Assembly (NCBI GenBank): GCA_964362365.1
Contig: CAYIEF010000001.1
Coordinates: 4,207-68,206, forward strand
Length of the DNA: 64,000 nucleotides
Direction: 5' to 3'
DNA from: an uncultured Methanosarcinales archaeon
GTDB taxonomy: Archaea > Nanobdellota > Nanobdellia > Woesearchaeales > GW2011-AR9
Both the position numbers and the translations under genes were made by a program. The number at the start of each line of letters is the position of its first letter. The stretch's first letter is position 1. Below, in pieces: positions 1 to 64,000 of this stretch. The notes beneath the pieces are model-generated. The model was not told the origin of the DNA, did not search any database, and saw only the letters and a list, made by a program, of their open reading frames with translations.

Positions 1-1
1 G

Positions 2-508
2 CTCGTAAATGTTAAATTACATCTCTTAGTTGAAAAGCAAGCTGAACTCCATTCCGGCATACAGGTACGCATTGACGCACTTGCAGAAACTGGCGCAGAT
101 GTATCAGAACTGGAAGCGATCTTAGCTGAATTTGACGCCAAAGTTGAAGAGCTGAAGCAGGATTACGAAACTGCCAAGCAAAAGTGGGTGGAAGCAAAGA
201 CCGCAGAAGACTTCGACCAGTTTAACCGAAACTTGCGAGAAGCACAGCATCAAGTCAGAAAAGATTTGCAGGAGATTAAACAAATCTTGCGAAAATTCCT
301 TCAAGAATATAAAGAAGTAAAGGAAGGCTTGGAAGAAGAAACTGAAGACGAAAGTGAGAATGAAACAGAAGAAGCTTCTGATGCTGACGATGAAGAAAGC
401 GAGGATGCAGAAGAATCTGAGCAAGAGAATGAAAGTGAAGATTCTGATGAGCAAGCTGAAAGCAACACCACTCTGGAAACCAATGCCAGCGCAGAAGCGA
501 CTGCATAG
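2..508 (+). CDS. acidic coiled-coil protein, 5'-partial (reading frame open from window start)
   Basis: No stop in frame 2 from nt 2 to the TAG at 506-508. C-terminal half is very rich in E/D/S. No recognisable family. Confidence 0.4.
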   Translation, partial: LVNVKLHLLVEKQAELHSGIQVRIDALAETGADVSELEAILAEFDAKVEELKQDYETAKQKWVEAKTAEDFDQFNRNLREAQHQVRKDLQEIKQILRKFLQEYKEVKEGLEEETEDESENETEEASDADDEESEDAEESEQENESEDSDEQAESNTTLETNASAEATA

Positions 509-518
509 GTGAAGCAAG

Positions 519-731
519 ATGAAAATTGCACGAATTTCATTGTTGCTGCTGGTAGTGGCAGTGGTAGTAGTCAGCGGCTGTAAAGCTCAGCAAGTAACTA
601 CTCCAGCAGATCAAACCGCTTCCCCTGATCAAGTGGTAGACAGCGGATTAGAAGAGCTGCAGGAGATCGATTCTTTATCCGAAGAAACTGACTTGGGCTT
701 GGAAGAGATTGAGAAGATGGAGCTGGAATAG
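519..731 (+). CDS. small acidic secreted/lipoprotein-like protein
   Basis: N-terminal hydrophobic signal followed by VVSGC lipobox-like Cys. Acidic tail. Followed by a T-rich terminator-like tract at 722-810. Confidence 0.35.
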   Translation: MKIARISLLLLVVAVVVVSGCKAQQVTTPADQTASPDQVVDSGLEELQEIDSLSEETDLGLEEIEKMELE

Positions 732-784
732 GTTTTTTTATTTCTTTCCGATAGGAAAGATTAAAAATCCCCTTCCGGAGATTT

Positions 785-1600
785 TTATTTTTTATCTTTT
801 TCTTTTTTCTGATATTTGGTAACTTTGTAGCCTGCTTTTTTGAGTGCTTCATTATTTGCCTGAAGTAAAGCGCTGAAATGACCAGTTTGTTCTTCTGCGG
901 TTCTCATAATATGAGCTTTTTTATGTTTCCATCCCCTTTCTTCAAAAATAGGGGAGATATACTTAGCCAAATCGGTACGATCATCTTCAGATAGCAAACC
1001 TTCTAGAGCACTACTGTGAAGGTGTTCCGTGTAAGACCCGACATTAAGTTGAGACAGCTCTTGTAATTTCTTGACGAGTTCAACTTTCTTCTTGCCTTTT
1101 AAACCCTTAATGTATTGCTCATGTAGTATATTAAGCTGCTGCCCTCGTTGACTTGGCAAATATCTACCCAGTAATGTTCCTTTAAGCTCCCTCAAATCTT
1201 TTTTATCTAGCTTAGCTTCCTTTTGGGCATGTTCGATGGTCTTTTTATAATTACTACCAATTGCCTTCTGTAAGAAAGTGTCGGTATACGCTTCTAAGAT
1301 ATCTGCTAACTTATCTTCATCATCTAACTTATCATCATCTTCCTTAACATGCTTATCTAATTTTTTGTAGGCTTCATTGAACGCTCCAGGGTAATCTTTT
1401 TCTTTTCCTGGTTTTCCAAAAACAGTATAATGGGCATGTTGAGCAAGAACGGCAGCATGGATGTTGTCAGGGTCGTGGAACTCTTCAAATTTCTTAATCC
1501 TATCTTTAAACTCTTTCCCAGCTTTATGATGATATTTCTGATAGTCAGCTATTATCTCTTCTACTGTTTTTGGCTTTTTCTTATCACCTTTTTGAGACAT
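785..1600 (-). CDS. hypothetical Lys-rich protein
   Basis: 271-aa ORF with a strongly charged (K/E/D) composition. No family recognised. Confidence 0.5.
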   Translation of the reverse strand: MSQKGDKKKPKTVEEIIADYQKYHHKAGKEFKDRIKKFEEFHDPDNIHAAVLAQHAHYTVFGKPGKEKDYPGAFNEAYKKLDKHVKEDDDKLDDEDKLADILEAYTDTFLQKAIGSNYKKTIEHAQKEAKLDKKDLRELKGTLLGRYLPSQRGQQLNILHEQYIKGLKGKKKVELVKKLQELSQLNVGSYTEHLHSSALEGLLSEDDRTDLAKYISPIFEERGWKHKKAHIMRTAEEQTGHFSALLQANNEALKKAGYKVTKYQKKEKDKK

Positions 1601-1669
1601 GCCTCAACTAACTCAAACAGAATATTTAAAGATTTCTACTTTATCTACTTTATTCCTTTAAAGATCAGT

Positions 1670-2176
1670 TTAAGAGTTGTGATAGGTTGCTACTACTTTG
1701 CCGTCACGGAGCTTTTCAATCTTAGAAGGTTGTTCTACTGGTTGATATGGACGTTCTACTAGATGAGTTCTTGGACCTTGATCAAAAGGATCACCCCAAT
1801 AAGGACCAAAAGACTTTTCAGACTCTTGTTTACCTTTCAGAATGTAGGCTTTAATTGTATCACCTATTGTATCACCTGCTTCTAAAGGCGGCCAGCCTTT
1901 GAATTCCAGTTTTTCGACTAATGTTCCACTCTCTACTTTGATTTCAGTGCTGTAAACATGACCCCCCCTATAGCTGCTGGAGTGTCCCCCAATTACTATC
2001 TCTGAACGAGGAGTAAAAGAAGTTGAATTCTGATAACCATTTACCTCTAAAACAACACACTCCAAATCAACCGTCAATTCTTCTTTTGTTTTAGCTTTAG
2101 CGCGTAATTCTTGATTATGTTGCTCAAACCTATTCTTAATCTCTGCCAGAAAGTCTTTTTGTTTTTCTTCAACCAT
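1670..2176 (-). CDS. hypothetical protein
   Basis: 168-aa ORF on the same strand as neighbours. No family recognised. Confidence 0.45.
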   Translation of the reverse strand: MVEEKQKDFLAEIKNRFEQHNQELRAKAKTKEELTVDLECVVLEVNGYQNSTSFTPRSEIVIGGHSSSYRGGHVYSTEIKVESGTLVEKLEFKGWPPLEAGDTIGDTIKAYILKGKQESEKSFGPYWGDPFDQGPRTHLVERPYQPVEQPSKIEKLRDGKVVATYHNS

Positions 2177-2228
2177 GGAGGATGGAAAACAAAAAAGTTT
2201 AAATCATTTTCGATTTTCAAAAATATAA

Positions 2229-4331
2229 TTACCTTACCTTAGCGCCATCATTCACGCCATGCACTTTGACTTCTTCCACCGCAGAGATCAATTTCTTTCC
2301 GGAATAGAACACCTGCCCGGCTTGCACGGTCATGTTGATCTTTATGAATTCATCAAAGGTAATTTCGGCATGCGCATTTTCCGTGCCTTCGAAGTGCACT
2401 TCTTCTCCTGGATTCAGCTTCTCCACTTCTAATATCCTAACATGTGCAGCGTCATCCGCAGCCAGGATCATGGCTTCACTCATTTCGCCGCGCAGTTTAG
2501 CCGGCTTCATGTTGGCAACAAATACTGCTTTTCTTCCCTGCAGGTTTTCTTTGGAAATATGTTTCTTCAAGCCAGCGACCACTTGTCTCCTGCCAAGACC
2601 CCCCAGGTCAACTTTCAACAGATACAAGCTATCGGCATTGGGATGATCTCTCACTTCCAGTATCTCTCCTACGGTCAAGCGTAAAGGGAACGTTTCCTTG
2701 CGGGCTATCTCGACCTTATTGACCAACAATGGAACATTTTTTACTTTTCCTTTCCATTTGAACTCGATATCGCCAAATGCTGGATCGCTTTTTTCTCCCA
2801 AGGCGCTGAAAACTTTTCCACTAAATTCAGGTAAAACCGGATTAATTAAAATTGCCAAATCTCTCGCCAAATTGACGCACCAGGAAACTGCTTGTTTTGT
2901 TTTCAAATCATCTTTTGATTTCCAAGGCTCCGTTTTTTGAAAGTAAGCATTCCCCAGATCAGCGATGAGCAATATGTTTTTGACCGCTTCATGGTAATCT
3001 TGAGCAAGATAATTTTTCTTTATTTTCTCGGACAAAGATAGTACTTTTTTTGTTAGCGCTTTGTTTTCCGTGGGCTTGAGAGCAGGCAGTTCTGCATAAT
3101 TCTTCTCTGCAAAGATTAATGACCTATAACAGAAATTTCCTAATTTCCCGACTAAGACGTTATTTACTACCGCAGCAAATTCATCAAAGTTGAGATCTAC
3201 ATCAACAACCTTGCGCTGCAGGTGGCTGGCATAATAAAAACGCAATGCCTCTGCACCATACAATTTGTGAAATTCTTTGGCAGTGAAGAACGTGCCACGG
3301 GATTTGCTCATCTTTTGGCCATTGACGGTAATAAATCCATGCACAGTCAATTTTGGGAGAGGAATACCCATTGCCATCAGCATCGCCGGCCAGAATAGGA
3401 AATGGAAATAGGAAATGTCTTTGCCGATGAAATGGTGAGCGCTGCCTTTTTTCCAGTAATCTTCCCATCTGCAACTCTTAGTCTTGCTTTTTTCGCAGTA
3501 ATTTTTAGTTGAAGAGAGGTAGCCGATTGGCGCATCCAGCCACACGTAGAAATATTTCACTTCACCGCATTCTTTCTTACTGCCGGGAATTTCGAAGCCA
3601 AAGTACGGAGCATCGCGGGAGATACACCAATCCTCCAACCCTTTATCAAGCCATTCCTTCAACCAGTTTTTTACTTCTGGTTGCAGATCAGCCTGCTTGG
3701 AGTTGATCCATTTTTTTAGTTTACTTGCAAATACACTTAACTTGAAAAAATAATGAGGACTGGATTTAATATGCGGCGTAGTTCCACAGAGAGAACATTT
3801 CGGATTTAATAAATCGGTCCCTTTCAAGACGCTGCCGCAACCTTCACAGACATCGCCATACTGATCAGCAGTGCCGCACAACGGGCAAGTGCCGCGGATA
3901 TAACGATCCGGAAGTGTTCTTTCACATTTCGGACAGTAAATAACGTCCATGTTTTTTATGTAGATAAATTTCTTTTTCTTAAGTTCAGTAAAAAAATGTT
4001 CTGACAATTCTTTGTTTTCCTTGGAATGAGTCTTATGAAAATTATCAAAAGAGACCATAAACGAGGCAGCGTCTTCCTGATGTTCTTTCCAATACTTTTC
4101 GACAAACTTTTCCGGTTCTATCCCTGCTTTTTTGGCATTAATCTCTATAGGCGTGCCATGCATGTCAGAAGCGCAGATGTAAAGAACATCTTTCTGCATT
4201 GATCGAAGAAATCTGGCATAGATATCTGCCTGAATCGCCTCCAACAGAAATCCTATATGCAGCGGACCGTTAGCGTAGGGAAGTGCAGCAGTGATAACTG
4301 TTTTTGCAGCTAATTTTGAAGATGTTTTCAT
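2229..4331 (-). CDS. metG: methionyl-tRNA synthetase with C-terminal tRNA-binding (EMAP/Trbp111-like) domain
   Basis: HIGH-type motif PYANGPLHIGF; zinc knuckles CPKC...CPLCG...CEGCG...CSLCG; KMSKS; C-terminal OB-fold tRNA-binding domain (LRLTVGEILEVRDHPNADSLYLLKVDLG). Confidence 0.95.
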   Translation of the reverse strand: MKTSSKLAAKTVITAALPYANGPLHIGFLLEAIQADIYARFLRSMQKDVLYICASDMHGTPIEINAKKAGIEPEKFVEKYWKEHQEDAASFMVSFDNFHKTHSKENKELSEHFFTELKKKKFIYIKNMDVIYCPKCERTLPDRYIRGTCPLCGTADQYGDVCEGCGSVLKGTDLLNPKCSLCGTTPHIKSSPHYFFKLSVFASKLKKWINSKQADLQPEVKNWLKEWLDKGLEDWCISRDAPYFGFEIPGSKKECGEVKYFYVWLDAPIGYLSSTKNYCEKSKTKSCRWEDYWKKGSAHHFIGKDISYFHFLFWPAMLMAMGIPLPKLTVHGFITVNGQKMSKSRGTFFTAKEFHKLYGAEALRFYYASHLQRKVVDVDLNFDEFAAVVNNVLVGKLGNFCYRSLIFAEKNYAELPALKPTENKALTKKVLSLSEKIKKNYLAQDYHEAVKNILLIADLGNAYFQKTEPWKSKDDLKTKQAVSWCVNLARDLAILINPVLPEFSGKVFSALGEKSDPAFGDIEFKWKGKVKNVPLLVNKVEIARKETFPLRLTVGEILEVRDHPNADSLYLLKVDLGGLGRRQVVAGLKKHISKENLQGRKAVFVANMKPAKLRGEMSEAMILAADDAAHVRILEVEKLNPGEEVHFEGTENAHAEITFDEFIKINMTVQAGQVFYSGKKLISAVEEVKVHGVNDGAKVR

Positions 4332-4388
4332 GACTGTTTTAAAAACAAAGAAGTTATTTAAAGGTTGCTGTGGCTGAATTTTACTTTC

Positions 4389-4886
4389 TTAACTACTGAG
4401 GTCGCAATCACAACCGTGCAAACCTCCAAAAGAGACCGGTTGACAATTCTTAACCGCAGGAATTTCTTTGTAGGTAACCATCTGATCTGCGCGACTTATT
4501 TCTGGTCCCCTTTCTGTCGCATAATAACAAAACATCCTATTGCCATCGCACTGGACATCAACCGATTGCAAAGGCTGAAATGCAAATCCTTCCTCGAGGA
4601 GCCAATGTTGTTCGGTTGCAGGCTCTAGTGTTGATGGACATCTGAAGGCTTCAGGATCCTCACCTTCTTGAATTGCTTTTGCTACTTTAATCTGATCATC
4701 TGTCAAAGCCAACTGTTTCGTCTCCACAATTCGCCTCTGGATTGCTTCTCCTGCAATAGCTTCAATGTTGGTGCTGCGCTGAAGTATAAAGGCAGTAAGC
4801 CCTAAAAGGATGATAACTACAAAAACTGAAATCAAAAACCAGTGGTGCCGGGAAGGCTTTTTGTGCACTATCTTTTGCTTTGACAT
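4389..4886 (-). CDS. membrane-anchored hypothetical protein
   Basis: N-terminal TM helix (WFLISVFVVIILLGLTAFIL). Cys-containing C-terminus. Confidence 0.5.
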   Translation of the reverse strand: MSKQKIVHKKPSRHHWFLISVFVVIILLGLTAFILQRSTNIEAIAGEAIQRRIVETKQLALTDDQIKVAKAIQEGEDPEAFRCPSTLEPATEQHWLLEEGFAFQPLQSVDVQCDGNRMFCYYATERGPEISRADQMVTYKEIPAVKNCQPVSFGGLHGCDCDLSS

Positions 4887-4949
4887 CTATCTTTTAACCC
4901 TAACCTCTTTACTAAAAGAAAGAAAAACAAGTATTTAATGCTTTCTTCT

Positions 4950-5381
4950 TCACCACTCCCATTTTTTTCCTAGATTCCATTTCTTTCCTGCGCCGCTCAA
5001 AAGCAGGCTTATATTTGCCAGCAGGAGAAGCAGAACGAACTCGTATCCCCCATTTAGTATGGAAAAACCTTTGGGCAAATGGAACACCAGCAAGGCGGTT
5101 AGCATATCTAGTGCCAAGAGCAAAGCGGCATATCGAGTAAAAACACCCAGCAATAACGCAACCCCGCCAAAGGTTTCTACCAAAGCTACTACCACGGCAA
5201 AGAACATCGCAGCTGGAATCCCTAAGCTGGCGAAAAAGTTTGCAGTTCCACTTATCCCCAAAGAGGTTGGCCCTATGTTCAATAATTTTCCAAGCCCATG
5301 GGCCAAGAAAATAATCCCTACTCCTAGGCGGAGAAAAAGAGTGCTCCATGGCGCATATTTTTTAACTGCACGATCTAACAT
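4950..5381 (-). CDS. DoxX family membrane protein
   Basis: Four predicted TM helices and a DoxX-like N-terminus (LFLRLGVGIIFLAHGLGKL). Preferred over the overlapping alternative frame 4912..5349. Confidence 0.7.
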   Translation of the reverse strand: MLDRAVKKYAPWSTLFLRLGVGIIFLAHGLGKLLNIGPTSLGISGTANFFASLGIPAAMFFAVVVALVETFGGVALLLGVFTRYAALLLALDMLTALLVFHLPKGFSILNGGYEFVLLLLLANISLLLSGAGKKWNLGKKWEW

Positions 5382-5415
5382 TCTTCAACACCTCTTACAA
5401 AATTTATTCAATTGT

Positions 5416-5595
5416 TTATTCAATCATCTCCAGTTCTTCCAGCGCGGCATCTAAATCGTCAGGATACTGTGCAAGTATCTCCTCATCGCTTGGTCCTGAT
5501 GCAGATGTTTCTGAAATCTGGTCTTGATCTGCACACCCAACAATGATCAAGCTTGAGAACAAAAGAAATATCATCAATATTGCAGCAATTTTCAT
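5416..5595 (-). CDS. small (59 aa) secreted/lipoprotein-like acidic peptide, translationally coupled to the upstream gene (ATGA overlap)
   Basis: Hand-translated: MKIAAILMIFLLFSSLIIVGCADQDQISETSASGPSDEEILAQYPDDLDAALEELEMIE. Start overlaps the stop of 5592..6842. Not in the ORF track because it is under 60 aa. Confidence 0.3.
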   Translation of the reverse strand: MKIAAILMIFLLFSSLIIVGCADQDQISETSASGPSDEEILAQYPDDLDAALEELEMIE

Positions 5596-6842
5596 GCTTC
5601 CACCTTCACTTTTTTCATCAACTCAATCCAGGCTTTTCGCGCTTGCAAAATAATCGCGCGGCGTTCTTCTTTGTTAGCTGCTTTATTAAAAGCTAACTTT
5701 GATTCTTCCATGGTAACTACAAAGGCAGCAACCTCTTCCTCGCTTAATCTTCCTTCTTCCATTAGTTCTTCTGCTTCTTCTTCAAGATTATAGAGCCGGA
5801 ATTTAATCAGGCCATGCGCCTTATCACGCAGCTCTTGATTACAGTTTTCGCGCTTTCCTGCGTCTAATGCATTGCAGTTGGCTTGTTCGGTGAGAATCTC
5901 TCCTAATTTAAGCTGACCTTTCACACAGGCGATTCTTGACGGCCCGTTGGGAAAATCCCAGCATTCCTGCACCGCCCTATAGGCTTGCAAGCAGGCTTCT
6001 TGGTCATTTCTGGCCTTGCATTCTTCAGGAAAAAAGTTTTCATATTCAGCAGCCTGATCTTCACGCAGCCGCAAACGGCATTTTACCCTATCAGCAATAT
6101 CCAAATAACCTCCGCATTTCAATTTCTTCCCGCTCTCCTCTGAGCTGGCTGCGGCTTTCTCTTCTTCATCTTTACTTTCTTCTTTCTGGCAGGCGATTTT
6201 TGAATAGGCGTAGTATTCGCCTACGCATCGCGGATGAGAAACTTGTATTTTTTCAATGTCAGGAGCAAGCTCTGTTTCCAAAGTGAAGAAATCTGCTGAA
6301 GTTTTAGTAATTTGAAAGTTCTTAAGCTCTGAAGAAATAGAAGTTTTAGAACGCTTGAAGATACGCGAGGAATCCTGCTGCTTGAATTGGTATTCTAAAT
6401 CTTCCGGAGATGTTCCTATTCCTTTTAAGACAAAGCCAACTTTCACTTTACCTGGGACCTGCTGGCATTCCTGCAACTGCAGCGTCATTAAAGTGCAACT
6501 AAAGGTAAGACCGGGACAGGAAACTTCTTTATCGCCGTATTTTGAATCTTTCACAACATACTTGCCAGCCTTAACCATAGAAGCTTCGTCTGAAGTAAAT
6601 TTTCCGTTCTTCCAGCTGCCAGGGATAATTTTCTCTTCACCATTTGGATCTGTAACTTTAACCTCATTCTCTGCGCCACGGGTGAAGCTAAGCACACCAG
6701 TATCCGTACATTTAATATCAGAATAACGGCTCACGCTTCCCCCACCGCCACCACCTCCTCCTCCACCGCCTCCGCCACCGGCAGCGAGAACGGAAGCTAT
6801 GGAAAACAAAAGAACAGCTAAGTAAACCAAAGATTCTCTCAT
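5592..6842 (-). CDS. secreted Cys-rich protein with signal peptide and a 14-residue poly-Gly linker
   Basis: Signal peptide MRESLVYLAVLLFSIASVLAA followed by G14 (nt about 6727-6775), then a Cys-rich and charged body. No family recognised. Confidence 0.6.
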   Translation of the reverse strand: MRESLVYLAVLLFSIASVLAAGGGGGGGGGGGGGGSVSRYSDIKCTDTGVLSFTRGAENEVKVTDPNGEEKIIPGSWKNGKFTSDEASMVKAGKYVVKDSKYGDKEVSCPGLTFSCTLMTLQLQECQQVPGKVKVGFVLKGIGTSPEDLEYQFKQQDSSRIFKRSKTSISSELKNFQITKTSADFFTLETELAPDIEKIQVSHPRCVGEYYAYSKIACQKEESKDEEEKAAASSEESGKKLKCGGYLDIADRVKCRLRLREDQAAEYENFFPEECKARNDQEACLQAYRAVQECWDFPNGPSRIACVKGQLKLGEILTEQANCNALDAGKRENCNQELRDKAHGLIKFRLYNLEEEAEELMEEGRLSEEEVAAFVVTMEESKLAFNKAANKEERRAIILQARKAWIELMKKVKVEA

Positions 6843-6937
6843 TCAATCACCATGAATATTCAGAAAAGAAAAAGTAGTATTTTAATGTTTCTTTCATTTA
6901 CGATAAATTATATAAAGAAGATTCAATATGAGAGAAT

Positions 6938-7321
6938 ATGTCCTCAAAAACAGAACAACCTGAAATAAAGATAACTATGGAGCCTTATCTGCAAGCAGGA
7001 GGCCCAGAAGTATATCCTAATCTTGAACCAGCACAGCCGATTGCAGTAAAGTTAGTAGATAATGGCTCCAGCATCTATGGTGTAGCCACGTTCGTTCCAA
7101 AAGTATATTCTGATACAAAATTACAATTACATGACCTAGTTGATTTATTAAATAAGGAATTGGTTGAGAAAGCACGAAAAGAAGGCATAACACATATCTT
7201 TAACGTGCAATACGCAGGACCGACAGAATTTTATTGGAGAAGTGCTTTTGGAAAACATTTTGATAAAAGAGAATATACTGCCGTCGGCTGCGGGTATAAA
7301 CCAAAAGGAAAGGAAGAATAA
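6938..7321 (+). CDS. YbjQ/UPF0145 (DUF74)-like heavy-metal-binding-domain protein
   Basis: Pattern resembles the YbjQ family (GITHIFNVQYAGPTEF ... EYTAVGCGY), recalled from memory. Confidence 0.45.
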   Translation: MSSKTEQPEIKITMEPYLQAGGPEVYPNLEPAQPIAVKLVDNGSSIYGVATFVPKVYSDTKLQLHDLVDLLNKELVEKARKEGITHIFNVQYAGPTEFYWRSAFGKHFDKREYTAVGCGYKPKGKEE

Positions 7322-7323
7322 TT

Positions 7324-7749
7324 TTAATCCGCTTCTTCAAATTCCGAAGACGCTTTCTTCCCTTTCGGCGCTTTCAACTTTTTAGTGAGCGGTATTACGT
7401 TCTGGCAATGCTGGCAGGTCACGACATACGATTGCACGCCTTGGTAATTCTTGCGTTTGTACTGTCCGGTAGATTCGCCTTTCTTGCCGCAAGAAGGGCA
7501 AGCGTATTTAGCTTCTAATTGTAGGCTTTCTTCATGCTCTTGCTTTTGCTCTTTGTAACCACAAGCTGGACATTCATATTCATCTGCCCTAGTCTTCACT
7601 TTGCCTTTCACCACCGGCTTGCCCATCTTGGCTTTCTTGCATTTGGGGCAAACTTTCCTATAAACCCAGGCCATGACTTCGCCGCCGTCAAGGGAGCGAT
7701 TGGTAAAATAGATACATTCGTCCAGGGATTGCGGTTCGCGTAAGGCCAT
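7324..7749 (-). CDS. zinc-ribbon protein (four CxxC pairs)
   Basis: CPKC, CPAC, CPSC and CQHC are spaced as two zinc ribbons. Lys-rich. Confidence 0.55.
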   Translation of the reverse strand: MALREPQSLDECIYFTNRSLDGGEVMAWVYRKVCPKCKKAKMGKPVVKGKVKTRADEYECPACGYKEQKQEHEESLQLEAKYACPSCGKKGESTGQYKRKNYQGVQSYVVTCQHCQNVIPLTKKLKAPKGKKASSEFEEAD

Positions 7750-7761
7750 GATGAGCTCCTC

Positions 7762-8583
7762 TTATTTTTCTAATCGTTTCACTTCTATCGATATTGCCGG
7801 TTTGTTCAACCTAATATACCGCGGACATTCCGTCCAGGGCAGTTGCTTATCTTTACAGTAGTTTATAATCTTTTCTTTTTCTTGCTGAGTTTGATATTTA
7901 ACCACCGCCACAAAACCAAGATCTTGTTTGTGGACTATATCAAAATATTCTAAATCAGCAATGATTTTCTTTCTTTTTTCAGTAAGAAAAGAAATCCTCT
8001 CCGGCAATTCCTGGATTTTGTTTGAGATTATTTTTAATTTTTCATCGTCGTCAAATATTTTACAAAAAGGTTTAATTTTTTCAAATAGTTTTTTACTTTT
8101 GCAGGAGACAAATCCGCCAGCTTTCGCTTCCACCAATTTCCATTCGCCAAAACTTCCTACTAAAACATCAGCATAGTTACCGTCACATAATTTTGTTCCA
8201 ATTGAACCAGAAACATCCATGATGACCAAGCAATTATTTTTTCGACATACATTGTAAATTTCTTTCATCGGCTGTTCCGCAAAATAGCCGCCGGGATTCT
8301 GGTAGAGAAGTGCACCGCAAGAAAATTCGTTCAATTTTTTTTGCAAACCTGAAAGATTAATTTTAGCATCATCGCACTTTACTTCCGTTGCCTTGAGGCC
8401 TAATTTTTTAGGTATTTTCAGATAACTTAACCATCCACCTTCTTCAGGAATGAGAACAACTTTATCTTTAGGAATTGCAGAGAGAGCCGCAGCTATGGCT
8501 GCATCACCGCGCGCAGTAATCTCTAAGTGTTGGTGGCGGGTTAATTTTTGCAGGGTTGGGATTATATCTGATTTAACCATGAA
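7762..8583 (-). CDS. short PLP-dependent-transferase-fold (aminotransferase-like) protein; track ORF extends to 8673 but the likely start is the internal Met (MVKSDIIP)
   Basis: Motifs LLYQNPGGYF and VIMDVSGS resemble the aminotransferase NPxG / hhDE-Y region. SCKSK is a possible PLP-Lys site. The longer start would overlap the S2P gene by 50 nt. Confidence 0.4.
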   Translation of the reverse strand, partial: FMVKSDIIPTLQKLTRHQHLEITARGDAAIAAALSAIPKDKVVLIPEEGGWLSYLKIPKKLGLKATEVKCDDAKINLSGLQKKLNEFSCGALLYQNPGGYFAEQPMKEIYNVCRKNNCLVIMDVSGSIGTKLCDGNYADVLVGSFGEWKLVEAKAGGFVSCKSKKLFEKIKPFCKIFDDDEKLKIISNKIQELPERISFLTEKRKKIIADLEYFDIVHKQDLGFVAVVKYQTQQEKEKIINYCKDKQLPWTECPRYIRLNKPAISIEVKRLEK

Positions 8584-8623
8584 CAAAGAAAAAAGAGGTT
8601 TGTTTTTAATGATTGCTGTCGAA

Positions 8624-9766
8624 TTATTTTTTTGTCCCTTTTCTTCTCTTTTCTTCTTTAACTCCCACGCCAAATTTCAGCGCTAAAATTAATTTCTGCA
8701 TTAATCTCGTTTTACTTACAAAACCAAGCAAATGTGATCTTTCCAGGACCGGAAGAAAGTCAAGATTCTGTTCAGATAATTTTTTGTAAGCATTGTAAGC
8801 GGAATCGCTGATGCGCAGAGTATTGATTTTAGATAAAGGAGTAGACAGTTGTTTAAGGGAAATTACTTTCTGCATTTTTGCTGGGATGGAAGTAATATTT
8901 TTTAGATCAAGAATTCCTGAGAAAGAAGTATTTTTTACGAAATATATTTCTTCATCACTATCTTGGTATTTTTTCAGAAATTCTGAAAAACGCATTGATG
9001 GTTCAAATTGAGCATACTTATCAGTCATTATTTTTTTAACACTTATTTTGCTGAGAATATCTTTTATCAGCACTTGTTCATAACTTCTTCCAGCAATAAA
9101 GTACAGAAAGCCGCCCAAGAAAATAAACCACAATCCGCCTCCTGCCCCGTTGATCATGTAAAGCAATCCTGATAAGACTAAAAAGAGCGCGAAGAATCTT
9201 CCGCCTAACACGGCAATCTTAGTGGCTTTCTTGATATCTTTGTAATAGGCATATAGAATTGCGCGGAAGGCTCTTCCCCCATCGAGAGGATATCCGGGGA
9301 CGAGATTAAATAAGGCTAAAATCAAGTTAAGCTGGTATAAATAAAAAGTAATAGCAGTCCAAAAAAGATTTCCGTTCAGGAGATAGATGAGGTAAAAGAG
9401 AACAAACAGCAGCAGGGAGAATAACGGCCCGGCAATAGCCATCAAAAATTCTGTGCCGGGTTTGAGATCCTCATCGTCAATGCTCGCTACACCGCCAAAG
9501 AAAAAGAGAGTGATGCTTTCCACTTTTATCTTTTTAGCTTTCGCAACTAGGGAATGGCTTAATTCATGCAGCAATACGGAAACAAACAACAAAATGACCG
9601 ACACAACGCCCATCATCCAATAAATGTTAGTATCCTGACCGGGAAAGTAGTGGGGAAAAAAAGAAGAGGATAAGCCCCAGACCAAAATGGCAAAGACAAA
9701 CCACCAGGAGAAATGCAGCTGCACATCAATGCCGAAAATACGAAATAGTTTTAAAGTGCCTCGCAT
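8624..9766 (-). CDS. site-2 protease (M50) family zinc metalloprotease with C-terminal CBS pair
   Basis: HELSHSL (HExxH) inside a multi-TM core. C-terminal CBS-like domains. Confidence 0.8.
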   Translation of the reverse strand: MRGTLKLFRIFGIDVQLHFSWWFVFAILVWGLSSSFFPHYFPGQDTNIYWMMGVVSVILLFVSVLLHELSHSLVAKAKKIKVESITLFFFGGVASIDDEDLKPGTEFLMAIAGPLFSLLLFVLFYLIYLLNGNLFWTAITFYLYQLNLILALFNLVPGYPLDGGRAFRAILYAYYKDIKKATKIAVLGGRFFALFLVLSGLLYMINGAGGGLWFIFLGGFLYFIAGRSYEQVLIKDILSKISVKKIMTDKYAQFEPSMRFSEFLKKYQDSDEEIYFVKNTSFSGILDLKNITSIPAKMQKVISLKQLSTPLSKINTLRISDSAYNAYKKLSEQNLDFLPVLERSHLLGFVSKTRLMQKLILALKFGVGVKEEKRRKGTKK

Positions 9767-9839
9767 GACTTTAAGAATTATTTTTAATCTTTAAAAGGAT
9801 TTGTGTTCATTTAGAAATAGAAAATATCAAAATTAGAAA

Positions 9840-10250
9840 TTAACTGATGGGAGGGACTGCTTCGACTTCTTTGCTGATGGGAGGAACGCTCTCGCCTGGG
9901 GCACCCTCGGAACCGCCGATGACAATGATGCCTTCTTCTTGGCCCGGGGTTCGTTTAAGCTGTGTGAGCTGCTGTTGCAGCCGCTCAATCTTCAGGCTTT
10001 GTGCAGCAATAAGAAGCTTGTCCCTGGATACCTGCTTATTGGTGAAGGTATATCCTCTTTTGCGCAGGATAGCTTGTCCGGCCACAGCACTTTTCTCCGT
10101 TTCCGCTTCTTTCAGCACCGCGTCCAACTCTTCATCAGAGAAAGCCGCCAGCCCTGCTTTCAATTCTTCTTCTGAAGATTCAGAAACACAAGCTACTAGC
10201 AATAGCAAAGAAGCCAGCAATGTTGTTACAAACATTAATTGTTTTATCAT
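9840..10250 (-). CDS. secreted lipoprotein-like hypothetical protein
   Basis: Signal peptide plus LLVAC lipobox after the internal Met (MIKQLMF). Acidic and Gly/Pro-rich tail. Confidence 0.45.
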   Translation of the reverse strand: MIKQLMFVTTLLASLLLLVACVSESSEEELKAGLAAFSDEELDAVLKEAETEKSAVAGQAILRKRGYTFTNKQVSRDKLLIAAQSLKIERLQQQLTQLKRTPGQEEGIIVIGGSEGAPGESVPPISKEVEAVPPIS

Positions 10251-10402
10251 CTTTGCACCTTTTTCTTTTTTTATGATAAGCCCCAACCATCTTATTTATA
10301 ATTCATTTTTAGGACCTATCACTTGGTATGGTTTAACTTTTATGAATAATAATTTAATGATAATAAAAGAAAGGAATATAAAAACTTATCCTTTCAAACT
10401 AT

Positions 10403-10885
10403 TTACTCTAATATACCATAATAAATATTGCACAAGGAAACATCAAGAAAATTACCCCATCCAGCCTTGTGGCTTAATCTAAATCCGGCATCAATGCTCC
10501 AATCAAGATGGTTTAACACCGGATCGTATCCACCCCCACATTCAACAAAGAATTTTTCGACATCGGCATTTCGTAGATGTTCAATTACTCCTTTTACTAA
10601 ACTGGCATAACTTTCAAAAGTTTGATCTCCTTCCTTGATAGAATCTTTGTAATCGCTTATGGAACAAACATGGAGAAAACTCGGCTTAGAAAATCTTTGT
10701 TCTTTTTGCAACCATGTTTTTCCGTCATTAAAAATTTCAGGTTTTTTAGTAGTTACATAGAGTTGCGAATATTGCGAAGGTTTCTCCCCGTGCATGCATA
10801 TCCTAACCATGGTGCCCAAAACTTTCTGAAAACTTTTCAAATCATCTGTTTCGTACGAGAATCTTTGTGTAAGATTTATTGACAT
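10403..10885 (-). CDS. hypothetical protein
   Basis: 160-aa ORF directly downstream of rtcB on the same strand. Confidence 0.45.
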   Translation of the reverse strand: MSINLTQRFSYETDDLKSFQKVLGTMVRICMHGEKPSQYSQLYVTTKKPEIFNDGKTWLQKEQRFSKPSFLHVCSISDYKDSIKEGDQTFESYASLVKGVIEHLRNADVEKFFVECGGGYDPVLNHLDWSIDAGFRLSHKAGWGNFLDVSLCNIYYGILE

Positions 10886-10917
10886 TTTAATTCCCCCCCA
10901 TTGATTATCTACTATTT

Positions 10918-12405
10918 CTATCCTTTCACATTTCCAATCGGCTTCAGCGCAACCACCGGCCGAGTGATTCCAGCTTTATCTAAAGTATCGACAACCACAT
11001 CAATATCTTTGTACGCTGCTCCTGCTTCTTCCGCCAAACCAGCCATAGTGACCGCATGAACATAAATTCCTTTTTTCTCCATGTCCTTCTGCAATTTATC
11101 TCCGCGAATTTCTCGTTTGGCTTTAGCGCGGCTCATGGTTCTTCCTGCACCGTGCGCGGTAGAAGCAAAGGTTTCATCAGCGCCGTCTGTTCCCAGCAAA
11201 AGATATGAGCCTGTTTCCATGCTCCCACCAAGGATGACCGGCTGCCCAATCTTAGCATAATCTTTTGGCAGTTCGGAAGCTCTGGAAGGGCCGAAAGCGC
11301 GAGTAGCTCCTTTCCTATGCACCAGAAGCTCCTTCATTTTTCCATCGACCAGATGCTTTTCCAACTTGGCAATATTATGAGCAACATCATAGACTAAACT
11401 CATTTCCATCTCTTCTGCAGTCTTTCCGAAAATCTGGCTGAAGACTTTGCGAATTTGATGAGTGATAACTTGTCTGTTTGCAAAGGCCATGTTGGCAGCA
11501 CAGGCCATGGCTTTATAGTAGTCTTGCCCTTCCGGGGAATTAAAAGGCGCGCAGGCCAGTTCCTTGTCAAGAATTTCAATGCCATATTTTGGCATGACTT
11601 CGAGAAAAACTTTCAGGTAATCAGTTCCAATCTGGTGGCCAAAACCACGGCTGCCGCAGTGCACCATGATAACTATCTGCCCTGGCTTAGTTATGCCCAT
11701 CACTTTGGCAGCATTTTTGTCGTAGATATTTTTTTCATTGACCACCTGAATTTCTAAGTAATGGTTTCCTGAACCTAAAGTACCGAGCTGGCCGAAGCCT
11801 CGTTTCACTGCTTTATCTGACACTTTGCTAGGATCCGCCTGAGGGATTTTTCCATGGCTTTCGATGTGTTCAATATCTGATTCCCAGGCGTAGCCTTTTT
11901 TCAAACACCATTGCGCGCCATCTTTCATCACTTCTTTGAATTCTTCCTTGCTTACTTTGACGAATCCTTTACAGCCTACTCCAGCTGGGACTGCTTTGTA
12001 GAGTTCGTCCACTAGTTGGTGAATACGGGGCTTTACTTCATCGACAGTAAGGTTGGTGGTCATGAGACGCATTCCGCAATTTATATCGAATCCAATTCCA
12101 CCTGGTGAAATTACTCCGCCTTCCTTGGGATCAAACGCAGCCACTCCGCCGATTGGGAATCCGTAGCCCCAATGGCCGTCAGGCATGCAGTAAGCATAGC
12201 GTTGTAAGCCAGGTAAAGTTGCGACATTGGCAATCTGGTTAAAGACACCGGCATCCATGTTATCCATCAATTCTTTATTGGCAATGATTCTTGCAGGAAC
12301 ACGCATCCCTTTGCGATATGAAACAGGAAGCTCCCAGGTAGTATCATTGATACGCTTGATCTCTTTTGGCGGTCCTGCTGGCTGCGGTTGAAATTCTTCT
12401 TCCAT
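10918..12405 (-). CDS. rtcB: RNA-splicing ligase RtcB (tRNA ligase)
   Basis: Conserved RtcB blocks GHWGYGFPIGG, DINCGMR, HCGSRGFGHQI and STAHGAGR. 495 aa. Confidence 0.95.
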   Translation of the reverse strand: MEEEFQPQPAGPPKEIKRINDTTWELPVSYRKGMRVPARIIANKELMDNMDAGVFNQIANVATLPGLQRYAYCMPDGHWGYGFPIGGVAAFDPKEGGVISPGGIGFDINCGMRLMTTNLTVDEVKPRIHQLVDELYKAVPAGVGCKGFVKVSKEEFKEVMKDGAQWCLKKGYAWESDIEHIESHGKIPQADPSKVSDKAVKRGFGQLGTLGSGNHYLEIQVVNEKNIYDKNAAKVMGITKPGQIVIMVHCGSRGFGHQIGTDYLKVFLEVMPKYGIEILDKELACAPFNSPEGQDYYKAMACAANMAFANRQVITHQIRKVFSQIFGKTAEEMEMSLVYDVAHNIAKLEKHLVDGKMKELLVHRKGATRAFGPSRASELPKDYAKIGQPVILGGSMETGSYLLLGTDGADETFASTAHGAGRTMSRAKAKREIRGDKLQKDMEKKGIYVHAVTMAGLAEEAGAAYKDIDVVVDTLDKAGITRPVVALKPIGNVKG

Positions 12406-12498
12406 GAAGCGATACAGAATGAGAATTATTTATAAGGTTTGCTGGAGGGTTTGAAAGAATCTACACGAAAAGTTTATTAAGTTTGGTAGGGTTAAAAA

Positions 12499-12575
12499 CG
12501 GCAACGCTGGGATTCGAACCAGAAGTCCTGGAAGACTAGAGTTGTCTTACCTTCTTCTCTATCAAATTGGTGATC
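12499..12575 (-). other. tRNA-like element / tRNA remnant with GGTTCGAATCC T-loop motif followed by a T5 tract
   Basis: Minus strand reads ...CTTCTGGTTCGAATCCCAGCGTTGCCG then TTTTT. I could not fold a canonical cloverleaf: no complementary 5' acceptor strand within 150 nt, and the T-stem has mismatches. Confidence 0.3.
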
Positions 12576-12684
12576 TAAGAGAAAATCCTTAAAACGGAGA
12601 AAATAGGGGTGCAATAATTTCGGGATACTACATGTTAGACATTACACCACAATCCTTTTAAATCCCTATATTCTACCGGTAAGC

Positions 12685-13152
12685 ATGGCTAAAAAAGCGG
12701 CAAAAAAGGCAGTAAAAAGAAAAACGGCATTGCCAAAGCCTGCCCGAAAAAGAGCAGAGCCTCTTAAAGTAGATGCAGATCCAACTCTCCATACTAAAGA
12801 AGAGGACGAGGTATATCCAGCCGAAGAGCAAGGAATTCTAGCTGATGAAACCTCTGAAGAGCACGAGCTGGCTATGGAACATGGCGATGAGGATGAGGAT
12901 ATTTATACCGAAGAAGGCCGCAAGAAGTTAGAAGAAGACGATGAGATCGAGCCCTGGGAAGAAGGAGTCATGGAAGGAGCTTCCGGCTTAGGACAACTAG
13001 GCAAAGACGCGCTTACCGGGAAACCGATCATGGATGCCGATGAAGTCATCGAAATGGAACTGGATGGGAAATTGTACCGGTTTGTCTCTACCGCAAATGC
13101 GGAAAAGTTCCGTGAAAAGATGACGAAGAAGAAAGTGAAGGGAAAGAAGTGA
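12685..13152 (+). CDS. hypothetical protein with basic Lys/Ala-rich N-terminus, acidic middle and YHS-like C-terminal segment lacking Cys
   Basis: MAKKAAKKAVKRK..., then an E/D-rich stretch, then GKPIMDADEVIEMELDGKLYRF. TATA-like TTTAAATCC about 25 nt upstream. Confidence 0.5.
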   Translation: MAKKAAKKAVKRKTALPKPARKRAEPLKVDADPTLHTKEEDEVYPAEEQGILADETSEEHELAMEHGDEDEDIYTEEGRKKLEEDDEIEPWEEGVMEGASGLGQLGKDALTGKPIMDADEVIEMELDGKLYRFVSTANAEKFREKMTKKKVKGKK

Positions 13153-13264
13153 GAATTAGGATATTAGTTCATTTTATTAGAAGATTGGGAAATATAATTT
13201 CCTGTCGAAACATTTAAATATCTCTGTCAAAAAAAATATTTATCTTTTTGGGGGTAATCTTAAA

Positions 13265-13603
13265 ATGACAGACATTAGAATCACAATGCAAAATTATTTA
13301 TTTGACCACGGTAGACAAAACCATCCAGTAGATTTTGAATTGAATCCTGAAAAATCAGGAATTGTTCTTAAATCATTTGAATATCAAGGTCAAAAGTTTG
13401 AAGTCACGGGTAGGCTCGCTTATGTTCCACATAGATGGGGACATCATAATCCAGGTGCAGGTCAAGTTGGAAAATATATTTTAAAAGATTCCACTGGGCA
13501 ACAAAGAGAAGTTCTCATTCAAGATTATAGAGACCATTCAGGAACATGGAATATTGCACTGATAAGTGATATCAAACCAGTAGGTAGTCTTGACGATTTG
13601 TAA
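13265..13603 (+). CDS. hypothetical protein
   Basis: 112-aa ORF. No family recognised. Confidence 0.45.
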   Translation: MTDIRITMQNYLFDHGRQNHPVDFELNPEKSGIVLKSFEYQGQKFEVTGRLAYVPHRWGHHNPGAGQVGKYILKDSTGQQREVLIQDYRDHSGTWNIALISDIKPVGSLDDL

Positions 13604-13672
13604 AGACGCAATTTATTTTCTTTAAAATTAATGTTGACTATTATTTAGATCTAACAAAAAAAAATCTCGTTA

Positions 13673-14842
13673 TCAAAACACCCTTCTTCTGCTTTTCTCC
13701 ATCTTCAACTTCCGCTTCAACGCATTCTTAGCGTTATCGAAAGTCTTGCGCAGGGCTGTTTCAATGCGCCAGTCAAACTGGCTTACGGTAATGCTCTGCC
13801 CGGGAGCATCGACGCGAAGGGAAACAGAATATTTACGCTCCCGATCGCCTTTGCTGTATTCTTTAATATGCACGACCATGGAAAATTGATCCTGGATCTC
13901 CCGCTGCAGTTTGAATGCTTCATTGGAAGCGATTTTTTGTACCGCTTCTTTTTGATACGCAAGCAAACCAACGTCATTCAATCCTACAAAGCGGATGTTG
14001 AAGTTTTCAGGAATCTGTAAACTGCTGACTAAGCGCAGGATGTTCTTCAAGGTAAGCAATCCTTCAAATTTTTCGCCATCCATGACCATAGCGCTGGAAA
14101 CATTACCATTGACCATCAAACTTACTGCTTCTGATAGCTTAGATGTTTTTGAGACAGTAACGATATTCTGATTGGTACTGAATGATTTGATGGGCAGCAG
14201 GGCTAAATTAGGCTTATCAGATTCTGCTCCTTTAGAGCCACCGCTGACTTTTTCGAATTTAGTAGAAGTTTCCCTCCTAGGAGACCAGGCTAAATATTTT
14301 TGCAGTACGTCGCGAAAACTGACAATGCCGTACAGTTTTTTCCCTTCAAAAACAGGAACTTGATCTACTCTTGATTTATGCATGATATCAACAGCCTTGC
14401 TTACTGGATCATCTTTTTCAAGTTTTTCTCCTTTCACCAGCTTGACCTCAGCGACGGTAAAAGATTTTGTTTCCGGAAGTTCTGCAGCTAATTTTGCTAA
14501 ATCTAAAGCAGAAAGTACGCCTACTATTTTTTTGTTGCTTTCCACGGGAACAAAATCGCTGTCAGCCTGAAATAAAGCATACGCAGTTTCGATAACGTCG
14601 GCATGCTCATTTACTAAGGGAGTGCGATGAACAAAATTATTTATTTTCGCTTTAGAAACATCTAATCGAGAACGCAGTAGCCCTTTCTTTTCTATAACAC
14701 CGATATATTTTTCTTTTTTAAAAATCAAACCATGCCGTTCTTCATACTTACGCAGCTGGCCAATCAGTTCTGATACTACTTGTTCGGAATCGAACGAAAG
14801 AAATTCAGATTTTATTGCGCGAGTTATTTCCATGCCATCCAC
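13673..14842 (-). CDS. CBS-domain protein with C-terminal ribosome-hibernation-factor-like (RaiA/HPF-fold) domain
   Basis: Four CBS-like repeats. The last ~95 aa (NIRFVGLNDVG...YSVSLRVDAPGQSITVSQFDWRIETALRKTFDNAKNALKRKL) follow the beta-alpha-beta-beta-beta-alpha pattern and the D-x-Y/W-x-A-I-D...KL-R-L-K signature of RaiA/HPF. Confidence 0.55.
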   Translation of the reverse strand: MDGMEITRAIKSEFLSFDSEQVVSELIGQLRKYEERHGLIFKKEKYIGVIEKKGLLRSRLDVSKAKINNFVHRTPLVNEHADVIETAYALFQADSDFVPVESNKKIVGVLSALDLAKLAAELPETKSFTVAEVKLVKGEKLEKDDPVSKAVDIMHKSRVDQVPVFEGKKLYGIVSFRDVLQKYLAWSPRRETSTKFEKVSGGSKGAESDKPNLALLPIKSFSTNQNIVTVSKTSKLSEAVSLMVNGNVSSAMVMDGEKFEGLLTLKNILRLVSSLQIPENFNIRFVGLNDVGLLAYQKEAVQKIASNEAFKLQREIQDQFSMVVHIKEYSKGDRERKYSVSLRVDAPGQSITVSQFDWRIETALRKTFDNAKNALKRKLKMEKSRRRVF

Positions 14843-14905
14843 CTCTGAAAGATTAAGAGCTTCGTAATATTTAAATCTGCCTATCTCTTAATAGAGAACT
14901 AAATT

Positions 14906-15634
14906 TTACTTCACACTAAATCCAATCTCCTGCTTTCCACCAGCATAAGATTGGAATAAGATCCATTCGATTTTGAAGGTCGCTCCAATGTTTTCATAGG
15001 TCGTATTTCCTTGTTCAGGGATGGGATTGCTCTTGATGCCGTTTACTTTGAGGGTGACTTGTTCCGGTTCGAGGAAATGGATGCTCACATTAGTTTGCAC
15101 GCCATTTATCTGTACCTGTTGCTGTTCACCTACTTTAAGAGTGTAAATAGTCTTTTCCTCTTCAACTTCTTCAGCCAGATTTTCGGCTATGGCAGAGTAT
15201 TTTGGTTCTGGCGTTGGCGCTTCTGAAGCATTAGCAAAAATATTGGCGGGCTTTTCCTGGCATTGCCCTTCCCAGCAGCCCCATTCGCATTCTTTCTTGC
15301 TGATGAAAGAACAATCTTCTTTTTGATATCCTCTACGGAAATCATCGATGCATTTGAATCCAGTAGTACAAACTTCTGCCGGCCGGCATTCTCCATCGAC
15401 ACAGCCGCGTTCGCATTTTTCCGGTCGGGCCCAGGTGCAGTTTTCGTCCTGGAAACGCATATGATTTTCATCAACACATTCTGAATGAGCCGTACATTTA
15501 GTAGATATTGTGCTGGTTTCTGTGCTAGTTTCTATTTCCAACGCTTGCTCAGCTGGGGCTCGTTGGCAGGCAGCTAGGAAGAAGAGAGCTATGATTAAAA
15601 CCACTATAACACTTTTTTTTGATAATGCACTCAT
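14906..15634 (-). CDS. secreted Cys-rich lipoprotein-like protein
   Basis: Signal peptide plus LAAC lipobox. Repeated Cys-rich EGF-like blocks. Confidence 0.55.
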   Translation of the reverse strand: MSALSKKSVIVVLIIALFFLAACQRAPAEQALEIETSTETSTISTKCTAHSECVDENHMRFQDENCTWARPEKCERGCVDGECRPAEVCTTGFKCIDDFRRGYQKEDCSFISKKECEWGCWEGQCQEKPANIFANASEAPTPEPKYSAIAENLAEEVEEEKTIYTLKVGEQQQVQINGVQTNVSIHFLEPEQVTLKVNGIKSNPIPEQGNTTYENIGATFKIEWILFQSYAGGKQEIGFSVK

Positions 15635-15718
15635 AATTTAGGGCTAGAAGCTATTTTACTATATAAAGCTGTTTTACTCACTTATTAGTAATAAGAAAAG
15701 AAAGATTTATAAAATACT

Positions 15719-16495
15719 TTGCGTTTGATCATGATCATGGAAAAGGGAATGGCGTTGTTATGCGGCTCATTGTATTTCTTTTCCTGCTCGTCGGCGGCCC
15801 TGCCCATAAGGCCTGTTTCTTTATCAGCGAGAGAAAATTCAATTGCTCCATTAGCAGCATTTGAAGACGGGCTTCGGGAAGAAAGGGAGGATATTTATGA
15901 CGGGCTAGACCGCATTTCTCTGGAAACAGCTGCCGGAGCCAATGACCGGGAACGGTTTTACAACAGCTCGGTCCCATTACAGAACCTTCTTGATGATTGT
16001 AAAGGGCAGCATACCATTATGATAGATAAATCTGAGCGGAAGCTGGGGCTTTATTGCAGCGAAACTCTTCTTAAGGAATATGGTGTTTCTTTGGGATTTG
16101 CTCCGGAAGGCGATAAAGTAAAACAAGGCGACGGCAAAACGCCGGAAGGAGAGTATTTTATCACTGCAGCCTTTCCCAGCAAATTTCATAAGTCTCTGCA
16201 AATAAGCTATCCAAACATCAGGCATGCTGAACGTGGCCTTTCTTCTGGGTTGATTAGCCGAGCGCAATATACTGGAATTGTTCGAGCCATTAAAGGCTGC
16301 AGATCTCCACCGCAAAATACGAAATTAGGGAGCCTGATCCAAATTCATGGCGGTGGCGGCGGTTTAGATTTTCCAGATTGGACCTTGGGATGCATCGCTT
16401 TAGAGGATAAGGATGTGGATGAGGTTTATTCTTTTGTAATCTTAGGGTGCAATAAAGAAAGAAATCCAAAAACAAACGTAGTTATCACTCCTTAG
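15719..16495 (+). CDS. L,D-transpeptidase (YkuD) catalytic-domain protein
   Basis: C-terminal IQIHGGGGG...TLGCIAL matches the YkuD HG...(S/T)xGC(I/V) catalytic motif. N-terminal signal-like segment. Confidence 0.6.
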   Translation: MRLIMIMEKGMALLCGSLYFFSCSSAALPIRPVSLSARENSIAPLAAFEDGLREEREDIYDGLDRISLETAAGANDRERFYNSSVPLQNLLDDCKGQHTIMIDKSERKLGLYCSETLLKEYGVSLGFAPEGDKVKQGDGKTPEGEYFITAAFPSKFHKSLQISYPNIRHAERGLSSGLISRAQYTGIVRAIKGCRSPPQNTKLGSLIQIHGGGGGLDFPDWTLGCIALEDKDVDEVYSFVILGCNKERNPKTNVVITP

Positions 16496-18624
16496 GTGGG
16501 GTTTTCATAAATCTCTTCATATAGGTCCCGTTCTCCTGTCGCGGTGACTATTACTTCAGGCTCTTTTATCCCATTCGTCTGCACCCAGCTGCCGTCAGCT
16601 TGCTTAACATACCACGCCCGTTCGCCCTTGGAGAATTTTTTGCTGCCAATAGCTTCCCGCTTCCGCTCTTCCGGGTTTAGAGCAAAGATGTTGATCCCTT
16701 CGTAGAGAGGAGCTTTTCCATCCCACCCCTGGATGTTTTGCAAGTTTCCGTAGTGTGTACGCAGCTGCTGAAATCCATTATAATCTTTATCCGTAGCTGT
16801 GTTGCACGCGCTAAAGGAGAGATGTTCAACATTTCCCGGAGGTAAAGCATCAAAGGGAGAACCGCCCTCGACGGTAGCAAAGTATAACTTATCCATGGGA
16901 TTATGATCTCTAAACGCTGCTGGTGCGTCTCTCCAGACATTATCATCACCCTCTACGTGGTGTCCGGTTACTACTAATCGAGAACTTTTTGTTGCTGGCG
17001 GAACATCCCTGCTGTTAAGGATATAACATCCTTCCTGTTGACAGTATCCGACCATGCTTTTTGGCGTATGGGTATTGTCACCAGCCGCAATGATGGTTGT
17101 GGAAATTTTCTTAGAGGGATCTTTTGGCAGAATTATGTGCCCGAAGCTTTGGGCGAATATTTCTTCACAATCCTTGCCAAAGGTGCAAGTTGCAAAATGA
17201 TCCCGCGGTTTTTTGAAATAGGATGGATCTTTCTGAAATTTATTTGAAGACCAGTGATGAAGAAGCTTATCGCAGGTTTCACCTTGGCAAGCTGGATCTT
17301 TGTTATATAGAACGTCAAATCTTCCCGCTTTCACATTTTCCATGGCCCCCTTAAATTGCGGCGGCGTGGCAGCCGAGGACTTGACTTCTGTTACTATTCT
17401 TCCGTTATCTAGGGAAGCAAAAGTTATCTCTCCCCCTTGTTGATTGAGAACCTCTACCCGGTCAAAATACACTGGCGTCTTTACCGATACGGAATCACCT
17501 TCTCGTATGTTCTGAAAAGCCAACCTCCCCCGGTAAGGAGAATTTAGCGCGTCTCCTGGTCTGTTGGTAATACAACCAAAGCCGGCATTCTTCTTACAGT
17601 ACGCTCCCTCCTCACCGCGGTTAAATGCTTCTGTATAATATATACGGCTATTGGTCTTAATATCTATGATGGTGTTGTCTTCTTCAATAACTGTGGTTTT
17701 ATCAAGAAGAATGAATTTATACGGCCATTCTTTTTCTTCCTGAAATATTGTTCCTCTGATTTCCATCGGCGGGAAGCCTTCACTTTTTTGCAGGACACCG
17801 GCTTTATCGATAAACTCTGCCGAGCGGAAAAAAGTACCGGTTACCTTTGTTCCCGGCACCTCAGGCAATTGGCCGATAGCGCCTTGTTCCAATACAAAAT
17901 CGCCCTCATAGGCAACGAAATTGTTCTTGGCGTAAGGGATGCGAACAATACTTTCATCGGCTTTAAATCGAAGGTTTTTCGCTTCCTGGCCTAGCGTGAC
18001 TGCTCCTCCTTTGGTGTGGTAGAGCTCCTTTCCAAACTCGTCTGTAGCCACAAAAAATTCTTCCGTTCTTTCTATAAACGCTTCACGGAAATGTAAAGAA
18101 CCGTCCGGCTGTATGGTCGCATCGGGAACGTCTTTGACGTTGAAGGCAGTTCCTTTTGTTCCTCCGGTAATTATTTTGGTTCCGTCATATCCCTTAATTT
18201 CCACCCCTTGATCATCCATAAAGATTTTGTATTTTTTTTCCAGCCAGGCTGCTTTTGCTTGCGGGTTAGTGTTAAGAATAATGGCCTTTCCTACTGCAGC
18301 ACCATCAAATTTATTCTGCACGTTTTCTTGGTCAAATAAGTTTACATTGATGTTGAGAATTCCCGCGGCTCGCAAGGGATCTTTGGCGAAGGCTGCGTCA
18401 AGAACATTTTGTTGAGTGAGTACATTCGGATTATTTTCAATGGCTTCCCAAGCTTTTGCAGGATTATTTTCAAAAGCCGCAGAGGGATTATTCTCAAAGT
18501 TAGCATTAAATTGCTGTTCATCATTCCAATCAATTTCATGTTCCAGGGCCAATGAACTAGCAATGAGTAGCGCACTTACCATCAGTGCGGCAATTATTGT
18601 ATCTCTAATTCGAAGCGCTGCCAT
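16492..18624 (-). CDS. large secreted hypothetical protein (710 aa)
   Basis: N-terminal signal peptide. Possible Cys/His pair GYCQQEGCY...TGHHVEG (putative peptidase-like, unverified). 4-nt overlap with the transpeptidase gene end. Confidence 0.55.
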   Translation of the reverse strand: MAALRIRDTIIAALMVSALLIASSLALEHEIDWNDEQQFNANFENNPSAAFENNPAKAWEAIENNPNVLTQQNVLDAAFAKDPLRAAGILNINVNLFDQENVQNKFDGAAVGKAIILNTNPQAKAAWLEKKYKIFMDDQGVEIKGYDGTKIITGGTKGTAFNVKDVPDATIQPDGSLHFREAFIERTEEFFVATDEFGKELYHTKGGAVTLGQEAKNLRFKADESIVRIPYAKNNFVAYEGDFVLEQGAIGQLPEVPGTKVTGTFFRSAEFIDKAGVLQKSEGFPPMEIRGTIFQEEKEWPYKFILLDKTTVIEEDNTIIDIKTNSRIYYTEAFNRGEEGAYCKKNAGFGCITNRPGDALNSPYRGRLAFQNIREGDSVSVKTPVYFDRVEVLNQQGGEITFASLDNGRIVTEVKSSAATPPQFKGAMENVKAGRFDVLYNKDPACQGETCDKLLHHWSSNKFQKDPSYFKKPRDHFATCTFGKDCEEIFAQSFGHIILPKDPSKKISTTIIAAGDNTHTPKSMVGYCQQEGCYILNSRDVPPATKSSRLVVTGHHVEGDDNVWRDAPAAFRDHNPMDKLYFATVEGGSPFDALPPGNVEHLSFSACNTATDKDYNGFQQLRTHYGNLQNIQGWDGKAPLYEGINIFALNPEERKREAIGSKKFSKGERAWYVKQADGSWVQTNGIKEPEVIVTATGERDLYEEIYENPT

Positions 18625-27446: not shown

Positions 27447-27498
27447 GAAAAAGATTTTAAGCGTAGTTTTATAAAGAAAACTAATTCCGCCAGTAGGT

Positions 27499-28494
27499 AT
27501 GAAACCCTTAGTTGCGTTAGTTCTGTTAACTCTGCTCTTAAGCGGCTGTTCAACTGGGAAAGGAATAGCCAACGCGGAAACCTACCTCCAAGATCAAGGT
27601 ACAATAGAAGTTTACTTCTGCCCCCGTGAAGATTGTGAAGGTGTATTAATCTCTTTCTTAGATTCCGCTGAACAGTCGATCCATTGCGCCTTGTTTGATG
27701 TTGGACTGAAGTCAGTGCAAGAAAAATTATTAGAAAAAGAAAAGAGCATTGAAGTACTGATAGCTACCGATAATGATTACTTGAAGAAATTTAATCATCC
27801 TTTTGTCAAGGCCGATTCATACGGCTTAATGCACAACAAGTTCTGTGTTATTGATGGAAAGAAGATTAGCACCGGCTCTATGAATCCCACGGAAAATGAT
27901 GCGCATAAGAACAATAATAATCTGCTCTTGATAGAATCGTCAATGATAGCGCAGAATTATGAAGATGAATTCCAGGAATTATGGAGGGGAAATTTTAAGA
28001 AAGGAAATAAAGTACAAAACCCAAAAATTACGCTACATAATGGAGAAACAAAGGAGATACGTGTAGAAACATATTTCTGTCCGGAAGATGCCTGCGCGGA
28101 ACAGGTTAAAGAAGAATTGCAGAAAGCAGAAGTATCAATTCATTTCATGACCTTCTCATTCACTCATGATGGGATTGCTAATATACTTTTGTTAAAAAAT
28201 CTTGATGATCTGGAAGTCAAAGGAGCGATGGAAGTGAAACAAATTTCAGAATACTCGGAATTCAATCGCTTATTGCAAAACCATATAGATGTCCGCAAGG
28301 ATGGAAATAAGAATAATCTGCACCATAAAGTCTTCATTGTCGATGAAAAAACTGTAATTACCGGGTCGTTTAATCCTACTGCCAATGGTGATAAACATAA
28401 CGATGAAAATGTGATCATTATCGAAGACGAAGAGATTGCCAAAAGATTTGTGGAAGAGTTTTGGAAAGTGTATAGGGAAAGCTCTTCACCCTAA
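27499..28494 (+). CDS. secreted phospholipase-D-family protein with two HKD motifs (Nuc-like nuclease/PLD)
   Basis: Lipoprotein signal (LLLSGCST). HNKFCVIDGKKISTGSMNPTEND and HHKVFIVDEKTVITGSFNPTANGD are two HxK(x)4D(x)6GSxN motifs. Confidence 0.8.
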   Translation: MKPLVALVLLTLLLSGCSTGKGIANAETYLQDQGTIEVYFCPREDCEGVLISFLDSAEQSIHCALFDVGLKSVQEKLLEKEKSIEVLIATDNDYLKKFNHPFVKADSYGLMHNKFCVIDGKKISTGSMNPTENDAHKNNNNLLLIESSMIAQNYEDEFQELWRGNFKKGNKVQNPKITLHNGETKEIRVETYFCPEDACAEQVKEELQKAEVSIHFMTFSFTHDGIANILLLKNLDDLEVKGAMEVKQISEYSEFNRLLQNHIDVRKDGNKNNLHHKVFIVDEKTVITGSFNPTANGDKHNDENVIIIEDEEIAKRFVEEFWKVYRESSSP

Positions 28495-29427
28495 CCGGTC
28501 CAATATATCATGCGCATTGGTGGCAGATAGGTATTCCGTAATCTCTTTATTCTCTGCTTTTAATAAAATATTCATCCTCAATGATTTCTGTTCTTCATTG
28601 CTGACCCTGGCGAACCGGTCAACCGCAATCAAACCATAAGGATATCCTAAAAATAAAGCATCGGTGCTGTTTTCTGCTAAAAGCGGCAGGAATTCCTCGC
28701 TGCCGGTAAAACGAAAAACATGTTTTGATTTTACATGAAGCTTGACAAAGTAAGTATTATTTTCTACATAATAACTCCAACAACTAATTGGCCCTAACTT
28801 ATTCAATAGAATTAGGGGAGAATTCCCTGAAGCCGTAAACAAAGAAGACGATTTGGCTAAAGCGCATACCTGTGCGGGAAGCCTAGAAAGGTATTTTTCT
28901 TCATTGCGATAAGAAGATTCTAAGGTCCCGTCAAGCACGATAATATCAGCATCAACCTTACCGCATAAAGAAAGTTCGGCAAAGCGTCTGGCCATAGAGG
29001 CTACAGCATTTATGGAAGCTCGTTCCATGCCTATTTTGATAGTGGCATCGGTAGAAGAAATCTCCAGATCTTTTTCATCTATCAATGGTTGCTCCGTGAA
29101 AAATAATTTTGACTCATAAAAAACTTCTTCTTTCTCATATTTGGCGGCCGTCAAAAGATAGAACTCGTGTTTGTGATTTTTAATTATTTTATTATCTCGA
29201 TATACTAAAGCGCCGATTCTGATGAAACTGAGACAGAAATTTCCTGCTGAAATAATTTCTGCCTGGCCGCCGTCGATGAAAGCGATTGATCTTTGGGAAG
29301 AATGTTCTGGAATTGGTTGGAAATGGTCTTTGTTGATTTCAATTACTTTATTGTTGAAAAGAATCCTGTCTGAAATGGGAAACTGCTGGATTTTTCCGAT
29401 TAAATAGGTAGATATTTCTTTTAACAT
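28486..29427 (-). CDS. NurA-like 5'-3' nuclease domain protein
   Basis: N-terminal IAFIDGG and later IIVLDGTL resemble the NurA DG(S/T) motifs. No herA/mre11/rad50 neighbours. Confidence 0.45.
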   Translation of the reverse strand: MLKEISTYLIGKIQQFPISDRILFNNKVIEINKDHFQPIPEHSSQRSIAFIDGGQAEIISAGNFCLSFIRIGALVYRDNKIIKNHKHEFYLLTAAKYEKEEVFYESKLFFTEQPLIDEKDLEISSTDATIKIGMERASINAVASMARRFAELSLCGKVDADIIVLDGTLESSYRNEEKYLSRLPAQVCALAKSSSLFTASGNSPLILLNKLGPISCWSYYVENNTYFVKLHVKSKHVFRFTGSEEFLPLLAENSTDALFLGYPYGLIAVDRFARVSNEEQKSLRMNILLKAENKEITEYLSATNAHDILDRLG

Positions 29428-29502
29428 GGAAAAAGGAAAAGCCCTCGGCGAGTAAACAAAAGGACTACGCCTTTTGAACTCTCCTCAGTCTTTTTGATAA
29501 AA

Positions 29503-29574
29503 AGCCCCCGGGGAGATTTGAACTCCCGACCTTTACCTTACCAAGGTAACGCCATACCGCTAGGCCACGAGGGC
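29503..29574 (-). tRNA. tRNA-Thr (anticodon GGU)
   Basis: Hand-folded 72 nt: acceptor GCCCTCG/CGGGGGC (one G-U), D-arm, anticodon stem TTACC/GGTAA, loop TTGGTAA (U33, GGT, A37), 5-nt variable, T-arm GGGAG-TTCAAAT-CTCCC, discriminator U, followed by a T-run. Confidence 0.85.
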
Positions 29575-30198
29575 AACTTTAGACATATGTCTTTTATTCG
29601 AGAATCCTATTTGTTTTAAAAACCTTTCCAGCTGTTCATGGCCGTAAATTTCTAAGGTATTTCGTTTGCCGTCTCTATTACTTTTATCAACATACAAGCT
29701 AAACTCTTGAGAGAGGTGCTTCTCTAATTGGGTTATCAACGGAATACTTGCTATCTGGATAGTGATTCTTGGATATGGCCTTTTGTATTTTTTCCTATTA
29801 TCAAAAAACAAACAACCATCGGTATCAAAAATTCCCCTGATAGTTGAATACAACAATTGCTTATCTTGTTCTATTATCAAAGGAATCTTGACCGTCCTTG
29901 TTTTGATTCCAGGTAGAAAACCCAAAGATAACAAGAAATCAGCAAGTTCTGGAGAGTAAAAACGAAGCTGTAAAGTATTTTCATCTTTTCTGTAACAGAG
30001 TGATGGTTTTGCGGAAGGAAAATATTTCTTAACAATGGAAACTAAATGAAATTTCAGATAATCTTCATCGAGAATAGCATTACCTGTTACGCCTACTACG
30101 ATGCCTTTTTTACCGTATCTACTAAGGTAACCATCGCCAATAAACGCACCTACTAATTCGCACAATTCGCTATTGAGTTTTAACATTTCTTGTTCCAT
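29560..30198 (-). CDS. free-standing double-motif LAGLIDADG homing endonuclease
   Basis: LVGAFIGDGYLS (motif 1) and IRGIFDTDGCLFF (motif 2). 212 aa. 3' end overlaps the 5' end of tRNA-Thr by about 15 nt. Confidence 0.8.
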   Translation of the reverse strand: MEQEMLKLNSELCELVGAFIGDGYLSRYGKKGIVVGVTGNAILDEDYLKFHLVSIVKKYFPSAKPSLCYRKDENTLQLRFYSPELADFLLSLGFLPGIKTRTVKIPLIIEQDKQLLYSTIRGIFDTDGCLFFDNRKKYKRPYPRITIQIASIPLITQLEKHLSQEFSLYVDKSNRDGKRNTLEIYGHEQLERFLKQIGFSNKRHMSKVALVA

Positions 30199-30561
30199 TT
30201 TTTCACAACCTCAAAAATGGAATGTAGAATGTTTAAAAATCTTAGCTTGATTTGCTGGCTTAAATATTCCTATTTCGACAACCATAAAAGTATTTGAATC
30301 ATTTCTTTACAAAAATGCCAAGTGAATTAAGTCTGGATTATATCTGTTATTTGGAACAAAAGTGGAAGAGCTATACGCAAGTACGACCCTTGGGATCCGC
30401 GAAAGAGAATTCTTGAACAAGATATAAGAGATACTTTAGATGACATGAAAAATGAAACAAAAGTTGGAATAATGCTCTATGATCTTTTTGCCGGCCTTCA
30501 TTCGAAAGCTGAGGGTGAATTACAAGCTTACAAACGGTTTCTGCTCAGAAGATAAAAAAAG

Positions 30562-30703
30562 TGCGGGGAAGGAGATTTGAACTCCCGAATCCACTAAGGA
30601 ACAGGATACCTTCCTTTTTCAGCAGATTTAGTCTTCATGCTGGTCTTAAGTTTCGCCGAGCTTACGCTCACCTGCGCATTTGGCCAGGCTTTGCTATCCC
30701 CGC
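30562..30703 (-). tRNA. tRNA-Leu (anticodon UAA) interrupted by insertions (about 142 nt; intron-containing)
   Basis: Acceptor GCGGGGA/TCCCCGC with discriminator A. Leu-type D-loop GCAAAGCCTGGCCAAATGC. Canonical anticodon loop CTTAAGA. T-arm GGGAG-TTCAAAT-CTCCT. A 20-nt insert (TGAGCGTAAGCTCGGCGAAA) precedes the anticodon loop and an extra ~37 nt lie in the variable region. Confidence 0.55.
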
Positions 30704-30810
30704 ATAGGCAAAAACTAAAACAAGCCTTTCATTTATAAAATATTCCGTTTTATTGTTTTCATATATACTATATCAATAATCATTATAAAATAGATTTCCT
30801 TTCTAGCTTT

Positions 30811-31422
30811 ATGGTAAAAGTCCAGGTATTCGACACTCTGGAGAAAGCAGTAATAAGATTAGATTCTCTTTTTCATAAAAATAAGCTGGTCTGGGTAGCT
30901 ATGACCAGTGAGTTTAAAGCTCGAGAAAAAATGTATAGAAAAAGCGCAGCCTATCAAAAGCAACATGGCACGGATCTTACTGCGCCGCTTACCATGGAGG
31001 AAACATTTGTCTTGGGAGCAAATGTTGGCAAAGGGGAAGAAGTAAGCTCTTTCCCATATTTAATCGCGCAGGGAATCAGCGGATACGGATTTTACCTGAA
31101 TCTGATGGATCTAGATACTGCTGAATTTCACGGCCCTTATGATTCTATCACGTCTTTAGTAGAAGCCACACGCCAGACTAACAATAGGAAGAATTATTCA
31201 CACTTGGGCATAAAAGTATCTCCTATTTATTATACGGTCAGGCAGCCTTTTACGTACTCGGAATCAGAGAAAAATGATCTCAAAAAAGCGATGGGGTTTT
31301 CCAGTTTAACTTCAGAAAGCCAGGAAACTCTTGAAAAATACTTAGATAACTATGTAGAACGCTGCCTCAGTACAGAAGAAATACAAGAATTCGTGAGGGG
31401 GCATACTAAATTCTTAAATTGA
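30811..31422 (+). CDS. hypothetical protein
   Basis: 203-aa ORF. No family recognised. Confidence 0.45.
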   Translation: MVKVQVFDTLEKAVIRLDSLFHKNKLVWVAMTSEFKAREKMYRKSAAYQKQHGTDLTAPLTMEETFVLGANVGKGEEVSSFPYLIAQGISGYGFYLNLMDLDTAEFHGPYDSITSLVEATRQTNNRKNYSHLGIKVSPIYYTVRQPFTYSESEKNDLKKAMGFSSLTSESQETLEKYLDNYVERCLSTEEIQEFVRGHTKFLN

Positions 31423-31465
31423 TTAGAAGCAATAAATTTATGTATTACTAAATAAAAAAAAGGCT

Positions 31466-31723
31466 ATGTTAGAAAAAGCTAGAACAGAAATTGATGAAAT
31501 TGATGCTAAGATATTAGAGTTACTTGCCGAACGATTAAAGATTTGTACGCAATTAGGCAAGTACAAAAAACAACATGCCTTACCAATTCAAAACAAAGAG
31601 CGAGAAAAAGAAGTTATCAGAGAACGAACGCAGAAATTTAAGGAGCTTGGTTACGCTGATGAAAAATTTGTGTCTGAACTTTTTGAAATGATAATGAAAA
31701 AATCGCGGGAAGTGCAGAAATGA
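31466..31723 (+). CDS. aroQ: chorismate mutase (AroQ class)
   Basis: 85-aa all-helical protein with LEKARTEIDEIDAKILELLAERLKI, typical of AroQ. Stop overlaps the next gene (ATGA). Confidence 0.8.
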   Translation: MLEKARTEIDEIDAKILELLAERLKICTQLGKYKKQHALPIQNKEREKEVIRERTQKFKELGYADEKFVSELFEMIMKKSREVQK

Positions 31724-32550
31724 GCTACGAACCAACCGACCAGCCAAAAACAATTTCCATTATTGGCGGTAGAGGAAAAATGGGGTCTTTATTTGCTAGA
31801 AGTTTCCGGGAACAAGGATACAGAGTTTTGGTTTCCGATGAAAACAATTCTAATAATATCCCACTGGCGCAGCAGGGAGAGGTAGTGATTGTTTCGGTGC
31901 CAATAGAAAGAACAGTTGAAGTAGTCAAGGAAATAGGCCCCCAGGTAAGAACAGATTCTCTGCTTACTGATTTTACTTCTGTGAAGGCAAAACCAGTAGC
32001 AGCAATGTTAACTTATTCTCGGGCCGAGGTTATCGGCGGTCATCCGCTATTTGGTCCGAGCATAGAAAAATTTCACAACCAAAATATGATCCTTTGTCCG
32101 GCACGAGGTAAAGATTCTCTCTCCTGGTATAGTACGGCATTGGAAAAGCTGGGATTGAAAGTTACATTCATGGACCCCAAAGAACATGACCAAACCATGG
32201 CTATGGTGCAGTGTTTAACTCACTTCTCCAATATTGTTTTTGCTTCTGCTATTTCCGCAATGGATTACCAGTATGATCAGCAAGATGCCACTACTCCAGC
32301 CTACCTCCTTCGCCTTTATGCTGCAGCGCGAATGCTCACGCAAGATCCTTCTCTATATGCAGGAATTCTAATTGAAAATCCTTTTGCACGTGAAGCAATA
32401 AATGCCTACAGCAATGCGGTTAAAGAAATAAGCACTTTAGTGCATGAATCAAAAAAAGAGGGATTAGAAAGTTTGCTTAATGCTCTTCAAGAACGGTTTA
32501 GAGATCATCCCGTCCTGGAGAAAAAAAAGGCGGAGATTATTGATGAGTAA
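31720..32550 (+). CDS. tyrA: prephenate dehydrogenase
   Basis: Rossmann GxGxxG (IIGGRGKMGS) plus PDH core. Located between chorismate mutase and prephenate dehydratase. Confidence 0.85.
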   Translation: MSYEPTDQPKTISIIGGRGKMGSLFARSFREQGYRVLVSDENNSNNIPLAQQGEVVIVSVPIERTVEVVKEIGPQVRTDSLLTDFTSVKAKPVAAMLTYSRAEVIGGHPLFGPSIEKFHNQNMILCPARGKDSLSWYSTALEKLGLKVTFMDPKEHDQTMAMVQCLTHFSNIVFASAISAMDYQYDQQDATTPAYLLRLYAAARMLTQDPSLYAGILIENPFAREAINAYSNAVKEISTLVHESKKEGLESLLNALQERFRDHPVLEKKKAEIIDE

Positions 32551-33346
32551 AATTGCTGTTCTCGGCCCAGAATATAGTTATTCTCATCTAGTGGGCTTGA
32601 AAATATTTTCTGAACAAGAGTTACTTCTTTGCAACAGGATCGAAGATGTGTTTAAGGCTGTTGCTGAGAAGAAAACGGAAAAGGGAATAATTCCCATCGA
32701 AAACATGCTGCAAGGGAGCGTTAGAGAAAGCATTCTTGGCCTGTTGAAATATAAAGTAAAAATCAATGAGGCTTATACGGTTCCGATACGGCACTGCCTA
32801 GCGGGGCAAAAGCAAAATTACAGTAAAATAGTTTCCCATCAGCAAGCATTAGGGCAATGTTCAGGATTCTTGTCAGGAAAAGAGATCATTGAAGCATCGA
32901 GCACTTCCAAAGCGATGGAAACTGCTGCCCAAAATCAAGCATTTGCAGCTATCGGTTCTAAGGAAGCAGCAGAGCATTATGGATTACGCCTTCTCCAAGA
33001 AAACATTGAAGACAATCATGATAATGTGACTAGATTTTTAGTTATTTCTTTGGAAGAGACAAAAATTGCTGAAAAAAACAGCTCAATGACGTCAAGTTTA
33101 TTGCTTACACCTAAAGATGACCGCCCTGGACTGTTATTTTTGCTGCTGGCGCCATTTGCGGCGCAGAACATTAACTTAGTAAAGATTGAGTCACTGCCTT
33201 CCGGAAGAAAGATGGGAGAATATGTTTTTTATATTGAGATAGAAGGGGATGTTCATGAAGAGCGAGTAAAAGCTGCCCTGGACTTTTTAAGGAATAGCAT
33301 TGAAGTGTATTCGTTAGGTTCGTACGAAGTACGGGATTTTGAATAA
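32543..33346 (+). CDS. pheA: prephenate dehydratase with C-terminal ACT domain
   Basis: IAVLGPEYSYSH N-terminus, TRFLVIS, ACT domain. Start at the internal Met (track ORF starts 32480). Confidence 0.85.
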   Translation: MSKIAVLGPEYSYSHLVGLKIFSEQELLLCNRIEDVFKAVAEKKTEKGIIPIENMLQGSVRESILGLLKYKVKINEAYTVPIRHCLAGQKQNYSKIVSHQQALGQCSGFLSGKEIIEASSTSKAMETAAQNQAFAAIGSKEAAEHYGLRLLQENIEDNHDNVTRFLVISLEETKIAEKNSSMTSSLLLTPKDDRPGLLFLLLAPFAAQNINLVKIESLPSGRKMGEYVFYIEIEGDVHEERVKAALDFLRNSIEVYSLGSYEVRDFE

Positions 33347-33393
33347 AGTGTATATACGCAACGCTTATATTTAGCTAAGAAACTTTATTTTAA

Positions 33394-34359
33394 ATGTCTG
33401 ATCATTCTGAAAAATCAAGCCCTTTTATTACCAGACGAACTTTCTTAACCGCTGTTGGCTGCGCCAGCATCGTAGCCCTTACTTCTTGCACCGCAGGACA
33501 GTTTCAGGTGGTGCATCTTAATAACGCTCCGCGATACGAAAACATTACCTCGGAAGAAGACATACGAACCGTGCCTTTCGCGCATCTCAATGCTGCTGAT
33601 CTGCGGGGGAATTCCTTGAATCTCTTTAAAACTATTTCCAGGGAGAAAGCGCACTACCATGCTGCCTGGCTGGCTGACTTTTTTCGCCGAGAAAAGATTG
33701 GCATTCTTAATTTAAACGAACTTGATTATGCTGGAACAACGAAAACCGGAGGATTGGACCAGCCCAAGATAATTGCTGAGCATCTGGGTGCCCCCTACAA
33801 CTATGTTCTTTTTGACCAGTATCTGAAATCACCTAGCTGGATCACGGGAAATGCGGTTGTTTCCCGCTTTCCCATGAAAGCAGTACACCGGCATTTATAC
33901 GGCGACAGCGACTGCAATTTTTTTGACAGCAGGATCGAACATTTCTTCAAAGATTTTGTTCATGTTTCCGTAAGGGTTGGCAAAAGAGAGCTTAATGTCA
34001 TAAATACGCATCTGGATGACAGCGAAGGCGAGTATGAATTTCGAAAAAAAGAAGAGGCGCGAGAACTGGCAGCGTATATTCAAGCCTTTTCACGACAAAA
34101 TCCTCATAGCTACATCGTAGTGGCGGGAGACTTTAATGTTAGTCACAACAGCAAAATAATGAACATGCTGCTTAAAGACGGAATTCTTCATCCACCTCAA
34201 GAAAATTTTGGGCTTAAAACTCATCAGAACGGCAATCCCACTCACGATTTAGACCATATTCTTGCATCTTCCAATATTGCCATCCATAATTATAGAACTT
34301 TTCAATTTCCCTGGTCGGATCATCTGGGGTTGATGTGCGAGCTGGAATTTTTGGAATAG
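33394..34359 (+). CDS. secreted endonuclease/exonuclease/phosphatase (EEP, DNase I-like) family protein
   Basis: Tat-like signal (TRRTFLTAVGCAS), VVAGDFNV, DHILAS and the SDH signature near the C-terminus. Confidence 0.75.
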   Translation: MSDHSEKSSPFITRRTFLTAVGCASIVALTSCTAGQFQVVHLNNAPRYENITSEEDIRTVPFAHLNAADLRGNSLNLFKTISREKAHYHAAWLADFFRREKIGILNLNELDYAGTTKTGGLDQPKIIAEHLGAPYNYVLFDQYLKSPSWITGNAVVSRFPMKAVHRHLYGDSDCNFFDSRIEHFFKDFVHVSVRVGKRELNVINTHLDDSEGEYEFRKKEEARELAAYIQAFSRQNPHSYIVVAGDFNVSHNSKIMNMLLKDGILHPPQENFGLKTHQNGNPTHDLDHILASSNIAIHNYRTFQFPWSDHLGLMCELEFLE

Positions 34360-34399
34360 AGATGTAATTTTTATCATAACACCTGAAAAGGTAAAATCA

Positions 34400-35292
34400 T
34401 ACGCTAGATATTTTTGCCTGTTTGTTTTTATCCTCCATTTGTTTCTTTCTCTTCCTCTCCGGTTCAGCAAGATAATTTTCACTTGTTACTATTGGGCGAC
34501 CCAACTCTTTTTCAGTTTCCTTTCTAGCGTTACCTGCCACCCTTCCGCCTCTTTTGGCAGCATCTTCAACTTGTGGATATCCCTGCGCATCTTCTTTTCT
34601 GGTGATTTAGGTAGAAACCCTTTCACCTAGCATAGTAAAAATAAGCTCTAAATCGTTCATATGATCTCGTAAGTTCTCTTGTTTCAGTCCTTTGAATTGC
34701 TTATACTCACTTGGAGTCATACCAAACGTTGCTCTGGAAATTTCCGCAGTCAAAATAGCGTATTCCTTTTCAGTCTTTACCCCTCTTTTGTCCCATTCGT
34801 CAGTCAGTTCGTCTCTTATGGCAATACCCCTAACTCTCTTCTCAATCCAATCATCAGAATAACCTTTGGCTTTGTAGATTTCTTTCATACGCTTTTGGCA
34901 AGTTCAGGGTTTTCTATTTCCTGCACTCTATCATAGCCTACTTGAGCCAGCCATAATTTAAGCGGTTCTGCTTTTTTGGACGGTATTGATTGAATTATCC
35001 TGAAAAGAGACTTAGTATTGGCACAATCGGTCTCATAGAGTTTACCATCTGCTGCAGGTAATTTCAGTCGGTGACAATTTGTCACCACCTCGCTTCCTTC
35101 TTCCCTAAGCCTTTGGCTGAGCTTGTTCCAATATTTTCTAGCTATCTGAAAATCTTCCTGCCCGGTTAAAAATGCAATTATATCAATAACAGAATAATAC
35201 CATTCATTGTTATACCATAGTCTTCTAAACTGTTTTCCTTGGAATACAATAAGAGAAGTATGCCCCATTATTTCATCTGCCATTTTCAGCAC
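34400..35292 (-). pseudogene. DinD/Bro-N family gene broken into three pieces (Bro-N part 35292-34885; -1 shift at ATGA 34885-88; in-frame TAA at 34607-09; C-terminal continuation to 34400)
   Basis: The N-terminal piece is a Bro-N domain. The middle piece continues DinD-like. The reading frame after the TAA stays open for 68 codons (ITRKEDAQGYPQVEDAAKRGGRVAGNARKETEKELGRPIVTSENYL...), hand-translated. Confidence 0.5.
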
Positions 35293-35725
35293 CTATGCTT
35301 GAGCTTCTAATAACTTTTAAGAAATAAACACCATATTTATCAAAATTTCTTTCTCCAATACCATCAATTTCAATCATTTCTTCTTTCGTCATCGGCTTAG
35401 ATTTAGCTAATCTCTTTAAGACAGAATCATGAGCTACTACATACGGAGGAAGATTCTCAGCTCGCGCAAGATCCATCCTCATACTACGCAGTTTTTCAAA
35501 CAACCTATTTTCTTCTAAATTTAATTCAATAAGTGGGGATGAAACCACGGGCTTAAAATCTCCTTTATTCATCTTATCCATCTTGGCATGAAGAAATGTA
35601 ACTGTTGAATCTATAATTTTATCTAATTCTTCAACACTATCAGCACCAACTTTTACAGAGCCAACATACCAAGACCCTTTTGCAGTCTGCTTAAATTCTA
35701 CGTCAAAATTTTTTCCCTCTTCCAT
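35273..35725 (-). CDS. HRDC-domain protein
   Basis: C-terminal half (LFEKLRSMRMDLARAENLPPYVVAHDSVLKRLAKSKPMTKEEMIEIDGIG) matches the HRDC fold of RecQ/RNase D. Confidence 0.6.
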   Translation of the reverse strand: MEEGKNFDVEFKQTAKGSWYVGSVKVGADSVEELDKIIDSTVTFLHAKMDKMNKGDFKPVVSSPLIELNLEENRLFEKLRSMRMDLARAENLPPYVVAHDSVLKRLAKSKPMTKEEMIEIDGIGERNFDKYGVYFLKVIRSSSIGAENGR

Positions 35726-35819
35726 TTTAAGCTAGGAAACCTCAAACTTTATAACTTTTGCCCACCAATCTAAATTTTAGCCTGCTTTGCAGTAATCCTA
35801 TTTTTCAAAGTTTTCAGAA

Positions 35820-36090
35820 ACTACAGCGCAGTGCGATTTTCGGCGGTAAAAATACTCTTCGTCGCTTCGCTCCTTGTCCTCCCACTCTGCTCAGAAATTT
35901 TATTAATGATAATTCTAGTCCTCGCTCGTAGGTCGGAGAAACTAACAGGAATTATTTCAGCTCAGAAATGAAATCGTTGCATGAAAAACAAGGTTTTTCA
36001 GCACTGAAAATAAATCGTGGTTTGTTTTCATGTGTTTCATTTCTTGAGTAAGCGAAGCGAACGATGGGATAGGCAACTTCAGGATTTCCG
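35820..36090 (+). repeat. copy B of dispersed repeat family, with two tandem hairpin units (35954-35992, 35996-36032) and the AGCGAAGCGAACG core (36051-63), in the divergent promoter region upstream of the Ehr-like operon
   Basis: Homology to 21342-21470 and, in inverted orientation, to 53640-53830 (about 80% over the 45-nt core). Shared TCCTCGCT segment. Confidence 0.5.
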
Positions 36091-36159
36091 TGTTTATTAT
36101 CTACGTTTTACAGTAAACTAACTGTAAACTATAATTTAAAAAATATGTTTTAGCAGATA

Positions 36160-36214
36160 CTTATCCTTTTAAAGAGTAAATGAAAGTGGGTGTTGCTTCC
36201 AAGAGGAATAACCC
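36160..36214 (+). promoter_or_regulatory. putative promoter and ribosome-binding region of the Ehr-like operon
   Basis: TATA-like CCTTTTAAAGAG about 45 nt upstream of the ATG. GAGGA Shine-Dalgarno-like 8 nt before the start codon. Confidence 0.3.
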
Positions 36215-38155
36215 ATGTTGATCCAACATTTATACCTTAGCGCCTTGATGTTACTGCTTGCCGGGTCAATTCTTCCTTTTGTTTATGGCAAAAGAGTAGT
36301 GCGGTGGTTATCCCAGAGTCTTATGCTGCTGGGGAATACCATATTAGTTTTCTCTTCTTTGACCATTCTCCTCACCACGCAAACGCTGTCCTGGAATGTA
36401 CACAGATGGATACCGTTTTTCTCCTTCACCATAGATAAACTTGCGGCCTTTTTCATCCTTCTTACGGCAGTAGTGTCCTTATGCATAGGTATCTATTCTT
36501 TTTCCTACACCGAATACCTTCATGGCCGAAAAGAAGTCTTTATTTTTCTCACGGGTTTGTTTACTCTCTCACTGGTGCTGGTAGTCTCTTCTTCTTCATT
36601 GCTGGCCTTTCTTTTTTTCTGGGAAATGATGTCCCTCACTTCATTTTTTCTGGTGATGACCGAATACGAAAAAAAAGAAACGCAAAAAGCGGGGATTTTT
36701 TATTTCGTTATGACCCAGTTTGGCACGCTATTTATAATGTTAGCCTTCTTCTTGATCTATCAGCATACCGGTTCCCTGAATATCGAGCAATTGCATAAAC
36801 TTCCTTCTGGTCTTGCCAATATTATATTTGTTTCATTATTCATCGGCTTTGGCACAAAGGCGGGGGTTATTCCTTTTCACAAATGGCTGCCTTATGCACA
36901 TCCCGCCAGCCCTTCACCAACGTCGGCGCTGATGTCCGGCGTTATGATAAAAATTGCCATCTATGGACTGGTGAGGTTCATGCTTCTCTTTCCCGAGCAA
37001 AAATTATGGTGGGGAGTGTTTATTTTAATTTTGGGAACAATCTCGGCTTTCCTGGGAGTTATCTATGCGTTGAAAGAACATGACTTAAAACAGTTGCTGG
37101 CATACCACAGCATAGAAAATATCGGCATAATCCTTATGGCCATTGGTTTGCATGTAATCTTCCAGTTTTTTGCTCTGGAGCAATGGGCGGTGGTTGCTTT
37201 TGGCGCGGCGCTTTTTCATACTCTGAATCATGCCCTGTTTAAGAGCCTGCTATTCCTAAGCGCCGGATCAGTAGTTCAGGCCACGCATACCAGGAACATC
37301 GAGGAAATGGGAGGACTAATAAAAAAGATGCCCTACACGGCATTCTTGTTTTTGATCGGCGCCGTATCTATTTCAGCACTGCCCCCATTCAATGGTTTTG
37401 CCAGCGAACTAATGGTTTTTGAAGTATTATTTCGGTCCAATTTAATTCCTCTTCCCTCCATCAAAGTATTGTTATTTTTATCTTTATCTTTGTTTGCCAT
37501 GACCAGTGCGCTGGCGGCAGCATGCTTCGTAAAAGCGTTTGGTGCGGTTTTCCTTGCTCTTCCAAGATCAAAAGAAGCAGCGGAAGCAAAAGAGGCGCCA
37601 ACCCCCATGCTTTTGGGCCCAGCAGTTTTAGCTCTTTTATGTATGGGTTTAGGAGTTTTCTCTTTCCAGATATTTTCCGTTATCGGAAAAAACATTGGCT
37701 ATGAGTTTCCTCTTCCAAATTTATGGTACGTTTTCCTGGCATTGGCAATTTTCACCGTTCTGGTCATCATCATGGTGCGTTTATTCGCTTCCAGGAAAAG
37801 CAGGGTAAGTGAAACCTGGGGTTGTGGAATTCTTTCGCAGAACTCCAGAATGGAATATACTGCTTCCGGGTTCTCTGAGCCGATAGTCACTATTTTTAGT
37901 TCCATTTATCGCACTAAAAAAAGAGCTCAAAAATCTTTCTATGACCAAAACCAAGTGGTGTTTAAGGAAGGACATGCTGAGATTACACTGGTAAAATTTT
38001 TTGAAGAATACTTATACCTGCCCCTAGTCAGAATTGTACAACGCATCTCCGCATATCTCTATACGCTGCAGAATAAAGTAGAATTAGACTCGTACATCCT
38101 CTATAGTTTCATTACCATCATTATCTTGATGCTGATTGCCGGCGGAGTAATATGA
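36215..38155 (+). CDS. HyfB/NuoL/MrpA-like proton-antiporter-type membrane subunit
   Basis: 646 aa, at least 16 TM helices, WLPYAHPASPSPTSALMSGVMIKIAIYGL antiporter-module signature. Confidence 0.85.
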   Translation: MLIQHLYLSALMLLLAGSILPFVYGKRVVRWLSQSLMLLGNTILVFSSLTILLTTQTLSWNVHRWIPFFSFTIDKLAAFFILLTAVVSLCIGIYSFSYTEYLHGRKEVFIFLTGLFTLSLVLVVSSSSLLAFLFFWEMMSLTSFFLVMTEYEKKETQKAGIFYFVMTQFGTLFIMLAFFLIYQHTGSLNIEQLHKLPSGLANIIFVSLFIGFGTKAGVIPFHKWLPYAHPASPSPTSALMSGVMIKIAIYGLVRFMLLFPEQKLWWGVFILILGTISAFLGVIYALKEHDLKQLLAYHSIENIGIILMAIGLHVIFQFFALEQWAVVAFGAALFHTLNHALFKSLLFLSAGSVVQATHTRNIEEMGGLIKKMPYTAFLFLIGAVSISALPPFNGFASELMVFEVLFRSNLIPLPSIKVLLFLSLSLFAMTSALAAACFVKAFGAVFLALPRSKEAAEAKEAPTPMLLGPAVLALLCMGLGVFSFQIFSVIGKNIGYEFPLPNLWYVFLALAIFTVLVIIMVRLFASRKSRVSETWGCGILSQNSRMEYTASGFSEPIVTIFSSIYRTKKRAQKSFYDQNQVVFKEGHAEITLVKFFEEYLYLPLVRIVQRISAYLYTLQNKVELDSYILYSFITIIILMLIAGGVI

Positions 38156-38159
38156 AATT

Positions 38160-39101
38160 ATGAAATCCATTTTACTTTATGCCGTCGTAAATGTATTGGT
38201 AATCTTGTTATTGGCACCTTTATATTTATCGTTAATTAAAAAAGTTAAAGCTAAAACTCAGAGAAGAAAAGGTCCACTTTTACTGCAATCTTACTACAAT
38301 CTATTTAAATTATTCAAGAAGGAAGCAGTATATTCTCAGAATTCTTCGTGGATTATGCGCGTTTCACCCTATCTCAATATCGTTTGCCTGCTGGTAGCAG
38401 CATTGTTTGTCCCGATATTATTCATCCCCGCAACAGGAAGCTGGCTGGGCAATATTATTTTGTTTTTATATCTTCTGGCTCTGGCCAAGTTTTTTATGGC
38501 CTTAGGGGGCCTGGATGCAGGAAGCACCTTCGGGGGGATGGGGAGCTCCCGAGAAATGACCCTCTCGTCTCTGGTTGAACCCGTCGCCATACTTGTTTTT
38601 GCCGCGCTCGCTTTTGTATTCCAGAGCACTAACTTTTTTGATATTTTTCGCCAAACTATTCAATCCACGCCGGCAGAGGTAAACCCTTCTCTGGTATTAT
38701 TAGGAATTTCATTGTTCATCGTTTTGATTACCGAAACTGCGCGAGTTCCTGTTGATAATCCAGAAACACACTTGGAATTGACCATGGTGCACGAAGCAAT
38801 GATCCTGGAACAGTCAGGCAGAAATTTAGCCCTGCTCGAAATATCCGCTTCAATAAAACAGCTTTTGCTCATGGGAATTTTAATTAACGTATTCCTTCCC
38901 TGGGGTTTAAGCCCAAAAGCAGCCGTTTGGGGAATGGCGATTTCCTTGGGATTATTCTTAGTAAAAAGCACTTTCCTGGCAGTATTTATGGGGCTGTTTG
39001 AGTCCTATTTTGCAAAACTGCGCTTGTTCCGTCTGCCGATCTTATATTCTCTGGCATTTTTCCTGACTTTAATTACCATTTTTCTGGAGGTCTTGCTATG
39101 A
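38160..39101 (+). CDS. HyfC/HycD/NuoH-like membrane subunit
   Basis: 313 aa. ETARVPVDNPETHLELTMVHEAMILEQSGRNLALLE matches the NuoH/HycD conserved loop. Confidence 0.85.
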   Translation: MKSILLYAVVNVLVILLLAPLYLSLIKKVKAKTQRRKGPLLLQSYYNLFKLFKKEAVYSQNSSWIMRVSPYLNIVCLLVAALFVPILFIPATGSWLGNIILFLYLLALAKFFMALGGLDAGSTFGGMGSSREMTLSSLVEPVAILVFAALAFVFQSTNFFDIFRQTIQSTPAEVNPSLVLLGISLFIVLITETARVPVDNPETHLELTMVHEAMILEQSGRNLALLEISASIKQLLLMGILINVFLPWGLSPKAAVWGMAISLGLFLVKSTFLAVFMGLFESYFAKLRLFRLPILYSLAFFLTLITIFLEVLL

Positions 39102-39796
39102 ATGCGGTTATGAATGTAGTTCTTTTTGAAGGCTTAGTAAAATTGTTTTTAGTCGTGGTGGTAGTTTCAACCGCGTTTATCCTTACTGGAAAGGATCTTC
39201 TGGCCTTATTCCGCACCTATGCGCTGCAGTCCGTGTTTATTGCTGCAGTTGCCTTTATCTTGTTCCTGCAGGAAAGAAATATGATTTTGTTGTACACAGC
39301 CATGCTGACTCTGGTAAGCAAGGGAATAATAATCCCAAAGCTGTTGCAAAAAGTGCAAAAAAGCATGAATGTTCGCCGGGATATAGAATTCCATTATCTG
39401 CAGCCAAGCGGATCAATCTTCTTGAGCATAATCTTGCTTTTAGTAGTACACCTAATTTTTTTAAAGATTATGCGTGATGTTACCACCAGCAGCTTGTTTC
39501 ATACAGGATTGGTAGTGGGTGTTTCGTTAACCTTCATAGGAATGCTCATTATTTTCAGCCGCAGAAAGATCATCAGTAAAATTGTCGGATACCTAACCAT
39601 GGAGAATGGGGCAGTATTGTTCAGCTTGTTTATGGGCGAATTGCCGCTTCTTATTGAAGTGCTGGTGCTGATGGACTTAATGGTGCTGGTGCTCGTTGCT
39701 GCTATGCTAGCCTTCGGCATGGACTCTTCTATTGAAGATTTCCACTACAAATTAAATCCCTTTCGGAGATGGTTTAAAGGAGGGAAGGAAGTATGA
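39098..39796 (+). CDS. HyfE-like small membrane subunit
   Basis: 232 aa, 6-7 TM helices, TMENG motif. ATGA coupling on both sides. Confidence 0.7.
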   Translation: MNAVMNVVLFEGLVKLFLVVVVVSTAFILTGKDLLALFRTYALQSVFIAAVAFILFLQERNMILLYTAMLTLVSKGIIIPKLLQKVQKSMNVRRDIEFHYLQPSGSIFLSIILLLVVHLIFLKIMRDVTTSSLFHTGLVVGVSLTFIGMLIIFSRRKIISKIVGYLTMENGAVLFSLFMGELPLLIEVLVLMDLMVLVLVAAMLAFGMDSSIEDFHYKLNPFRRWFKGGKEV

Positions 39797-41241
39797 TTGA
39801 AAACATTATCATCATCGCAGTCATCATCGCGGCTATTGCATTGATAGCAGTTATTGCTTCGCGCTCCATCCGCATTATGAACGCAAGTACAATTATTCAC
39901 TCTTTTGCCACTATGGTATTGGCAGGATATGCCCTCAGCACAGTAAAGTTGCCGCTTTTTTTCCTGAAAAACCGCTATTTTTTTCTGGATGCTCTTGGCA
40001 TTTACGAAATTTTCATTACTGGCTGCATATTTTTCCTCGCGGCCATCTATGCAAAAGGATACATGCATAGTTTAATAAAAGCTGGAGAACTTGATCCCAA
40101 AAATGCAAAATTATTTTATGTGGTCTTCAATTTGCTGCTGCTGTCTGTAGTTTTAGCATTTAGTGCAAATAACTTAGCTTTGTTGTGGATTTTTGTTGAG
40201 CTCACCACGGTTCTTTCTGCCATCCTCATTGTGGTGTTAAATGCCAAAGAAAATATCACCGCAGCAATCAAATATGTATTCATCACTTCAACTGCAATGA
40301 TCTTTTCGTTTATGGGCTTGATACTTTTATTCTTCTCCAGCAGGCAAGGGCTGGAAGAGGCAACCTTAAACTGGGATATGTTATTGCAAGGGGCGCAACA
40401 ACTGCCGCCGCAATTATTGCTTTTCTCCTTTGTCCTTATTTTTGTGGGCTTTGCGGCAAAATCAGGAGTCGCTCCCTTTCATACCTGGCTCCCTGCAGCA
40501 TACTCTAAAGCGCCTTCAGATGTAAGCGTGCTGCTTTCTGGAAGCGTTTCTATGATCGGGGTTTACGCTATCCTTCGCATCTATTCATTAACTGCGCATA
40601 CGGTCGTGCATCCTTTTGCTTCCAAATTCCTGCTGGCATTTGGAGTTCTTAGCATAGGTATAGCTGCTCTAAGCATGTTGGTTCGAACCAATGTAAAAAA
40701 GATAATCGCTTTTTCCAGCATAGAGCATGTGGGAATAATGCTGCTGGGCATGGGAATAGGAAATATTGTCTGGATGGTATACCATCTACTGGCGCATGCC
40801 TTGGCTAAAGCGCTGCTCTTTTTTTCCGCAGGAATCATTCATCGCCAATACCAGAGCAACAAGATTGAAGCAATATACAATTTGTTTGAACTCCAGCCTT
40901 TCGCATCCTGGGGATTGATCATCGGCAGTGCTGCCGTGATAGGAATGCCCCTGCTTCCACTCTTCATCTCAAAATTTTTTATCCTTGCGGATTTGGCGAA
41001 CGTTTCCTTACTGCTGTTATTGGCGGTATTGGTTTTGTTATTGATAGCCTCAGGTTCTTTTGCCTGGTTCATGATACAGATGATGCAAATCAAAGAAAAT
41101 GTTTTACCCAAGTATCGTGCTCCCGCAAGCATGAAAATGGCCTTGTTCATTTTAATCGCGCTTTTATTGGCATTAGGCCTGTATGTTCCTGATAAGCTCT
41201 ATGCAATATTAGAAAAAATAGTTGTCCAACTAGGGTTATGA
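39793..41241 (+). CDS. HyfF/NuoN/NuoM-like antiporter-type membrane subunit
   Basis: 482 aa. WLPAAYSKAPSDVSVLLSGSVSMIGVYAILR antiporter signature. Confidence 0.85.
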   Translation: MIENIIIIAVIIAAIALIAVIASRSIRIMNASTIIHSFATMVLAGYALSTVKLPLFFLKNRYFFLDALGIYEIFITGCIFFLAAIYAKGYMHSLIKAGELDPKNAKLFYVVFNLLLLSVVLAFSANNLALLWIFVELTTVLSAILIVVLNAKENITAAIKYVFITSTAMIFSFMGLILLFFSSRQGLEEATLNWDMLLQGAQQLPPQLLLFSFVLIFVGFAAKSGVAPFHTWLPAAYSKAPSDVSVLLSGSVSMIGVYAILRIYSLTAHTVVHPFASKFLLAFGVLSIGIAALSMLVRTNVKKIIAFSSIEHVGIMLLGMGIGNIVWMVYHLLAHALAKALLFFSAGIIHRQYQSNKIEAIYNLFELQPFASWGLIIGSAAVIGMPLLPLFISKFFILADLANVSLLLLLAVLVLLLIASGSFAWFMIQMMQIKENVLPKYRAPASMKMALFILIALLLALGLYVPDKLYAILEKIVVQLGL

Positions 41242-41263
41242 AGGATCTGAGGGAAGAAAAACT

Positions 41264-42826
41264 ATGAATAGCTTGAAAACAGAATTGAAATACCTTTTCG
41301 GCTCTATGAAGTTCGAAGAAAAGAACGCTGGAGAGATACATATAGAAGCTGGAGAAGATGATTTTCTTCGCATTATTCCTGCGCTCGCTGAGAAAAAATG
41401 CATCCTCATTGATTTATTTGCTGTGGAAAATTTTGACAGCACAAAAAATATATTTTTATTGTACGTCTTTGAAAAGAGAGGCTGCTCTGAGGTGCTCATC
41501 CTTCAACGCAAAGTAAGTATGAAAACTTCTTCTATTGCTACGACCTTCCCTTCAGCATGCTGGTATGAACGAGAAATAACTGACGGATTCGGCATTGAAT
41601 TTACTGGAGCTTTTGATACCCGCCGGTTATTCCTGCATGAGATTTATCCCCAAGATTTTCATCCATTACGTAAATCTTTGGTGAATAAGCCTATGAAGAT
41701 GCAGGAATCAATCCCGCAAACTGAGGAATATAAGTTTAAGGAAATGCGTGGAGAAGGAGTCTATCAGATTCCAGTCGGCCCGGTCCATGCGGGAATTATT
41801 GAGCCGGGACATTTTCGCTTCAGCGTCATTGGAGAAACAATCTTTAATTTGGAAGTGCGGATGTTCTGGAAGCATAGAGGGATAGAAAAATTAGCCGAGA
41901 ATAAAAAGCCGCAAGAAGTTATAGCGTTAGCAGAAGCTATAAGTGGTGATGAAACAATAGCGAACTCCTTAGCATACTGTGTCGCAGTGGAAAAGATTTG
42001 TTCGGTCAAAATACCGCCCCGCGCTTTGTACCTGCGAACACTTTTTGCGGAGATGGAACGGATCTACGCTCTTTTAGGAGACTTGGCGGGAATGATCATT
42101 GATGTAGCCTATCCCGCCGGTGCAAGCCCCCTTTTTATTTTGCGGGAAGAAATGTTGCGCTGGAATGAACGAGTAAGCGGTTCACGATTTTTTAAGAATG
42201 CCCTGCAGATAGGGGGAGTTAAGGCCGATGTTGGCAATGAAACATTAGAAGAACTAATTCAATACTTACGTGCTTTCTCCATACGTTTGAAACAGGCAGC
42301 AGATCAAGCTGTCCGCTTTACTTCTGTATTCGATCGGTTGGAAATGGCGGGAGTTGTAAAAAAAGAATTAGTAGATTCTTTGAATTTAAGCGGACCCTTG
42401 GCGAGAGCTTCTGGAGCTGCTGCTGATGTGAGAATTGATCATCCTTATGGCTTGTATTTTAAAATAGCCCCCCACAACTTTGTTTTGGAACAAGGAGATG
42501 TGTTAGCGAGATTCAGAGTGAAAGTTGCCACCATTATAAACTCGATCAATATAATTCAAAAAATAATCAGGGAGATGCCGCAGGGAGAAATTACTGCTGC
42601 ATATACGCTCAAAAACGGCTTGGCGTTGTCTCTGGTGGAGTCCGCGCGCGGGCAGAATGTTCATTTTGTTTATATACAAAAAGGAGCAATTAGCCGTTAC
42701 AAAGTCAGGACCGCTTCCTTTTGCAACTGGCAGGCAATTGAGCATGCAGTTCTTGGGAATATAATTCCTGACTTTCCGCTCATTAACAAAAGCATGAATT
42801 TATCGTATGCTGGTACGGATATGTAG
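41264..42826 (+). CDS. NuoC-NuoD fusion / HycE-like 'large subunit' homolog lacking all NiFe-ligand cysteines
   Basis: N-terminal NuoC-like domain plus NuoD-like domain (VGPVHAGIIEPGHFRF...HRGIEKL). The RxCGxC position reads AISGDE. The C-terminal DPCxxC position reads DFPLINKSM. Confidence 0.85.
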   Translation: MNSLKTELKYLFGSMKFEEKNAGEIHIEAGEDDFLRIIPALAEKKCILIDLFAVENFDSTKNIFLLYVFEKRGCSEVLILQRKVSMKTSSIATTFPSACWYEREITDGFGIEFTGAFDTRRLFLHEIYPQDFHPLRKSLVNKPMKMQESIPQTEEYKFKEMRGEGVYQIPVGPVHAGIIEPGHFRFSVIGETIFNLEVRMFWKHRGIEKLAENKKPQEVIALAEAISGDETIANSLAYCVAVEKICSVKIPPRALYLRTLFAEMERIYALLGDLAGMIIDVAYPAGASPLFILREEMLRWNERVSGSRFFKNALQIGGVKADVGNETLEELIQYLRAFSIRLKQAADQAVRFTSVFDRLEMAGVVKKELVDSLNLSGPLARASGAAADVRIDHPYGLYFKIAPHNFVLEQGDVLARFRVKVATIINSINIIQKIIREMPQGEITAAYTLKNGLALSLVESARGQNVHFVYIQKGAISRYKVRTASFCNWQAIEHAVLGNIIPDFPLINKSMNLSYAGTDM

Positions 42827-42833
42827 GTGAAAA

Positions 42834-43355
42834 ATGGCAAGTGCAATTGGTAACGTATGGAAGTCAACAGTGACGGAAGAATTCAAATTTCGAGATGAGG
42901 AGTTCGAGCAGCTGGGGATAAAACTCAAAAGAGATATTGATTCCATATTTGGAAGAAGTTTGGCTATTAGAGAAGTAGATACGGGAAGCGATAACTCTCC
43001 GGAGATTGAATTAGTAAATTTGACAACTCCTTACTATGATGTAGAGCGATTTGGGATTACCTTTGTAGCTTCGCCCCGCCATGCGGATGTTTTAATAGTT
43101 ACTGGTCCGGTTACCTGGAATATGGCCACAGCGTTGCGAAAAACCTATGATGCTACGCCATCACAAAAACTGGTTATTGCTTTAGGCGATGATGCTTGTG
43201 ATGGGGGATTATTCAAAGGAAGTTATGCGGTTTTAGGGGGAGTCGATAAAGCCATTCCTGTCGACGTAAAAATTCCTGGAAATCCTCCTGCACCGAAAGA
43301 AATCTTAAAAGGATTATTAGCGCTTATGAAAAAAATAAGGGAAAGAGACTCTTAG
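42834..43355 (+). CDS. NuoB/HycG-like 'small subunit' homolog lacking three of four [4Fe-4S] cysteines
   Basis: SPRHADVLIVTGPVTWNMATALRKTYDATP...VIALGDDACDGG...IPVDVKIPGNPPAP is clearly NuoB-fold. The CCxxE site reads TGSDNSPE and the CPP site reads NPP. One Cys remains. Confidence 0.8.
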   Translation: MASAIGNVWKSTVTEEFKFRDEEFEQLGIKLKRDIDSIFGRSLAIREVDTGSDNSPEIELVNLTTPYYDVERFGITFVASPRHADVLIVTGPVTWNMATALRKTYDATPSQKLVIALGDDACDGGLFKGSYAVLGGVDKAIPVDVKIPGNPPAPKEILKGLLALMKKIRERDS

Positions 43356-43419
43356 TAATATTCATAAAAATGTTACCATGATTTTGCGGAAAGTTAATTA
43401 ATTCTTGTTCTTGCTGTAA

Positions 43420-44157
43420 TCAGCGCTGAAGAGTGCTGAAGAAAACAAGATTATCTGCAATAAGCTGCGTCTGGCGCAAAACCGCCCCCAAGCCCAGCAG
43501 CCTGGCGTAACTATCAAAGATTTGTTCAGGATCATTCTTTAATTCATCAGCAATGTTGGTAAGATGCTTTAAAGATTCCAATGCGTATTTCCTGTAGCGT
43601 TGAATCTGCTCCTTTGTTCCGATCATATAATTTTCGGCTAATTCAGCAACACGATCCCTAAACGACTGATCATCCCGCGGATGTTCGTAGCCGGGATATC
43701 CTACTGCGCCGCCAACGGTTTGGTCCAGCGCAAAATTCCAGCATTTCTCAAAATAGGGCATCTCTGGAACCCAGTTTGCGGCGTCGCCGCCAACTTGGCC
43801 AAGGCCGTAGATGAGCTTTTCTTTTTTTGGTTTTCGATAATGTAATCCTAGTTTATCAATATCAACATCAACATGTACAGCCATATGCTGCCTTTTTCCG
43901 CCCCCAACTCCTGCATACCAAAACTGAACGAGAAAGTGAGTAAACATATAGAGATTGTTTTGGTCGGCGAGATATTTTTGAAGACTTATACCCCCATCAA
44001 CGGTTAGATAATTTCCTGATTGCTTGACAATATGCTTTACCAAATCCCAATTAAACTCTCCAAAGTTCTCAACATTAGTATCTAATTTTTTTCCTGAAGA
44101 AAAGAACATTATTTCTTTATTGAGGATTAAATTTTCCAGGGAAAGAGTTGAAGCCAT
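43420..44157 (-). CDS. hypothetical protein
   Basis: 245-aa ORF convergent on the operon end. No family recognised. Confidence 0.5.
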   Translation of the reverse strand: MASTLSLENLILNKEIMFFSSGKKLDTNVENFGEFNWDLVKHIVKQSGNYLTVDGGISLQKYLADQNNLYMFTHFLVQFWYAGVGGGKRQHMAVHVDVDIDKLGLHYRKPKKEKLIYGLGQVGGDAANWVPEMPYFEKCWNFALDQTVGGAVGYPGYEHPRDDQSFRDRVAELAENYMIGTKEQIQRYRKYALESLKHLTNIADELKNDPEQIFDSYARLLGLGAVLRQTQLIADNLVFFSTLQR

Positions 44158-44212
44158 ACGGCTGAGAAAGAAGAAGAATTATTTAAGCTTTCTTATTCAA
44201 TTATTTTTCAAT

Positions 44213-45511
44213 TTATGGCTTATACCTCTCCATAGTCCTCGGAAATGGTATGGCATCTTTCACCGTTTCCAGACCGCAAATCCAGGCGATTAATCGTTCC
44301 ACCCCTAAACCAAAGCCGCCATGAGGAACACTGCCATATCTTCTCGTATCTAAATAAAATTCATACTGCTTGGGGTCTTCACCCTGAGCAATCAAGCGTT
44401 TCTTGATTTTCTCCAAATCATGCTCTCGGTGAGAGCCGCCGACAATCTCTCCATAACCTTCCGGAGCCAGCACATCACAGCCCTGGACAACTTTCGGATT
44501 TTTTGGATCTTCCGTCATATAAAATGCCTTCACTGCTTTAGGATAATGAGTGACAATAACCGGAACATCATAAAGTTTAGTCAATTTCTCTTCTTCAATG
44601 GTTCGCAAATCTTTGCCCCACTGCACTTTCATCTTGCACTTTTGATCCAGAATCTTCAGGGCTTCATCATAGGTCATGCGCACAAATGGCTTTTTCATGG
44701 AAGGTTTTAATTTTTTCAGGTCGCGCTGTAAAATGTTCAGTTCCATTTTGTTTTGTTCCAGAACCTTCTTTACCACGTGTTTGATCAAACCTTCCGCATG
44801 GTCTTGTATATCCTTGAATTCCGCCCAGGCTATCTCCGTTTCCGCATGCCAATACTCAGTTAAATGACGGGAAGTCTTGCTTTTCTCCGCCCGAAAGCTG
44901 GGAGAGATGGTGTAAATTTTTTCCAAGGCAAAAATAGCCGGCTCTGCATACAACTGCCAGGTCTGCCCTAAGAAGACATCCTTTTTGTCGAAGTAATCCA
45001 CGCTGAATAATTCTGCTCCCCCTTCCGCCTGCACCGCTTGGAAAATAGGAGAATGATATTCATAAAATCCCTGCTCTCTGAAATATTCGTGAATAGCATT
45101 GAAAACAGTGCTTCTGACCTTCAAAATAGCAATCATCTTCTGGCTGCGCAGCCACAAATGGCGGTTGTCGGCCAGGAATTCTACAGATTGATCTTTGGTA
45201 ATCGGATAGTTTTCACTTATTCCAACTAGATGATATGATTCTACCTGTATTTCGTAACCGGTGGGAGCACGGTCATCTTTTTTTATTTGTCCAGTAATTT
45301 CTAAAGAAGCTTCTACTTGGAAACGGTCGATTTCATCCCATTTCTTGTCAAATTTTTCCCGCTCAAAAATACATTGGATTATATTGCTGGAATCCCTCAG
45401 TACCACGAACTTATATTTGTTGCTGCCTCTTTCGCGATGGATCCAACCTCTAACAGAAACTTTTCCCGAGCCTTTCTTCATCGCTTCCTGGATGGAGAGG
45501 TATTGCGCCAT
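44213..45511 (-). CDS. asnS: asparaginyl-tRNA synthetase (archaeal type)
   Basis: Class II motifs FRAE and GFGLGVERL. C-terminal GYGEIVGGSHRE...YEFYLDTRRYGSVPHGGFGLGVERLIAW...FPRT matches AsnRS rather than AspRS (comparison from memory). Confidence 0.8.
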   Translation of the reverse strand: MAQYLSIQEAMKKGSGKVSVRGWIHRERGSNKYKFVVLRDSSNIIQCIFEREKFDKKWDEIDRFQVEASLEITGQIKKDDRAPTGYEIQVESYHLVGISENYPITKDQSVEFLADNRHLWLRSQKMIAILKVRSTVFNAIHEYFREQGFYEYHSPIFQAVQAEGGAELFSVDYFDKKDVFLGQTWQLYAEPAIFALEKIYTISPSFRAEKSKTSRHLTEYWHAETEIAWAEFKDIQDHAEGLIKHVVKKVLEQNKMELNILQRDLKKLKPSMKKPFVRMTYDEALKILDQKCKMKVQWGKDLRTIEEEKLTKLYDVPVIVTHYPKAVKAFYMTEDPKNPKVVQGCDVLAPEGYGEIVGGSHREHDLEKIKKRLIAQGEDPKQYEFYLDTRRYGSVPHGGFGLGVERLIAWICGLETVKDAIPFPRTMERYKP

Positions 45512-45639
45512 AATCCTCGTAGATAAAGGGAGGGTATAAAAATGTTTTTGTGGGGTTTCGGCTTGGTTTTAGGTTAAGCAGTAAAAGACTAAAGAAAATT
45601 ATATATATCAGTAACATAACTGAGGACTAGGTGTAGGAA

Positions 45640-46026
45640 ATGGTGGCGTTAGAAGGAATTGTTCTGCATTCGTTAGATATAGATATAACCAGTCGCTTCT
45701 ATGAAACTTTGCTCCGAATACAGTTTAAGGAAGAAAAACACGACGAAGGACCAAGGCATTATGCTAGTCATCTTGAAAATGGCTTACTTTTAGAAATATA
45801 TCCCCCGCCCAAGGCAAAGAATCCTCCAGTAACTCCTGCTCCTTCCGATGCAAGCAGGGTAAGGGTGCCAAATCATTCAGACCCTAGCCTCATCTTCAGA
45901 GTAAAAGACCTTGAAGTTACTTTAGAGCAAATGAGAGAATATACGAAAGGAGGAGTAAAAATGCTTCCTTACGGAGCAAAAATTTATGACCCCGATGGAC
46001 GAGCAATTTATCTTCATAAAGTTTAA
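45640..46026 (+). CDS. VOC (glyoxalase/bleomycin-resistance) family protein
   Basis: 128 aa, beta-alpha-beta-beta-beta module pattern (GIVLHSLDIDITSRFYETLL). Confidence 0.55.
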   Translation: MVALEGIVLHSLDIDITSRFYETLLRIQFKEEKHDEGPRHYASHLENGLLLEIYPPPKAKNPPVTPAPSDASRVRVPNHSDPSLIFRVKDLEVTLEQMREYTKGGVKMLPYGAKIYDPDGRAIYLHKV

Positions 46027-46038
46027 TTATTTCCACTC

Positions 46039-47700
46039 TCAAATCTTCTGAACTGCCTGCTGATGCACTGCAACTGCTCTTCCTGACGGATCAGCCATGC
46101 CTTGGAATGATTTACTCCATCGGTAGGCAGTAGGCGTGGAACAGGCAATAGAGGGACCTACTTCAACCGTAAGAGCAGCATCTTTACTAGGAAAAAATTC
46201 TTCGAAAATACTTCTGTAGAAGTATGCTTCTTTAGTTGCTGGCGGCTGTACCGGGAAACGCTCTGCTGCCTTGGCCATCATTTCATCAGAAATTTTTTCT
46301 TCTGCATGCGTTTTCAAGGAATCAATCCAGCTGTAGCCTACCCCGTCAGAAAATTGTTCTTTCTGGCGCCAGAGCACCGATTCAGGTAAAAAGCCTTCAA
46401 ATGCTTTCCGTAAAACATATTTTTCCATTTTTCCTGGTCCGCACATTTTATCTTTCGGATCAAAGCTCATGGCGTATTCTAAAAAATCTTTATCCAAAAA
46501 AGGCACGCGAGCTTCTACGCCCCAGGCGGCCATAGATTTGTTGGCGCGCAAACAGTCGTACTTGCTTAATTTTTGTAATTTTCGGACGGTTTCTTCATGA
46601 AACTCCGTGGCATCCGGCGCCATGTGGAAGTATAAGTAGCCGCCAAAAACTTCATCAGCCCCTTCGCCGGAAAGAACCATCTTGATGCCCAAACTTTTAA
46701 TTTTCCTGGCCATCAAATACATAGGGGTGGAAGCACGGATGCTGGTCACATCGTAGGTTTCGATATGATAAATAACATCACGCAAAGCATCAATCCCTTC
46801 TTGAACGGTAAATTTTAATTCGTGATGGACACTTCCAATATATTCCGCTACCTGGCGAGCGAATTTAAGATCTGGCGAGCCTTCTAAGCCTATGGAAAAG
46901 GAATGTAACCGCGGCCACCAGGCCTCTTCCTGGTCTCCTGATTCAACACGCCTGCAGCTGAATTTAGCCGCGATAGCAGCAATCAAAGATGAGTCTAACC
47001 CTCCAGAGATTAAAACTCCGTAAGGAACATCGCACATCAATTGTTTTTTTACTGCAGTTTCTAACTCTTGGCGTAATTTTGGCAATGAAACAGGTGTGGT
47101 TGGAATTGTGGTTGCCCATGCTGGCTTGTACCATTTCACAAATTCTTTTTTGCTGCCCAGATAATAATGTCCGGGAGGAAATTCCTGCAGTTTTTCACAA
47201 TATGGTTCAAGCGCTTTCATTTCGCTGGCAACGTAGAGTGCTCCTTCACCATCCCATCCAATATACAAAGGCACAATACCGATATGGTCTCGAGCAATAA
47301 AATATTCTTTGGTATTTTGGTCATAGATGCAGAAGGCAAAGATGCCATCTATCTTCGATAAAAAATCTGGTCCCATTTCATCGTAAAGGTATAATAATAC
47401 TTCGCAATCCGATTTGGTCTGCCATTGATGATCTTTCTTTAAGGTAGTTCGAAGTTGTTGATGATCATAAATCTCTCCGTTGGCAATAAGCACTCTTCCT
47501 TTGGCAGTATCATGTAACGGCTGCGCTCCATGTTCTACGTCAACAATTGACAATCGTTCATGCGCCAGAAGGCAAAATTCGTCATTATAAATACCGCTCC
47601 AGTCCGGCCCGCGGTGGCGTATGCTAGAAGCCATCTTCAGGGCTTGAGAGCGTCTTGCTTCCTGGTCCTTTTTCCCAAATATCCCGATTATTCCGCACAT
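46039..47700 (-). CDS. asnB: asparagine synthetase (glutamine-hydrolysing)
   Basis: N-terminal MCGIIGIFG (Ntn-Cys). SGGLDSS PP-loop. 553 aa. Confidence 0.95.
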   Translation of the reverse strand: MCGIIGIFGKKDQEARRSQALKMASSIRHRGPDWSGIYNDEFCLLAHERLSIVDVEHGAQPLHDTAKGRVLIANGEIYDHQQLRTTLKKDHQWQTKSDCEVLLYLYDEMGPDFLSKIDGIFAFCIYDQNTKEYFIARDHIGIVPLYIGWDGEGALYVASEMKALEPYCEKLQEFPPGHYYLGSKKEFVKWYKPAWATTIPTTPVSLPKLRQELETAVKKQLMCDVPYGVLISGGLDSSLIAAIAAKFSCRRVESGDQEEAWWPRLHSFSIGLEGSPDLKFARQVAEYIGSVHHELKFTVQEGIDALRDVIYHIETYDVTSIRASTPMYLMARKIKSLGIKMVLSGEGADEVFGGYLYFHMAPDATEFHEETVRKLQKLSKYDCLRANKSMAAWGVEARVPFLDKDFLEYAMSFDPKDKMCGPGKMEKYVLRKAFEGFLPESVLWRQKEQFSDGVGYSWIDSLKTHAEEKISDEMMAKAAERFPVQPPATKEAYFYRSIFEEFFPSKDAALTVEVGPSIACSTPTAYRWSKSFQGMADPSGRAVAVHQQAVQKI

Positions 47701-47805
47701 GGGCTTTTTCAGAGAGGGATTTGTTTTTATATTTATTCCAAAAATAATGAAAAATAATCCTAAAAATACGAAATATTTATATAAAAATGGAACATTTGTT
47801 CTATT

Positions 47806-48258
47806 ATGGAAGCAAAAATAGACGAGAAGGATAAAATGATTTTAGAAGTTTTGAAAGAGCATGCAGACTATGCCACCCGACAGATTGCTAAAAAAACCAG
47901 ATTGCCCATAACCACAGTACACAACCGAATCCAAAAATTAAAGAAAGAGAAAATTATTAAGAAATTTACGGTAGATTTAGATTATCATAGGCTGCGGGAG
48001 GGATTTAGGGCGTATGTGTTAGTCTCGGTCGATCTTTCATTATTGAAACAGAAAAATAAATCGCAATATAATGTAGCGAAAGAGATACGAAATTTTCCTT
48101 TTGTAGAACGCGTTGATATTGTTTCAGGAGGAACGGATTTAGTGGCTATGATACGAGTGAAGGATGTGGCGGAATTCGATCAAGTGTTGCTGACGAAATT
48201 GCAGAGAATAGAAGGAATTGATAAGACCCAGTCGTTGATTGTGATACATGAGGAGTGA
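47806..48258 (+). CDS. Lrp/AsnC family transcriptional regulator
   Basis: HTH (DKMILEVLKEHADYATRQIAKKTRLPITTVHNRIQKL) plus RAM domain. Divergent from asnB. Confidence 0.85.
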   Translation: MEAKIDEKDKMILEVLKEHADYATRQIAKKTRLPITTVHNRIQKLKKEKIIKKFTVDLDYHRLREGFRAYVLVSVDLSLLKQKNKSQYNVAKEIRNFPFVERVDIVSGGTDLVAMIRVKDVAEFDQVLLTKLQRIEGIDKTQSLIVIHEE

Positions 48259-48283
48259 TATTATCTAAAAAAGTACAAAAAAA

Positions 48284-48856
48284 TTAAAAACGTGCCAGAA
48301 TGACATAAGGTAATTCCTGTTCCTTTTGTGCCTTTAACCAATCATCTACTGAACCACCATATTCCTTCTCACCAAATTTACTGCCAGAAACTAACATTAA
48401 ATCTATCAAAGAAGGCGACTTTCTTAAAGAGTAATCTCTTTTCGGACAAAGATAAATTCTATTACCCGTAAAATTACCTTCTGTGTGATCGATACTATCA
48501 TTAAGAGCATATTTAGCTAATCCATAGTTTGATCTAAAAACACGGCTCTCGCCTCTGCTGTCCAAAAAACTCCATCCTAGTTTATCCCCAATATCTCTAG
48601 TTAATATTTTAAACCAATCTCTAAACCAATAATCATCTTGTGGGAGGTTTTCTGAAACTATTGCAAAATCAATATCGCGATACTTTTTTTTGTCTCCTTG
48701 TGTTTTTCTAACCGAACTACCCACTGCTGCAAAAATCGCCTTATGCCCTTTAATATGCGACTTTACAACTGGAATTAATTGCTGTACATTTTTTGTATCC
48801 TCTGGTTTTAATGCAGCAGACCATAATTCTACATTTACTTCCAAACTTTTATCCAT
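48284..48856 (-). CDS. nucleotidyltransferase-fold (Pol-beta superfamily) protein
   Basis: GSSVRKTQGDKKKYRDIDFAIV matches hG[GS]x9-13DhDh. 190 aa. No partner recognised. Confidence 0.45.
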   Translation of the reverse strand: MDKSLEVNVELWSAALKPEDTKNVQQLIPVVKSHIKGHKAIFAAVGSSVRKTQGDKKKYRDIDFAIVSENLPQDDYWFRDWFKILTRDIGDKLGWSFLDSRGESRVFRSNYGLAKYALNDSIDHTEGNFTGNRIYLCPKRDYSLRKSPSLIDLMLVSGSKFGEKEYGGSVDDWLKAQKEQELPYVILARF

Positions 48857-48919
48857 AACGATCCCCCCAAAGACTTAATGAATAATTAAAAATGTTATGA
48901 ACTATTTTTAAAATTTTCT

Positions 48920-49873
48920 CTACTGCATCGTATACAAAACTCTTCCTAAATTGTGGATCAAACTGGTCATCCTTTGCAAGCGTGTCAGAACTCGATTAAA
49001 TCCTGGCAATTTCTGGACCTGCTCTTCCAATACGTCCAATTCTTTATCAAAGCCTCGTTTAAATTCGGCCTGCTTGAATGCTAACTCAGAATCTTTGTTG
49101 TACGCTGCTTTCATGGTTGTAGTATAATAGTCATGCATCTTCACTAAGTATTGCTGGACTTGTTCCTGGGTCGCGGCAGGCATTTTTAGTTTATGACTAT
49201 GGCGTACGGTCCGGCGCACTTCGTCAGCGATCGCTTCTATATAAAATCCTATGAAATGAGCCCGTAACAGATCTAAACCAGATAACTTAAAATTCTTGAG
49301 CGCCTTCATAGGATTGCGTAAGTTGTATAAGATGCTCCTATACAGAAGGAAGTAAAGCCGGTTCACATCCTGATCACGCTCATTAAGGCTTTCATAATTA
49401 TCTTCATCAAAGATCTGCTGAGCTTCTTTCATCATGGTTCTGGTTACTAAGTCCATCTTACGGATAAGTTCTTCCGCCGAAACTGAGTCCATGCTCAGGA
49501 AATCCTTAGCGATGATAGTGTCGGAAGTCTGCTCCATGATTTCCAGAGCGATCATGGATTGGACAATGCCTTGTAATTCCTTCACTTTGTTTTTGATCTC
49601 TTTACCCCGCAAGATGATTCTCGGATAGTTTTGAATATAGGTAGAACACACTTCTCGGCCGACGGTATAGGCCGATTTGCCATCTACGTAAATTATTTTT
49701 TCGCGTTCCTCGGCTTTTTCATCACTATCTTTTTTACTGAGAAGAAGGTTCGGCCCAGACTCTTGAAGATATACCAGATCCCCTTTTTTCAGGCTATTCT
49801 GTCCGATCCATTCCTTGGGTAAGGAAACAACGAAGCTGCTTTTCCCGAACGAGATCAATCTGCGGTATTCCAT
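48920..49873 (-). CDS. AbrB/SpoVT-type DNA-binding domain fused to PhoU-like phosphate-regulator domain
   Basis: N-terminal swapped-hairpin motif (MEYRRLISFGKSSFVVSLPKEWIGQNSLKKGDLVYL). Long helical PhoU-like C-terminus. Confidence 0.65.
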   Translation of the reverse strand: MEYRRLISFGKSSFVVSLPKEWIGQNSLKKGDLVYLQESGPNLLLSKKDSDEKAEEREKIIYVDGKSAYTVGREVCSTYIQNYPRIILRGKEIKNKVKELQGIVQSMIALEIMEQTSDTIIAKDFLSMDSVSAEELIRKMDLVTRTMMKEAQQIFDEDNYESLNERDQDVNRLYFLLYRSILYNLRNPMKALKNFKLSGLDLLRAHFIGFYIEAIADEVRRTVRHSHKLKMPAATQEQVQQYLVKMHDYYTTTMKAAYNKDSELAFKQAEFKRGFDKELDVLEEQVQKLPGFNRVLTRLQRMTSLIHNLGRVLYTMQ

Positions 49874-49979
49874 ATTGTATGCCCCTATCTTGCCCTAAAT
49901 ATATGTTTATAACTTATTATGTTTATAACTTATGGGTATGTCCCACTATATAGCATTATAGAAATGTATTTATATTTAA

Positions 49980-50816
49980 ATGTTGTGCGAAGAAGTTGTA
50001 ATGGCGGACAGATTTAGTTTTTATTCTTTGATACTTTCGATGACAGCTCTCTCTGGTTGCGCTCGTTCAGCACCACAATATCCCAATAACCAAAAGAAAG
50101 ATAATATTGGCCAGCAGGCACTGGAGGAGATATTGTGCCCGGCAGTGAAAGTAGATGTGGAGGGAACTTTCGAGATAAAATTTGGAAATACAGCTCTTTC
50201 TGGAACGTTTTCCGGTCCTCGCGGTTCTGGGGTTGCGGTGTATGATGACGAAAGTAAGAAATCCTATGTATTTACGGCTCGGCATGTTATTAATGATAAT
50301 GTTATTAACGAGGAAGTGCTTCCGGGATTAGTATTACGGTATACCTCTACGGTAAAAGAAATAAAAGTAAATGGATATACTGCTGTGCCTGTTCGTAAAA
50401 ATAAATTATACGATATAGGAATGTTAGAAATACAGGGGGGCACTTTGCCATGTCATTTTAAAGGGAAGTTAGCGCAAAAGGTAGAAGTAGGTGATTTAGT
50501 TGCTGTCGTTGGCTATCCCGCAATGGAAGAGAAGACCCTCGCTCTCGGATATGTTGCCTCAGAAAAGCTTGGAACCGAAGTTTATTTGGATGTATACGAA
50601 ATCTTCGGTGTGCCTCAGCGCATAGTTGCAGATGTTTCGCTCGCGCCCGGAAGTTCTGGCAGTCCTGTGTATGTGTTTAAAGGCGGAAAACCATATTTGG
50701 GGGGCATGATTCAGGTTTTGTATCACAGTAAGCCGGGGTTTGGTTTTGTTCCCGTAGAAGTATTACGGGGATTGGTAAAAGGAACACCATTGAGTGATGA
50801 GCTGCTTGAGGAATAA
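49980..50816 (+). CDS. secreted trypsin-like (S1) serine protease
   Basis: Lipobox LSGCARS. His block (VFTARHV). Catalytic Ser block GSSGSPVY. Confidence 0.75.
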   Translation: MLCEEVVMADRFSFYSLILSMTALSGCARSAPQYPNNQKKDNIGQQALEEILCPAVKVDVEGTFEIKFGNTALSGTFSGPRGSGVAVYDDESKKSYVFTARHVINDNVINEEVLPGLVLRYTSTVKEIKVNGYTAVPVRKNKLYDIGMLEIQGGTLPCHFKGKLAQKVEVGDLVAVVGYPAMEEKTLALGYVASEKLGTEVYLDVYEIFGVPQRIVADVSLAPGSSGSPVYVFKGGKPYLGGMIQVLYHSKPGFGFVPVEVLRGLVKGTPLSDELLEE

Positions 50817-50877
50817 AGATGAAAATTCGCTCTACTATTTCCAGACATTTGAACATGACTATTGCAGGAGAGAAAAG

Positions 50878-51549
50878 ATGAAAAATCTAACCAAAATCGT
50901 TGCCACAATGGGCATGCTTTCAACAGCTGGTTGCGCAAGCAAACCATTCACCCAGGCGCAGGTTGCTTATGCGCGGGAGATTGAACCGCTGGGAACGCCG
51001 CAACTTTGCGGAAGACTGCGCCATGGCGGAAAAACGGCTTGGGATGGCGAATTTCGCTTAGGCGCAGATGTCTGCTATCACAAATTGCCCCCAATAACCA
51101 GCAAGAAAGAATATCTGATTACCCTGCCGTACAATCCTCTGTACGGTTCTCCGTCAAGAACAATAACTGTGCAGGGCACAACCGCTCAGGGAGAACTTAA
51201 AATAAGTCTTCCCATAGATTATAATTTTGGTTCCATCGGCGCGAATCTTCCGCTCGCTCTTCCGAGCTGGCTTCGCCCTTCTGGAGTGCATGACCTGAGC
51301 CTGTCCCTGTTAGGCACGGTAGGATTTAATCTTGACATTATTGCCAAATCAACAGACTACCAAACCATGGGAAGCATGTACGGAACCATAGAGAACATTC
51401 CCAGCCTGAAATTAAGGGGACAGTTTTTTGGAGAAGCAACCAGCGAATTGCTAGTGCTGGGAAGAATTCCGGTAGGAGTAAGTTTTCGCATAGACGATGA
51501 TGGAAGGTATACGCCGTTCTTTTCCGGAGGGTATCGGATCCAGTGGTAA
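50878..51549 (+). CDS. lipoprotein, hypothetical (start at internal Met MKNLTK; track ORF starts 50794)
   Basis: Signal peptide plus STAGCAS lipobox. Confidence 0.5.
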   Translation: MKNLTKIVATMGMLSTAGCASKPFTQAQVAYAREIEPLGTPQLCGRLRHGGKTAWDGEFRLGADVCYHKLPPITSKKEYLITLPYNPLYGSPSRTITVQGTTAQGELKISLPIDYNFGSIGANLPLALPSWLRPSGVHDLSLSLLGTVGFNLDIIAKSTDYQTMGSMYGTIENIPSLKLRGQFFGEATSELLVLGRIPVGVSFRIDDDGRYTPFFSGGYRIQW

Positions 51550-51592
51550 CATAAATTTAAATAAAGTAGAGTATTACTAAGAAAAAACGGGG

Positions 51593-52609
51593 GTGTACAC
51601 GATGGTGAATAGGAAAGGATATCTTACCTATGAAGATCAAGTAAGTTCTGACCAAAGAAAGCTCCAAGAGATTCTCGATGTTTATGACCTCAGCGACAGA
51701 AATTTCAAAGAAGTTCTAAACCGTTTGCTTGGGCCGGAAAACAAAGACCTCTCTGCTCCGGTTATTCATCAAATTCCCACTAAACATACCCGTTTTGTTA
51801 TAATAGGCGACCTGCATCTTAATGCTCGTGCAGAAGACGGCGGCTACGGATGTGATTTTGCCAAATTAGAAAAAGTTCTTCATATTGCTAAGGAAGAAGG
51901 TGCTGAGTTTGTAGTGCAAACTGGCGATGTAACGGATGGAGAAAACATGCGCCATCACCAAAAATATGGCATTGTAGTGCAGGGGTTGGATAATGTAGTT
52001 GAGTTTTCTGTAAATCACTGGCCTGATTGTGGCTTGCCTACCTACTTCATAGGTGGAAATCATGATGAAACATACCTCAACTTCGCCGGAGCTGATATTT
52101 GTAAATATATCGCCGAGAAGAGACCTGATTTACATTATCTTGGCATGAATGAAGGAAATCTTCCTCTCCAGCCAAGGTATCAGAAGATGTTAATGAAAGC
52201 TCAAAATAATCAAGAACGCGCTCAATTAGTCAAGAAATTGATTACAGAGCGGGGCCCTACATGGTTAAGAATACGCCATCCTTCTAAAGGAAGCGCAAAA
52301 GGACGTTCCTATCAGCCCCAGCAGCACGTAGAAGCATTGGAAGGAAGTTTCAAGCCGCATATATTGGTGATAGGGCATTATCATAAAATGGACTACCTGT
52401 TCAAACGCAATGTTCATATCTTCCAAGCAGGCACTCTCGAGAAGCAGAGCGGATGGATGAGAACCAAAGATCTGGCCGCGCATCTGGGAGGACTTTTAGT
52501 CGATGCTTACTATAACGAAAATGGAAGCATCCTTCCTTTATATCACCAACGCTTAGAATACGAAGTGAATGGCCGTGAGGATTTCGGCATCCTTGGTGGC
52601 AAGAAATAA
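51593..52609 (+). CDS. calcineurin-like metallophosphoesterase (intact metal-binding motifs)
   Basis: GDLH, GDVTDGEN and GGNHDE motifs. 338 aa. Confidence 0.75.
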   Translation: MYTMVNRKGYLTYEDQVSSDQRKLQEILDVYDLSDRNFKEVLNRLLGPENKDLSAPVIHQIPTKHTRFVIIGDLHLNARAEDGGYGCDFAKLEKVLHIAKEEGAEFVVQTGDVTDGENMRHHQKYGIVVQGLDNVVEFSVNHWPDCGLPTYFIGGNHDETYLNFAGADICKYIAEKRPDLHYLGMNEGNLPLQPRYQKMLMKAQNNQERAQLVKKLITERGPTWLRIRHPSKGSAKGRSYQPQQHVEALEGSFKPHILVIGHYHKMDYLFKRNVHIFQAGTLEKQSGWMRTKDLAAHLGGLLVDAYYNENGSILPLYHQRLEYEVNGREDFGILGGKK

Positions 52610-53514
52610 TGACTGATTCAAAAAAGAAAAGGCTTGAACAAAAAATTCTGGAGCTTGCATTAGAGAAAGGTATAACGCCAGAGGTATTACGCGCTAATAT
52701 TGATGCAGTAAAACATCCAACTGTCCACCCGGTGCGTGACTTATCAGATCATGTCAAAGACAATAAGCTAAACATCGGCGTAATTTCAGATACTTGTTTG
52801 AACAGCAAACATACCCGGCCGGATATACTGCATACTGCCTATGCCTTTTTTAAACAGCTGGATGTACCTTACGTCTTGCATTGCGGAAATATCACTGATG
52901 GCTACTTAAAGAGCCGCACTCATGCTGAGCATATTCTCTTTCAGGATTATCTTGGCATGTTGGAATATATCAAAGAAGTTTATCCTAATATCGGTGTTCC
53001 AACTTATTTTATTGGCGGAAGAAATGAACTTACTTTCTTTAAGAGAGTGGTTGCTAAAGAAAAAATGGTTCGCGGCAAAAAAGTTCGTTATAAAGAAAAA
53101 ACGAACGTATGCCATGATCTTGAAAAGCAACGGGAAGATTTAGTGTTTCTTGGTTGGAACGATGCAAGAGTGCGTGTTGCTCCAAAAGTTACCATAGCTC
53201 TAGCCAGCCCTGAATCCGGCAGTAGAAAACCATACACTGTTTCGCATCCAATGCAAAAGGTACTTGAAAGTTACGGCGGCGGTGAAAAACCGCGAATACA
53301 ATTGTTGGGGTACTATAATCAACGTTGGAGCGGGGAACATTTAGGAGTAGATGCCCATATGGTCGGTACTACCCAAAATCAGCCTCCTGGCGGGTATTCT
53401 CGAGGAGAGCCGTCTCACAATCTTGTCGTAACTGTGCTCCAGCTTAGATTTCGCAAGGATGGTTCTTTGGCAGAAAATGGAAGTACCGCTATTGAGCTGC
53501 CATTCTACGAATAG
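52609..53514 (+). CDS. metallophosphoesterase paralog with degenerate metal-binding motifs (predicted catalytically inactive)
   Basis: Same architecture as the upstream gene, but the motifs read ISDTCLN, GNITDG and GGRNE instead of GDxH, GDxxD and GNHD. Start overlaps the upstream stop. Confidence 0.6.
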   Translation: MTDSKKKRLEQKILELALEKGITPEVLRANIDAVKHPTVHPVRDLSDHVKDNKLNIGVISDTCLNSKHTRPDILHTAYAFFKQLDVPYVLHCGNITDGYLKSRTHAEHILFQDYLGMLEYIKEVYPNIGVPTYFIGGRNELTFFKRVVAKEKMVRGKKVRYKEKTNVCHDLEKQREDLVFLGWNDARVRVAPKVTIALASPESGSRKPYTVSHPMQKVLESYGGGEKPRIQLLGYYNQRWSGEHLGVDAHMVGTTQNQPPGGYSRGEPSHNLVVTVLQLRFRKDGSLAENGSTAIELPFYE

Positions 53515-53639
53515 AACTAGTTGCTGGTAGAAGCTTTCAGTCTGGATATCCAGGTCAGAATATAAAACATTAGGATAGGTTTTATATTTACTTCTTTTTT
53601 AATTTTGGAGGATTACAAAATAATTTAGATACTACATGT

Positions 53640-53830
53640 AATAAAATTAAAATCCTAAAATCGCCTACCCGCCGTTCGCTTCGCTCCCTCCGCAGCATCC
53701 AATCACTGCGTTCGGGACTTGCTTATGATCAAGAGCTGCAGGGTATCCGGCGATGTTCTAGACGGATTTTCAATCATTCCTCGCTGATCGCTGCTGAGCA
53801 GCGCGGTATTAGACCCAGCGAGGAATAAAC
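53640..53830 (-). repeat. copy E of dispersed repeat family (inverted orientation) with nested palindromes
   Basis: Minus strand contains AGCGAAGCGAACG (53673-85 on plus). Minus strand aligns about 80% over 45 nt with 36046-36090. 11-bp inverted repeat ATTCCTCGCTG/CAGCGAGGAAT (53776-86 / 53815-25) enclosing the CGCTGC-TGA-GCAGCG hairpin. Confidence 0.5.
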
Positions 53831-53872
53831 CGTATAGAAAAGTCTTTAAACTTCTTTTTTCTTTCTTAATAG

Positions 53873-54718
53873 ATGAATTATCTAAGAAGAGGATTAAACG
53901 CTACCTTTAACTCTATAAAAAAACATAAACTACTTTTTCTGGTAATCCTTCTTTTACAAATCATTTTTGTAGTTTCTTCTTTATGGTTAGGCAGTTTGTA
54001 CTTGCTTAAAATCTTAGAAAACACGCAAGGGATCATCGGGCCATTAGAAAATGCTAATTATGATTCACAGAAGATTGAACAAGGCGAACCATTCACTCCG
54101 GATTACGCTGCTATCTACAACAGTTACCAATCCATGCTCAAGAATGTTATAATCTTTGCAGCCAGGATGGCTATGCTTTTTCTATTATTGAACGGAAGCA
54201 TCTGGCTGCTCAGCCACTGGGTGCTACAAGAGAAAAGATCTTGGAAATTGAGGTTCAAAGAAAGCTTACAGTTTCTTCTGAAAACCTGGGCTTCTATCTT
54301 TATATTATTTGGACCGTTTAAGGTTATTTCATATTATGTGTTACTCCATTTTATCCGGGTAAGCCAATCCTTCAGCAACATAGCATTGGTGCTTAAGATA
54401 TTGCTCATCGCTTCATTAGTGATATATTATTTCTTTCTGGTCGCTCTGGCCGTCGCTCCCGTCCTGTCCTGGAAACAATTTGCTAAAATGTGGATACATG
54501 CATCTGTTACCCAGTTCAGAAAGACCGTGGTTCTTTTCTTTAGTATTATGGCTGCACTGTTTGTTAGTTTTGCCGCATTGTACTGGGCTATTGAATATGA
54601 AAAATCAGCAGCATCGTTGTTATTGTTAGGAATGGCCTGCATAGTTATGATTGGTGTAATCAGGATTTTCTGGATCGCGACCATTCAAGAGATAGAACAT
54701 GAAACAAGTCATCATTGA
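53873..54718 (+). CDS. polytopic membrane protein, hypothetical
   Basis: 281 aa with about six hydrophobic helices. Confidence 0.55.
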   Translation: MNYLRRGLNATFNSIKKHKLLFLVILLLQIIFVVSSLWLGSLYLLKILENTQGIIGPLENANYDSQKIEQGEPFTPDYAAIYNSYQSMLKNVIIFAARMAMLFLLLNGSIWLLSHWVLQEKRSWKLRFKESLQFLLKTWASIFILFGPFKVISYYVLLHFIRVSQSFSNIALVLKILLIASLVIYYFFLVALAVAPVLSWKQFAKMWIHASVTQFRKTVVLFFSIMAALFVSFAALYWAIEYEKSAASLLLLGMACIVMIGVIRIFWIATIQEIEHETSHH

Positions 54719-55070
54719 TACCAATGCCTGGATGGCTATTACTGAGTTTAAGCTAGATATATTTGCAGCGCTAGAGAGAGATTGTGATTTTTCTTTCAAA
54801 GCAGTAGTCCTACAGGGAATGATTGATGAGCTGGAGAAGATCGTTTCAGAACAACGGAGTAAATTCAGGCAGGCAGCCTTGTTAGCCTTAGGAATCATCA
54901 AGGTAAAAAAAATAAAAATTCTTCCGGAGATTGGAAATGTAGATGACTTGTTAGTTAAACATTCCAAGGAAGGAGATCTGGTCCTGACCCAAGATGCTGC
55001 TTTAAAGAAACGGCTGAAGAAACCGTATTTGACCATCAGGCAGAAGAAAAGGATAATTTTGGTTGAATAG
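54699..55070 (+). CDS. PIN-domain nuclease, Fcf1/Utp24-like
   Basis: N-terminal VIIDTNAWMA. C-terminal LVLTQDAALKKRLKK resembles the Fcf1 VATQD..LRRR motif. 20-nt overlap with the upstream gene. Confidence 0.6.
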   Translation: MKQVIIDTNAWMAITEFKLDIFAALERDCDFSFKAVVLQGMIDELEKIVSEQRSKFRQAALLALGIIKVKKIKILPEIGNVDDLLVKHSKEGDLVLTQDAALKKRLKKPYLTIRQKKRIILVE

Positions 55071-55071
55071 A

Positions 55072-55296
55072 TTAAGGATTATATTTACAGCCGGAGTACG
55101 TCGCAACTTGTTCTAAGGAGAGAACATCGTCTACTCTTGCTCCATGAAAATTCCAAGAAGGAAAGAACAGTAAGTCATCTTTCATATTATTTCCGCATTT
55201 TTTTACAAAAGAATATTCCGGTGATGGGCTGTAGCATTCAACTTTGATCTCCTTAATATCAATGCCTTGATCTGCGAAGATTTGTTCTTTGGACAC
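55072..55296 (-). CDS. hypothetical small protein (GTG start), possibly the tail of a decayed gene
   Basis: 74-aa ORF. An adjacent out-of-frame segment (55297-55430, minus strand) encodes YLGAGTYGAVKYLASEEKK (GxGxxG) without a start codon. Confidence 0.3.
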   Translation of the reverse strand: MSKEQIFADQGIDIKEIKVECYSPSPEYSFVKKCGNNMKDDLLFFPSWNFHGARVDDVLSLEQVATYSGCKYNP

Positions 55297-55564
55297 AGAT
55301 ATAGACGCCCGATGAGCAGTGATACTTTGACATCGTTATCAACTAAACATTGAACAAATGAATCTTTTTTCTCTTCCGAAGCTAGATATTTTACTGCTCC
55401 GTAAGTTCCTGCGCCTAAATAAACGTAAAGTATTTAAATTAAAGCTCTCCCAAGCTTCAAAAACAATAATTATAGGAAATAACTTAAATTAACAGTTAGA
55501 TTATCAAAGCTTAAGTGATTTCCTAATAAATATAAATTTCAAACCACAGCATGGTGCAAATCAA

Positions 55565-57565
55565 ATGATTGAAGTTAGTTTATTAGCAATTATAATTAGT
55601 ATCGTAGCTTTAGCTTATGCCGGATATCTTTCTTTTAAGGTTATGAAGATTAATCCTGGAAATGAAAAGATGAAAGAGATTTCCAACGCCATTAAGGAAG
55701 GGGCGATGGCTTATATGGCTCGCCAATATAAGACCATTGCCGTATTTGCGATAATTATTTTCATTGTTTTATTGAAGCTATTTGAAACCCCGATAGCTTT
55801 AGGATTCCTATTAGGGGCAGTTCTTTCTGGAATTTCTGGTTATATCGGAATGAGTATCTCAGTCAGAGCTAATTCCCGAACCGCGGAAACTGCTAAAAAA
55901 GGTTTGAAAGAAGCTTTAGACGTTGCTTTTAAGGGGGGTTCAGTTACCGGGATGGCCGTAGTCGGACTTGCTTTACTTGCTGTCAGCACATTTTATTATT
56001 TTTATCCTGCTCCCAGTATGTTGGTCGGGTTAGGGTTTGGCGCTTCATTAATTTCTTTATTTGCCAGAGTAGGGGGAGGGATTTATACTAAAGCAGCAGA
56101 TGTCGGAGCAGATTTAGTTGGGAAAATTGAAGCAGGAATTCCTGAAGATGATCCACGAAATCCGGCAACAATTGCTGACAATGTTGGGGATAATGTTGGA
56201 GATTGCGCAGGCATGGGAGCTGATTTGTATGAAACTTATGTCGTTACTTTATTAGCGGCGATGCTGTTAGGGATCATTCCTAGTGTCTCTGCCGGTTTCA
56301 ATCAAGCGGTAGAATATCCTTTAATGTTGGGTTGTGTTGCGATTGTTGCTTCTATTTTAGGAACATTCTTTGTTAAATTAGGAAAATCAGAAAATATCAT
56401 GATGGCTTTGTACAAAGGATTAATTGGGGCAGGCATTTTTTCCGCGGCTGGATTTTACGCCGTAACTTATTACACTAAAAATCCAATTAATCTGTTTTTA
56501 GCCGCAATCGTTGGTTTAGTTATTACTTTATTAATCAATATCATTACTGAATATTATACTAGCACAAAATATCGGCCGGTTAAAAAAATTGCTGAAGCTT
56601 CTAATACTGGAGCTGGAACAAATTTAATTACTGGTTTAGCTATGGGTTTGGAATCAACTTTGCTCCCTGTTTTAGTCATCTGTGGCGGAATTATTGCTGC
56701 TTATATGTTAGCTGGAATTTACGGTGTTGCGATCGCTGCTGTTGCAATGTTATCCTTAACTGGAGTCGTTATTGCTTTAGACAGTTACGGGCCAATCACC
56801 GATAATGCCGGCGGTATCGCTGAAATGGCCGGCTTAGATAAAAAAGTCAGAAACGTTACCGATGCTTTAGATGCAGTTGGAAACACAACTAAAGCCGTTA
56901 CTAAAGGTTACGCCATCGGCTCTGCAGCTTTAGCTGCATTAGCTTTATTTGCTGCTTTTTCCCAGGAGATTACCGCAATAACCGGAACACCAGTTAGCTT
57001 TTTATTAACCAATCCTGCAGTCTTGGTGGGGTTATTTATTGGAGCTTTGTTGCCGTTTATCTTTTCATCTTTATGCATGACTGCAGTTGGAAGTTCAGCC
57101 CATGAAATAGTAATTGAAGTACGCAGACAATTTAAAGAGATCAAAGGGTTAATGGAAGGGAAGGCTAAACCAGAATACGGCAAATGCGTAGATATCGTAA
57201 CTAAAGCTGCGTTGAGAAATATGGTTCTTCCAGCCGTGTTGGCCATTGCTGCACCGCTTTTAGTTGGATTATTATTGGGAATAAAAGCATTAGGCGGATT
57301 GTTGATTGGAGTTATCTTAAGCGGCTTAATGATGGCTTTATTTATGTCCAATACCGGAGCAGCATGGGATAATGCTAAGAAATTGATTGAAAAAGGCTCA
57401 GGAAAAGGTACTGAAGCTCACAAAGCAGCGGTTGTTGGTGACACAGTTGGAGATCCGTTCAAAGACACTGCCGGGCCGGCTTTAAACGCTTTAATCAAAG
57501 TCATGAATACTTTTGCCATCGTCTTTGCACCAGTTTTAATAGCTTATGGATTAAATTTGTTTTAA
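55565..57565 (+). CDS. hppA: membrane-bound proton-translocating pyrophosphatase, K+-independent type
   Basis: 666 aa, 15-16 TM helices. DVGADLVGK and DNVGDNVGD acidic motifs. GNTTKAV has Lys at the A/K-determining position, indicating K+-independence (from memory of the rule). Confidence 0.95.
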
Positions 57566-57573
57566 GAAGTGGG

Positions 57574-57876
57574 TTATTTAGGATGTTTTACTTTTTCTAT
57601 TTCCGCCGTTATTTTTTGCTCAAGCTCTGCCACTGCTTTTTCAGCACCGTAGAGCCAGATTGTTGCTCTATGTGACTGATGAAGAAAATCATCATAATTT
57701 GTCGAAGAAGCATACATTACTGTAACTCCGTTAATATGATAATAATTTACTTGCCTTGAACTTTGAAAATTATGAGCCGAATGAAAATGCTGGTTTATGG
57801 GTTCACAGCCAACATCTCTAGGAATTACAAAATCAAAACCAGGTAGTTTTGGCCCATCGTATATTTTCTTTTTCAT
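57574..57876 (-). CDS. hypothetical protein
   Basis: 100-aa ORF. Confidence 0.4.
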   Translation of the reverse strand: MKKKIYDGPKLPGFDFVIPRDVGCEPINQHFHSAHNFQSSRQVNYYHINGVTVMYASSTNYDDFLHQSHRATIWLYGAEKAVAELEQKITAEIEKVKHPK

Positions 57877-57918
57877 CTTACATCCAAAATAGAGATTAAA
57901 TATAAATGTTTGCGTAGT

Positions 57919-58314
57919 TTAGAATCTCTTGTTCTTTCCTAGATAATCGCTTACCACATTCTCAAGAGAACGATTCAATTGAGATTTAGGAACAAACCCG
58001 TCGGCCCCCGCATCCAGCCACTGCTGCCGGCAAGTATGATCCATAGACATGCCAAAAATAGTCAAATCTGGATGCTCTTTTTTCATCTGCGAACATACTT
58101 CATACCCAGGAAGACCTGGTGGCATTTGGGTATCCATAAGTATAAAGTGGTATTTCTGCTGCTGCAGAAGCTGCAGGGCTTGCTGCCCATCTCCAGCTAT
58201 ATGTACTTCTACTGTCTTGACATAAGAAGAGAGAAGATCTTCAACTTTCAGCTGTAACGCTTCTCTTACTAAATCGTCGTCATCAACGATTAAAAATCTG
58301 GTAACTTCGTTCAT
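57919..58314 (-). CDS. stand-alone response-regulator receiver (CheY-like) domain protein
   Basis: LIVDDDDLV ... ILMDTQMP ... K pattern (acidic pocket, phospho-Asp, Lys). 131 aa. No kinase in the window. Confidence 0.7.
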   Translation of the reverse strand: MNEVTRFLIVDDDDLVREALQLKVEDLLSSYVKTVEVHIAGDGQQALQLLQQQKYHFILMDTQMPPGLPGYEVCSQMKKEHPDLTIFGMSMDHTCRQQWLDAGADGFVPKSQLNRSLENVVSDYLGKNKRF

Positions 58315-58411
58315 AGGTGATGACGAAATTAATTTATTTATATGTATTGTGAACCTAGAACCTAAACACGAAAAGATAAGTATAAAAAGAAATAAATTCT
58401 TCTTCTCTTAG

Positions 58412-59701
58412 ATGAAAAGAGGCCGAAACAAAAAAGAGGAGTCAAAACTAAAAAGATTCTTTAAGAAATTAGGGCCTGGTTTTATCACCGGCGCATCGGA
58501 TGATGATCCTTCAGGGATAGGAACGTATTCCCAGACTGGAGCCCAATTTGGCTACAACCAACTTTGGACGGCTTTATTTTCCTTTCCATTCATGGCGGCA
58601 ATCCAAGAGATGTGCGGGCGGATTGGAATAGTAACCGGAAAAGGCCTGGCCGGAGTGATGAAAAAGCATTATTCAAAAACAGTCTTATATTTTTGCGTGC
58701 TGATTTTGCTGGTCGCCAACACCATCAACATCGGAGCAGACTTAGGAGCGATGGCTTATTCTGGGCAATTGATCTTTGGCATACCATTCATCTATTGGCT
58801 TTTAGGGATAACCGCCATAACCCTTCTTCTGGAAATCTTTGTCTCCTACCGGCTATATGCCAAAGTGCTCAAATATTTCACTTTTTCCCTGTTATCATAC
58901 CTGATTGTTGCCTTTCTGGTAAAACAAGATTGGCCTGCTATCTTAATTTCAACCTTCATCCCCAGCTTTTCTTTTACCAAAGAGTATCTGTTTAATATCG
59001 TGGCCATCCTGGGAACAACCATATCGCCTTATTTGTTTTTTTGGCAGGCCAGCGAAGAGGTAGAGGAAGAAGTTGAAGCAAAAGAATTACGGGAGATGGG
59101 AAATGGAATTCCAAAATTCCATGCTTCAAGAATAAAAGACCTGAGAATTGACACTATCGTTGGAATGTCTTTCTCAAATTTAATCATGTTTTTCATCATC
59201 GTCACCACCGCTTCAACCTTAGGCGCGCATGGGATCACCGATATTCAAACTGTAGATCAGGCTGCGCAGGCTTTACGGCCTCTAGCAGGAGATTGGGCAT
59301 ATTTATTGTTTGCTTTAGGAATCATAGGCACTGGGCTGTTGGCGGTGCCAGTTTTAGCCGGTTCAGCATCATATGCTCTAGCAGAAACATTCAACATGAA
59401 AGAAGGGCTTTACCGTAAATTTAAGCAAGCTCATGGATTTTACGGAGTCATAACACTGGCGACCATTGTCGGATTGATCATTAACTTCACCAGCATTCCA
59501 CCGTTTAAGGTCCTCTATTATACTGCTATCCTGAACGGCCTGGCCGCTCCGCCGCTCCTGGTGATGATAATGCTGATCTCAAATAATAAAAAAGTTTTAG
59601 GTAACTATACTAACCATAAACTCTCAAATTACCTTGGCTGGACCATCACCGCAATGATGGCTTTATGTGCAATCGCTTTAATAGCCAGTTTATTTTTCTA
59701 A
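58412..59701 (+). CDS. mntH: NRAMP-family divalent metal (Mn2+/Fe2+) transporter
   Basis: GPGFITGASDDDPSGIGTYSQTGAQFGY is the Nramp signature. 11-12 TM helices. Confidence 0.9.
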   Translation: MKRGRNKKEESKLKRFFKKLGPGFITGASDDDPSGIGTYSQTGAQFGYNQLWTALFSFPFMAAIQEMCGRIGIVTGKGLAGVMKKHYSKTVLYFCVLILLVANTINIGADLGAMAYSGQLIFGIPFIYWLLGITAITLLLEIFVSYRLYAKVLKYFTFSLLSYLIVAFLVKQDWPAILISTFIPSFSFTKEYLFNIVAILGTTISPYLFFWQASEEVEEEVEAKELREMGNGIPKFHASRIKDLRIDTIVGMSFSNLIMFFIIVTTASTLGAHGITDIQTVDQAAQALRPLAGDWAYLLFALGIIGTGLLAVPVLAGSASYALAETFNMKEGLYRKFKQAHGFYGVITLATIVGLIINFTSIPPFKVLYYTAILNGLAAPPLLVMIMLISNNKKVLGNYTNHKLSNYLGWTITAMMALCAIALIASLFF

Positions 59702-59857
59702 GACCCATTACTACTTTTTCAGTCCTAGTTTTGTTATCTTCCTATGCAAAAATATTTTTTCCCGGCAGATAATTCTTGGTGAGCAATATATGATAATAGC
59801 ATGCCTGCTAATAAGCCACTTAACGAAAGAATGGGAATAACAAAGGGGGTGATGATT

Positions 59858-60901
59858 TTAATCGGAAGTACCATCTTTCAACTCCTCTTTGAAATGTTCT
59901 AAAAAGCGGGCCCAATCTTCTTCTTTGATGACTGCGCCACAGGCATTGGGATGGCCTCCGCCGTGTCCTTCAATGCCAACCAAGGCTTTTTCTAACGCTC
60001 CAGCAATAGGAAATTGTGCTCTAATGCTGCATTTCATGGAACCTGATTTTTCTCTGGCGATAATAATCACTTTTTTGGGGTATAATGCTGATAACTCATT
60101 GGCGATATTGGCAGTAAAAGACCATTGGGAAGAGTTGTAAGTGAACAATACTATTTTGCCTTTAGTGATTTTTTTTTTCGCTTGGGCGAGAATTTCTTCA
60201 TATTTAGCATTGATTTTTTCAAAACGCTTGTAAAGAAACTTCCCGGCAGAAGATTCTTGGTTGTATATCTCCTGAGGAGATTTGATTTTACTTAAAACGC
60301 TGATAGACTTACGCACCTCTGGACTAGGGCCTTTCTGCAGGAAAAAAAATAATTTTACTAGTCTTCCTACCTGGTTTTTATATAGAGTAGTAGTCAAATC
60401 ACTTTTTTCAGAAAGCAATCCGGGATATTTCTCGATAAACCTATCGATAAAATCAGGCATATGCCAATCGGCTAAGCATCCTGCTGTTGCGATCCAGAGA
60501 TCATCCTCATTTTGAGAAATCTGATATGCCATCCGGGTGGTTGGCACATAAGCATCCGCATCTTTTAGGCGCGGATTAAAATACTGAACATTTTTAATTT
60601 GCTGCGGCTGGTGATGATCAATCCAGAAGATAGGAACTTTCACTGCATCTACAAATTCCTGGCTCAGGACAGGGATATCCAAGATAAATATTTTGTCTGG
60701 CTGTATTTCTTGCACTTTGCGGACCAATTGCTCATCAATCTTAGAAGAGTCGGTCACTCTTACTCCTTTCCCTTCCCGGTAGATCCGGTACAGTAAAAGG
60801 AAAGAACACAAGCCATCGGCATCAGAATCATAGAGAAATAATGGATTTTTAGCAGTTTTCAGTTCCTCTTGCAGCAAGGTTATTTGGGCAGGGCTAAGCA
60901 T
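59858..60901 (-). CDS. DHH/DHHA1 phosphoesterase (NrnA/RecJ-like nanoRNase)
   Basis: DSDADGLCS (motif I), IDHHQP (DHH) and GGGHPNACG (DHHA1). Confidence 0.8.
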   Translation of the reverse strand: MLSPAQITLLQEELKTAKNPLFLYDSDADGLCSFLLLYRIYREGKGVRVTDSSKIDEQLVRKVQEIQPDKIFILDIPVLSQEFVDAVKVPIFWIDHHQPQQIKNVQYFNPRLKDADAYVPTTRMAYQISQNEDDLWIATAGCLADWHMPDFIDRFIEKYPGLLSEKSDLTTTLYKNQVGRLVKLFFFLQKGPSPEVRKSISVLSKIKSPQEIYNQESSAGKFLYKRFEKINAKYEEILAQAKKKITKGKIVLFTYNSSQWSFTANIANELSALYPKKVIIIAREKSGSMKCSIRAQFPIAGALEKALVGIEGHGGGHPNACGAVIKEEDWARFLEHFKEELKDGTSD

Positions 60902-61013
60902 TTAGAGTAAAACTATTCCATAATTTTTAAAACTTTAGCTGGGGGATTTAAGTCAGGAGTAAGGTTTAGTCAGGAAAAATTAATAAAAAAGAACAGCCAT
61001 AAACATCAACCAG

Positions 61014-61781
61014 ATGAAATATTCAAGATTGATGGAGTATTGGCAGGAAAAGCCTACTTTAATGGAAGCGTTAGTATGGAAGCATTACCTTCTAAGCCGG
61101 GGCTTCATGTACGTTGGCGATTCTTCACTACAGCAAACTTCAGCAGATTTTAACAAAGAAGTTATTAGAAAACTGCAAAAAGCAGAAAAAGTGGCGAAGA
61201 TACCTGTTTTTAATTCTGGACCTTTCGGGTATTTAGGATGGGAAGAAGCAATCGTAGAAGGCCGATATCACTTCTTTGTTCGTTTTCCAGAAGAAGAGGA
61301 AGAAGATATTCCCGATACTTTACCCGGCGGCTTTCGGGTTGAACGCCAATTGGATTTGTTTGAAAATCCCGCTTCACCATCCAGGGCCATTAAAAGAAGG
61401 TTGCCATCAGAACTGCTGTACAAACTTAGTTTTGAGAGGCTGGGCATCCTCCACGAACAGGTAGAAGAATGGTATTTTGAACCAAACAAAAAAGAGGGTA
61501 GGAACCAGAGATTTAAATGTGCACTTACAGTTGAGGATATCATAACTATGAGCAAAATGGAAAATAATACCGAGCTTAATGCGGCTCAACTGCGGAGGAG
61601 CAAGCATTCCGCTCCGGAAGAGAGAAGTGCAGGAAAACGACTGGAAGATTACTTACGCAATACTCCCTTGGTCACGCGGGTGTCAAGAAGTCCTATCTAT
61701 ACGCTTTCTTTGACAGCATTAGATGGATGGTACGCTGCGGTGGTGCATAAAAAGTATCTGCCGGAAGTTTTCCATGATTAA
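61014..61781 (+). CDS. hypothetical protein
   Basis: 255-aa ORF. No family recognised. Confidence 0.45.
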   Translation: MKYSRLMEYWQEKPTLMEALVWKHYLLSRGFMYVGDSSLQQTSADFNKEVIRKLQKAEKVAKIPVFNSGPFGYLGWEEAIVEGRYHFFVRFPEEEEEDIPDTLPGGFRVERQLDLFENPASPSRAIKRRLPSELLYKLSFERLGILHEQVEEWYFEPNKKEGRNQRFKCALTVEDIITMSKMENNTELNAAQLRRSKHSAPEERSAGKRLEDYLRNTPLVTRVSRSPIYTLSLTALDGWYAAVVHKKYLPEVFHD

Positions 61782-61896
61782 AGAATTATTCTTTAATCCG
61801 GCAGTAAGTTACTGGTACTTTACAGCTGCCTCCCCATTTACTATCTCTTTTTCTTGAGAATAGTAACAGGTGCTTTACAGAATTTTCCAAAATAAT

Positions 61897-63636
61897 TTAC
61901 TCTACATCTTCTACTTTTTCCAGCATTTGCGCAATCACGTCAAATCCGCTCTGCCAGAATTTTTCAGAAGTGATGTCTGCCCCAACAGCGCCGGTAATTT
62001 CCAATGGAGACTCGCTTCCGCCCTTGGCCAGCATTTCTACAATTTTGTCGGTGTAGGCCGCTCCTTTTTCTTTGTAAGTCTCGTACAAAGCCAGCGTTAG
62101 CAAATTTCCGAAAGCGTAGGCGTAGCAATAGAAGGGGGTGTGAAAGATATGGGGGATGTAACACCATTCATAGGCGAAAATCTCATCAACCTCAACTTTA
62201 GAGCCAAGCTGGTTGCGTAAATCTTGCAGATATGCTTTGCTGATCTCGTCGATGGTTTTTCCTTCTTCCAGCATCTTGTGCGCTTTGAGTTCGAAACGTA
62301 CAAATCCAGCTTGCCTGATGATAGAAGCATATATCTCTTCCAGCTTGATGAAGAGCAGATCTTTAGCCCGATCAGGATATTTTTTCAAAAGGCGTTCGGA
62401 AAGAACCATCTCAGAAAAGATAGAAGCGGTTTCAGCTAAGGGAAGAGGAGCGTGGAAGGTAAATTCGGTCTGTTCTCGAGCTAGATTATGATGAATACCG
62501 TGGCCAAGTTCGTGGGCGAGGGTGGAGACGTCGCGCAGCGTTCCAGTATAGTTCAACAATACATAGGGATTTAATTTTAAGGCAACACTACAACAGAACG
62601 CGCCGGTATCTTTGTTTTTCTGCACTTGGGGATGGACATGATCAGCAGTGATGATATTTAATGCTTCTCGATGAAAAGCTGGTGAAAAATCTTTGAAGGT
62701 ACTCAAGACCGTAGCAACGGCATCATGATAAGGAATTTCTTTTTCCTTTTTCTTCTGCAAAGGCGCATAGAGATCAAAACGGCGCATTTTTTTCAGGCCA
62801 AGTTTTTTCCGTTTCAATTCAAAGAAGCGCTGGAATAAAGGTTCATTGCGTTCACATACTTTAAGCAACGCTTCTACTGCTTTGTCTGGAATATCATTAC
62901 CATGGTTGCGAACATGGATAGGATTTTTGTAGCCGCGCAGATGCACATTTTCTTCCCGCCAGTCATTGATGATGTTACGATAGACTTCGCCAATGAGATC
63001 TTTATAGGATTTGTATTTTCCTAGCAATGTTTTGTACGCTGCTTCCCGCTTCTTGGGGGAAGGATTTCGTACAAAGGTCAGCAACTGCTCCTGCCCTATC
63101 TTCTTCCCTTCAAATTCAAACTGAAATTGCGAGCAAAGAATAGTATAAATGCTGTTCAATGCCGATACACCAATCACGTCTTTGATATTGATAATCTTCT
63201 CTTCCTTTTCCTCAAGCATATAGGGCTTCAATTTGTACATTTTCTCCAGGAAATAATGATATTTTCCGCTGGAATGGATGAGTCTTAATGCCTCTTTCTC
63301 TGGCAATTGTTTGAACCACAAGCCAAAGAAAAGCAAACGATTGTTTATCTTGGTAAGAAAAGTTTCTACTCGTGACAGCAAGGCGCTGGCTTCCTGGTTG
63401 CTGGAATCTTCCGCAAACCAGAGTTGGGTGTAGGCGCCCAGTTTACTGTTGAGGATCTGCAGTTGCTCTAATTCAGCAAGAAGAGAGAGAAAATCTTTGG
63501 TGGAAATATTTTCTTTAAGCTTCTGGCGCCATTGCTCGATATGTTTGGCTATGGTTTCGATTTCCTGAAAAGTCTTCTGTAGATGGGCAGGCTTTATTTC
63601 TGATAAATCCCAGGAAGAAAGGTGATACTTTTTCAT
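61897..63636 (-). CDS. pepF: oligoendopeptidase F (M3B family)
   Basis: HELGHGIH zinc motif. 579 aa. M3-type helical architecture. Confidence 0.9.
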   Translation of the reverse strand: MKKYHLSSWDLSEIKPAHLQKTFQEIETIAKHIEQWRQKLKENISTKDFLSLLAELEQLQILNSKLGAYTQLWFAEDSSNQEASALLSRVETFLTKINNRLLFFGLWFKQLPEKEALRLIHSSGKYHYFLEKMYKLKPYMLEEKEEKIINIKDVIGVSALNSIYTILCSQFQFEFEGKKIGQEQLLTFVRNPSPKKREAAYKTLLGKYKSYKDLIGEVYRNIINDWREENVHLRGYKNPIHVRNHGNDIPDKAVEALLKVCERNEPLFQRFFELKRKKLGLKKMRRFDLYAPLQKKKEKEIPYHDAVATVLSTFKDFSPAFHREALNIITADHVHPQVQKNKDTGAFCCSVALKLNPYVLLNYTGTLRDVSTLAHELGHGIHHNLAREQTEFTFHAPLPLAETASIFSEMVLSERLLKKYPDRAKDLLFIKLEEIYASIIRQAGFVRFELKAHKMLEEGKTIDEISKAYLQDLRNQLGSKVEVDEIFAYEWCYIPHIFHTPFYCYAYAFGNLLTLALYETYKEKGAAYTDKIVEMLAKGGSESPLEITGAVGADITSEKFWQSGFDVIAQMLEKVEDVE

Positions 63637-63821
63637 ATACAGATATGATCCTCACCTTCATCAAAACTGGTATTGCATTGCGCGCAATATTCTCCGCACC
63701 CTAAAGCAGAACCAAAACTATCACAAGAGCGGTCATTACACTTCTTTTGTCCTTTCTTGTAAGCTTCTACAGTAATCTTCTGGCCGCAGCTGCCCTGGCA
63801 GATATAACGGATGGTAGACAT
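63633..63821 (-). CDS. small Cys-rich zinc-ribbon-like protein coupled to pepF (ATGA overlap)
   Basis: 62 aa with CQGSC, CNDRSC and CGEYCAQC. Confidence 0.35.
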   Translation of the reverse strand: MSTIRYICQGSCGQKITVEAYKKGQKKCNDRSCDSFGSALGCGEYCAQCNTSFDEGEDHICI

Positions 63822-64000
63822 GTATTCACCTTTTTTGTAGATTAATGAAGTTGGGATTTATAAAAGTATTTGTAAACTGATGAGAGAAGAATTATTTCCT
63901 CTGCTTTTCGGAAATTTTAAATAGTAGCGGTTGTTTTTACATCTTATGAACCAAACAAGTGATTGTCTTTGGCACTAGTTCTTTTGTAGATATCACTGGG

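What the first reader, a model, noticed from the sequence alone, without database searches (positions are those of the whole stretch)
29503..30198. Free-standing LAGLIDADG homing endonuclease whose 3' end overlaps tRNA-Thr, between two tRNA genes
A 212-aa double-LAGLIDADG enzyme (LVGAFIGDGYLS and IRGIFDTDGCLFF). In archaea such enzymes are normally intron- or intein-encoded. Here the ORF is not inside the tRNA-Thr gene. Its last about 15 nt overlap the tRNA 5' end on the same strand, and it lies 360 nt from the insertion-bearing tRNA-Leu. Decayed ORF fragments lie in 30200-30560. This suggests a former intron or mobile element that invaded the tRNA locus, or an endonuclease recruited for another role such as maturase-like activity.
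Basis: partly seen in the sequence, partly recalled or inferred. Interest (0 to 1): 0.55.

Follow-up and report, generated by a model that had tools for sequence, protein, structure and literature searches.

The report
Homing endonuclease cassette targeting tRNA-Thr genes
The ORF is an intact free-standing LAGLIDADG homing endonuclease from a previously undescribed family of DPANN archaea that almost always sits against a threonine tRNA gene, apparently spreading by overwriting the resident tRNA-Thr gene while carrying its own replacement copy.

Summary
A 212-aa double-LAGLIDADG ORF (29560-30198, minus strand) ends 15 nt inside tRNA-Thr(GGU) (29503-29574). It folds confidently like the archaeal homing endonucleases I-Tsp061I and I-DmoI, and both catalytic Asp are invariant.

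There are 338 relatives in DPANN species genomes. Of 81 loci read (80 fetched plus the window), 79 could be assessed: 78 abut a tRNA-Thr gene (GGU, UGU or CGU) and one lies about 200 nt away. The arrangements fall into three types that track endonuclease clades.

Many loci have the cassette (promoter, endonuclease gene, complete tRNA-Thr) inside an older, broken tRNA-Thr gene. The two leftover acceptor halves pair with each other, not with the inner tRNA.

Three syntenic relatives of the window are empty sites: same flanks and tRNA-Thr, no endonuclease. They define a 685-nt insertion (29575-30259). Occupied alleles have anticodon stem TTACC/GGTAA; empty alleles have CGTCC/GGACG.

The gene is under strong purifying selection (dN/dS about 0.06). 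In two of three genome pairs it is less diverged at synonymous sites than its neighbours.

Best reading: an active mobile endonuclease cassette that homes into tRNA-Thr genes and supplies a replacement. It is not a former intron or a maturase. No cleavage was tested.

The parts
29560..30198 (-). Free-standing single-chain LAGLIDADG homing endonuclease gene, 212 aa, short form of the family.
   Evidence: ORF list. Pfam LAGLIDADG_3 at E 1.2e-7. D22 and D127 of the two LAGLIDADG motifs are invariant in 34 homologues. AF2 model has pLDDT 93.2 and two alpha-beta-beta-alpha-beta-beta-alpha halves. Best PDB match is I-Tsp061I (TM 0.71/0.74), followed by I-DmoI and I-AniI. dN/dS is 0.06-0.07 against relatives that are 85-90% identical.
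29503..29574 (-). tRNA-Thr(GGU), intron-less, abutting the endonuclease ORF. Positions 1-15 also encode the ORF's last four codons and its stop. It carries the endonuclease-linked anticodon stem TTACC/GGTAA.
   Evidence: ARAGORN and Rfam. In alignment A2, 4 occupied alleles have TTACC/GGTAA and 3 empty alleles have CGTCC/GGACG, while D-arm, T-arm and acceptor variants mix across the two classes. The C-terminal tail read from the tRNA differs among close homologues (VALVA versus VPS), so the overlap is incidental.
29575..30259 (-). Segment present in the window but absent from syntenic empty sites: about 685 nt holding the endonuclease promoter and ORF. It replaces about 30 nt of spacer between the old tRNA TATA box and tRNA position +1.
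   Evidence: blastn of empty site L094 against the window and L081. Homology runs to L094:515 / window 30260 and resumes at L094:545 / window 29574. Sequences were also read directly.
30230..30241 (-). TATA-like element (GATTTTTAAACA) about 35 nt upstream of the endonuclease ATG; the presumed own promoter.
   Evidence: Read from sequence. The equivalent TATTTAAAC / TATATAAA element sits at the same distance in relatives. Promoter function is inferred, not tested.
30260..30270 (-). Former tRNA-Thr promoter TATA box (GGAATATTTAA). This is the last stretch of left-flank homology with the empty sites; it is now upstream of the endonuclease gene.
   Evidence: In empty sites L091 and L094 the same GGAATATTTAAATAAAATC lies about 30 nt upstream of tRNA-Thr +1. 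Coordinates.
29487..29502 (-). Short spacer with a T-run after tRNA-Thr (the cassette's right end and terminator).
   Evidence: Read from sequence. Conserved in L085.
29440..29486 (-). Remnant of the 3' part of an earlier resident tRNA-Thr: end of the 37/38 intron and anticodon-stem 3' strand, T-arm with a shortened T-loop intron, and acceptor 3' half CGAGGGC. It lies between the live tRNA-Thr and the NurA-like gene.
   Evidence: GAGGAGAGTTCAAAA[GGCGTAGTCCTTTTGTTTA]CTCGCCGAGGGCT matches the 3' part of the empty-site tRNA-Thr of L089, which has a T-loop intron. The same remnant is present in L085. Coordinates.

Best explanation
The ORF encodes an active, free-standing LAGLIDADG homing endonuclease. 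It belongs to a compact selfish cassette (own promoter, endonuclease gene, tRNA-Thr gene) that is specialised for the tRNA-Thr genes of DPANN archaea.

Proposed mechanism:
1. The enzyme makes a double-strand break in a tRNA-Thr gene that lacks the cassette. The cut most likely falls between the D-stem and the anticodon loop, about positions 16-37. The shared G35/U36 of all Thr anticodons would give the amino-acid specificity.
2. Repair copies the cassette from an occupied allele.
3. The cassette overwrites the middle or 5' part of the resident gene and leaves its ends as fragments.
4. The essential tRNA function is kept because the cassette brings an intact tRNA-Thr.
5. That copy is presumably not cleavable, because its anticodon stem differs (TTACC/GGTAA in the window's clade) or is interrupted by an intron in many relatives.

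In the window, the endonuclease gene was inserted between the old tRNA-Thr promoter and tRNA position +1, so the ORF runs 15 nt into the tRNA. A fragment of a still older tRNA-Thr remains downstream.

Shown: the family-wide linkage to tRNA-Thr, the empty sites, the nested fragments, purifying selection, and lower synonymous divergence than the neighbours. Inferred: cleavage activity, the position of the target, immunity of the linked tRNA, and co-transcription with the tRNA.
For: 1. Enzyme. Both catalytic Asp are invariant. The confident model matches I-Tsp061I and I-DmoI. dN/dS is 0.06-0.07.

2. Linkage. There are 338 relatives in GTDB species genomes. Of 81 loci read (80 fetched plus the window), 79 could be assessed; L076 is cut by the contig end and L080 starts at the endonuclease gene. 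78 abut a tRNA-Thr gene, and L067 has one about 200 nt upstream. The three arrangements correspond to endonuclease clades: the CGU clade, a mixed GGU/UGU clade, and the GGU clades. One MAG has a copy at each of its three tRNA-Thr isoacceptor genes (L018, L032, L079).

3. Nesting. In long-form loci the order is: old tRNA positions 1-15, TATA element, endonuclease gene, complete tRNA-Thr, old tRNA from about position 36 to 72. The old halves pair with each other: L069 GCCACAG/CTGTGGC, L046 and L040 GCCTCTA/TAGAGGC, L016 GCTCAGA/TCTGGGC. They do not pair with the inner tRNA. Over 11 loci, 34 of 44 variable acceptor positions are Watson-Crick between old halves, against 14-16 for old-with-inner and 22.8 on shuffling (P about 0.001). 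Different old acceptor sequences that are each still self-complementary argue for repeated recent insertions.

4. Empty sites. L089, L091 and L094 share the window's flanks and have no endonuclease gene. In a tree of the flanking NurA-like gene, L081 (occupied) is sister to L094 (empty).

5. The anticodon-stem allele segregates perfectly with occupancy, 4 against 3. The TTACC stem and an intron within the stem recur next to endonuclease genes that are only 38-55% identical, including in Aenigmatarchaeota.

6. Synonymous difference for the endonuclease gene is 0.32-0.49, against 0.60-0.85 for flanking genes, in the pairs L081-L002 and L081-window.

7. About 7 of 80 copies carry in-frame stops, as expected for a homing-endonuclease life cycle.
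Against: - No cleavage assay exists, and the target position is inferred.
- Very strong purifying selection and clade-specific architectures also fit long vertical residence or a host function.
- In one of three genome pairs (L081-L085) the endonuclease gene is as diverged at synonymous sites as its neighbours.
- The three empty sites come from different species (NurA-like protein 64-70% identical), not from the same population.
- In the window the left junction lies in the tRNA promoter, not in a recognisable tRNA 5' fragment.
- The window's tRNA-Thr differs from an empty allele (L091) only by three compensated base pairs and intron loss, so it could still be cleavable.
- In L024 the inner and old anticodon arms are nearly identical.
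- Homology arms of 15-37 nt are short for recombinational repair.
- Taxon labels of the MAGs are too unreliable to prove horizontal transfer.
Confidence: 0.68

Rival explanations
1. Domesticated LAGLIDADG protein: a host factor, for example a WhiA-like DNA-binding regulator or a factor for expression or processing of tRNA-Thr. It would be inherited vertically with the tRNA-Thr locus and no longer be mobile.
For: dN/dS is 0.06-0.07 over synonymous distances of 0.4-1.4. Architecture is constant within large clades. A conserved motif CACYGGWMA lies 48-111 nt (mostly 48-80) upstream of the ATG in 14 loci, against 0.4 expected, which could be a regulatory site. WhiA appears among the fold matches at rank 15. 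Long forms carry an extra N-terminal helical domain.
Against: Syntenic relatives do without it. Both catalytic Asp are invariant, whereas domesticated LAGLIDADG proteins such as WhiA typically lose them (my knowledge). About 9% of copies are decaying. Broken resident tRNA-Thr genes surround the cassette. Synonymous divergence is lower than in the neighbours for two pairs. The gene sits on either strand and on either side of the tRNA, which argues against a fixed operon.
Confidence: 0.17
2. Stranded relic of an intron-encoded endonuclease. The ORF once sat in a bulge-helix-bulge or group I intron of a tRNA, and the intron was lost or rearranged, leaving the ORF beside the gene.
For: The nearest solved structures are archaeal intron-encoded enzymes. 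tRNA-Thr genes of relatives are full of introns. In the CGU clade the endonuclease gene lies between a tRNA and a tRNA 3' fragment.
Against: In every architecture a complete tRNA-Thr exists without the ORF inside it. The outer fragments lack positions 16-35 and so cannot be exons of a functional gene. No RNA family matches the flanks. The ORF has its own TATA-like element. The ORF is intact and under selection.
Confidence: 0.08
3. Cargo or footprint of an integrase-type integrative element that targets tRNA genes, with the endonuclease as a passenger.
For: tRNA genes are classic integration sites, and duplicated tRNA 3' parts are the usual footprint of such elements (my knowledge). Duplicated 3' fragments are seen.
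Against: The insert is only about 0.7-1.2 kb and contains nothing but the endonuclease gene, with or without a tRNA. No integrase lies in the flanks. 5' fragments ending at position 15/16 and loss of positions 16-35 do not fit att-site recombination.
Confidence: 0.04

Closest known systems
I-Tsp061I, I-DmoI, I-PorI (archaeal rRNA-intron-encoded single-chain LAGLIDADG homing endonucleases)
   Same: Same fold and size: TM 0.71/0.74 to I-Tsp061I (PDB 2dch) and 0.6-0.75 to I-DmoI. Two LAGLIDADG helices, each with a catalytic Asp. Archaeal host.
   Different: Those enzymes are encoded inside bulge-helix-bulge introns of 23S or 16S rRNA genes and depend on splicing to be harmless. This one is free-standing, has its own promoter-like element, and is linked to tRNA-Thr genes. 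It appears to avoid harm by carrying a replacement tRNA rather than by splicing. Sequence identity is only 15-18%.
Phage T4 SegB, a free-standing GIY-YIG homing endonuclease in the tRNA gene cluster
   Same: A free-standing endonuclease gene embedded among tRNA genes. It cuts the tRNA gene region of a relative lacking it and is inherited together with flanking tRNA markers (my knowledge of Brok-Volchanskaya et al. 2008; SegB and tRNA loci also appear in PMC13096335, listed).
   Different: Different nuclease family, and phage rather than cellular chromosome. SegB has no specificity for one amino-acid family of tRNAs, and no nested broken target gene or linked replacement gene is reported.
tRNA-targeting integrative elements of archaea and bacteria (tyrosine-integrase type)
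   Same: They target tRNA genes, carry a partial tRNA copy that restores the gene, and leave displaced tRNA fragments (my knowledge).
   Different: No integrase here, and the element is 10-50 times smaller. The 5' junction at D-loop position 15/16 and loss of the anticodon arm of the old gene do not look like att recombination.
Synthetic cleave-and-rescue / home-and-rescue gene drives (ClvR, HomeR)
   Same: Same logic: a nuclease destroys an essential gene and a tightly linked, cleavage-resistant copy of that gene rescues carriers (my knowledge).
   Different: Those are engineered Cas9 systems in insects. Here it would be a natural protein-only system in archaea, and resistance of the linked tRNA is inferred, not shown.
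WhiA (domesticated LAGLIDADG transcription factor of Gram-positive bacteria)
   Same: Double LAGLIDADG scaffold plus an additional helical DNA-binding domain, as in the long forms here. It is a fold match at rank 15.
   Different: WhiA has lost the catalytic residues and is a universal vertically inherited gene (my knowledge). This family keeps both Asp, is absent from close relatives, and shows decaying copies.

Membership tests
LAGLIDADG homing endonucleases (single-chain, two-motif) | Two LAGLIDADG motifs, each ending in a conserved acidic catalytic residue | tested here: met
   The motifs are LVGAFIGDGYLS and IRGIFDTDGCLFF. D22 and D127 are invariant in 34 homologues. Pfam LAGLIDADG_3 matches above its cut-off.
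LAGLIDADG homing endonucleases (single-chain, two-motif) | Pseudo-symmetric double alpha-beta-beta-alpha-beta-beta-alpha fold with a beta-sheet DNA saddle | tested here: met
   AF2 model with pLDDT 93.2 and pTM 0.91. Foldseek against PDB gives I-Tsp061I at E 6e-11 and TM 0.71/0.74, then I-DmoI, I-AniI and I-SceI. This is a predicted, not a solved, structure.
LAGLIDADG homing endonucleases (single-chain, two-motif) | Site-specific double-strand cleavage of a long (about 20 bp) target, leaving 4-nt 3' overhangs | not testable with these tools
   Needs an in vitro cleavage assay on endonuclease-free tRNA-Thr gene DNA.
LAGLIDADG homing endonucleases (single-chain, two-motif) | Presence/absence polymorphism at a defined site in related genomes (homing site filled or empty) | tested here: met
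   The window, L081-L087 and L002 are filled. L089, L091 and L094 are empty, with the same flanks.
Intron-encoded homing endonuclease (group I or archaeal bulge-helix-bulge intron) | ORF lies within an intron that interrupts a host gene and is removed by splicing | tested here: not met
   The tRNA-Thr is complete (72 nt, 66.9 bits) with the ORF outside it. No intron RNA family matches within 29400-30900 even at E 10. Across 80 relatives the ORF is never inside a functional tRNA.
Intein-encoded homing endonuclease | Endonuclease domain embedded in an in-frame intein with splicing blocks | tested here: not met
   The 212-aa ORF is the endonuclease core alone. Only weak partial matches to intein-containing proteins were found, and there is no host protein frame.
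Free-standing homing endonuclease genes (as in T4 seg/mob genes) | Own expression signals; located in an intergenic region next to the gene that carries the target; flanking markers co-converted | tested here: inconclusive
   A TATA-like element lies about 35 nt upstream of the ATG, in the window and in relatives. An allele difference in the adjacent tRNA segregates with occupancy. Lower synonymous divergence than the flanks in 2 of 3 pairs. Promoter activity and co-conversion are inferred, not observed.
Cleave-and-rescue type selfish element (nuclease plus resistant copy of its essential target) | The element carries a functional copy of the target gene and the resident copy is destroyed | tested here: met
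   A complete inner tRNA-Thr is flanked by the two ends of a broken tRNA-Thr whose acceptor halves pair with each other. L024's old fragment keeps the GGU anticodon loop. In the window only a 3' remnant is left (29440-29486).
Cleave-and-rescue type selfish element (nuclease plus resistant copy of its essential target) | The linked copy is resistant to the nuclease | not testable with these tools
   Only indirect evidence: a different anticodon stem in linked versus free alleles and introns inside the anticodon stem of many linked tRNAs.

The most novel reading that the evidence does not exclude
A natural 'home-and-rescue' gene drive in archaea. A protein-only endonuclease family destroys an essential tRNA-Thr gene and replaces it with its own cleavage-resistant allele. 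The odd features of the linked tRNAs (altered anticodon stems, introns inside the anticodon stem, C33) would be immunity devices. That would be direct evidence for the old idea that interrupting tRNA genes protects them from mobile DNA. The ORF-tRNA overlap could also throttle endonuclease expression, because 5' processing of the tRNA would remove the stop codon from the mRNA.
Probability: 0.4. Interest if true: 0.85.

Novelty: new variant of a known kind. Interest (0 to 1): 0.72.

Why it matters
Homing endonucleases are known to persist by hiding in self-splicing introns or inteins, or, in phages, as free-standing genes next to their targets. Here a cellular, free-standing family appears to use a third way of being harmless: it brings a spare copy of the essential gene it breaks.

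- It would add tRNA-Thr genes of DPANN archaea to the short list of natural homing targets.
- It offers about 340 natural enzyme variants with related roughly 20-bp targets for specificity studies.
- It gives a concrete, testable case for why archaeal tRNA genes collect introns at unusual positions.
- It provides a natural counterpart to engineered cleave-and-rescue drives.
- For annotation, it explains why these ORFs run into tRNA genes and why tRNA fragments litter these loci.

Tried and rejected
- **RNA families.** Rfam at gathering score over the window, and at E up to 10 over 29400-30900, found only the tRNA-Thr. There is no group I intron and nothing else credible.
- **tRNA-Leu.** ARAGORN with introns allowed miscalled the tRNA-Leu as tRNA-Ala with a 58-nt intron. 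I rejected this in favour of a two-intron tRNA-Leu(UAA), from comparison with L091, L081 and L094.
- **Sequence search of PDB.** Only a marginal I-AniI hit (E 0.21); the fold search was needed.
- **Replaced 3' half.** My first idea, that the window's tRNA-Thr 3' half had been replaced (because of the T5.G68 wobble), was dropped. Empty site L091 has the same 3' half, so it is a point difference.
- **Promoter inside the ORF's 3' end.** The AATAAAAG in the conserved SNKRH codons lies too close (-24 to -17) to the tRNA start to be convincing. This is left open.
- **Fragment pairing.** Automatic pairing of 5' and 3' fragments mixed up intron-split live tRNAs with remnants, so I curated the table by hand.
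- **Viral contigs.** Only distant (25-32% identity) LAGLIDADG genes turned up, so there is no sign of a viral vector.
- **Other protein libraries.** Pfam and NCBIfam give no name for the N-terminal extension of the long forms.
- **Upstream motif.** The conserved motif does not convincingly resemble the tRNA-Thr anticodon region, so 'operator mimics target' is not claimed.
- **Literature.** Four full-text searches and one paper read found no description of this family or of a tRNA-Thr link.
Full report
**1. What is in the window**

It matches Pfam LAGLIDADG_3 at E 1.2e-7, above the curated cut-off.

ARAGORN and Rfam both call a 72-nt tRNA-Thr(GGU) at 29503-29574 on the same strand. The ORF's last four codons and its TAG stop are tRNA positions 1-15.

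363 nt upstream of the ORF start lies a 146-nt tRNA-Leu(UAA) gene (about 30562-30707). Neither ARAGORN nor Rfam recognises it. By hand, and by comparison with relatives, it reads as three exons and two introns.

Directly downstream of tRNA-Thr is a NurA-like gene (28486-29427).

**2. The protein**

An AlphaFold model built on 34 homologues is confident (pLDDT 93.2, pTM 0.91). It shows two alpha-beta-beta-alpha-beta-beta-alpha halves.

Its best solved-structure matches are the archaeal intron-encoded I-Tsp061I (E 6e-11, TM 0.71/0.74), I-DmoI, I-AniI and intein endonuclease domains. Plain sequence search of the PDB barely sees this.

In the alignment of 34 homologues, the Asp of both LAGLIDADG motifs (D22, D127) and about 25 other positions are invariant. 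Against relatives that are 85-90% identical, dN/dS is 0.06-0.07. It looks like a working nuclease, not a relic.

**3. The family and its link to tRNA-Thr**

A protein search gives 132 hits down to E 1e-133. All named ones are from DPANN archaea. They come in two sizes: about 210 aa like the window, and about 335 aa with an N-terminal extension.

In the alignment, the tails after the conserved C-terminal IGFSNKRHLxK[IV] looked like translated tRNA sequence, so I fetched loci. A scan of one genome per species found 338 relatives (Woese-, Pace-, Nano-, Iain-, Micr- and Aenigmatarchaeota, plus a few evidently mislabelled bins), and I read 80 of them.

Using ARAGORN with introns, a tRNA-Thr profile and direct reading, 79 of the 81 loci (80 fetched plus the window) could be assessed. 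78 of them have the endonuclease gene abutting a tRNA-Thr gene:

- **Type A (about 45 loci, including the window).** Endonuclease gene, then tRNA-Thr(GGU) on the same strand, overlapping the ORF end by 11-15 nt.
- **Type B (25 loci).** tRNA-Thr(GGU or UGU) on the other strand, tail to tail with the endonuclease gene.
- **Type C (10-11 loci).** A complete tRNA-Thr(CGU), then the endonuclease gene, then only a tRNA 3' fragment.
- **Exceptions.** L067 has a tRNA-Thr(UGU)-like gene about 200 nt upstream. L076 is cut by the contig end. L080 starts at the endonuclease gene.

A neighbour-joining tree shows that these arrangements correspond to endonuclease clades. One MAG (JBAZQI01) has a copy at each of its three tRNA-Thr isoacceptor genes (L018, L032, L079).

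The link to tRNA-Thr is thus the defining property of the family. Chance adjacency is out of the question, since a genome has about three tRNA-Thr genes among roughly a thousand genes.

**4. The cassette sits inside broken tRNA-Thr genes**

In the long-form type A loci the order is:

1. An intact-looking tRNA promoter.
2. tRNA positions 1-15 (...TAGCTCAG).
3. 4-6 nt, then CACAAAATATATAAA.
4. The endonuclease ORF.
5. A complete tRNA-Thr(GGU).
6. A short spacer.
7. A tRNA 3' part starting near position 36 or 44-48.

The outer 5' and 3' pieces belong to one another. Their acceptor halves are complementary: L069 GCCACAG/CTGTGGC; L046 and L040 GCCTCTA/TAGAGGC; L016 GCTCAGA/TCTGGGC; L025 GCCTCTG/CAGAGGC. 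The inner tRNA has a different acceptor stem. L024's outer piece still shows the TTGGTAA anticodon loop, so the broken gene was itself tRNA-Thr(GGU).

Type C has the same left junction at position 15/16, then a TATA element, the complete tRNA-Thr(CGU), the endonuclease gene and a 3' fragment. Type B has a complete tRNA, the endonuclease gene in reverse, then a 3' fragment whose acceptor half does not fit the complete tRNA.

Over 11 curated loci, the variable acceptor positions 4-7 of the old 5' and old 3' pieces form 34 of 44 Watson-Crick pairs. Old-with-inner gives 14-16, and shuffling among loci gives 22.8 (P about 0.001).

Unselected fragments from a single ancient insertion would not stay complementary while differing between loci. 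This pattern argues for repeated, fairly recent insertions into functional resident genes. L055 even carries a stack of successive 3' remnants.

**5. Empty sites for the window itself**

A metagenome scan with the NurA-like neighbour returned seven loci, none with the endonuclease gene. Three keep the window's neighbourhood:

- **L091.** tRNA-Leu(UAA) with the same two introns, the small 110-aa gene on the other strand, a TATA box GGAATATTTAAATAAAATC, tRNA-Thr(GGU), and further on the NurA-like gene.
- **L094.** tRNA-Leu, small gene, TATA box, tRNA-Thr, NADAR, NurA-like gene.
- **L089.** Small gene, tRNA-Thr, NurA-like gene.

Occupied relatives are L081-L084 (same left flank as the window), L085-L087 (different left flank) and L002.

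blastn places the difference at window 29575-30259: 685 nt present in the window, about 30 nt in the empty sites (coordinates). Left-flank homology ends right after the old tRNA TATA box (30260-30270). On the right, the ORF abuts tRNA position +1.

In a tree of the NurA-like protein, occupied L081 is sister to empty L094.

Downstream of the window's tRNA-Thr, at 29440-29486, lies a remnant of a still earlier tRNA-Thr 3' part. It includes a shortened T-loop intron like the one in L089, and L085 shares it.

**6. Hints about target and immunity**

Aligning the four occupied and three empty tRNA-Thr(GGU) alleles of this clade shows that D-arm, T-arm and acceptor variants are shared across the two classes. 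The window and L091 are otherwise identical.

The anticodon stem, however, is TTACC/GGTAA in all occupied alleles and CGTCC/GGACG in all empty ones. That is three compensated base pairs.

The TTACC stem, usually split by an intron after position 29 with a conserved CCGCWAAA 3' end, recurs next to endonuclease genes only 38-55% identical to the window's, including in Aenigmatarchaeota. This suggests the tRNA travels with the endonuclease gene.

Three further points fit together: positions 16-35 are lost from the broken resident genes; the best-preserved remnants start at position about 36; and G35/U36 is shared by all Thr anticodons. From these I infer that the enzyme recognises the D-stem to anticodon-loop part of the gene and that the linked allele is resistant. 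This is inference only. L024, where the inner and old anticodon arms are almost the same, does not fit neatly.

**7. Age relative to the host**

| Pair | Gene | Synonymous difference |
|---|---|---|
| L081 vs L002 | endonuclease | 0.32 |
| L081 vs L002 | PLDc_2 | 0.60 |
| L081 vs L002 | NurA-like | 0.85 |
| L081 vs window | endonuclease | 0.49 |
| L081 vs window | six flanking genes | 0.60-0.75 |
| L081 vs L085 | endonuclease | 0.62 |
| L081 vs L085 | flanking genes | 0.62-0.76 |

The endonuclease protein is 85-90% identical where the neighbours are 65-82%.

Two of the three pairs therefore suggest that the gene moved between lineages after they split; the third does not. About 7 of 80 copies have in-frame stops, which fits the usual cycle of invasion, fixation and decay.

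**8. How it most likely works, and rivals**

*Best reading (confidence about 0.68).* This is a free-standing homing endonuclease cassette specialised on tRNA-Thr genes. It stays harmless not by splicing but by bringing an intact tRNA-Thr. In the window it is an apparently active copy inserted between the old tRNA promoter and the tRNA.

The ORF-tRNA overlap is a by-product of that junction. Close homologues read into the tRNA in a different frame (VALVA versus VPS).

The old promoter now lies upstream of the endonuclease gene (window, and for relatives). Co-transcription with the tRNA is therefore plausible but untested.

*Rivals.*
- A domesticated host factor (0.17). It is favoured by the very low dN/dS and by a conserved upstream motif. 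It is disfavoured by the empty sites, the retained catalytic residues, the decaying copies and the nested fragments.
- A stranded intron ORF (0.08).
- An integrase-element footprint (0.04).

**9. Comparison with what is known**

By fold and motifs this is a member of the single-chain LAGLIDADG endonucleases. It is not intron- or intein-encoded; both were tested and not met.

Functionally it is closest to free-standing phage endonucleases such as T4 SegB, which sits in a tRNA cluster. It also resembles tRNA-targeting integrative elements (tRNA fragments as footprints) and engineered cleave-and-rescue drives (the logic).

Four full-text searches and one paper on archaeal group I introns, which covers rRNA introns only, found no description of this family or of a tRNA-Thr link. 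That is not proof of absence from the literature.

I class it as a new variant of a known kind.

**10. Limits**

- No biochemistry was done.
- Only 80 of 338 relatives were read.
- MAG taxonomy labels are unreliable.
- The empty sites come from other species.
- Synonymous sites in the flanking genes are near saturation.
- The window itself lacks a recognisable 5' tRNA fragment.

Noticed in passing
window 30562-30707 (-): tRNA-Leu(UAA) gene of about 146 nt that ARAGORN and Rfam do not call. It reads as exon 1 (30671-30707, through anticodon-stem G30), an intron of about 19 nt, exon 2 ACTTAAG (30645-30651), an intron of about 37 nt at 37/38, and exon 3 (30562-30607). L091 has the same two introns (91% identity over 192 nt). 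L081 has introns in the D-loop and at 37/38 instead, and L094 at 37/38 and in the T-loop. Intron positions therefore turn over quickly between close relatives.
   Followed up: partly
window 30288-30555 (+): Frameshifted copy (frame +1 to +2 near 30380) of a conserved gene of about 110 aa with no Pfam match. It is intact in L081 (113 aa), L091 and L094, and present at endonuclease-free sites too. It is either a host pseudogene or a sequencing error, and is not part of the mobile element.
   Followed up: yes
L002-L010, L014, L028, L029, L031, L047, L055, L058; 48-111 nt upstream of the endonuclease ATG: A conserved motif CAC[CT]GG[AT][AC]A (for example CGCACTGGACA), sometimes in tandem, lies just upstream of the endonuclease TATA element in 14 loci, against about 0.4 expected. 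It occurs in both type A and type B arrangements. In the window it has decayed (GCCAGCAAATCAAG at 30241-30259). It could be an operator for autoregulation or a cassette-end signature.
   Followed up: partly
L003-L014, L022, L033, L058, L070, L074, L075 (tRNA-Thr next to the endonuclease gene): These tRNA-Thr(GGU) genes carry two to four introns. One lies inside the 5' strand of the anticodon stem (after position 28 or 29) and has a conserved 3' end CCGC[AT]AA. Some have T-loop introns (L013, L058). ARAGORN misses or misnames most of them (as Phe, Trp, Gly, His, Asp).
   Followed up: partly
L069 6607-6678; L026 1273-1345; L030 6610-6682: The endonuclease-linked tRNA-Thr(GGU) genes have C at position 33 of the anticodon loop (TCGGTAA, ACGGTAA), where U33 is almost universal. 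This may be a resistance change or just a local oddity.
   Followed up: no
P0077, P0082-P0112 (long forms); model of P0082: Long-form relatives (about 335 aa) have an N-terminal extension of about 125 residues. It is confidently predicted as an all-helical, HTH-like module (pLDDT about 90) and has no Pfam or NCBIfam match. It is probably an extra DNA-binding domain. The window's protein lacks it.
   Followed up: partly
L018, L032 (contig JBAZQI010000008.1) and L079 (JBAZQI010000005.1): One MAG carries three family members from different clades, one at each tRNA-Thr isoacceptor gene (GGU, UGU, CGU). Every threonine tRNA gene of that genome seen here is occupied.
   Followed up: partly
L055 about 4700-4860: Two further copies of a unit of about 65 nt ending in a tRNA 3' acceptor fragment (…GCTCGGCAGAGGC, …GCTCGGCCAAGACC) follow the live tRNA-Thr. 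They look like stacked footprints of successive insertions.
   Followed up: no
L081 4789-5184 and L094 677-1123, compared with window 29428-29502: A NADAR-domain gene lies between tRNA-Thr and the NurA-like gene in L081-L084 and L094, but not in the window, L085 or L089. The tRNA-Thr downstream flank is a second hot spot of gene gain or loss.
   Followed up: no

Follow-up and report, generated by a model that had tools for sequence, protein, structure and literature searches.

A six-gene Ehr operon of a groundwater DPANN archaeon in which the hydrogenase-like subunits lack all metal-ligand cysteines

Introduction

The Ehr complexes (Ech- or energy-converting hydrogenase related) have been known since 2005. 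They constitute a published category of operons that resemble those of group-4 hydrogenases and encode a large subunit without the NiFe cysteines (PMC6349859, PMC10284858, PMC4378227). The absence of these cysteines in a six-gene operon of M. hungatei (Mhun_1817-1822) was noted in 2009, and homologous operons occur in M. acetivorans and M. mazei (PMC2686161). The M. hungatei operon was named ehrABCDLS in 2016, and clusters of its type were described as ones that "likely reduce Fd" (PMC4704411). An FDH-Ehr complex has been proposed in Margulisbacteria (PMC6349859). In Geobacter, an Ehr of the FeS-wired type increases in abundance on formate, which may be a sign that the family at large is tied to metabolism (PMC7894505).

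Here, we examine an Ehr operon from a groundwater DPANN archaeon; it is contained in a 64-kb stretch of DNA, the whole of which we call the window. The DPANN are a group with small genomes. The Ehr family itself was already known; the present analysis adds that one clade of it, to which this operon belongs, has lost both the N2-cluster cysteines and the ferredoxin domain. In the Ehr literature surveyed, which excluded Coppi 2005 and the founding paper, Marreiros 2013, we found no mention of a distinction between N2-keeping and N2-less Ehr.

Results

Genes were assigned by means of Pfam and NCBIfam profile searches. As a preliminary description of this DNA had proposed, six closely packed plus-strand ORFs occupy positions 36215-43355, in the order HyfB-, HyfC/NuoH-, HyfE-, HyfF-, NuoC-NuoD- and NuoB-like, and the profiles assign each of them. 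The features are as follows.

35726..36214, + strand: upstream intergenic region (489 bp), presumed promoter/5' region of the operon
36215..38155, + strand: EhrL/EhrA, HyfB/HycC/NuoL-type antiporter-like subunit (646 aa; Pfam Proton_antipo_M, 6e-66)
38160..39101, + strand: EhrH/EhrB, HyfC/HycD/NuoH-type subunit (313 aa; Pfam NADHdh, 1e-36)
39098..39796, + strand: EhrE/EhrC, HyfE-like subunit with a NuoK-like C-terminal half (232 aa; weak HyfE-like match)
39793..41241, + strand: EhrN/EhrD, HyfF/NuoN/MbhH-type antiporter-like subunit (482 aa; Pfam Proton_antipo_M, 4e-50)
41264..42826, + strand: EhrCD/EhrL, NuoC-NuoD/HycE-type large subunit without NiFe ligands (520 aa; Complex1_30kDa and Complex1_49kDa)
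42834..43355, + strand: EhrB/EhrS, NuoB/HycG/MbhJ-type small subunit without N2-cluster ligands (173 aa; Oxidored_q6, 3e-25)

Below, the first name of each pair is used. At 39098 and 39793 adjoining genes overlap in an ATGA, and the remaining junctions are spaced by 4, 22 and 7 nt, in agreement with the translational coupling and the 4-22 nt spacing claimed earlier. Upstream, TATA-like AT-rich stretches near 36125-36145 and 36164-36176 are putative promoter elements, and the motif AGAGGA lies 8 nt ahead of the ATG of the first gene. No significant or relevant Rfam match emerged, either in the window or in the 489 bp ahead of the operon. A sigma-70 promoter scan of the DNA returned hits at chance level, and the sigma-70 model is not applicable to an archaeon. 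A 245-aa gene downstream (43420-44157, minus strand) was also considered as a part of the system; it was set aside, as neither Pfam nor NCBIfam matches it and none of the 80 loci has a homolog. Elsewhere in the window, the genes reported as an H+-pyrophosphatase (55565-57565) and a CPA2 antiporter (26244-27446) were borne out: the former encodes an H+/Na+-type pyrophosphatase whose cluster mates carry the name sodium-translocating, and the latter a Na+/H+ exchanger of the CPA type. Neither Hyp maturation genes nor an endopeptidase gene were found among the scanned part of the ORFs in the window.

Can subunits so similar to those of hydrogenases still hold a redox cofactor? Ligand positions in both catalytic subunits were taken from HMMER alignments to solved structures. 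When EhrCD is aligned to HycE (7z0s_E, 1e-60), the HycE segment RVCGICGFAHS corresponds to AISGDETIANS (Cys to Ser227, Cys to Glu230, His to Asn234), and DPCYSCTD corresponds to NLSYAGTD (Cys to Ser514, Cys to Gly517). All four NiFe cysteines that a group 4 [NiFe]-hydrogenase carries in its RxCGxCxxxH and DPCxxCxxH/R motifs are substituted. The preliminary description had reported the loss at both places and had allowed for an error of register; the alignment shows that the ligands are truly absent. Its C-terminal quotation, DFPLINKSM, was nonetheless misplaced, with the true site lying about five residues further on. Judging from this alignment and the NuoD motif, Gly228 occupies the position of the quinone-binding Tyr.

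The small subunit has fared similarly. In the alignment of EhrB to MbhJ (6cfw_J, 9e-31), GSCNGCD is matched by GSDNSPE (Cys to Asp53, Cys to Pro56), GACPTGG/GSCANGG by GDDACDGG (Cys to Asp120), and PGCPP by PGNPP (Cys to Asn150). The four cysteines that bind the proximal [4Fe-4S] cluster (N2) in the small subunits of group 4 hydrogenases are all replaced. The replacements TGSDNSPE and NPP had been read correctly from the translation, but the one cysteine thought to remain as a ligand is not one: the sole cysteine in the whole protein, C122, is out of register, two residues past ligand 3. All eight metal-ligand cysteines are thus absent from the complex, and the operon includes no ferredoxin-like subunit.

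The substituting residues are themselves conserved. S227, E230, S514 and G517 of EhrCD are shared by 120 relatives and by 79 of 80 loci, and among the 120 relatives the C-terminal motif does not differ. H175, H183, E208, K209, E212, G228, D503-S510, S514, Y515, G517 and D519 are invariant whether the Ehr is FeS-wired or not; D229 and E230 are invariant inside the window's clade. The identity of EhrCD is 56-66% across phyla and both domains, and that of EhrB is 68-92% across DPANN, Thermoplasmata, Altiarchaeota and Moduliflexus. In EhrB, 70 of the 173 columns are at least 95% conserved, and the Asp/Asp/Asn replacements, along with a newly gained Lys, K146, are kept in 113-119 of the 120 nearest clusters. 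We infer that D53, D120, N150 and K146 may form a salt-bridge network that fills the space vacated by the cluster, i.e., charge-balanced packing and not a cluster site. A cation-binding site at D53/D120/N150 was also considered; it was judged less likely, because the conserved Lys accompanies these residues. AF2 models predict intact folds for both subunits: that of EhrCD (pLDDT 83.5) has HycE as its best Foldseek match (TM 0.87), and that of EhrB (pLDDT 74.7) has MbhJ as its top TM match.

The membrane arm retains its charged residues. EhrL (NCBIfam NF006418, "hydrogenase membrane subunit", 853 bits against a cut-off of 794) has HycC as its top solved homolog (7z0s_C, 8e-76). No variation is seen at its residues E137, K215, H222, H335, H339, K343 and E398, whether the Ehr is FeS-wired or unwired, and K246 is present in 18 of 19 sequences of the window's clade. 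EhrN (NF006427, 552 bits; cut-off 511) is closest to MbhH among solved structures (6cfw_H and 6u8y_H). Its E136, K223 and K339 are invariant; its TM12 residue is Lys in the window's clade and Glu in other Ehr. Whereas these two "hydrogenase membrane subunit" models cleared their cut-offs, the HyfB and HyfF equivalogs scored under theirs. For EhrH, whose top solved homolog is HycD (7z0s_D, 7e-42), the loop residues R195, P197, D199, E206 and E212 and the glutamates E192, E140 and E281 are invariant; E217 is found in 18 of 19, and a Tyr-to-Gln change at 218 is specific to the clade. EhrE matches NCBIfam HyfE (NF008556, 1.6e-13) under the cut-off and Pfam Oxidored_q2 at 0.005; a search with its family profile found no solved relative. 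Its K75, R155, E169, E187 and D193 are invariant within the clade. The antiporter-like subunits number only two, EhrL and EhrN, not the "two to three" first counted.

The set of NuoL-, NuoH-, HyfE- and NuoN-like membrane subunits with a large and a small subunit, the former without NiFe cysteines, matches the published definition of Ehr, as the preliminary description had supposed. Ehr are present in at least 599 species, and the gene order is kept in about 80 loci. Among the 80 reference-genome loci that made up our comparison set, most Ehr keep the N2 cysteines, including those of Nitrospirota, Acidobacteria, Verrucomicrobia, Thaumarchaeota and Bacillota, and many have a 2x[4Fe-4S] ferredoxin domain fused to the small subunit. 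By contrast, the window's clade has neither these cysteines nor the fused domain. It was monophyletic in 100 of 100 bootstraps, its EhrB proteins have 0-2 Cys in total, and its members include DPANN, Methanosarcina, Methanoregula, Altiarchaeota and Dehalogenimonas. Its sister group consists of Bacillota Ehr, in which the 2x[4Fe-4S] domain is fused to a four-Cys EhrB. The tree indicates that the lack of any redox site is a derived state, descended from FeS-wired Ehr. Strong purifying selection acts on the replacement residues, on the charged axis of the membrane arm and on the coupling loops, as their conservation shows. The operon groups with those of M. lacunae (locus L022), Methanosarcina and Methanoregula. 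The M. hungatei ehrABCDLS and Geobacter sequences lay outside the data set, and the link to these named members is drawn from the genus that M. lacunae and M. hungatei have in common and from the published account.

A partner that supplies electrons was sought around the operon. In the window (26-54 kb) and in 20 reference-genome loci of the clade (±10 kb), no ORF with a CxxCxxCxxxCP motif was found, and no ferredoxin-like or other partner gene was conserved in these 20 loci; only the six subunits were. Clustering of the flanking ORFs revealed lineage-level synteny alone (histidine kinases, an ABC ATPase and small Methanoregula-specific genes). Three further relatives on long contigs had the same six-gene unit and no redox gene among their annotated neighbors. 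The claimed absence of a NuoI/HyfH-type 2x[4Fe-4S] subunit, of HyfA and of NuoEFG was therefore upheld, and no NuoI- or ferredoxin-type gene adjoins the operon in any of these places. Because EhrB of this clade has 0-2 Cys and there is no NuoI/HycF-like domain or gene, no chain of clusters connects the cytoplasmic surface with the membrane interface.

How does the complex compare with described systems? Geobacter GSU0739-45 and M. hungatei ehrABCDLS have the same subunits in the same order and a large subunit devoid of NiFe cysteines. The best solved homologs of four subunits are HycC, HycD, HycE and HycG of E. coli FHL-1 (Hyc, PDB 7z0s), and the gene order is that of FHL-2 (Hyf), hyfB-C-E-F-G-I. 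Unlike FHL-1 and FHL-2, the complex lacks the NiFe site (HyfG in FHL-2), the proximal cluster, HycF/HyfH, HycB/HyfA, HyfD and FdhF; the FHL-2 components HyfA, HyfH, HyfD and FdhF are missing from operon and flanks. EhrL has kept the TM7 Lys that HycC has lost. Close homologs also occur in Mbh/MBS/MBX of the Thermococcales (MbhJ, MbhH and MbhM; PDB 6cfw, 6u8y). The large subunits of MBS and MBX are likewise without a NiFe site, but the Thermococcales complexes have retained three [4Fe-4S] clusters as well as the Mrp-type Na+ module MbhA-G, neither of which is present here. The likeness to the seven-subunit Mrp antiporters (MrpA-G) is confined to two MrpA/MrpD-type subunits and a NuoK/MrpC-like element, with no other conserved neighbors. 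MrpB/E/F/G are lacking, whereas the NuoH-like subunit and the NuoB-C-D cap are absent in Mrp. Complex I (Nuo) is built from homologous modules (NuoB, C, D, H, K, L and N), and its membrane arm shows the same charged axis. However, the operon lacks N2 in its NuoB, the 2x[4Fe-4S] subunit NuoI, NuoEFG and the Tyr of the quinone-binding Tyr/His pair of NuoD, and none of its genes was identified as NuoA- or NuoJ-type.

Discussion

Because the cofactor ligands are lost, no partner is conserved, and the charged membrane residues are invariant or nearly so, we regard the complex as probably redox-independent. We tentatively propose that it is a complete and functional ion-translocating machine of the FHL-2/complex-I type, a reading that strikes us as quite plausible. 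Its likeliest role would be secondary ion translocation across the membrane, by cation/proton antiport or other gradient-coupled ion movement, a redox-independent exchange like that of Mrp. The host context speaks for this role: a survey of DPANN genomes detected no Mrp antiporter families (PMC9258230), and the window also encodes the pyrophosphatase with sodium-translocating cluster mates and the Na+/H+ exchanger. The path would run from the NuoH-like E-channel of EhrH, via the NuoK-like glutamates of EhrE, to the antiporter-like EhrN and EhrL, and the cofactor-free EhrB-EhrCD cap would deliver no electrons but serve as a cytoplasmic lid or gate at the entrance of the EhrH channel. We infer that ions are moved, which ones they are, and that the driving force comes from the gradient and not from chemistry. 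The ion-translocating role suggested in the preliminary description is consistent with the conservation data, though only as a proposal. Its view that neither hydrogenase nor conventional electron-transfer chemistry can occur agrees with the loss of ligands; this conclusion is firmer than that of the literature ("likely reduce Fd", PMC4704411).

Some features sit less easily with antiport. Subunits of the MrpB/E/F/G type are tied to the Na+ path in the Mrp and Mbh structures; as none is present, true Mrp-like antiport is not assured. The host also has a CPA-type Na+/H+ exchanger, so the need for an extra antiporter is not obvious. Further, the pocket of EhrCD is invariant in FeS-wired and unwired Ehr, which could point to a shared ligand-binding or catalytic role and not to a passive lid. 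The former NiFe pocket might bind or convert a small non-redox substrate (by hydration, decarboxylation or hydrolysis) in a manner coupled to ion translocation, making the complex a chemistry-driven pump or a gradient-driven enzyme. We consider this unlikely, despite the invariant pocket and loop residues, the C-terminal motif identical in 120 relatives, and the retention of the whole NuoH/NuoB/NuoD coupling interface, without which Mrp antiporters work. The conserved EhrCD segments are low-confidence parts of the monomer models, as expected of interface elements, and no gene for a candidate substrate is linked to the operon in the 20 clade loci or the three relatives. Moreover, the C-terminus of NuoD in complex I is highly conserved and holds no catalytic metal, and conservation alone is therefore no proof of catalysis by EhrCD.

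Could the complex still be a redox enzyme, receiving electrons from a partner encoded elsewhere (a formate dehydrogenase or a ferredoxin) or binding a cofactor through non-cysteine ligands? The published FDH-Ehr and ferredoxin proposals (PMC6349859, PMC4704411) and the response of the Geobacter complex to formate (PMC7894505) would favor this. We nevertheless deem it improbable for the window's operon: EhrB stands at the NuoB position with 0-2 Cys, the sister clade has the NuoI/HycF-like domain that is missing here, the D/D/N/K replacement probably reflects packing, and no partner is conserved nearby. It is similarly improbable that the complex acts as a sensor, as a regulated leak or as a scaffold for assembly, reporting or dissipating an ion gradient or organizing membrane proteins with no net vectorial transport. 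A complex with no obvious energy input, found in low-energy anaerobes and a reduced DPANN genome, might suggest as much, but the full antiporter-type Glu/Lys/His set, near-invariant in two subunits, exceeds what a scaffold needs. The loss of every cofactor site might also suggest a hydrogenase operon in decay, a relic that no longer functions. The six intact, translationally coupled reading frames, the cross-phylum identities of EhrCD and EhrB, the conserved replacement residues and the retention of the operon in a DPANN archaeon render this highly improbable; the conservation data effectively refute it.

The sequences would also permit a bolder reading, possible if somewhat doubtful: a machine of the complex-I type whose entire peripheral "Q-module" is free of redox cofactors, with the NuoB-C-D cap and the coupling loops acting as a ligand- or gradient-driven gate for two antiporter modules, and with loss of N2 being recurrent in the superfamily. 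If correct, it would furnish a redox-free system for dissecting how the NuoH/B/D interface is coupled to ion pumping.

Every redox site has been lost in one well-defined Ehr clade, and thus the published ferredoxin reduction and FDH-Ehr electron transfer are very unlikely for that clade. Its members live in cultured methanogens and in organohalide respirers as well as in DPANN archaea. Where its genes are publicly annotated as "formate hydrogenlyase subunit", "MbhJ" or "hydrogenase membrane subunit", metabolic reconstructions of DPANN and other uncultured anaerobes will be misled into predicting H2 metabolism. A search for literature that interprets a DPANN operon of this kind as a hydrogenase returned nothing relevant. 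The clade is also a natural test of whether the membrane machinery of complex I and hydrogenases can run without redox input, and it is represented in the genetically tractable Methanosarcina, with operons reported in M. acetivorans and M. mazei (PMC2686161).

Operon organization

The operon at 36215-43355 of the plus strand comprises six open reading frames (ORFs), which searches of Pfam and NCBIfam identified as follows.

Subunits encoded by the operon (Pfam and NCBIfam)
ORF 1, 646 aa, plus strand: HyfB/NuoL-type antiporter-like subunit (EhrL)
ORF 2, 313 aa, plus strand: NuoH/HyfC-type subunit (EhrH)
ORF 3, 232 aa, plus strand: HyfE-like subunit (EhrE; weak match)
ORF 4, 482 aa, plus strand: HyfF/NuoN-type antiporter-like subunit (EhrN)
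ORF 5, 520 aa, plus strand: NuoC-NuoD fusion (EhrCD, large subunit)
ORF 6, 173 aa, plus strand: NuoB-type subunit (EhrB, small subunit)

ATGA overlaps occur at 39098 and 39793, and the remaining gaps are 4, 22 and 7 nt, confirming the hyf order and the junctions (gaps of 4-22 nt) of the preliminary description. Both antiporter-like proteins passed curated NCBIfam models, the "hydrogenase membrane subunit" equivalogs NF006418 and NF006427, so reference genomes already contain operons of this type. The genes on both sides are unrelated and lie on the opposite strand.

Genes flanking the operon
34607-34888, minus strand: 93-aa ORF, upstream; weak match to the C-terminal part of DinD
34885-35292, minus strand: Bro-N domain protein, just upstream
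35273-35725, minus strand: HRDC-domain protein, just upstream
43420-44157, minus strand: 245-aa ORF, downstream, converging on the operon
Downstream, opposite strand: Asn/Asp-tRNA synthetase

The Bro-N gene and the DinD-like ORF share 4 nt and may represent a single split DinD/Bro-like gene of the mobile-element type. The 245-aa ORF had no match in Pfam or NCBIfam and no homolog across 80 related loci.

Metal-ligand sites

The ligand register was read off HMMER alignments to solved structures, which place these positions with high confidence. For EhrCD, they pair the four NiFe cysteines of E. coli HycE with S227, E230, S514 and G517, and the motif His with N234; in EhrB, the four proximal-cluster cysteines of MbhJ and bovine PSST fall at D53, P56, D120 and N150. 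The NiFe cysteine loss originally proposed for the large subunit thus holds, including at the C-terminal motif, although the register quoted there was about five residues off. Ligand loss in the small subunit also stands, but the one cysteine of four that it was thought to keep does not: the only cysteine of this protein, C122, is out of register, two residues past the third ligand position. AlphaFold monomer models computed from family alignments are confident and predict that both folds are intact (EhrCD: pLDDT 83.5, pTM 0.88, match to HycE with TM 0.87; EhrB: pLDDT 74.7, pTM 0.71, match to MbhJ).

Distribution and origin of the cofactor-free clade

A scan of species-representative genomes found a relative in at least 599 species, and 80 loci were analyzed. 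The gene order L-H-E-N-CD-B is kept in nearly all of them, and in 79 the NiFe cysteines are missing from the large subunit; the exception (L061, Chloroflexota) is a true hydrogenase. Reading the ligand columns in all 80 loci revealed two tiers. The small subunit has all four cysteines in the more divergent loci (36-45% identity), which belong to Nitrospirota, Acidobacteria, Verrucomicrobia, Thaumarchaeota, Bacillota and Omnitrophota. Many of these proteins span 260-350 aa with an N-terminal 2x[4Fe-4S] ferredoxin domain, in place of which three loci (L024, L048 and L058) have a small ferredoxin gene between CD and B. This first tier keeps its electron wire. The second tier comprises the 20 closest loci (50-63% identity), all with a small subunit of about 170 aa that carries D-x-D-N at the four positions, as does the window's EhrB. 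Their sources are Methanosarcina, Methanoregula, Methanospirillum lacunae, Altiarchaeota, Bathyarchaeia, Dehalogenimonas/Dehalococcoidales and Moduliflexus; the host's own genome is absent from the GTDB species representatives, where the best match was 63%. In a neighbor-joining tree, this tier was monophyletic (100/100 bootstraps), with Bacillota Ehr bearing the fused ferredoxin domain as its sister group. The window's clade is therefore descended from a wired ancestor and has lost the whole wire.

An exhaustive small-subunit search of 1.84 billion cluster representatives gave 6755 matches; at 50% clustering, the D-x-D-N clade is a single representative, the top match. Among the top 150 (P0144-P0293), about 37 of 131 complete sequences lack at least one ligand cysteine, and about 26 of those lack two or more; replacement patterns include NEGD, SEGD, DDDS, DVDD and others. 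By these sequences, N2-cluster loss therefore looks recurrent in NuoB-like proteins.

Some loci are unusual in layout. An Altiarchaeales MAG (L010) has two cofactor-free operons about 4 kb apart (4868-12034 and 15802-20828), and a Nitrospirota MAG (L060) has adjacent wired operons (4769-12109 and 12184-19838) that differ in their large-subunit motifs. A Daviesbacteria (CPR) locus (L070, 4179-11422) has the order B-L-H-N-CD, no recognizable HyfE-like gene, and, at the N2 positions, T-C-D-D, which looks like a separate event in which the cluster was partly lost.

Search for a redox partner

Across the 20 clade loci (flanks of 10 kb or less) and positions 26-54 kb of the window, the six subunits were the only conserved genes, and no ORF had a CxxCxxCxxxCP motif. 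The six-gene unit is likewise isolated on the long contigs of two close archaeal relatives (L085; L086, which belongs to a Woesearchaeota MAG) and at a Margulisbacteria locus (L087). The absence of a NuoI/ferredoxin gene from the transcription unit, as first described, was thus borne out in this part of the window and in these relatives.

A P-type cation ATPase gene lies less than 10 kb from the operon in L085 (19040-21569) and L086 (1-1168), on different sides, and none was found among the window ORFs scanned; this proximity may be coincidence. In L087, genes for nickel/cobalt uptake and regulation (NikR, CbiM and a PDGLE-domain gene; 12348-14539) directly follow the cofactor-free operon. Odd beside a complex without a nickel site, they may serve other hydrogenases of the organism.

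Conservation and possible function

Among the 120 nearest relatives of the large subunit (56-66% identity), every sequence has the C-terminus "...PDFPLINKSMNLSYAGTDL" or one almost identical to it. In the nearest 120 small-subunit clusters (68-92% identity; 0-2 cysteines per protein), D53 is present in 119, D120 in 116 and N150 in 113, with Asp in the other seven; residue 146 is Lys in 114 and is Tyr in wired Ehr. This pattern suggests that the two carboxylates, the amide and the newly acquired Lys may form a charge-balanced network in the space left by the cluster. Neither tier shows variation in the EhrCD pocket or the beta1-beta2 loop. The most conserved segments (EhrCD 160-195 and 513-520; EhrB 122-138) are the lowest-confidence parts of the models, which fits elements that would be ordered only at subunit interfaces.

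In EhrL, E137, K215, H222, H335, H339, K343 and E398 are unchanged in 19/19 clade members and 47/47 others, and K246 is kept in 18/19 of the clade. Also invariant are EhrN E136, K223 and K339; R195, P197, D199, E206 and E212 of the EhrH TM5-6 loop; the EhrH channel glutamates E192, E140 and E281 (E217, 18/19); and EhrE E169, E187 and D193. These residues suggest that the ion-translocating machinery still operates. Along with the wire's loss came switches specific to the clade: Glu to Lys in EhrN TM12, "EY" to "EQ" in EhrH, and Gln161 to Lys in EhrE. EhrN residue 254 (TM8; Lys in NuoM) is Asn in 18/19 of the clade and Met in the window.

We favor, tentatively, the reading that the operon encodes a redox-independent ion-translocating module, whose cofactor-free cap would serve as a lid or gate over the NuoH-like channel. 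Its main rival, a rather unlikely one, gives the conserved pocket a non-redox substrate that would be bound or converted there, with coupling to ion movement. Redox activity via an unlinked partner is improbable, being hard to square with a complex that has no chain of clusters, and we give equally little credence to a sensor or scaffold role. Decay is least plausible of all: the conservation of the C-terminus, of D53, D120, N150 and K146, and of the pocket and loop is evidence for selection instead.

Ehr was first described in Geobacter (Coppi 2005, via PMC6147122) and generalized by Marreiros et al. 2013, as cited in later papers; reports place it in Margulisbacteria, CPR bacteria, Nitrospira, ammonia-oxidizing archaea, Sulfobacillus and others. 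The definition in every case is NiFe-ligand loss (PMC6349859, PMC10284858, PMC4378227), and the function is always given as unknown. Anderson et al. 2009 noted that NiFe cysteines are missing from M. hungatei Mhun_1817-1822 and from its M. acetivorans and M. mazei homologs (PMC2686161); the M. hungatei cluster received the name ehrABCDLS from Gunsalus et al. 2016, who placed it among those that "likely reduce Fd" (PMC4704411). Geobacter Ehr proteins have been detected, more abundantly on formate (PMC7894505). The Ehr literature examined, the founding papers Coppi 2005 and Marreiros 2013 aside, makes no mention of small-subunit cluster loss. The operon is thus a further member of a known family, as the preliminary description had it; the observation made there is confirmed and its interpretation supported. 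The useful addition concerns the clade, which is conserved, has no cofactors at all and occurs in tractable methanogens.

Host context

The window's proteins also occur on contigs from Hainich groundwater well H51 (0.1 um filter fraction) and on an NCBI contig of 77 kb. RtcB and a NurA-domain protein are encoded, and the window is rich in ion transporters.

Ion transporters of the window
23901-24950: CorA
26244-27446: Na+/H+ exchanger
55565-57565: membrane pyrophosphatase
58412-59701: Nramp

The pyrophosphatase falls in a cluster of at least 90% identity with proteins named Candidatus Woesearchaeota, Nanoarchaeia or Nanoarchaeota, and its cluster mates are named sodium-translocating. Together with RtcB and the NurA-domain protein, this identifies the host as a DPANN archaeon. 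Three minus-strand ORFs (5592-6842, 416 aa; 16492-18624, 710 aa; 18594-19913, 439 aa) had no Pfam match at 1e-5. Genes for chorismate mutase, prephenate dehydrogenase and prephenate dehydratase-ACT stand in a row at 31466-33346 (Pfam, on the identical contig L001), which is unexpected in a DPANN genome, where biosynthetic capacity is reduced.
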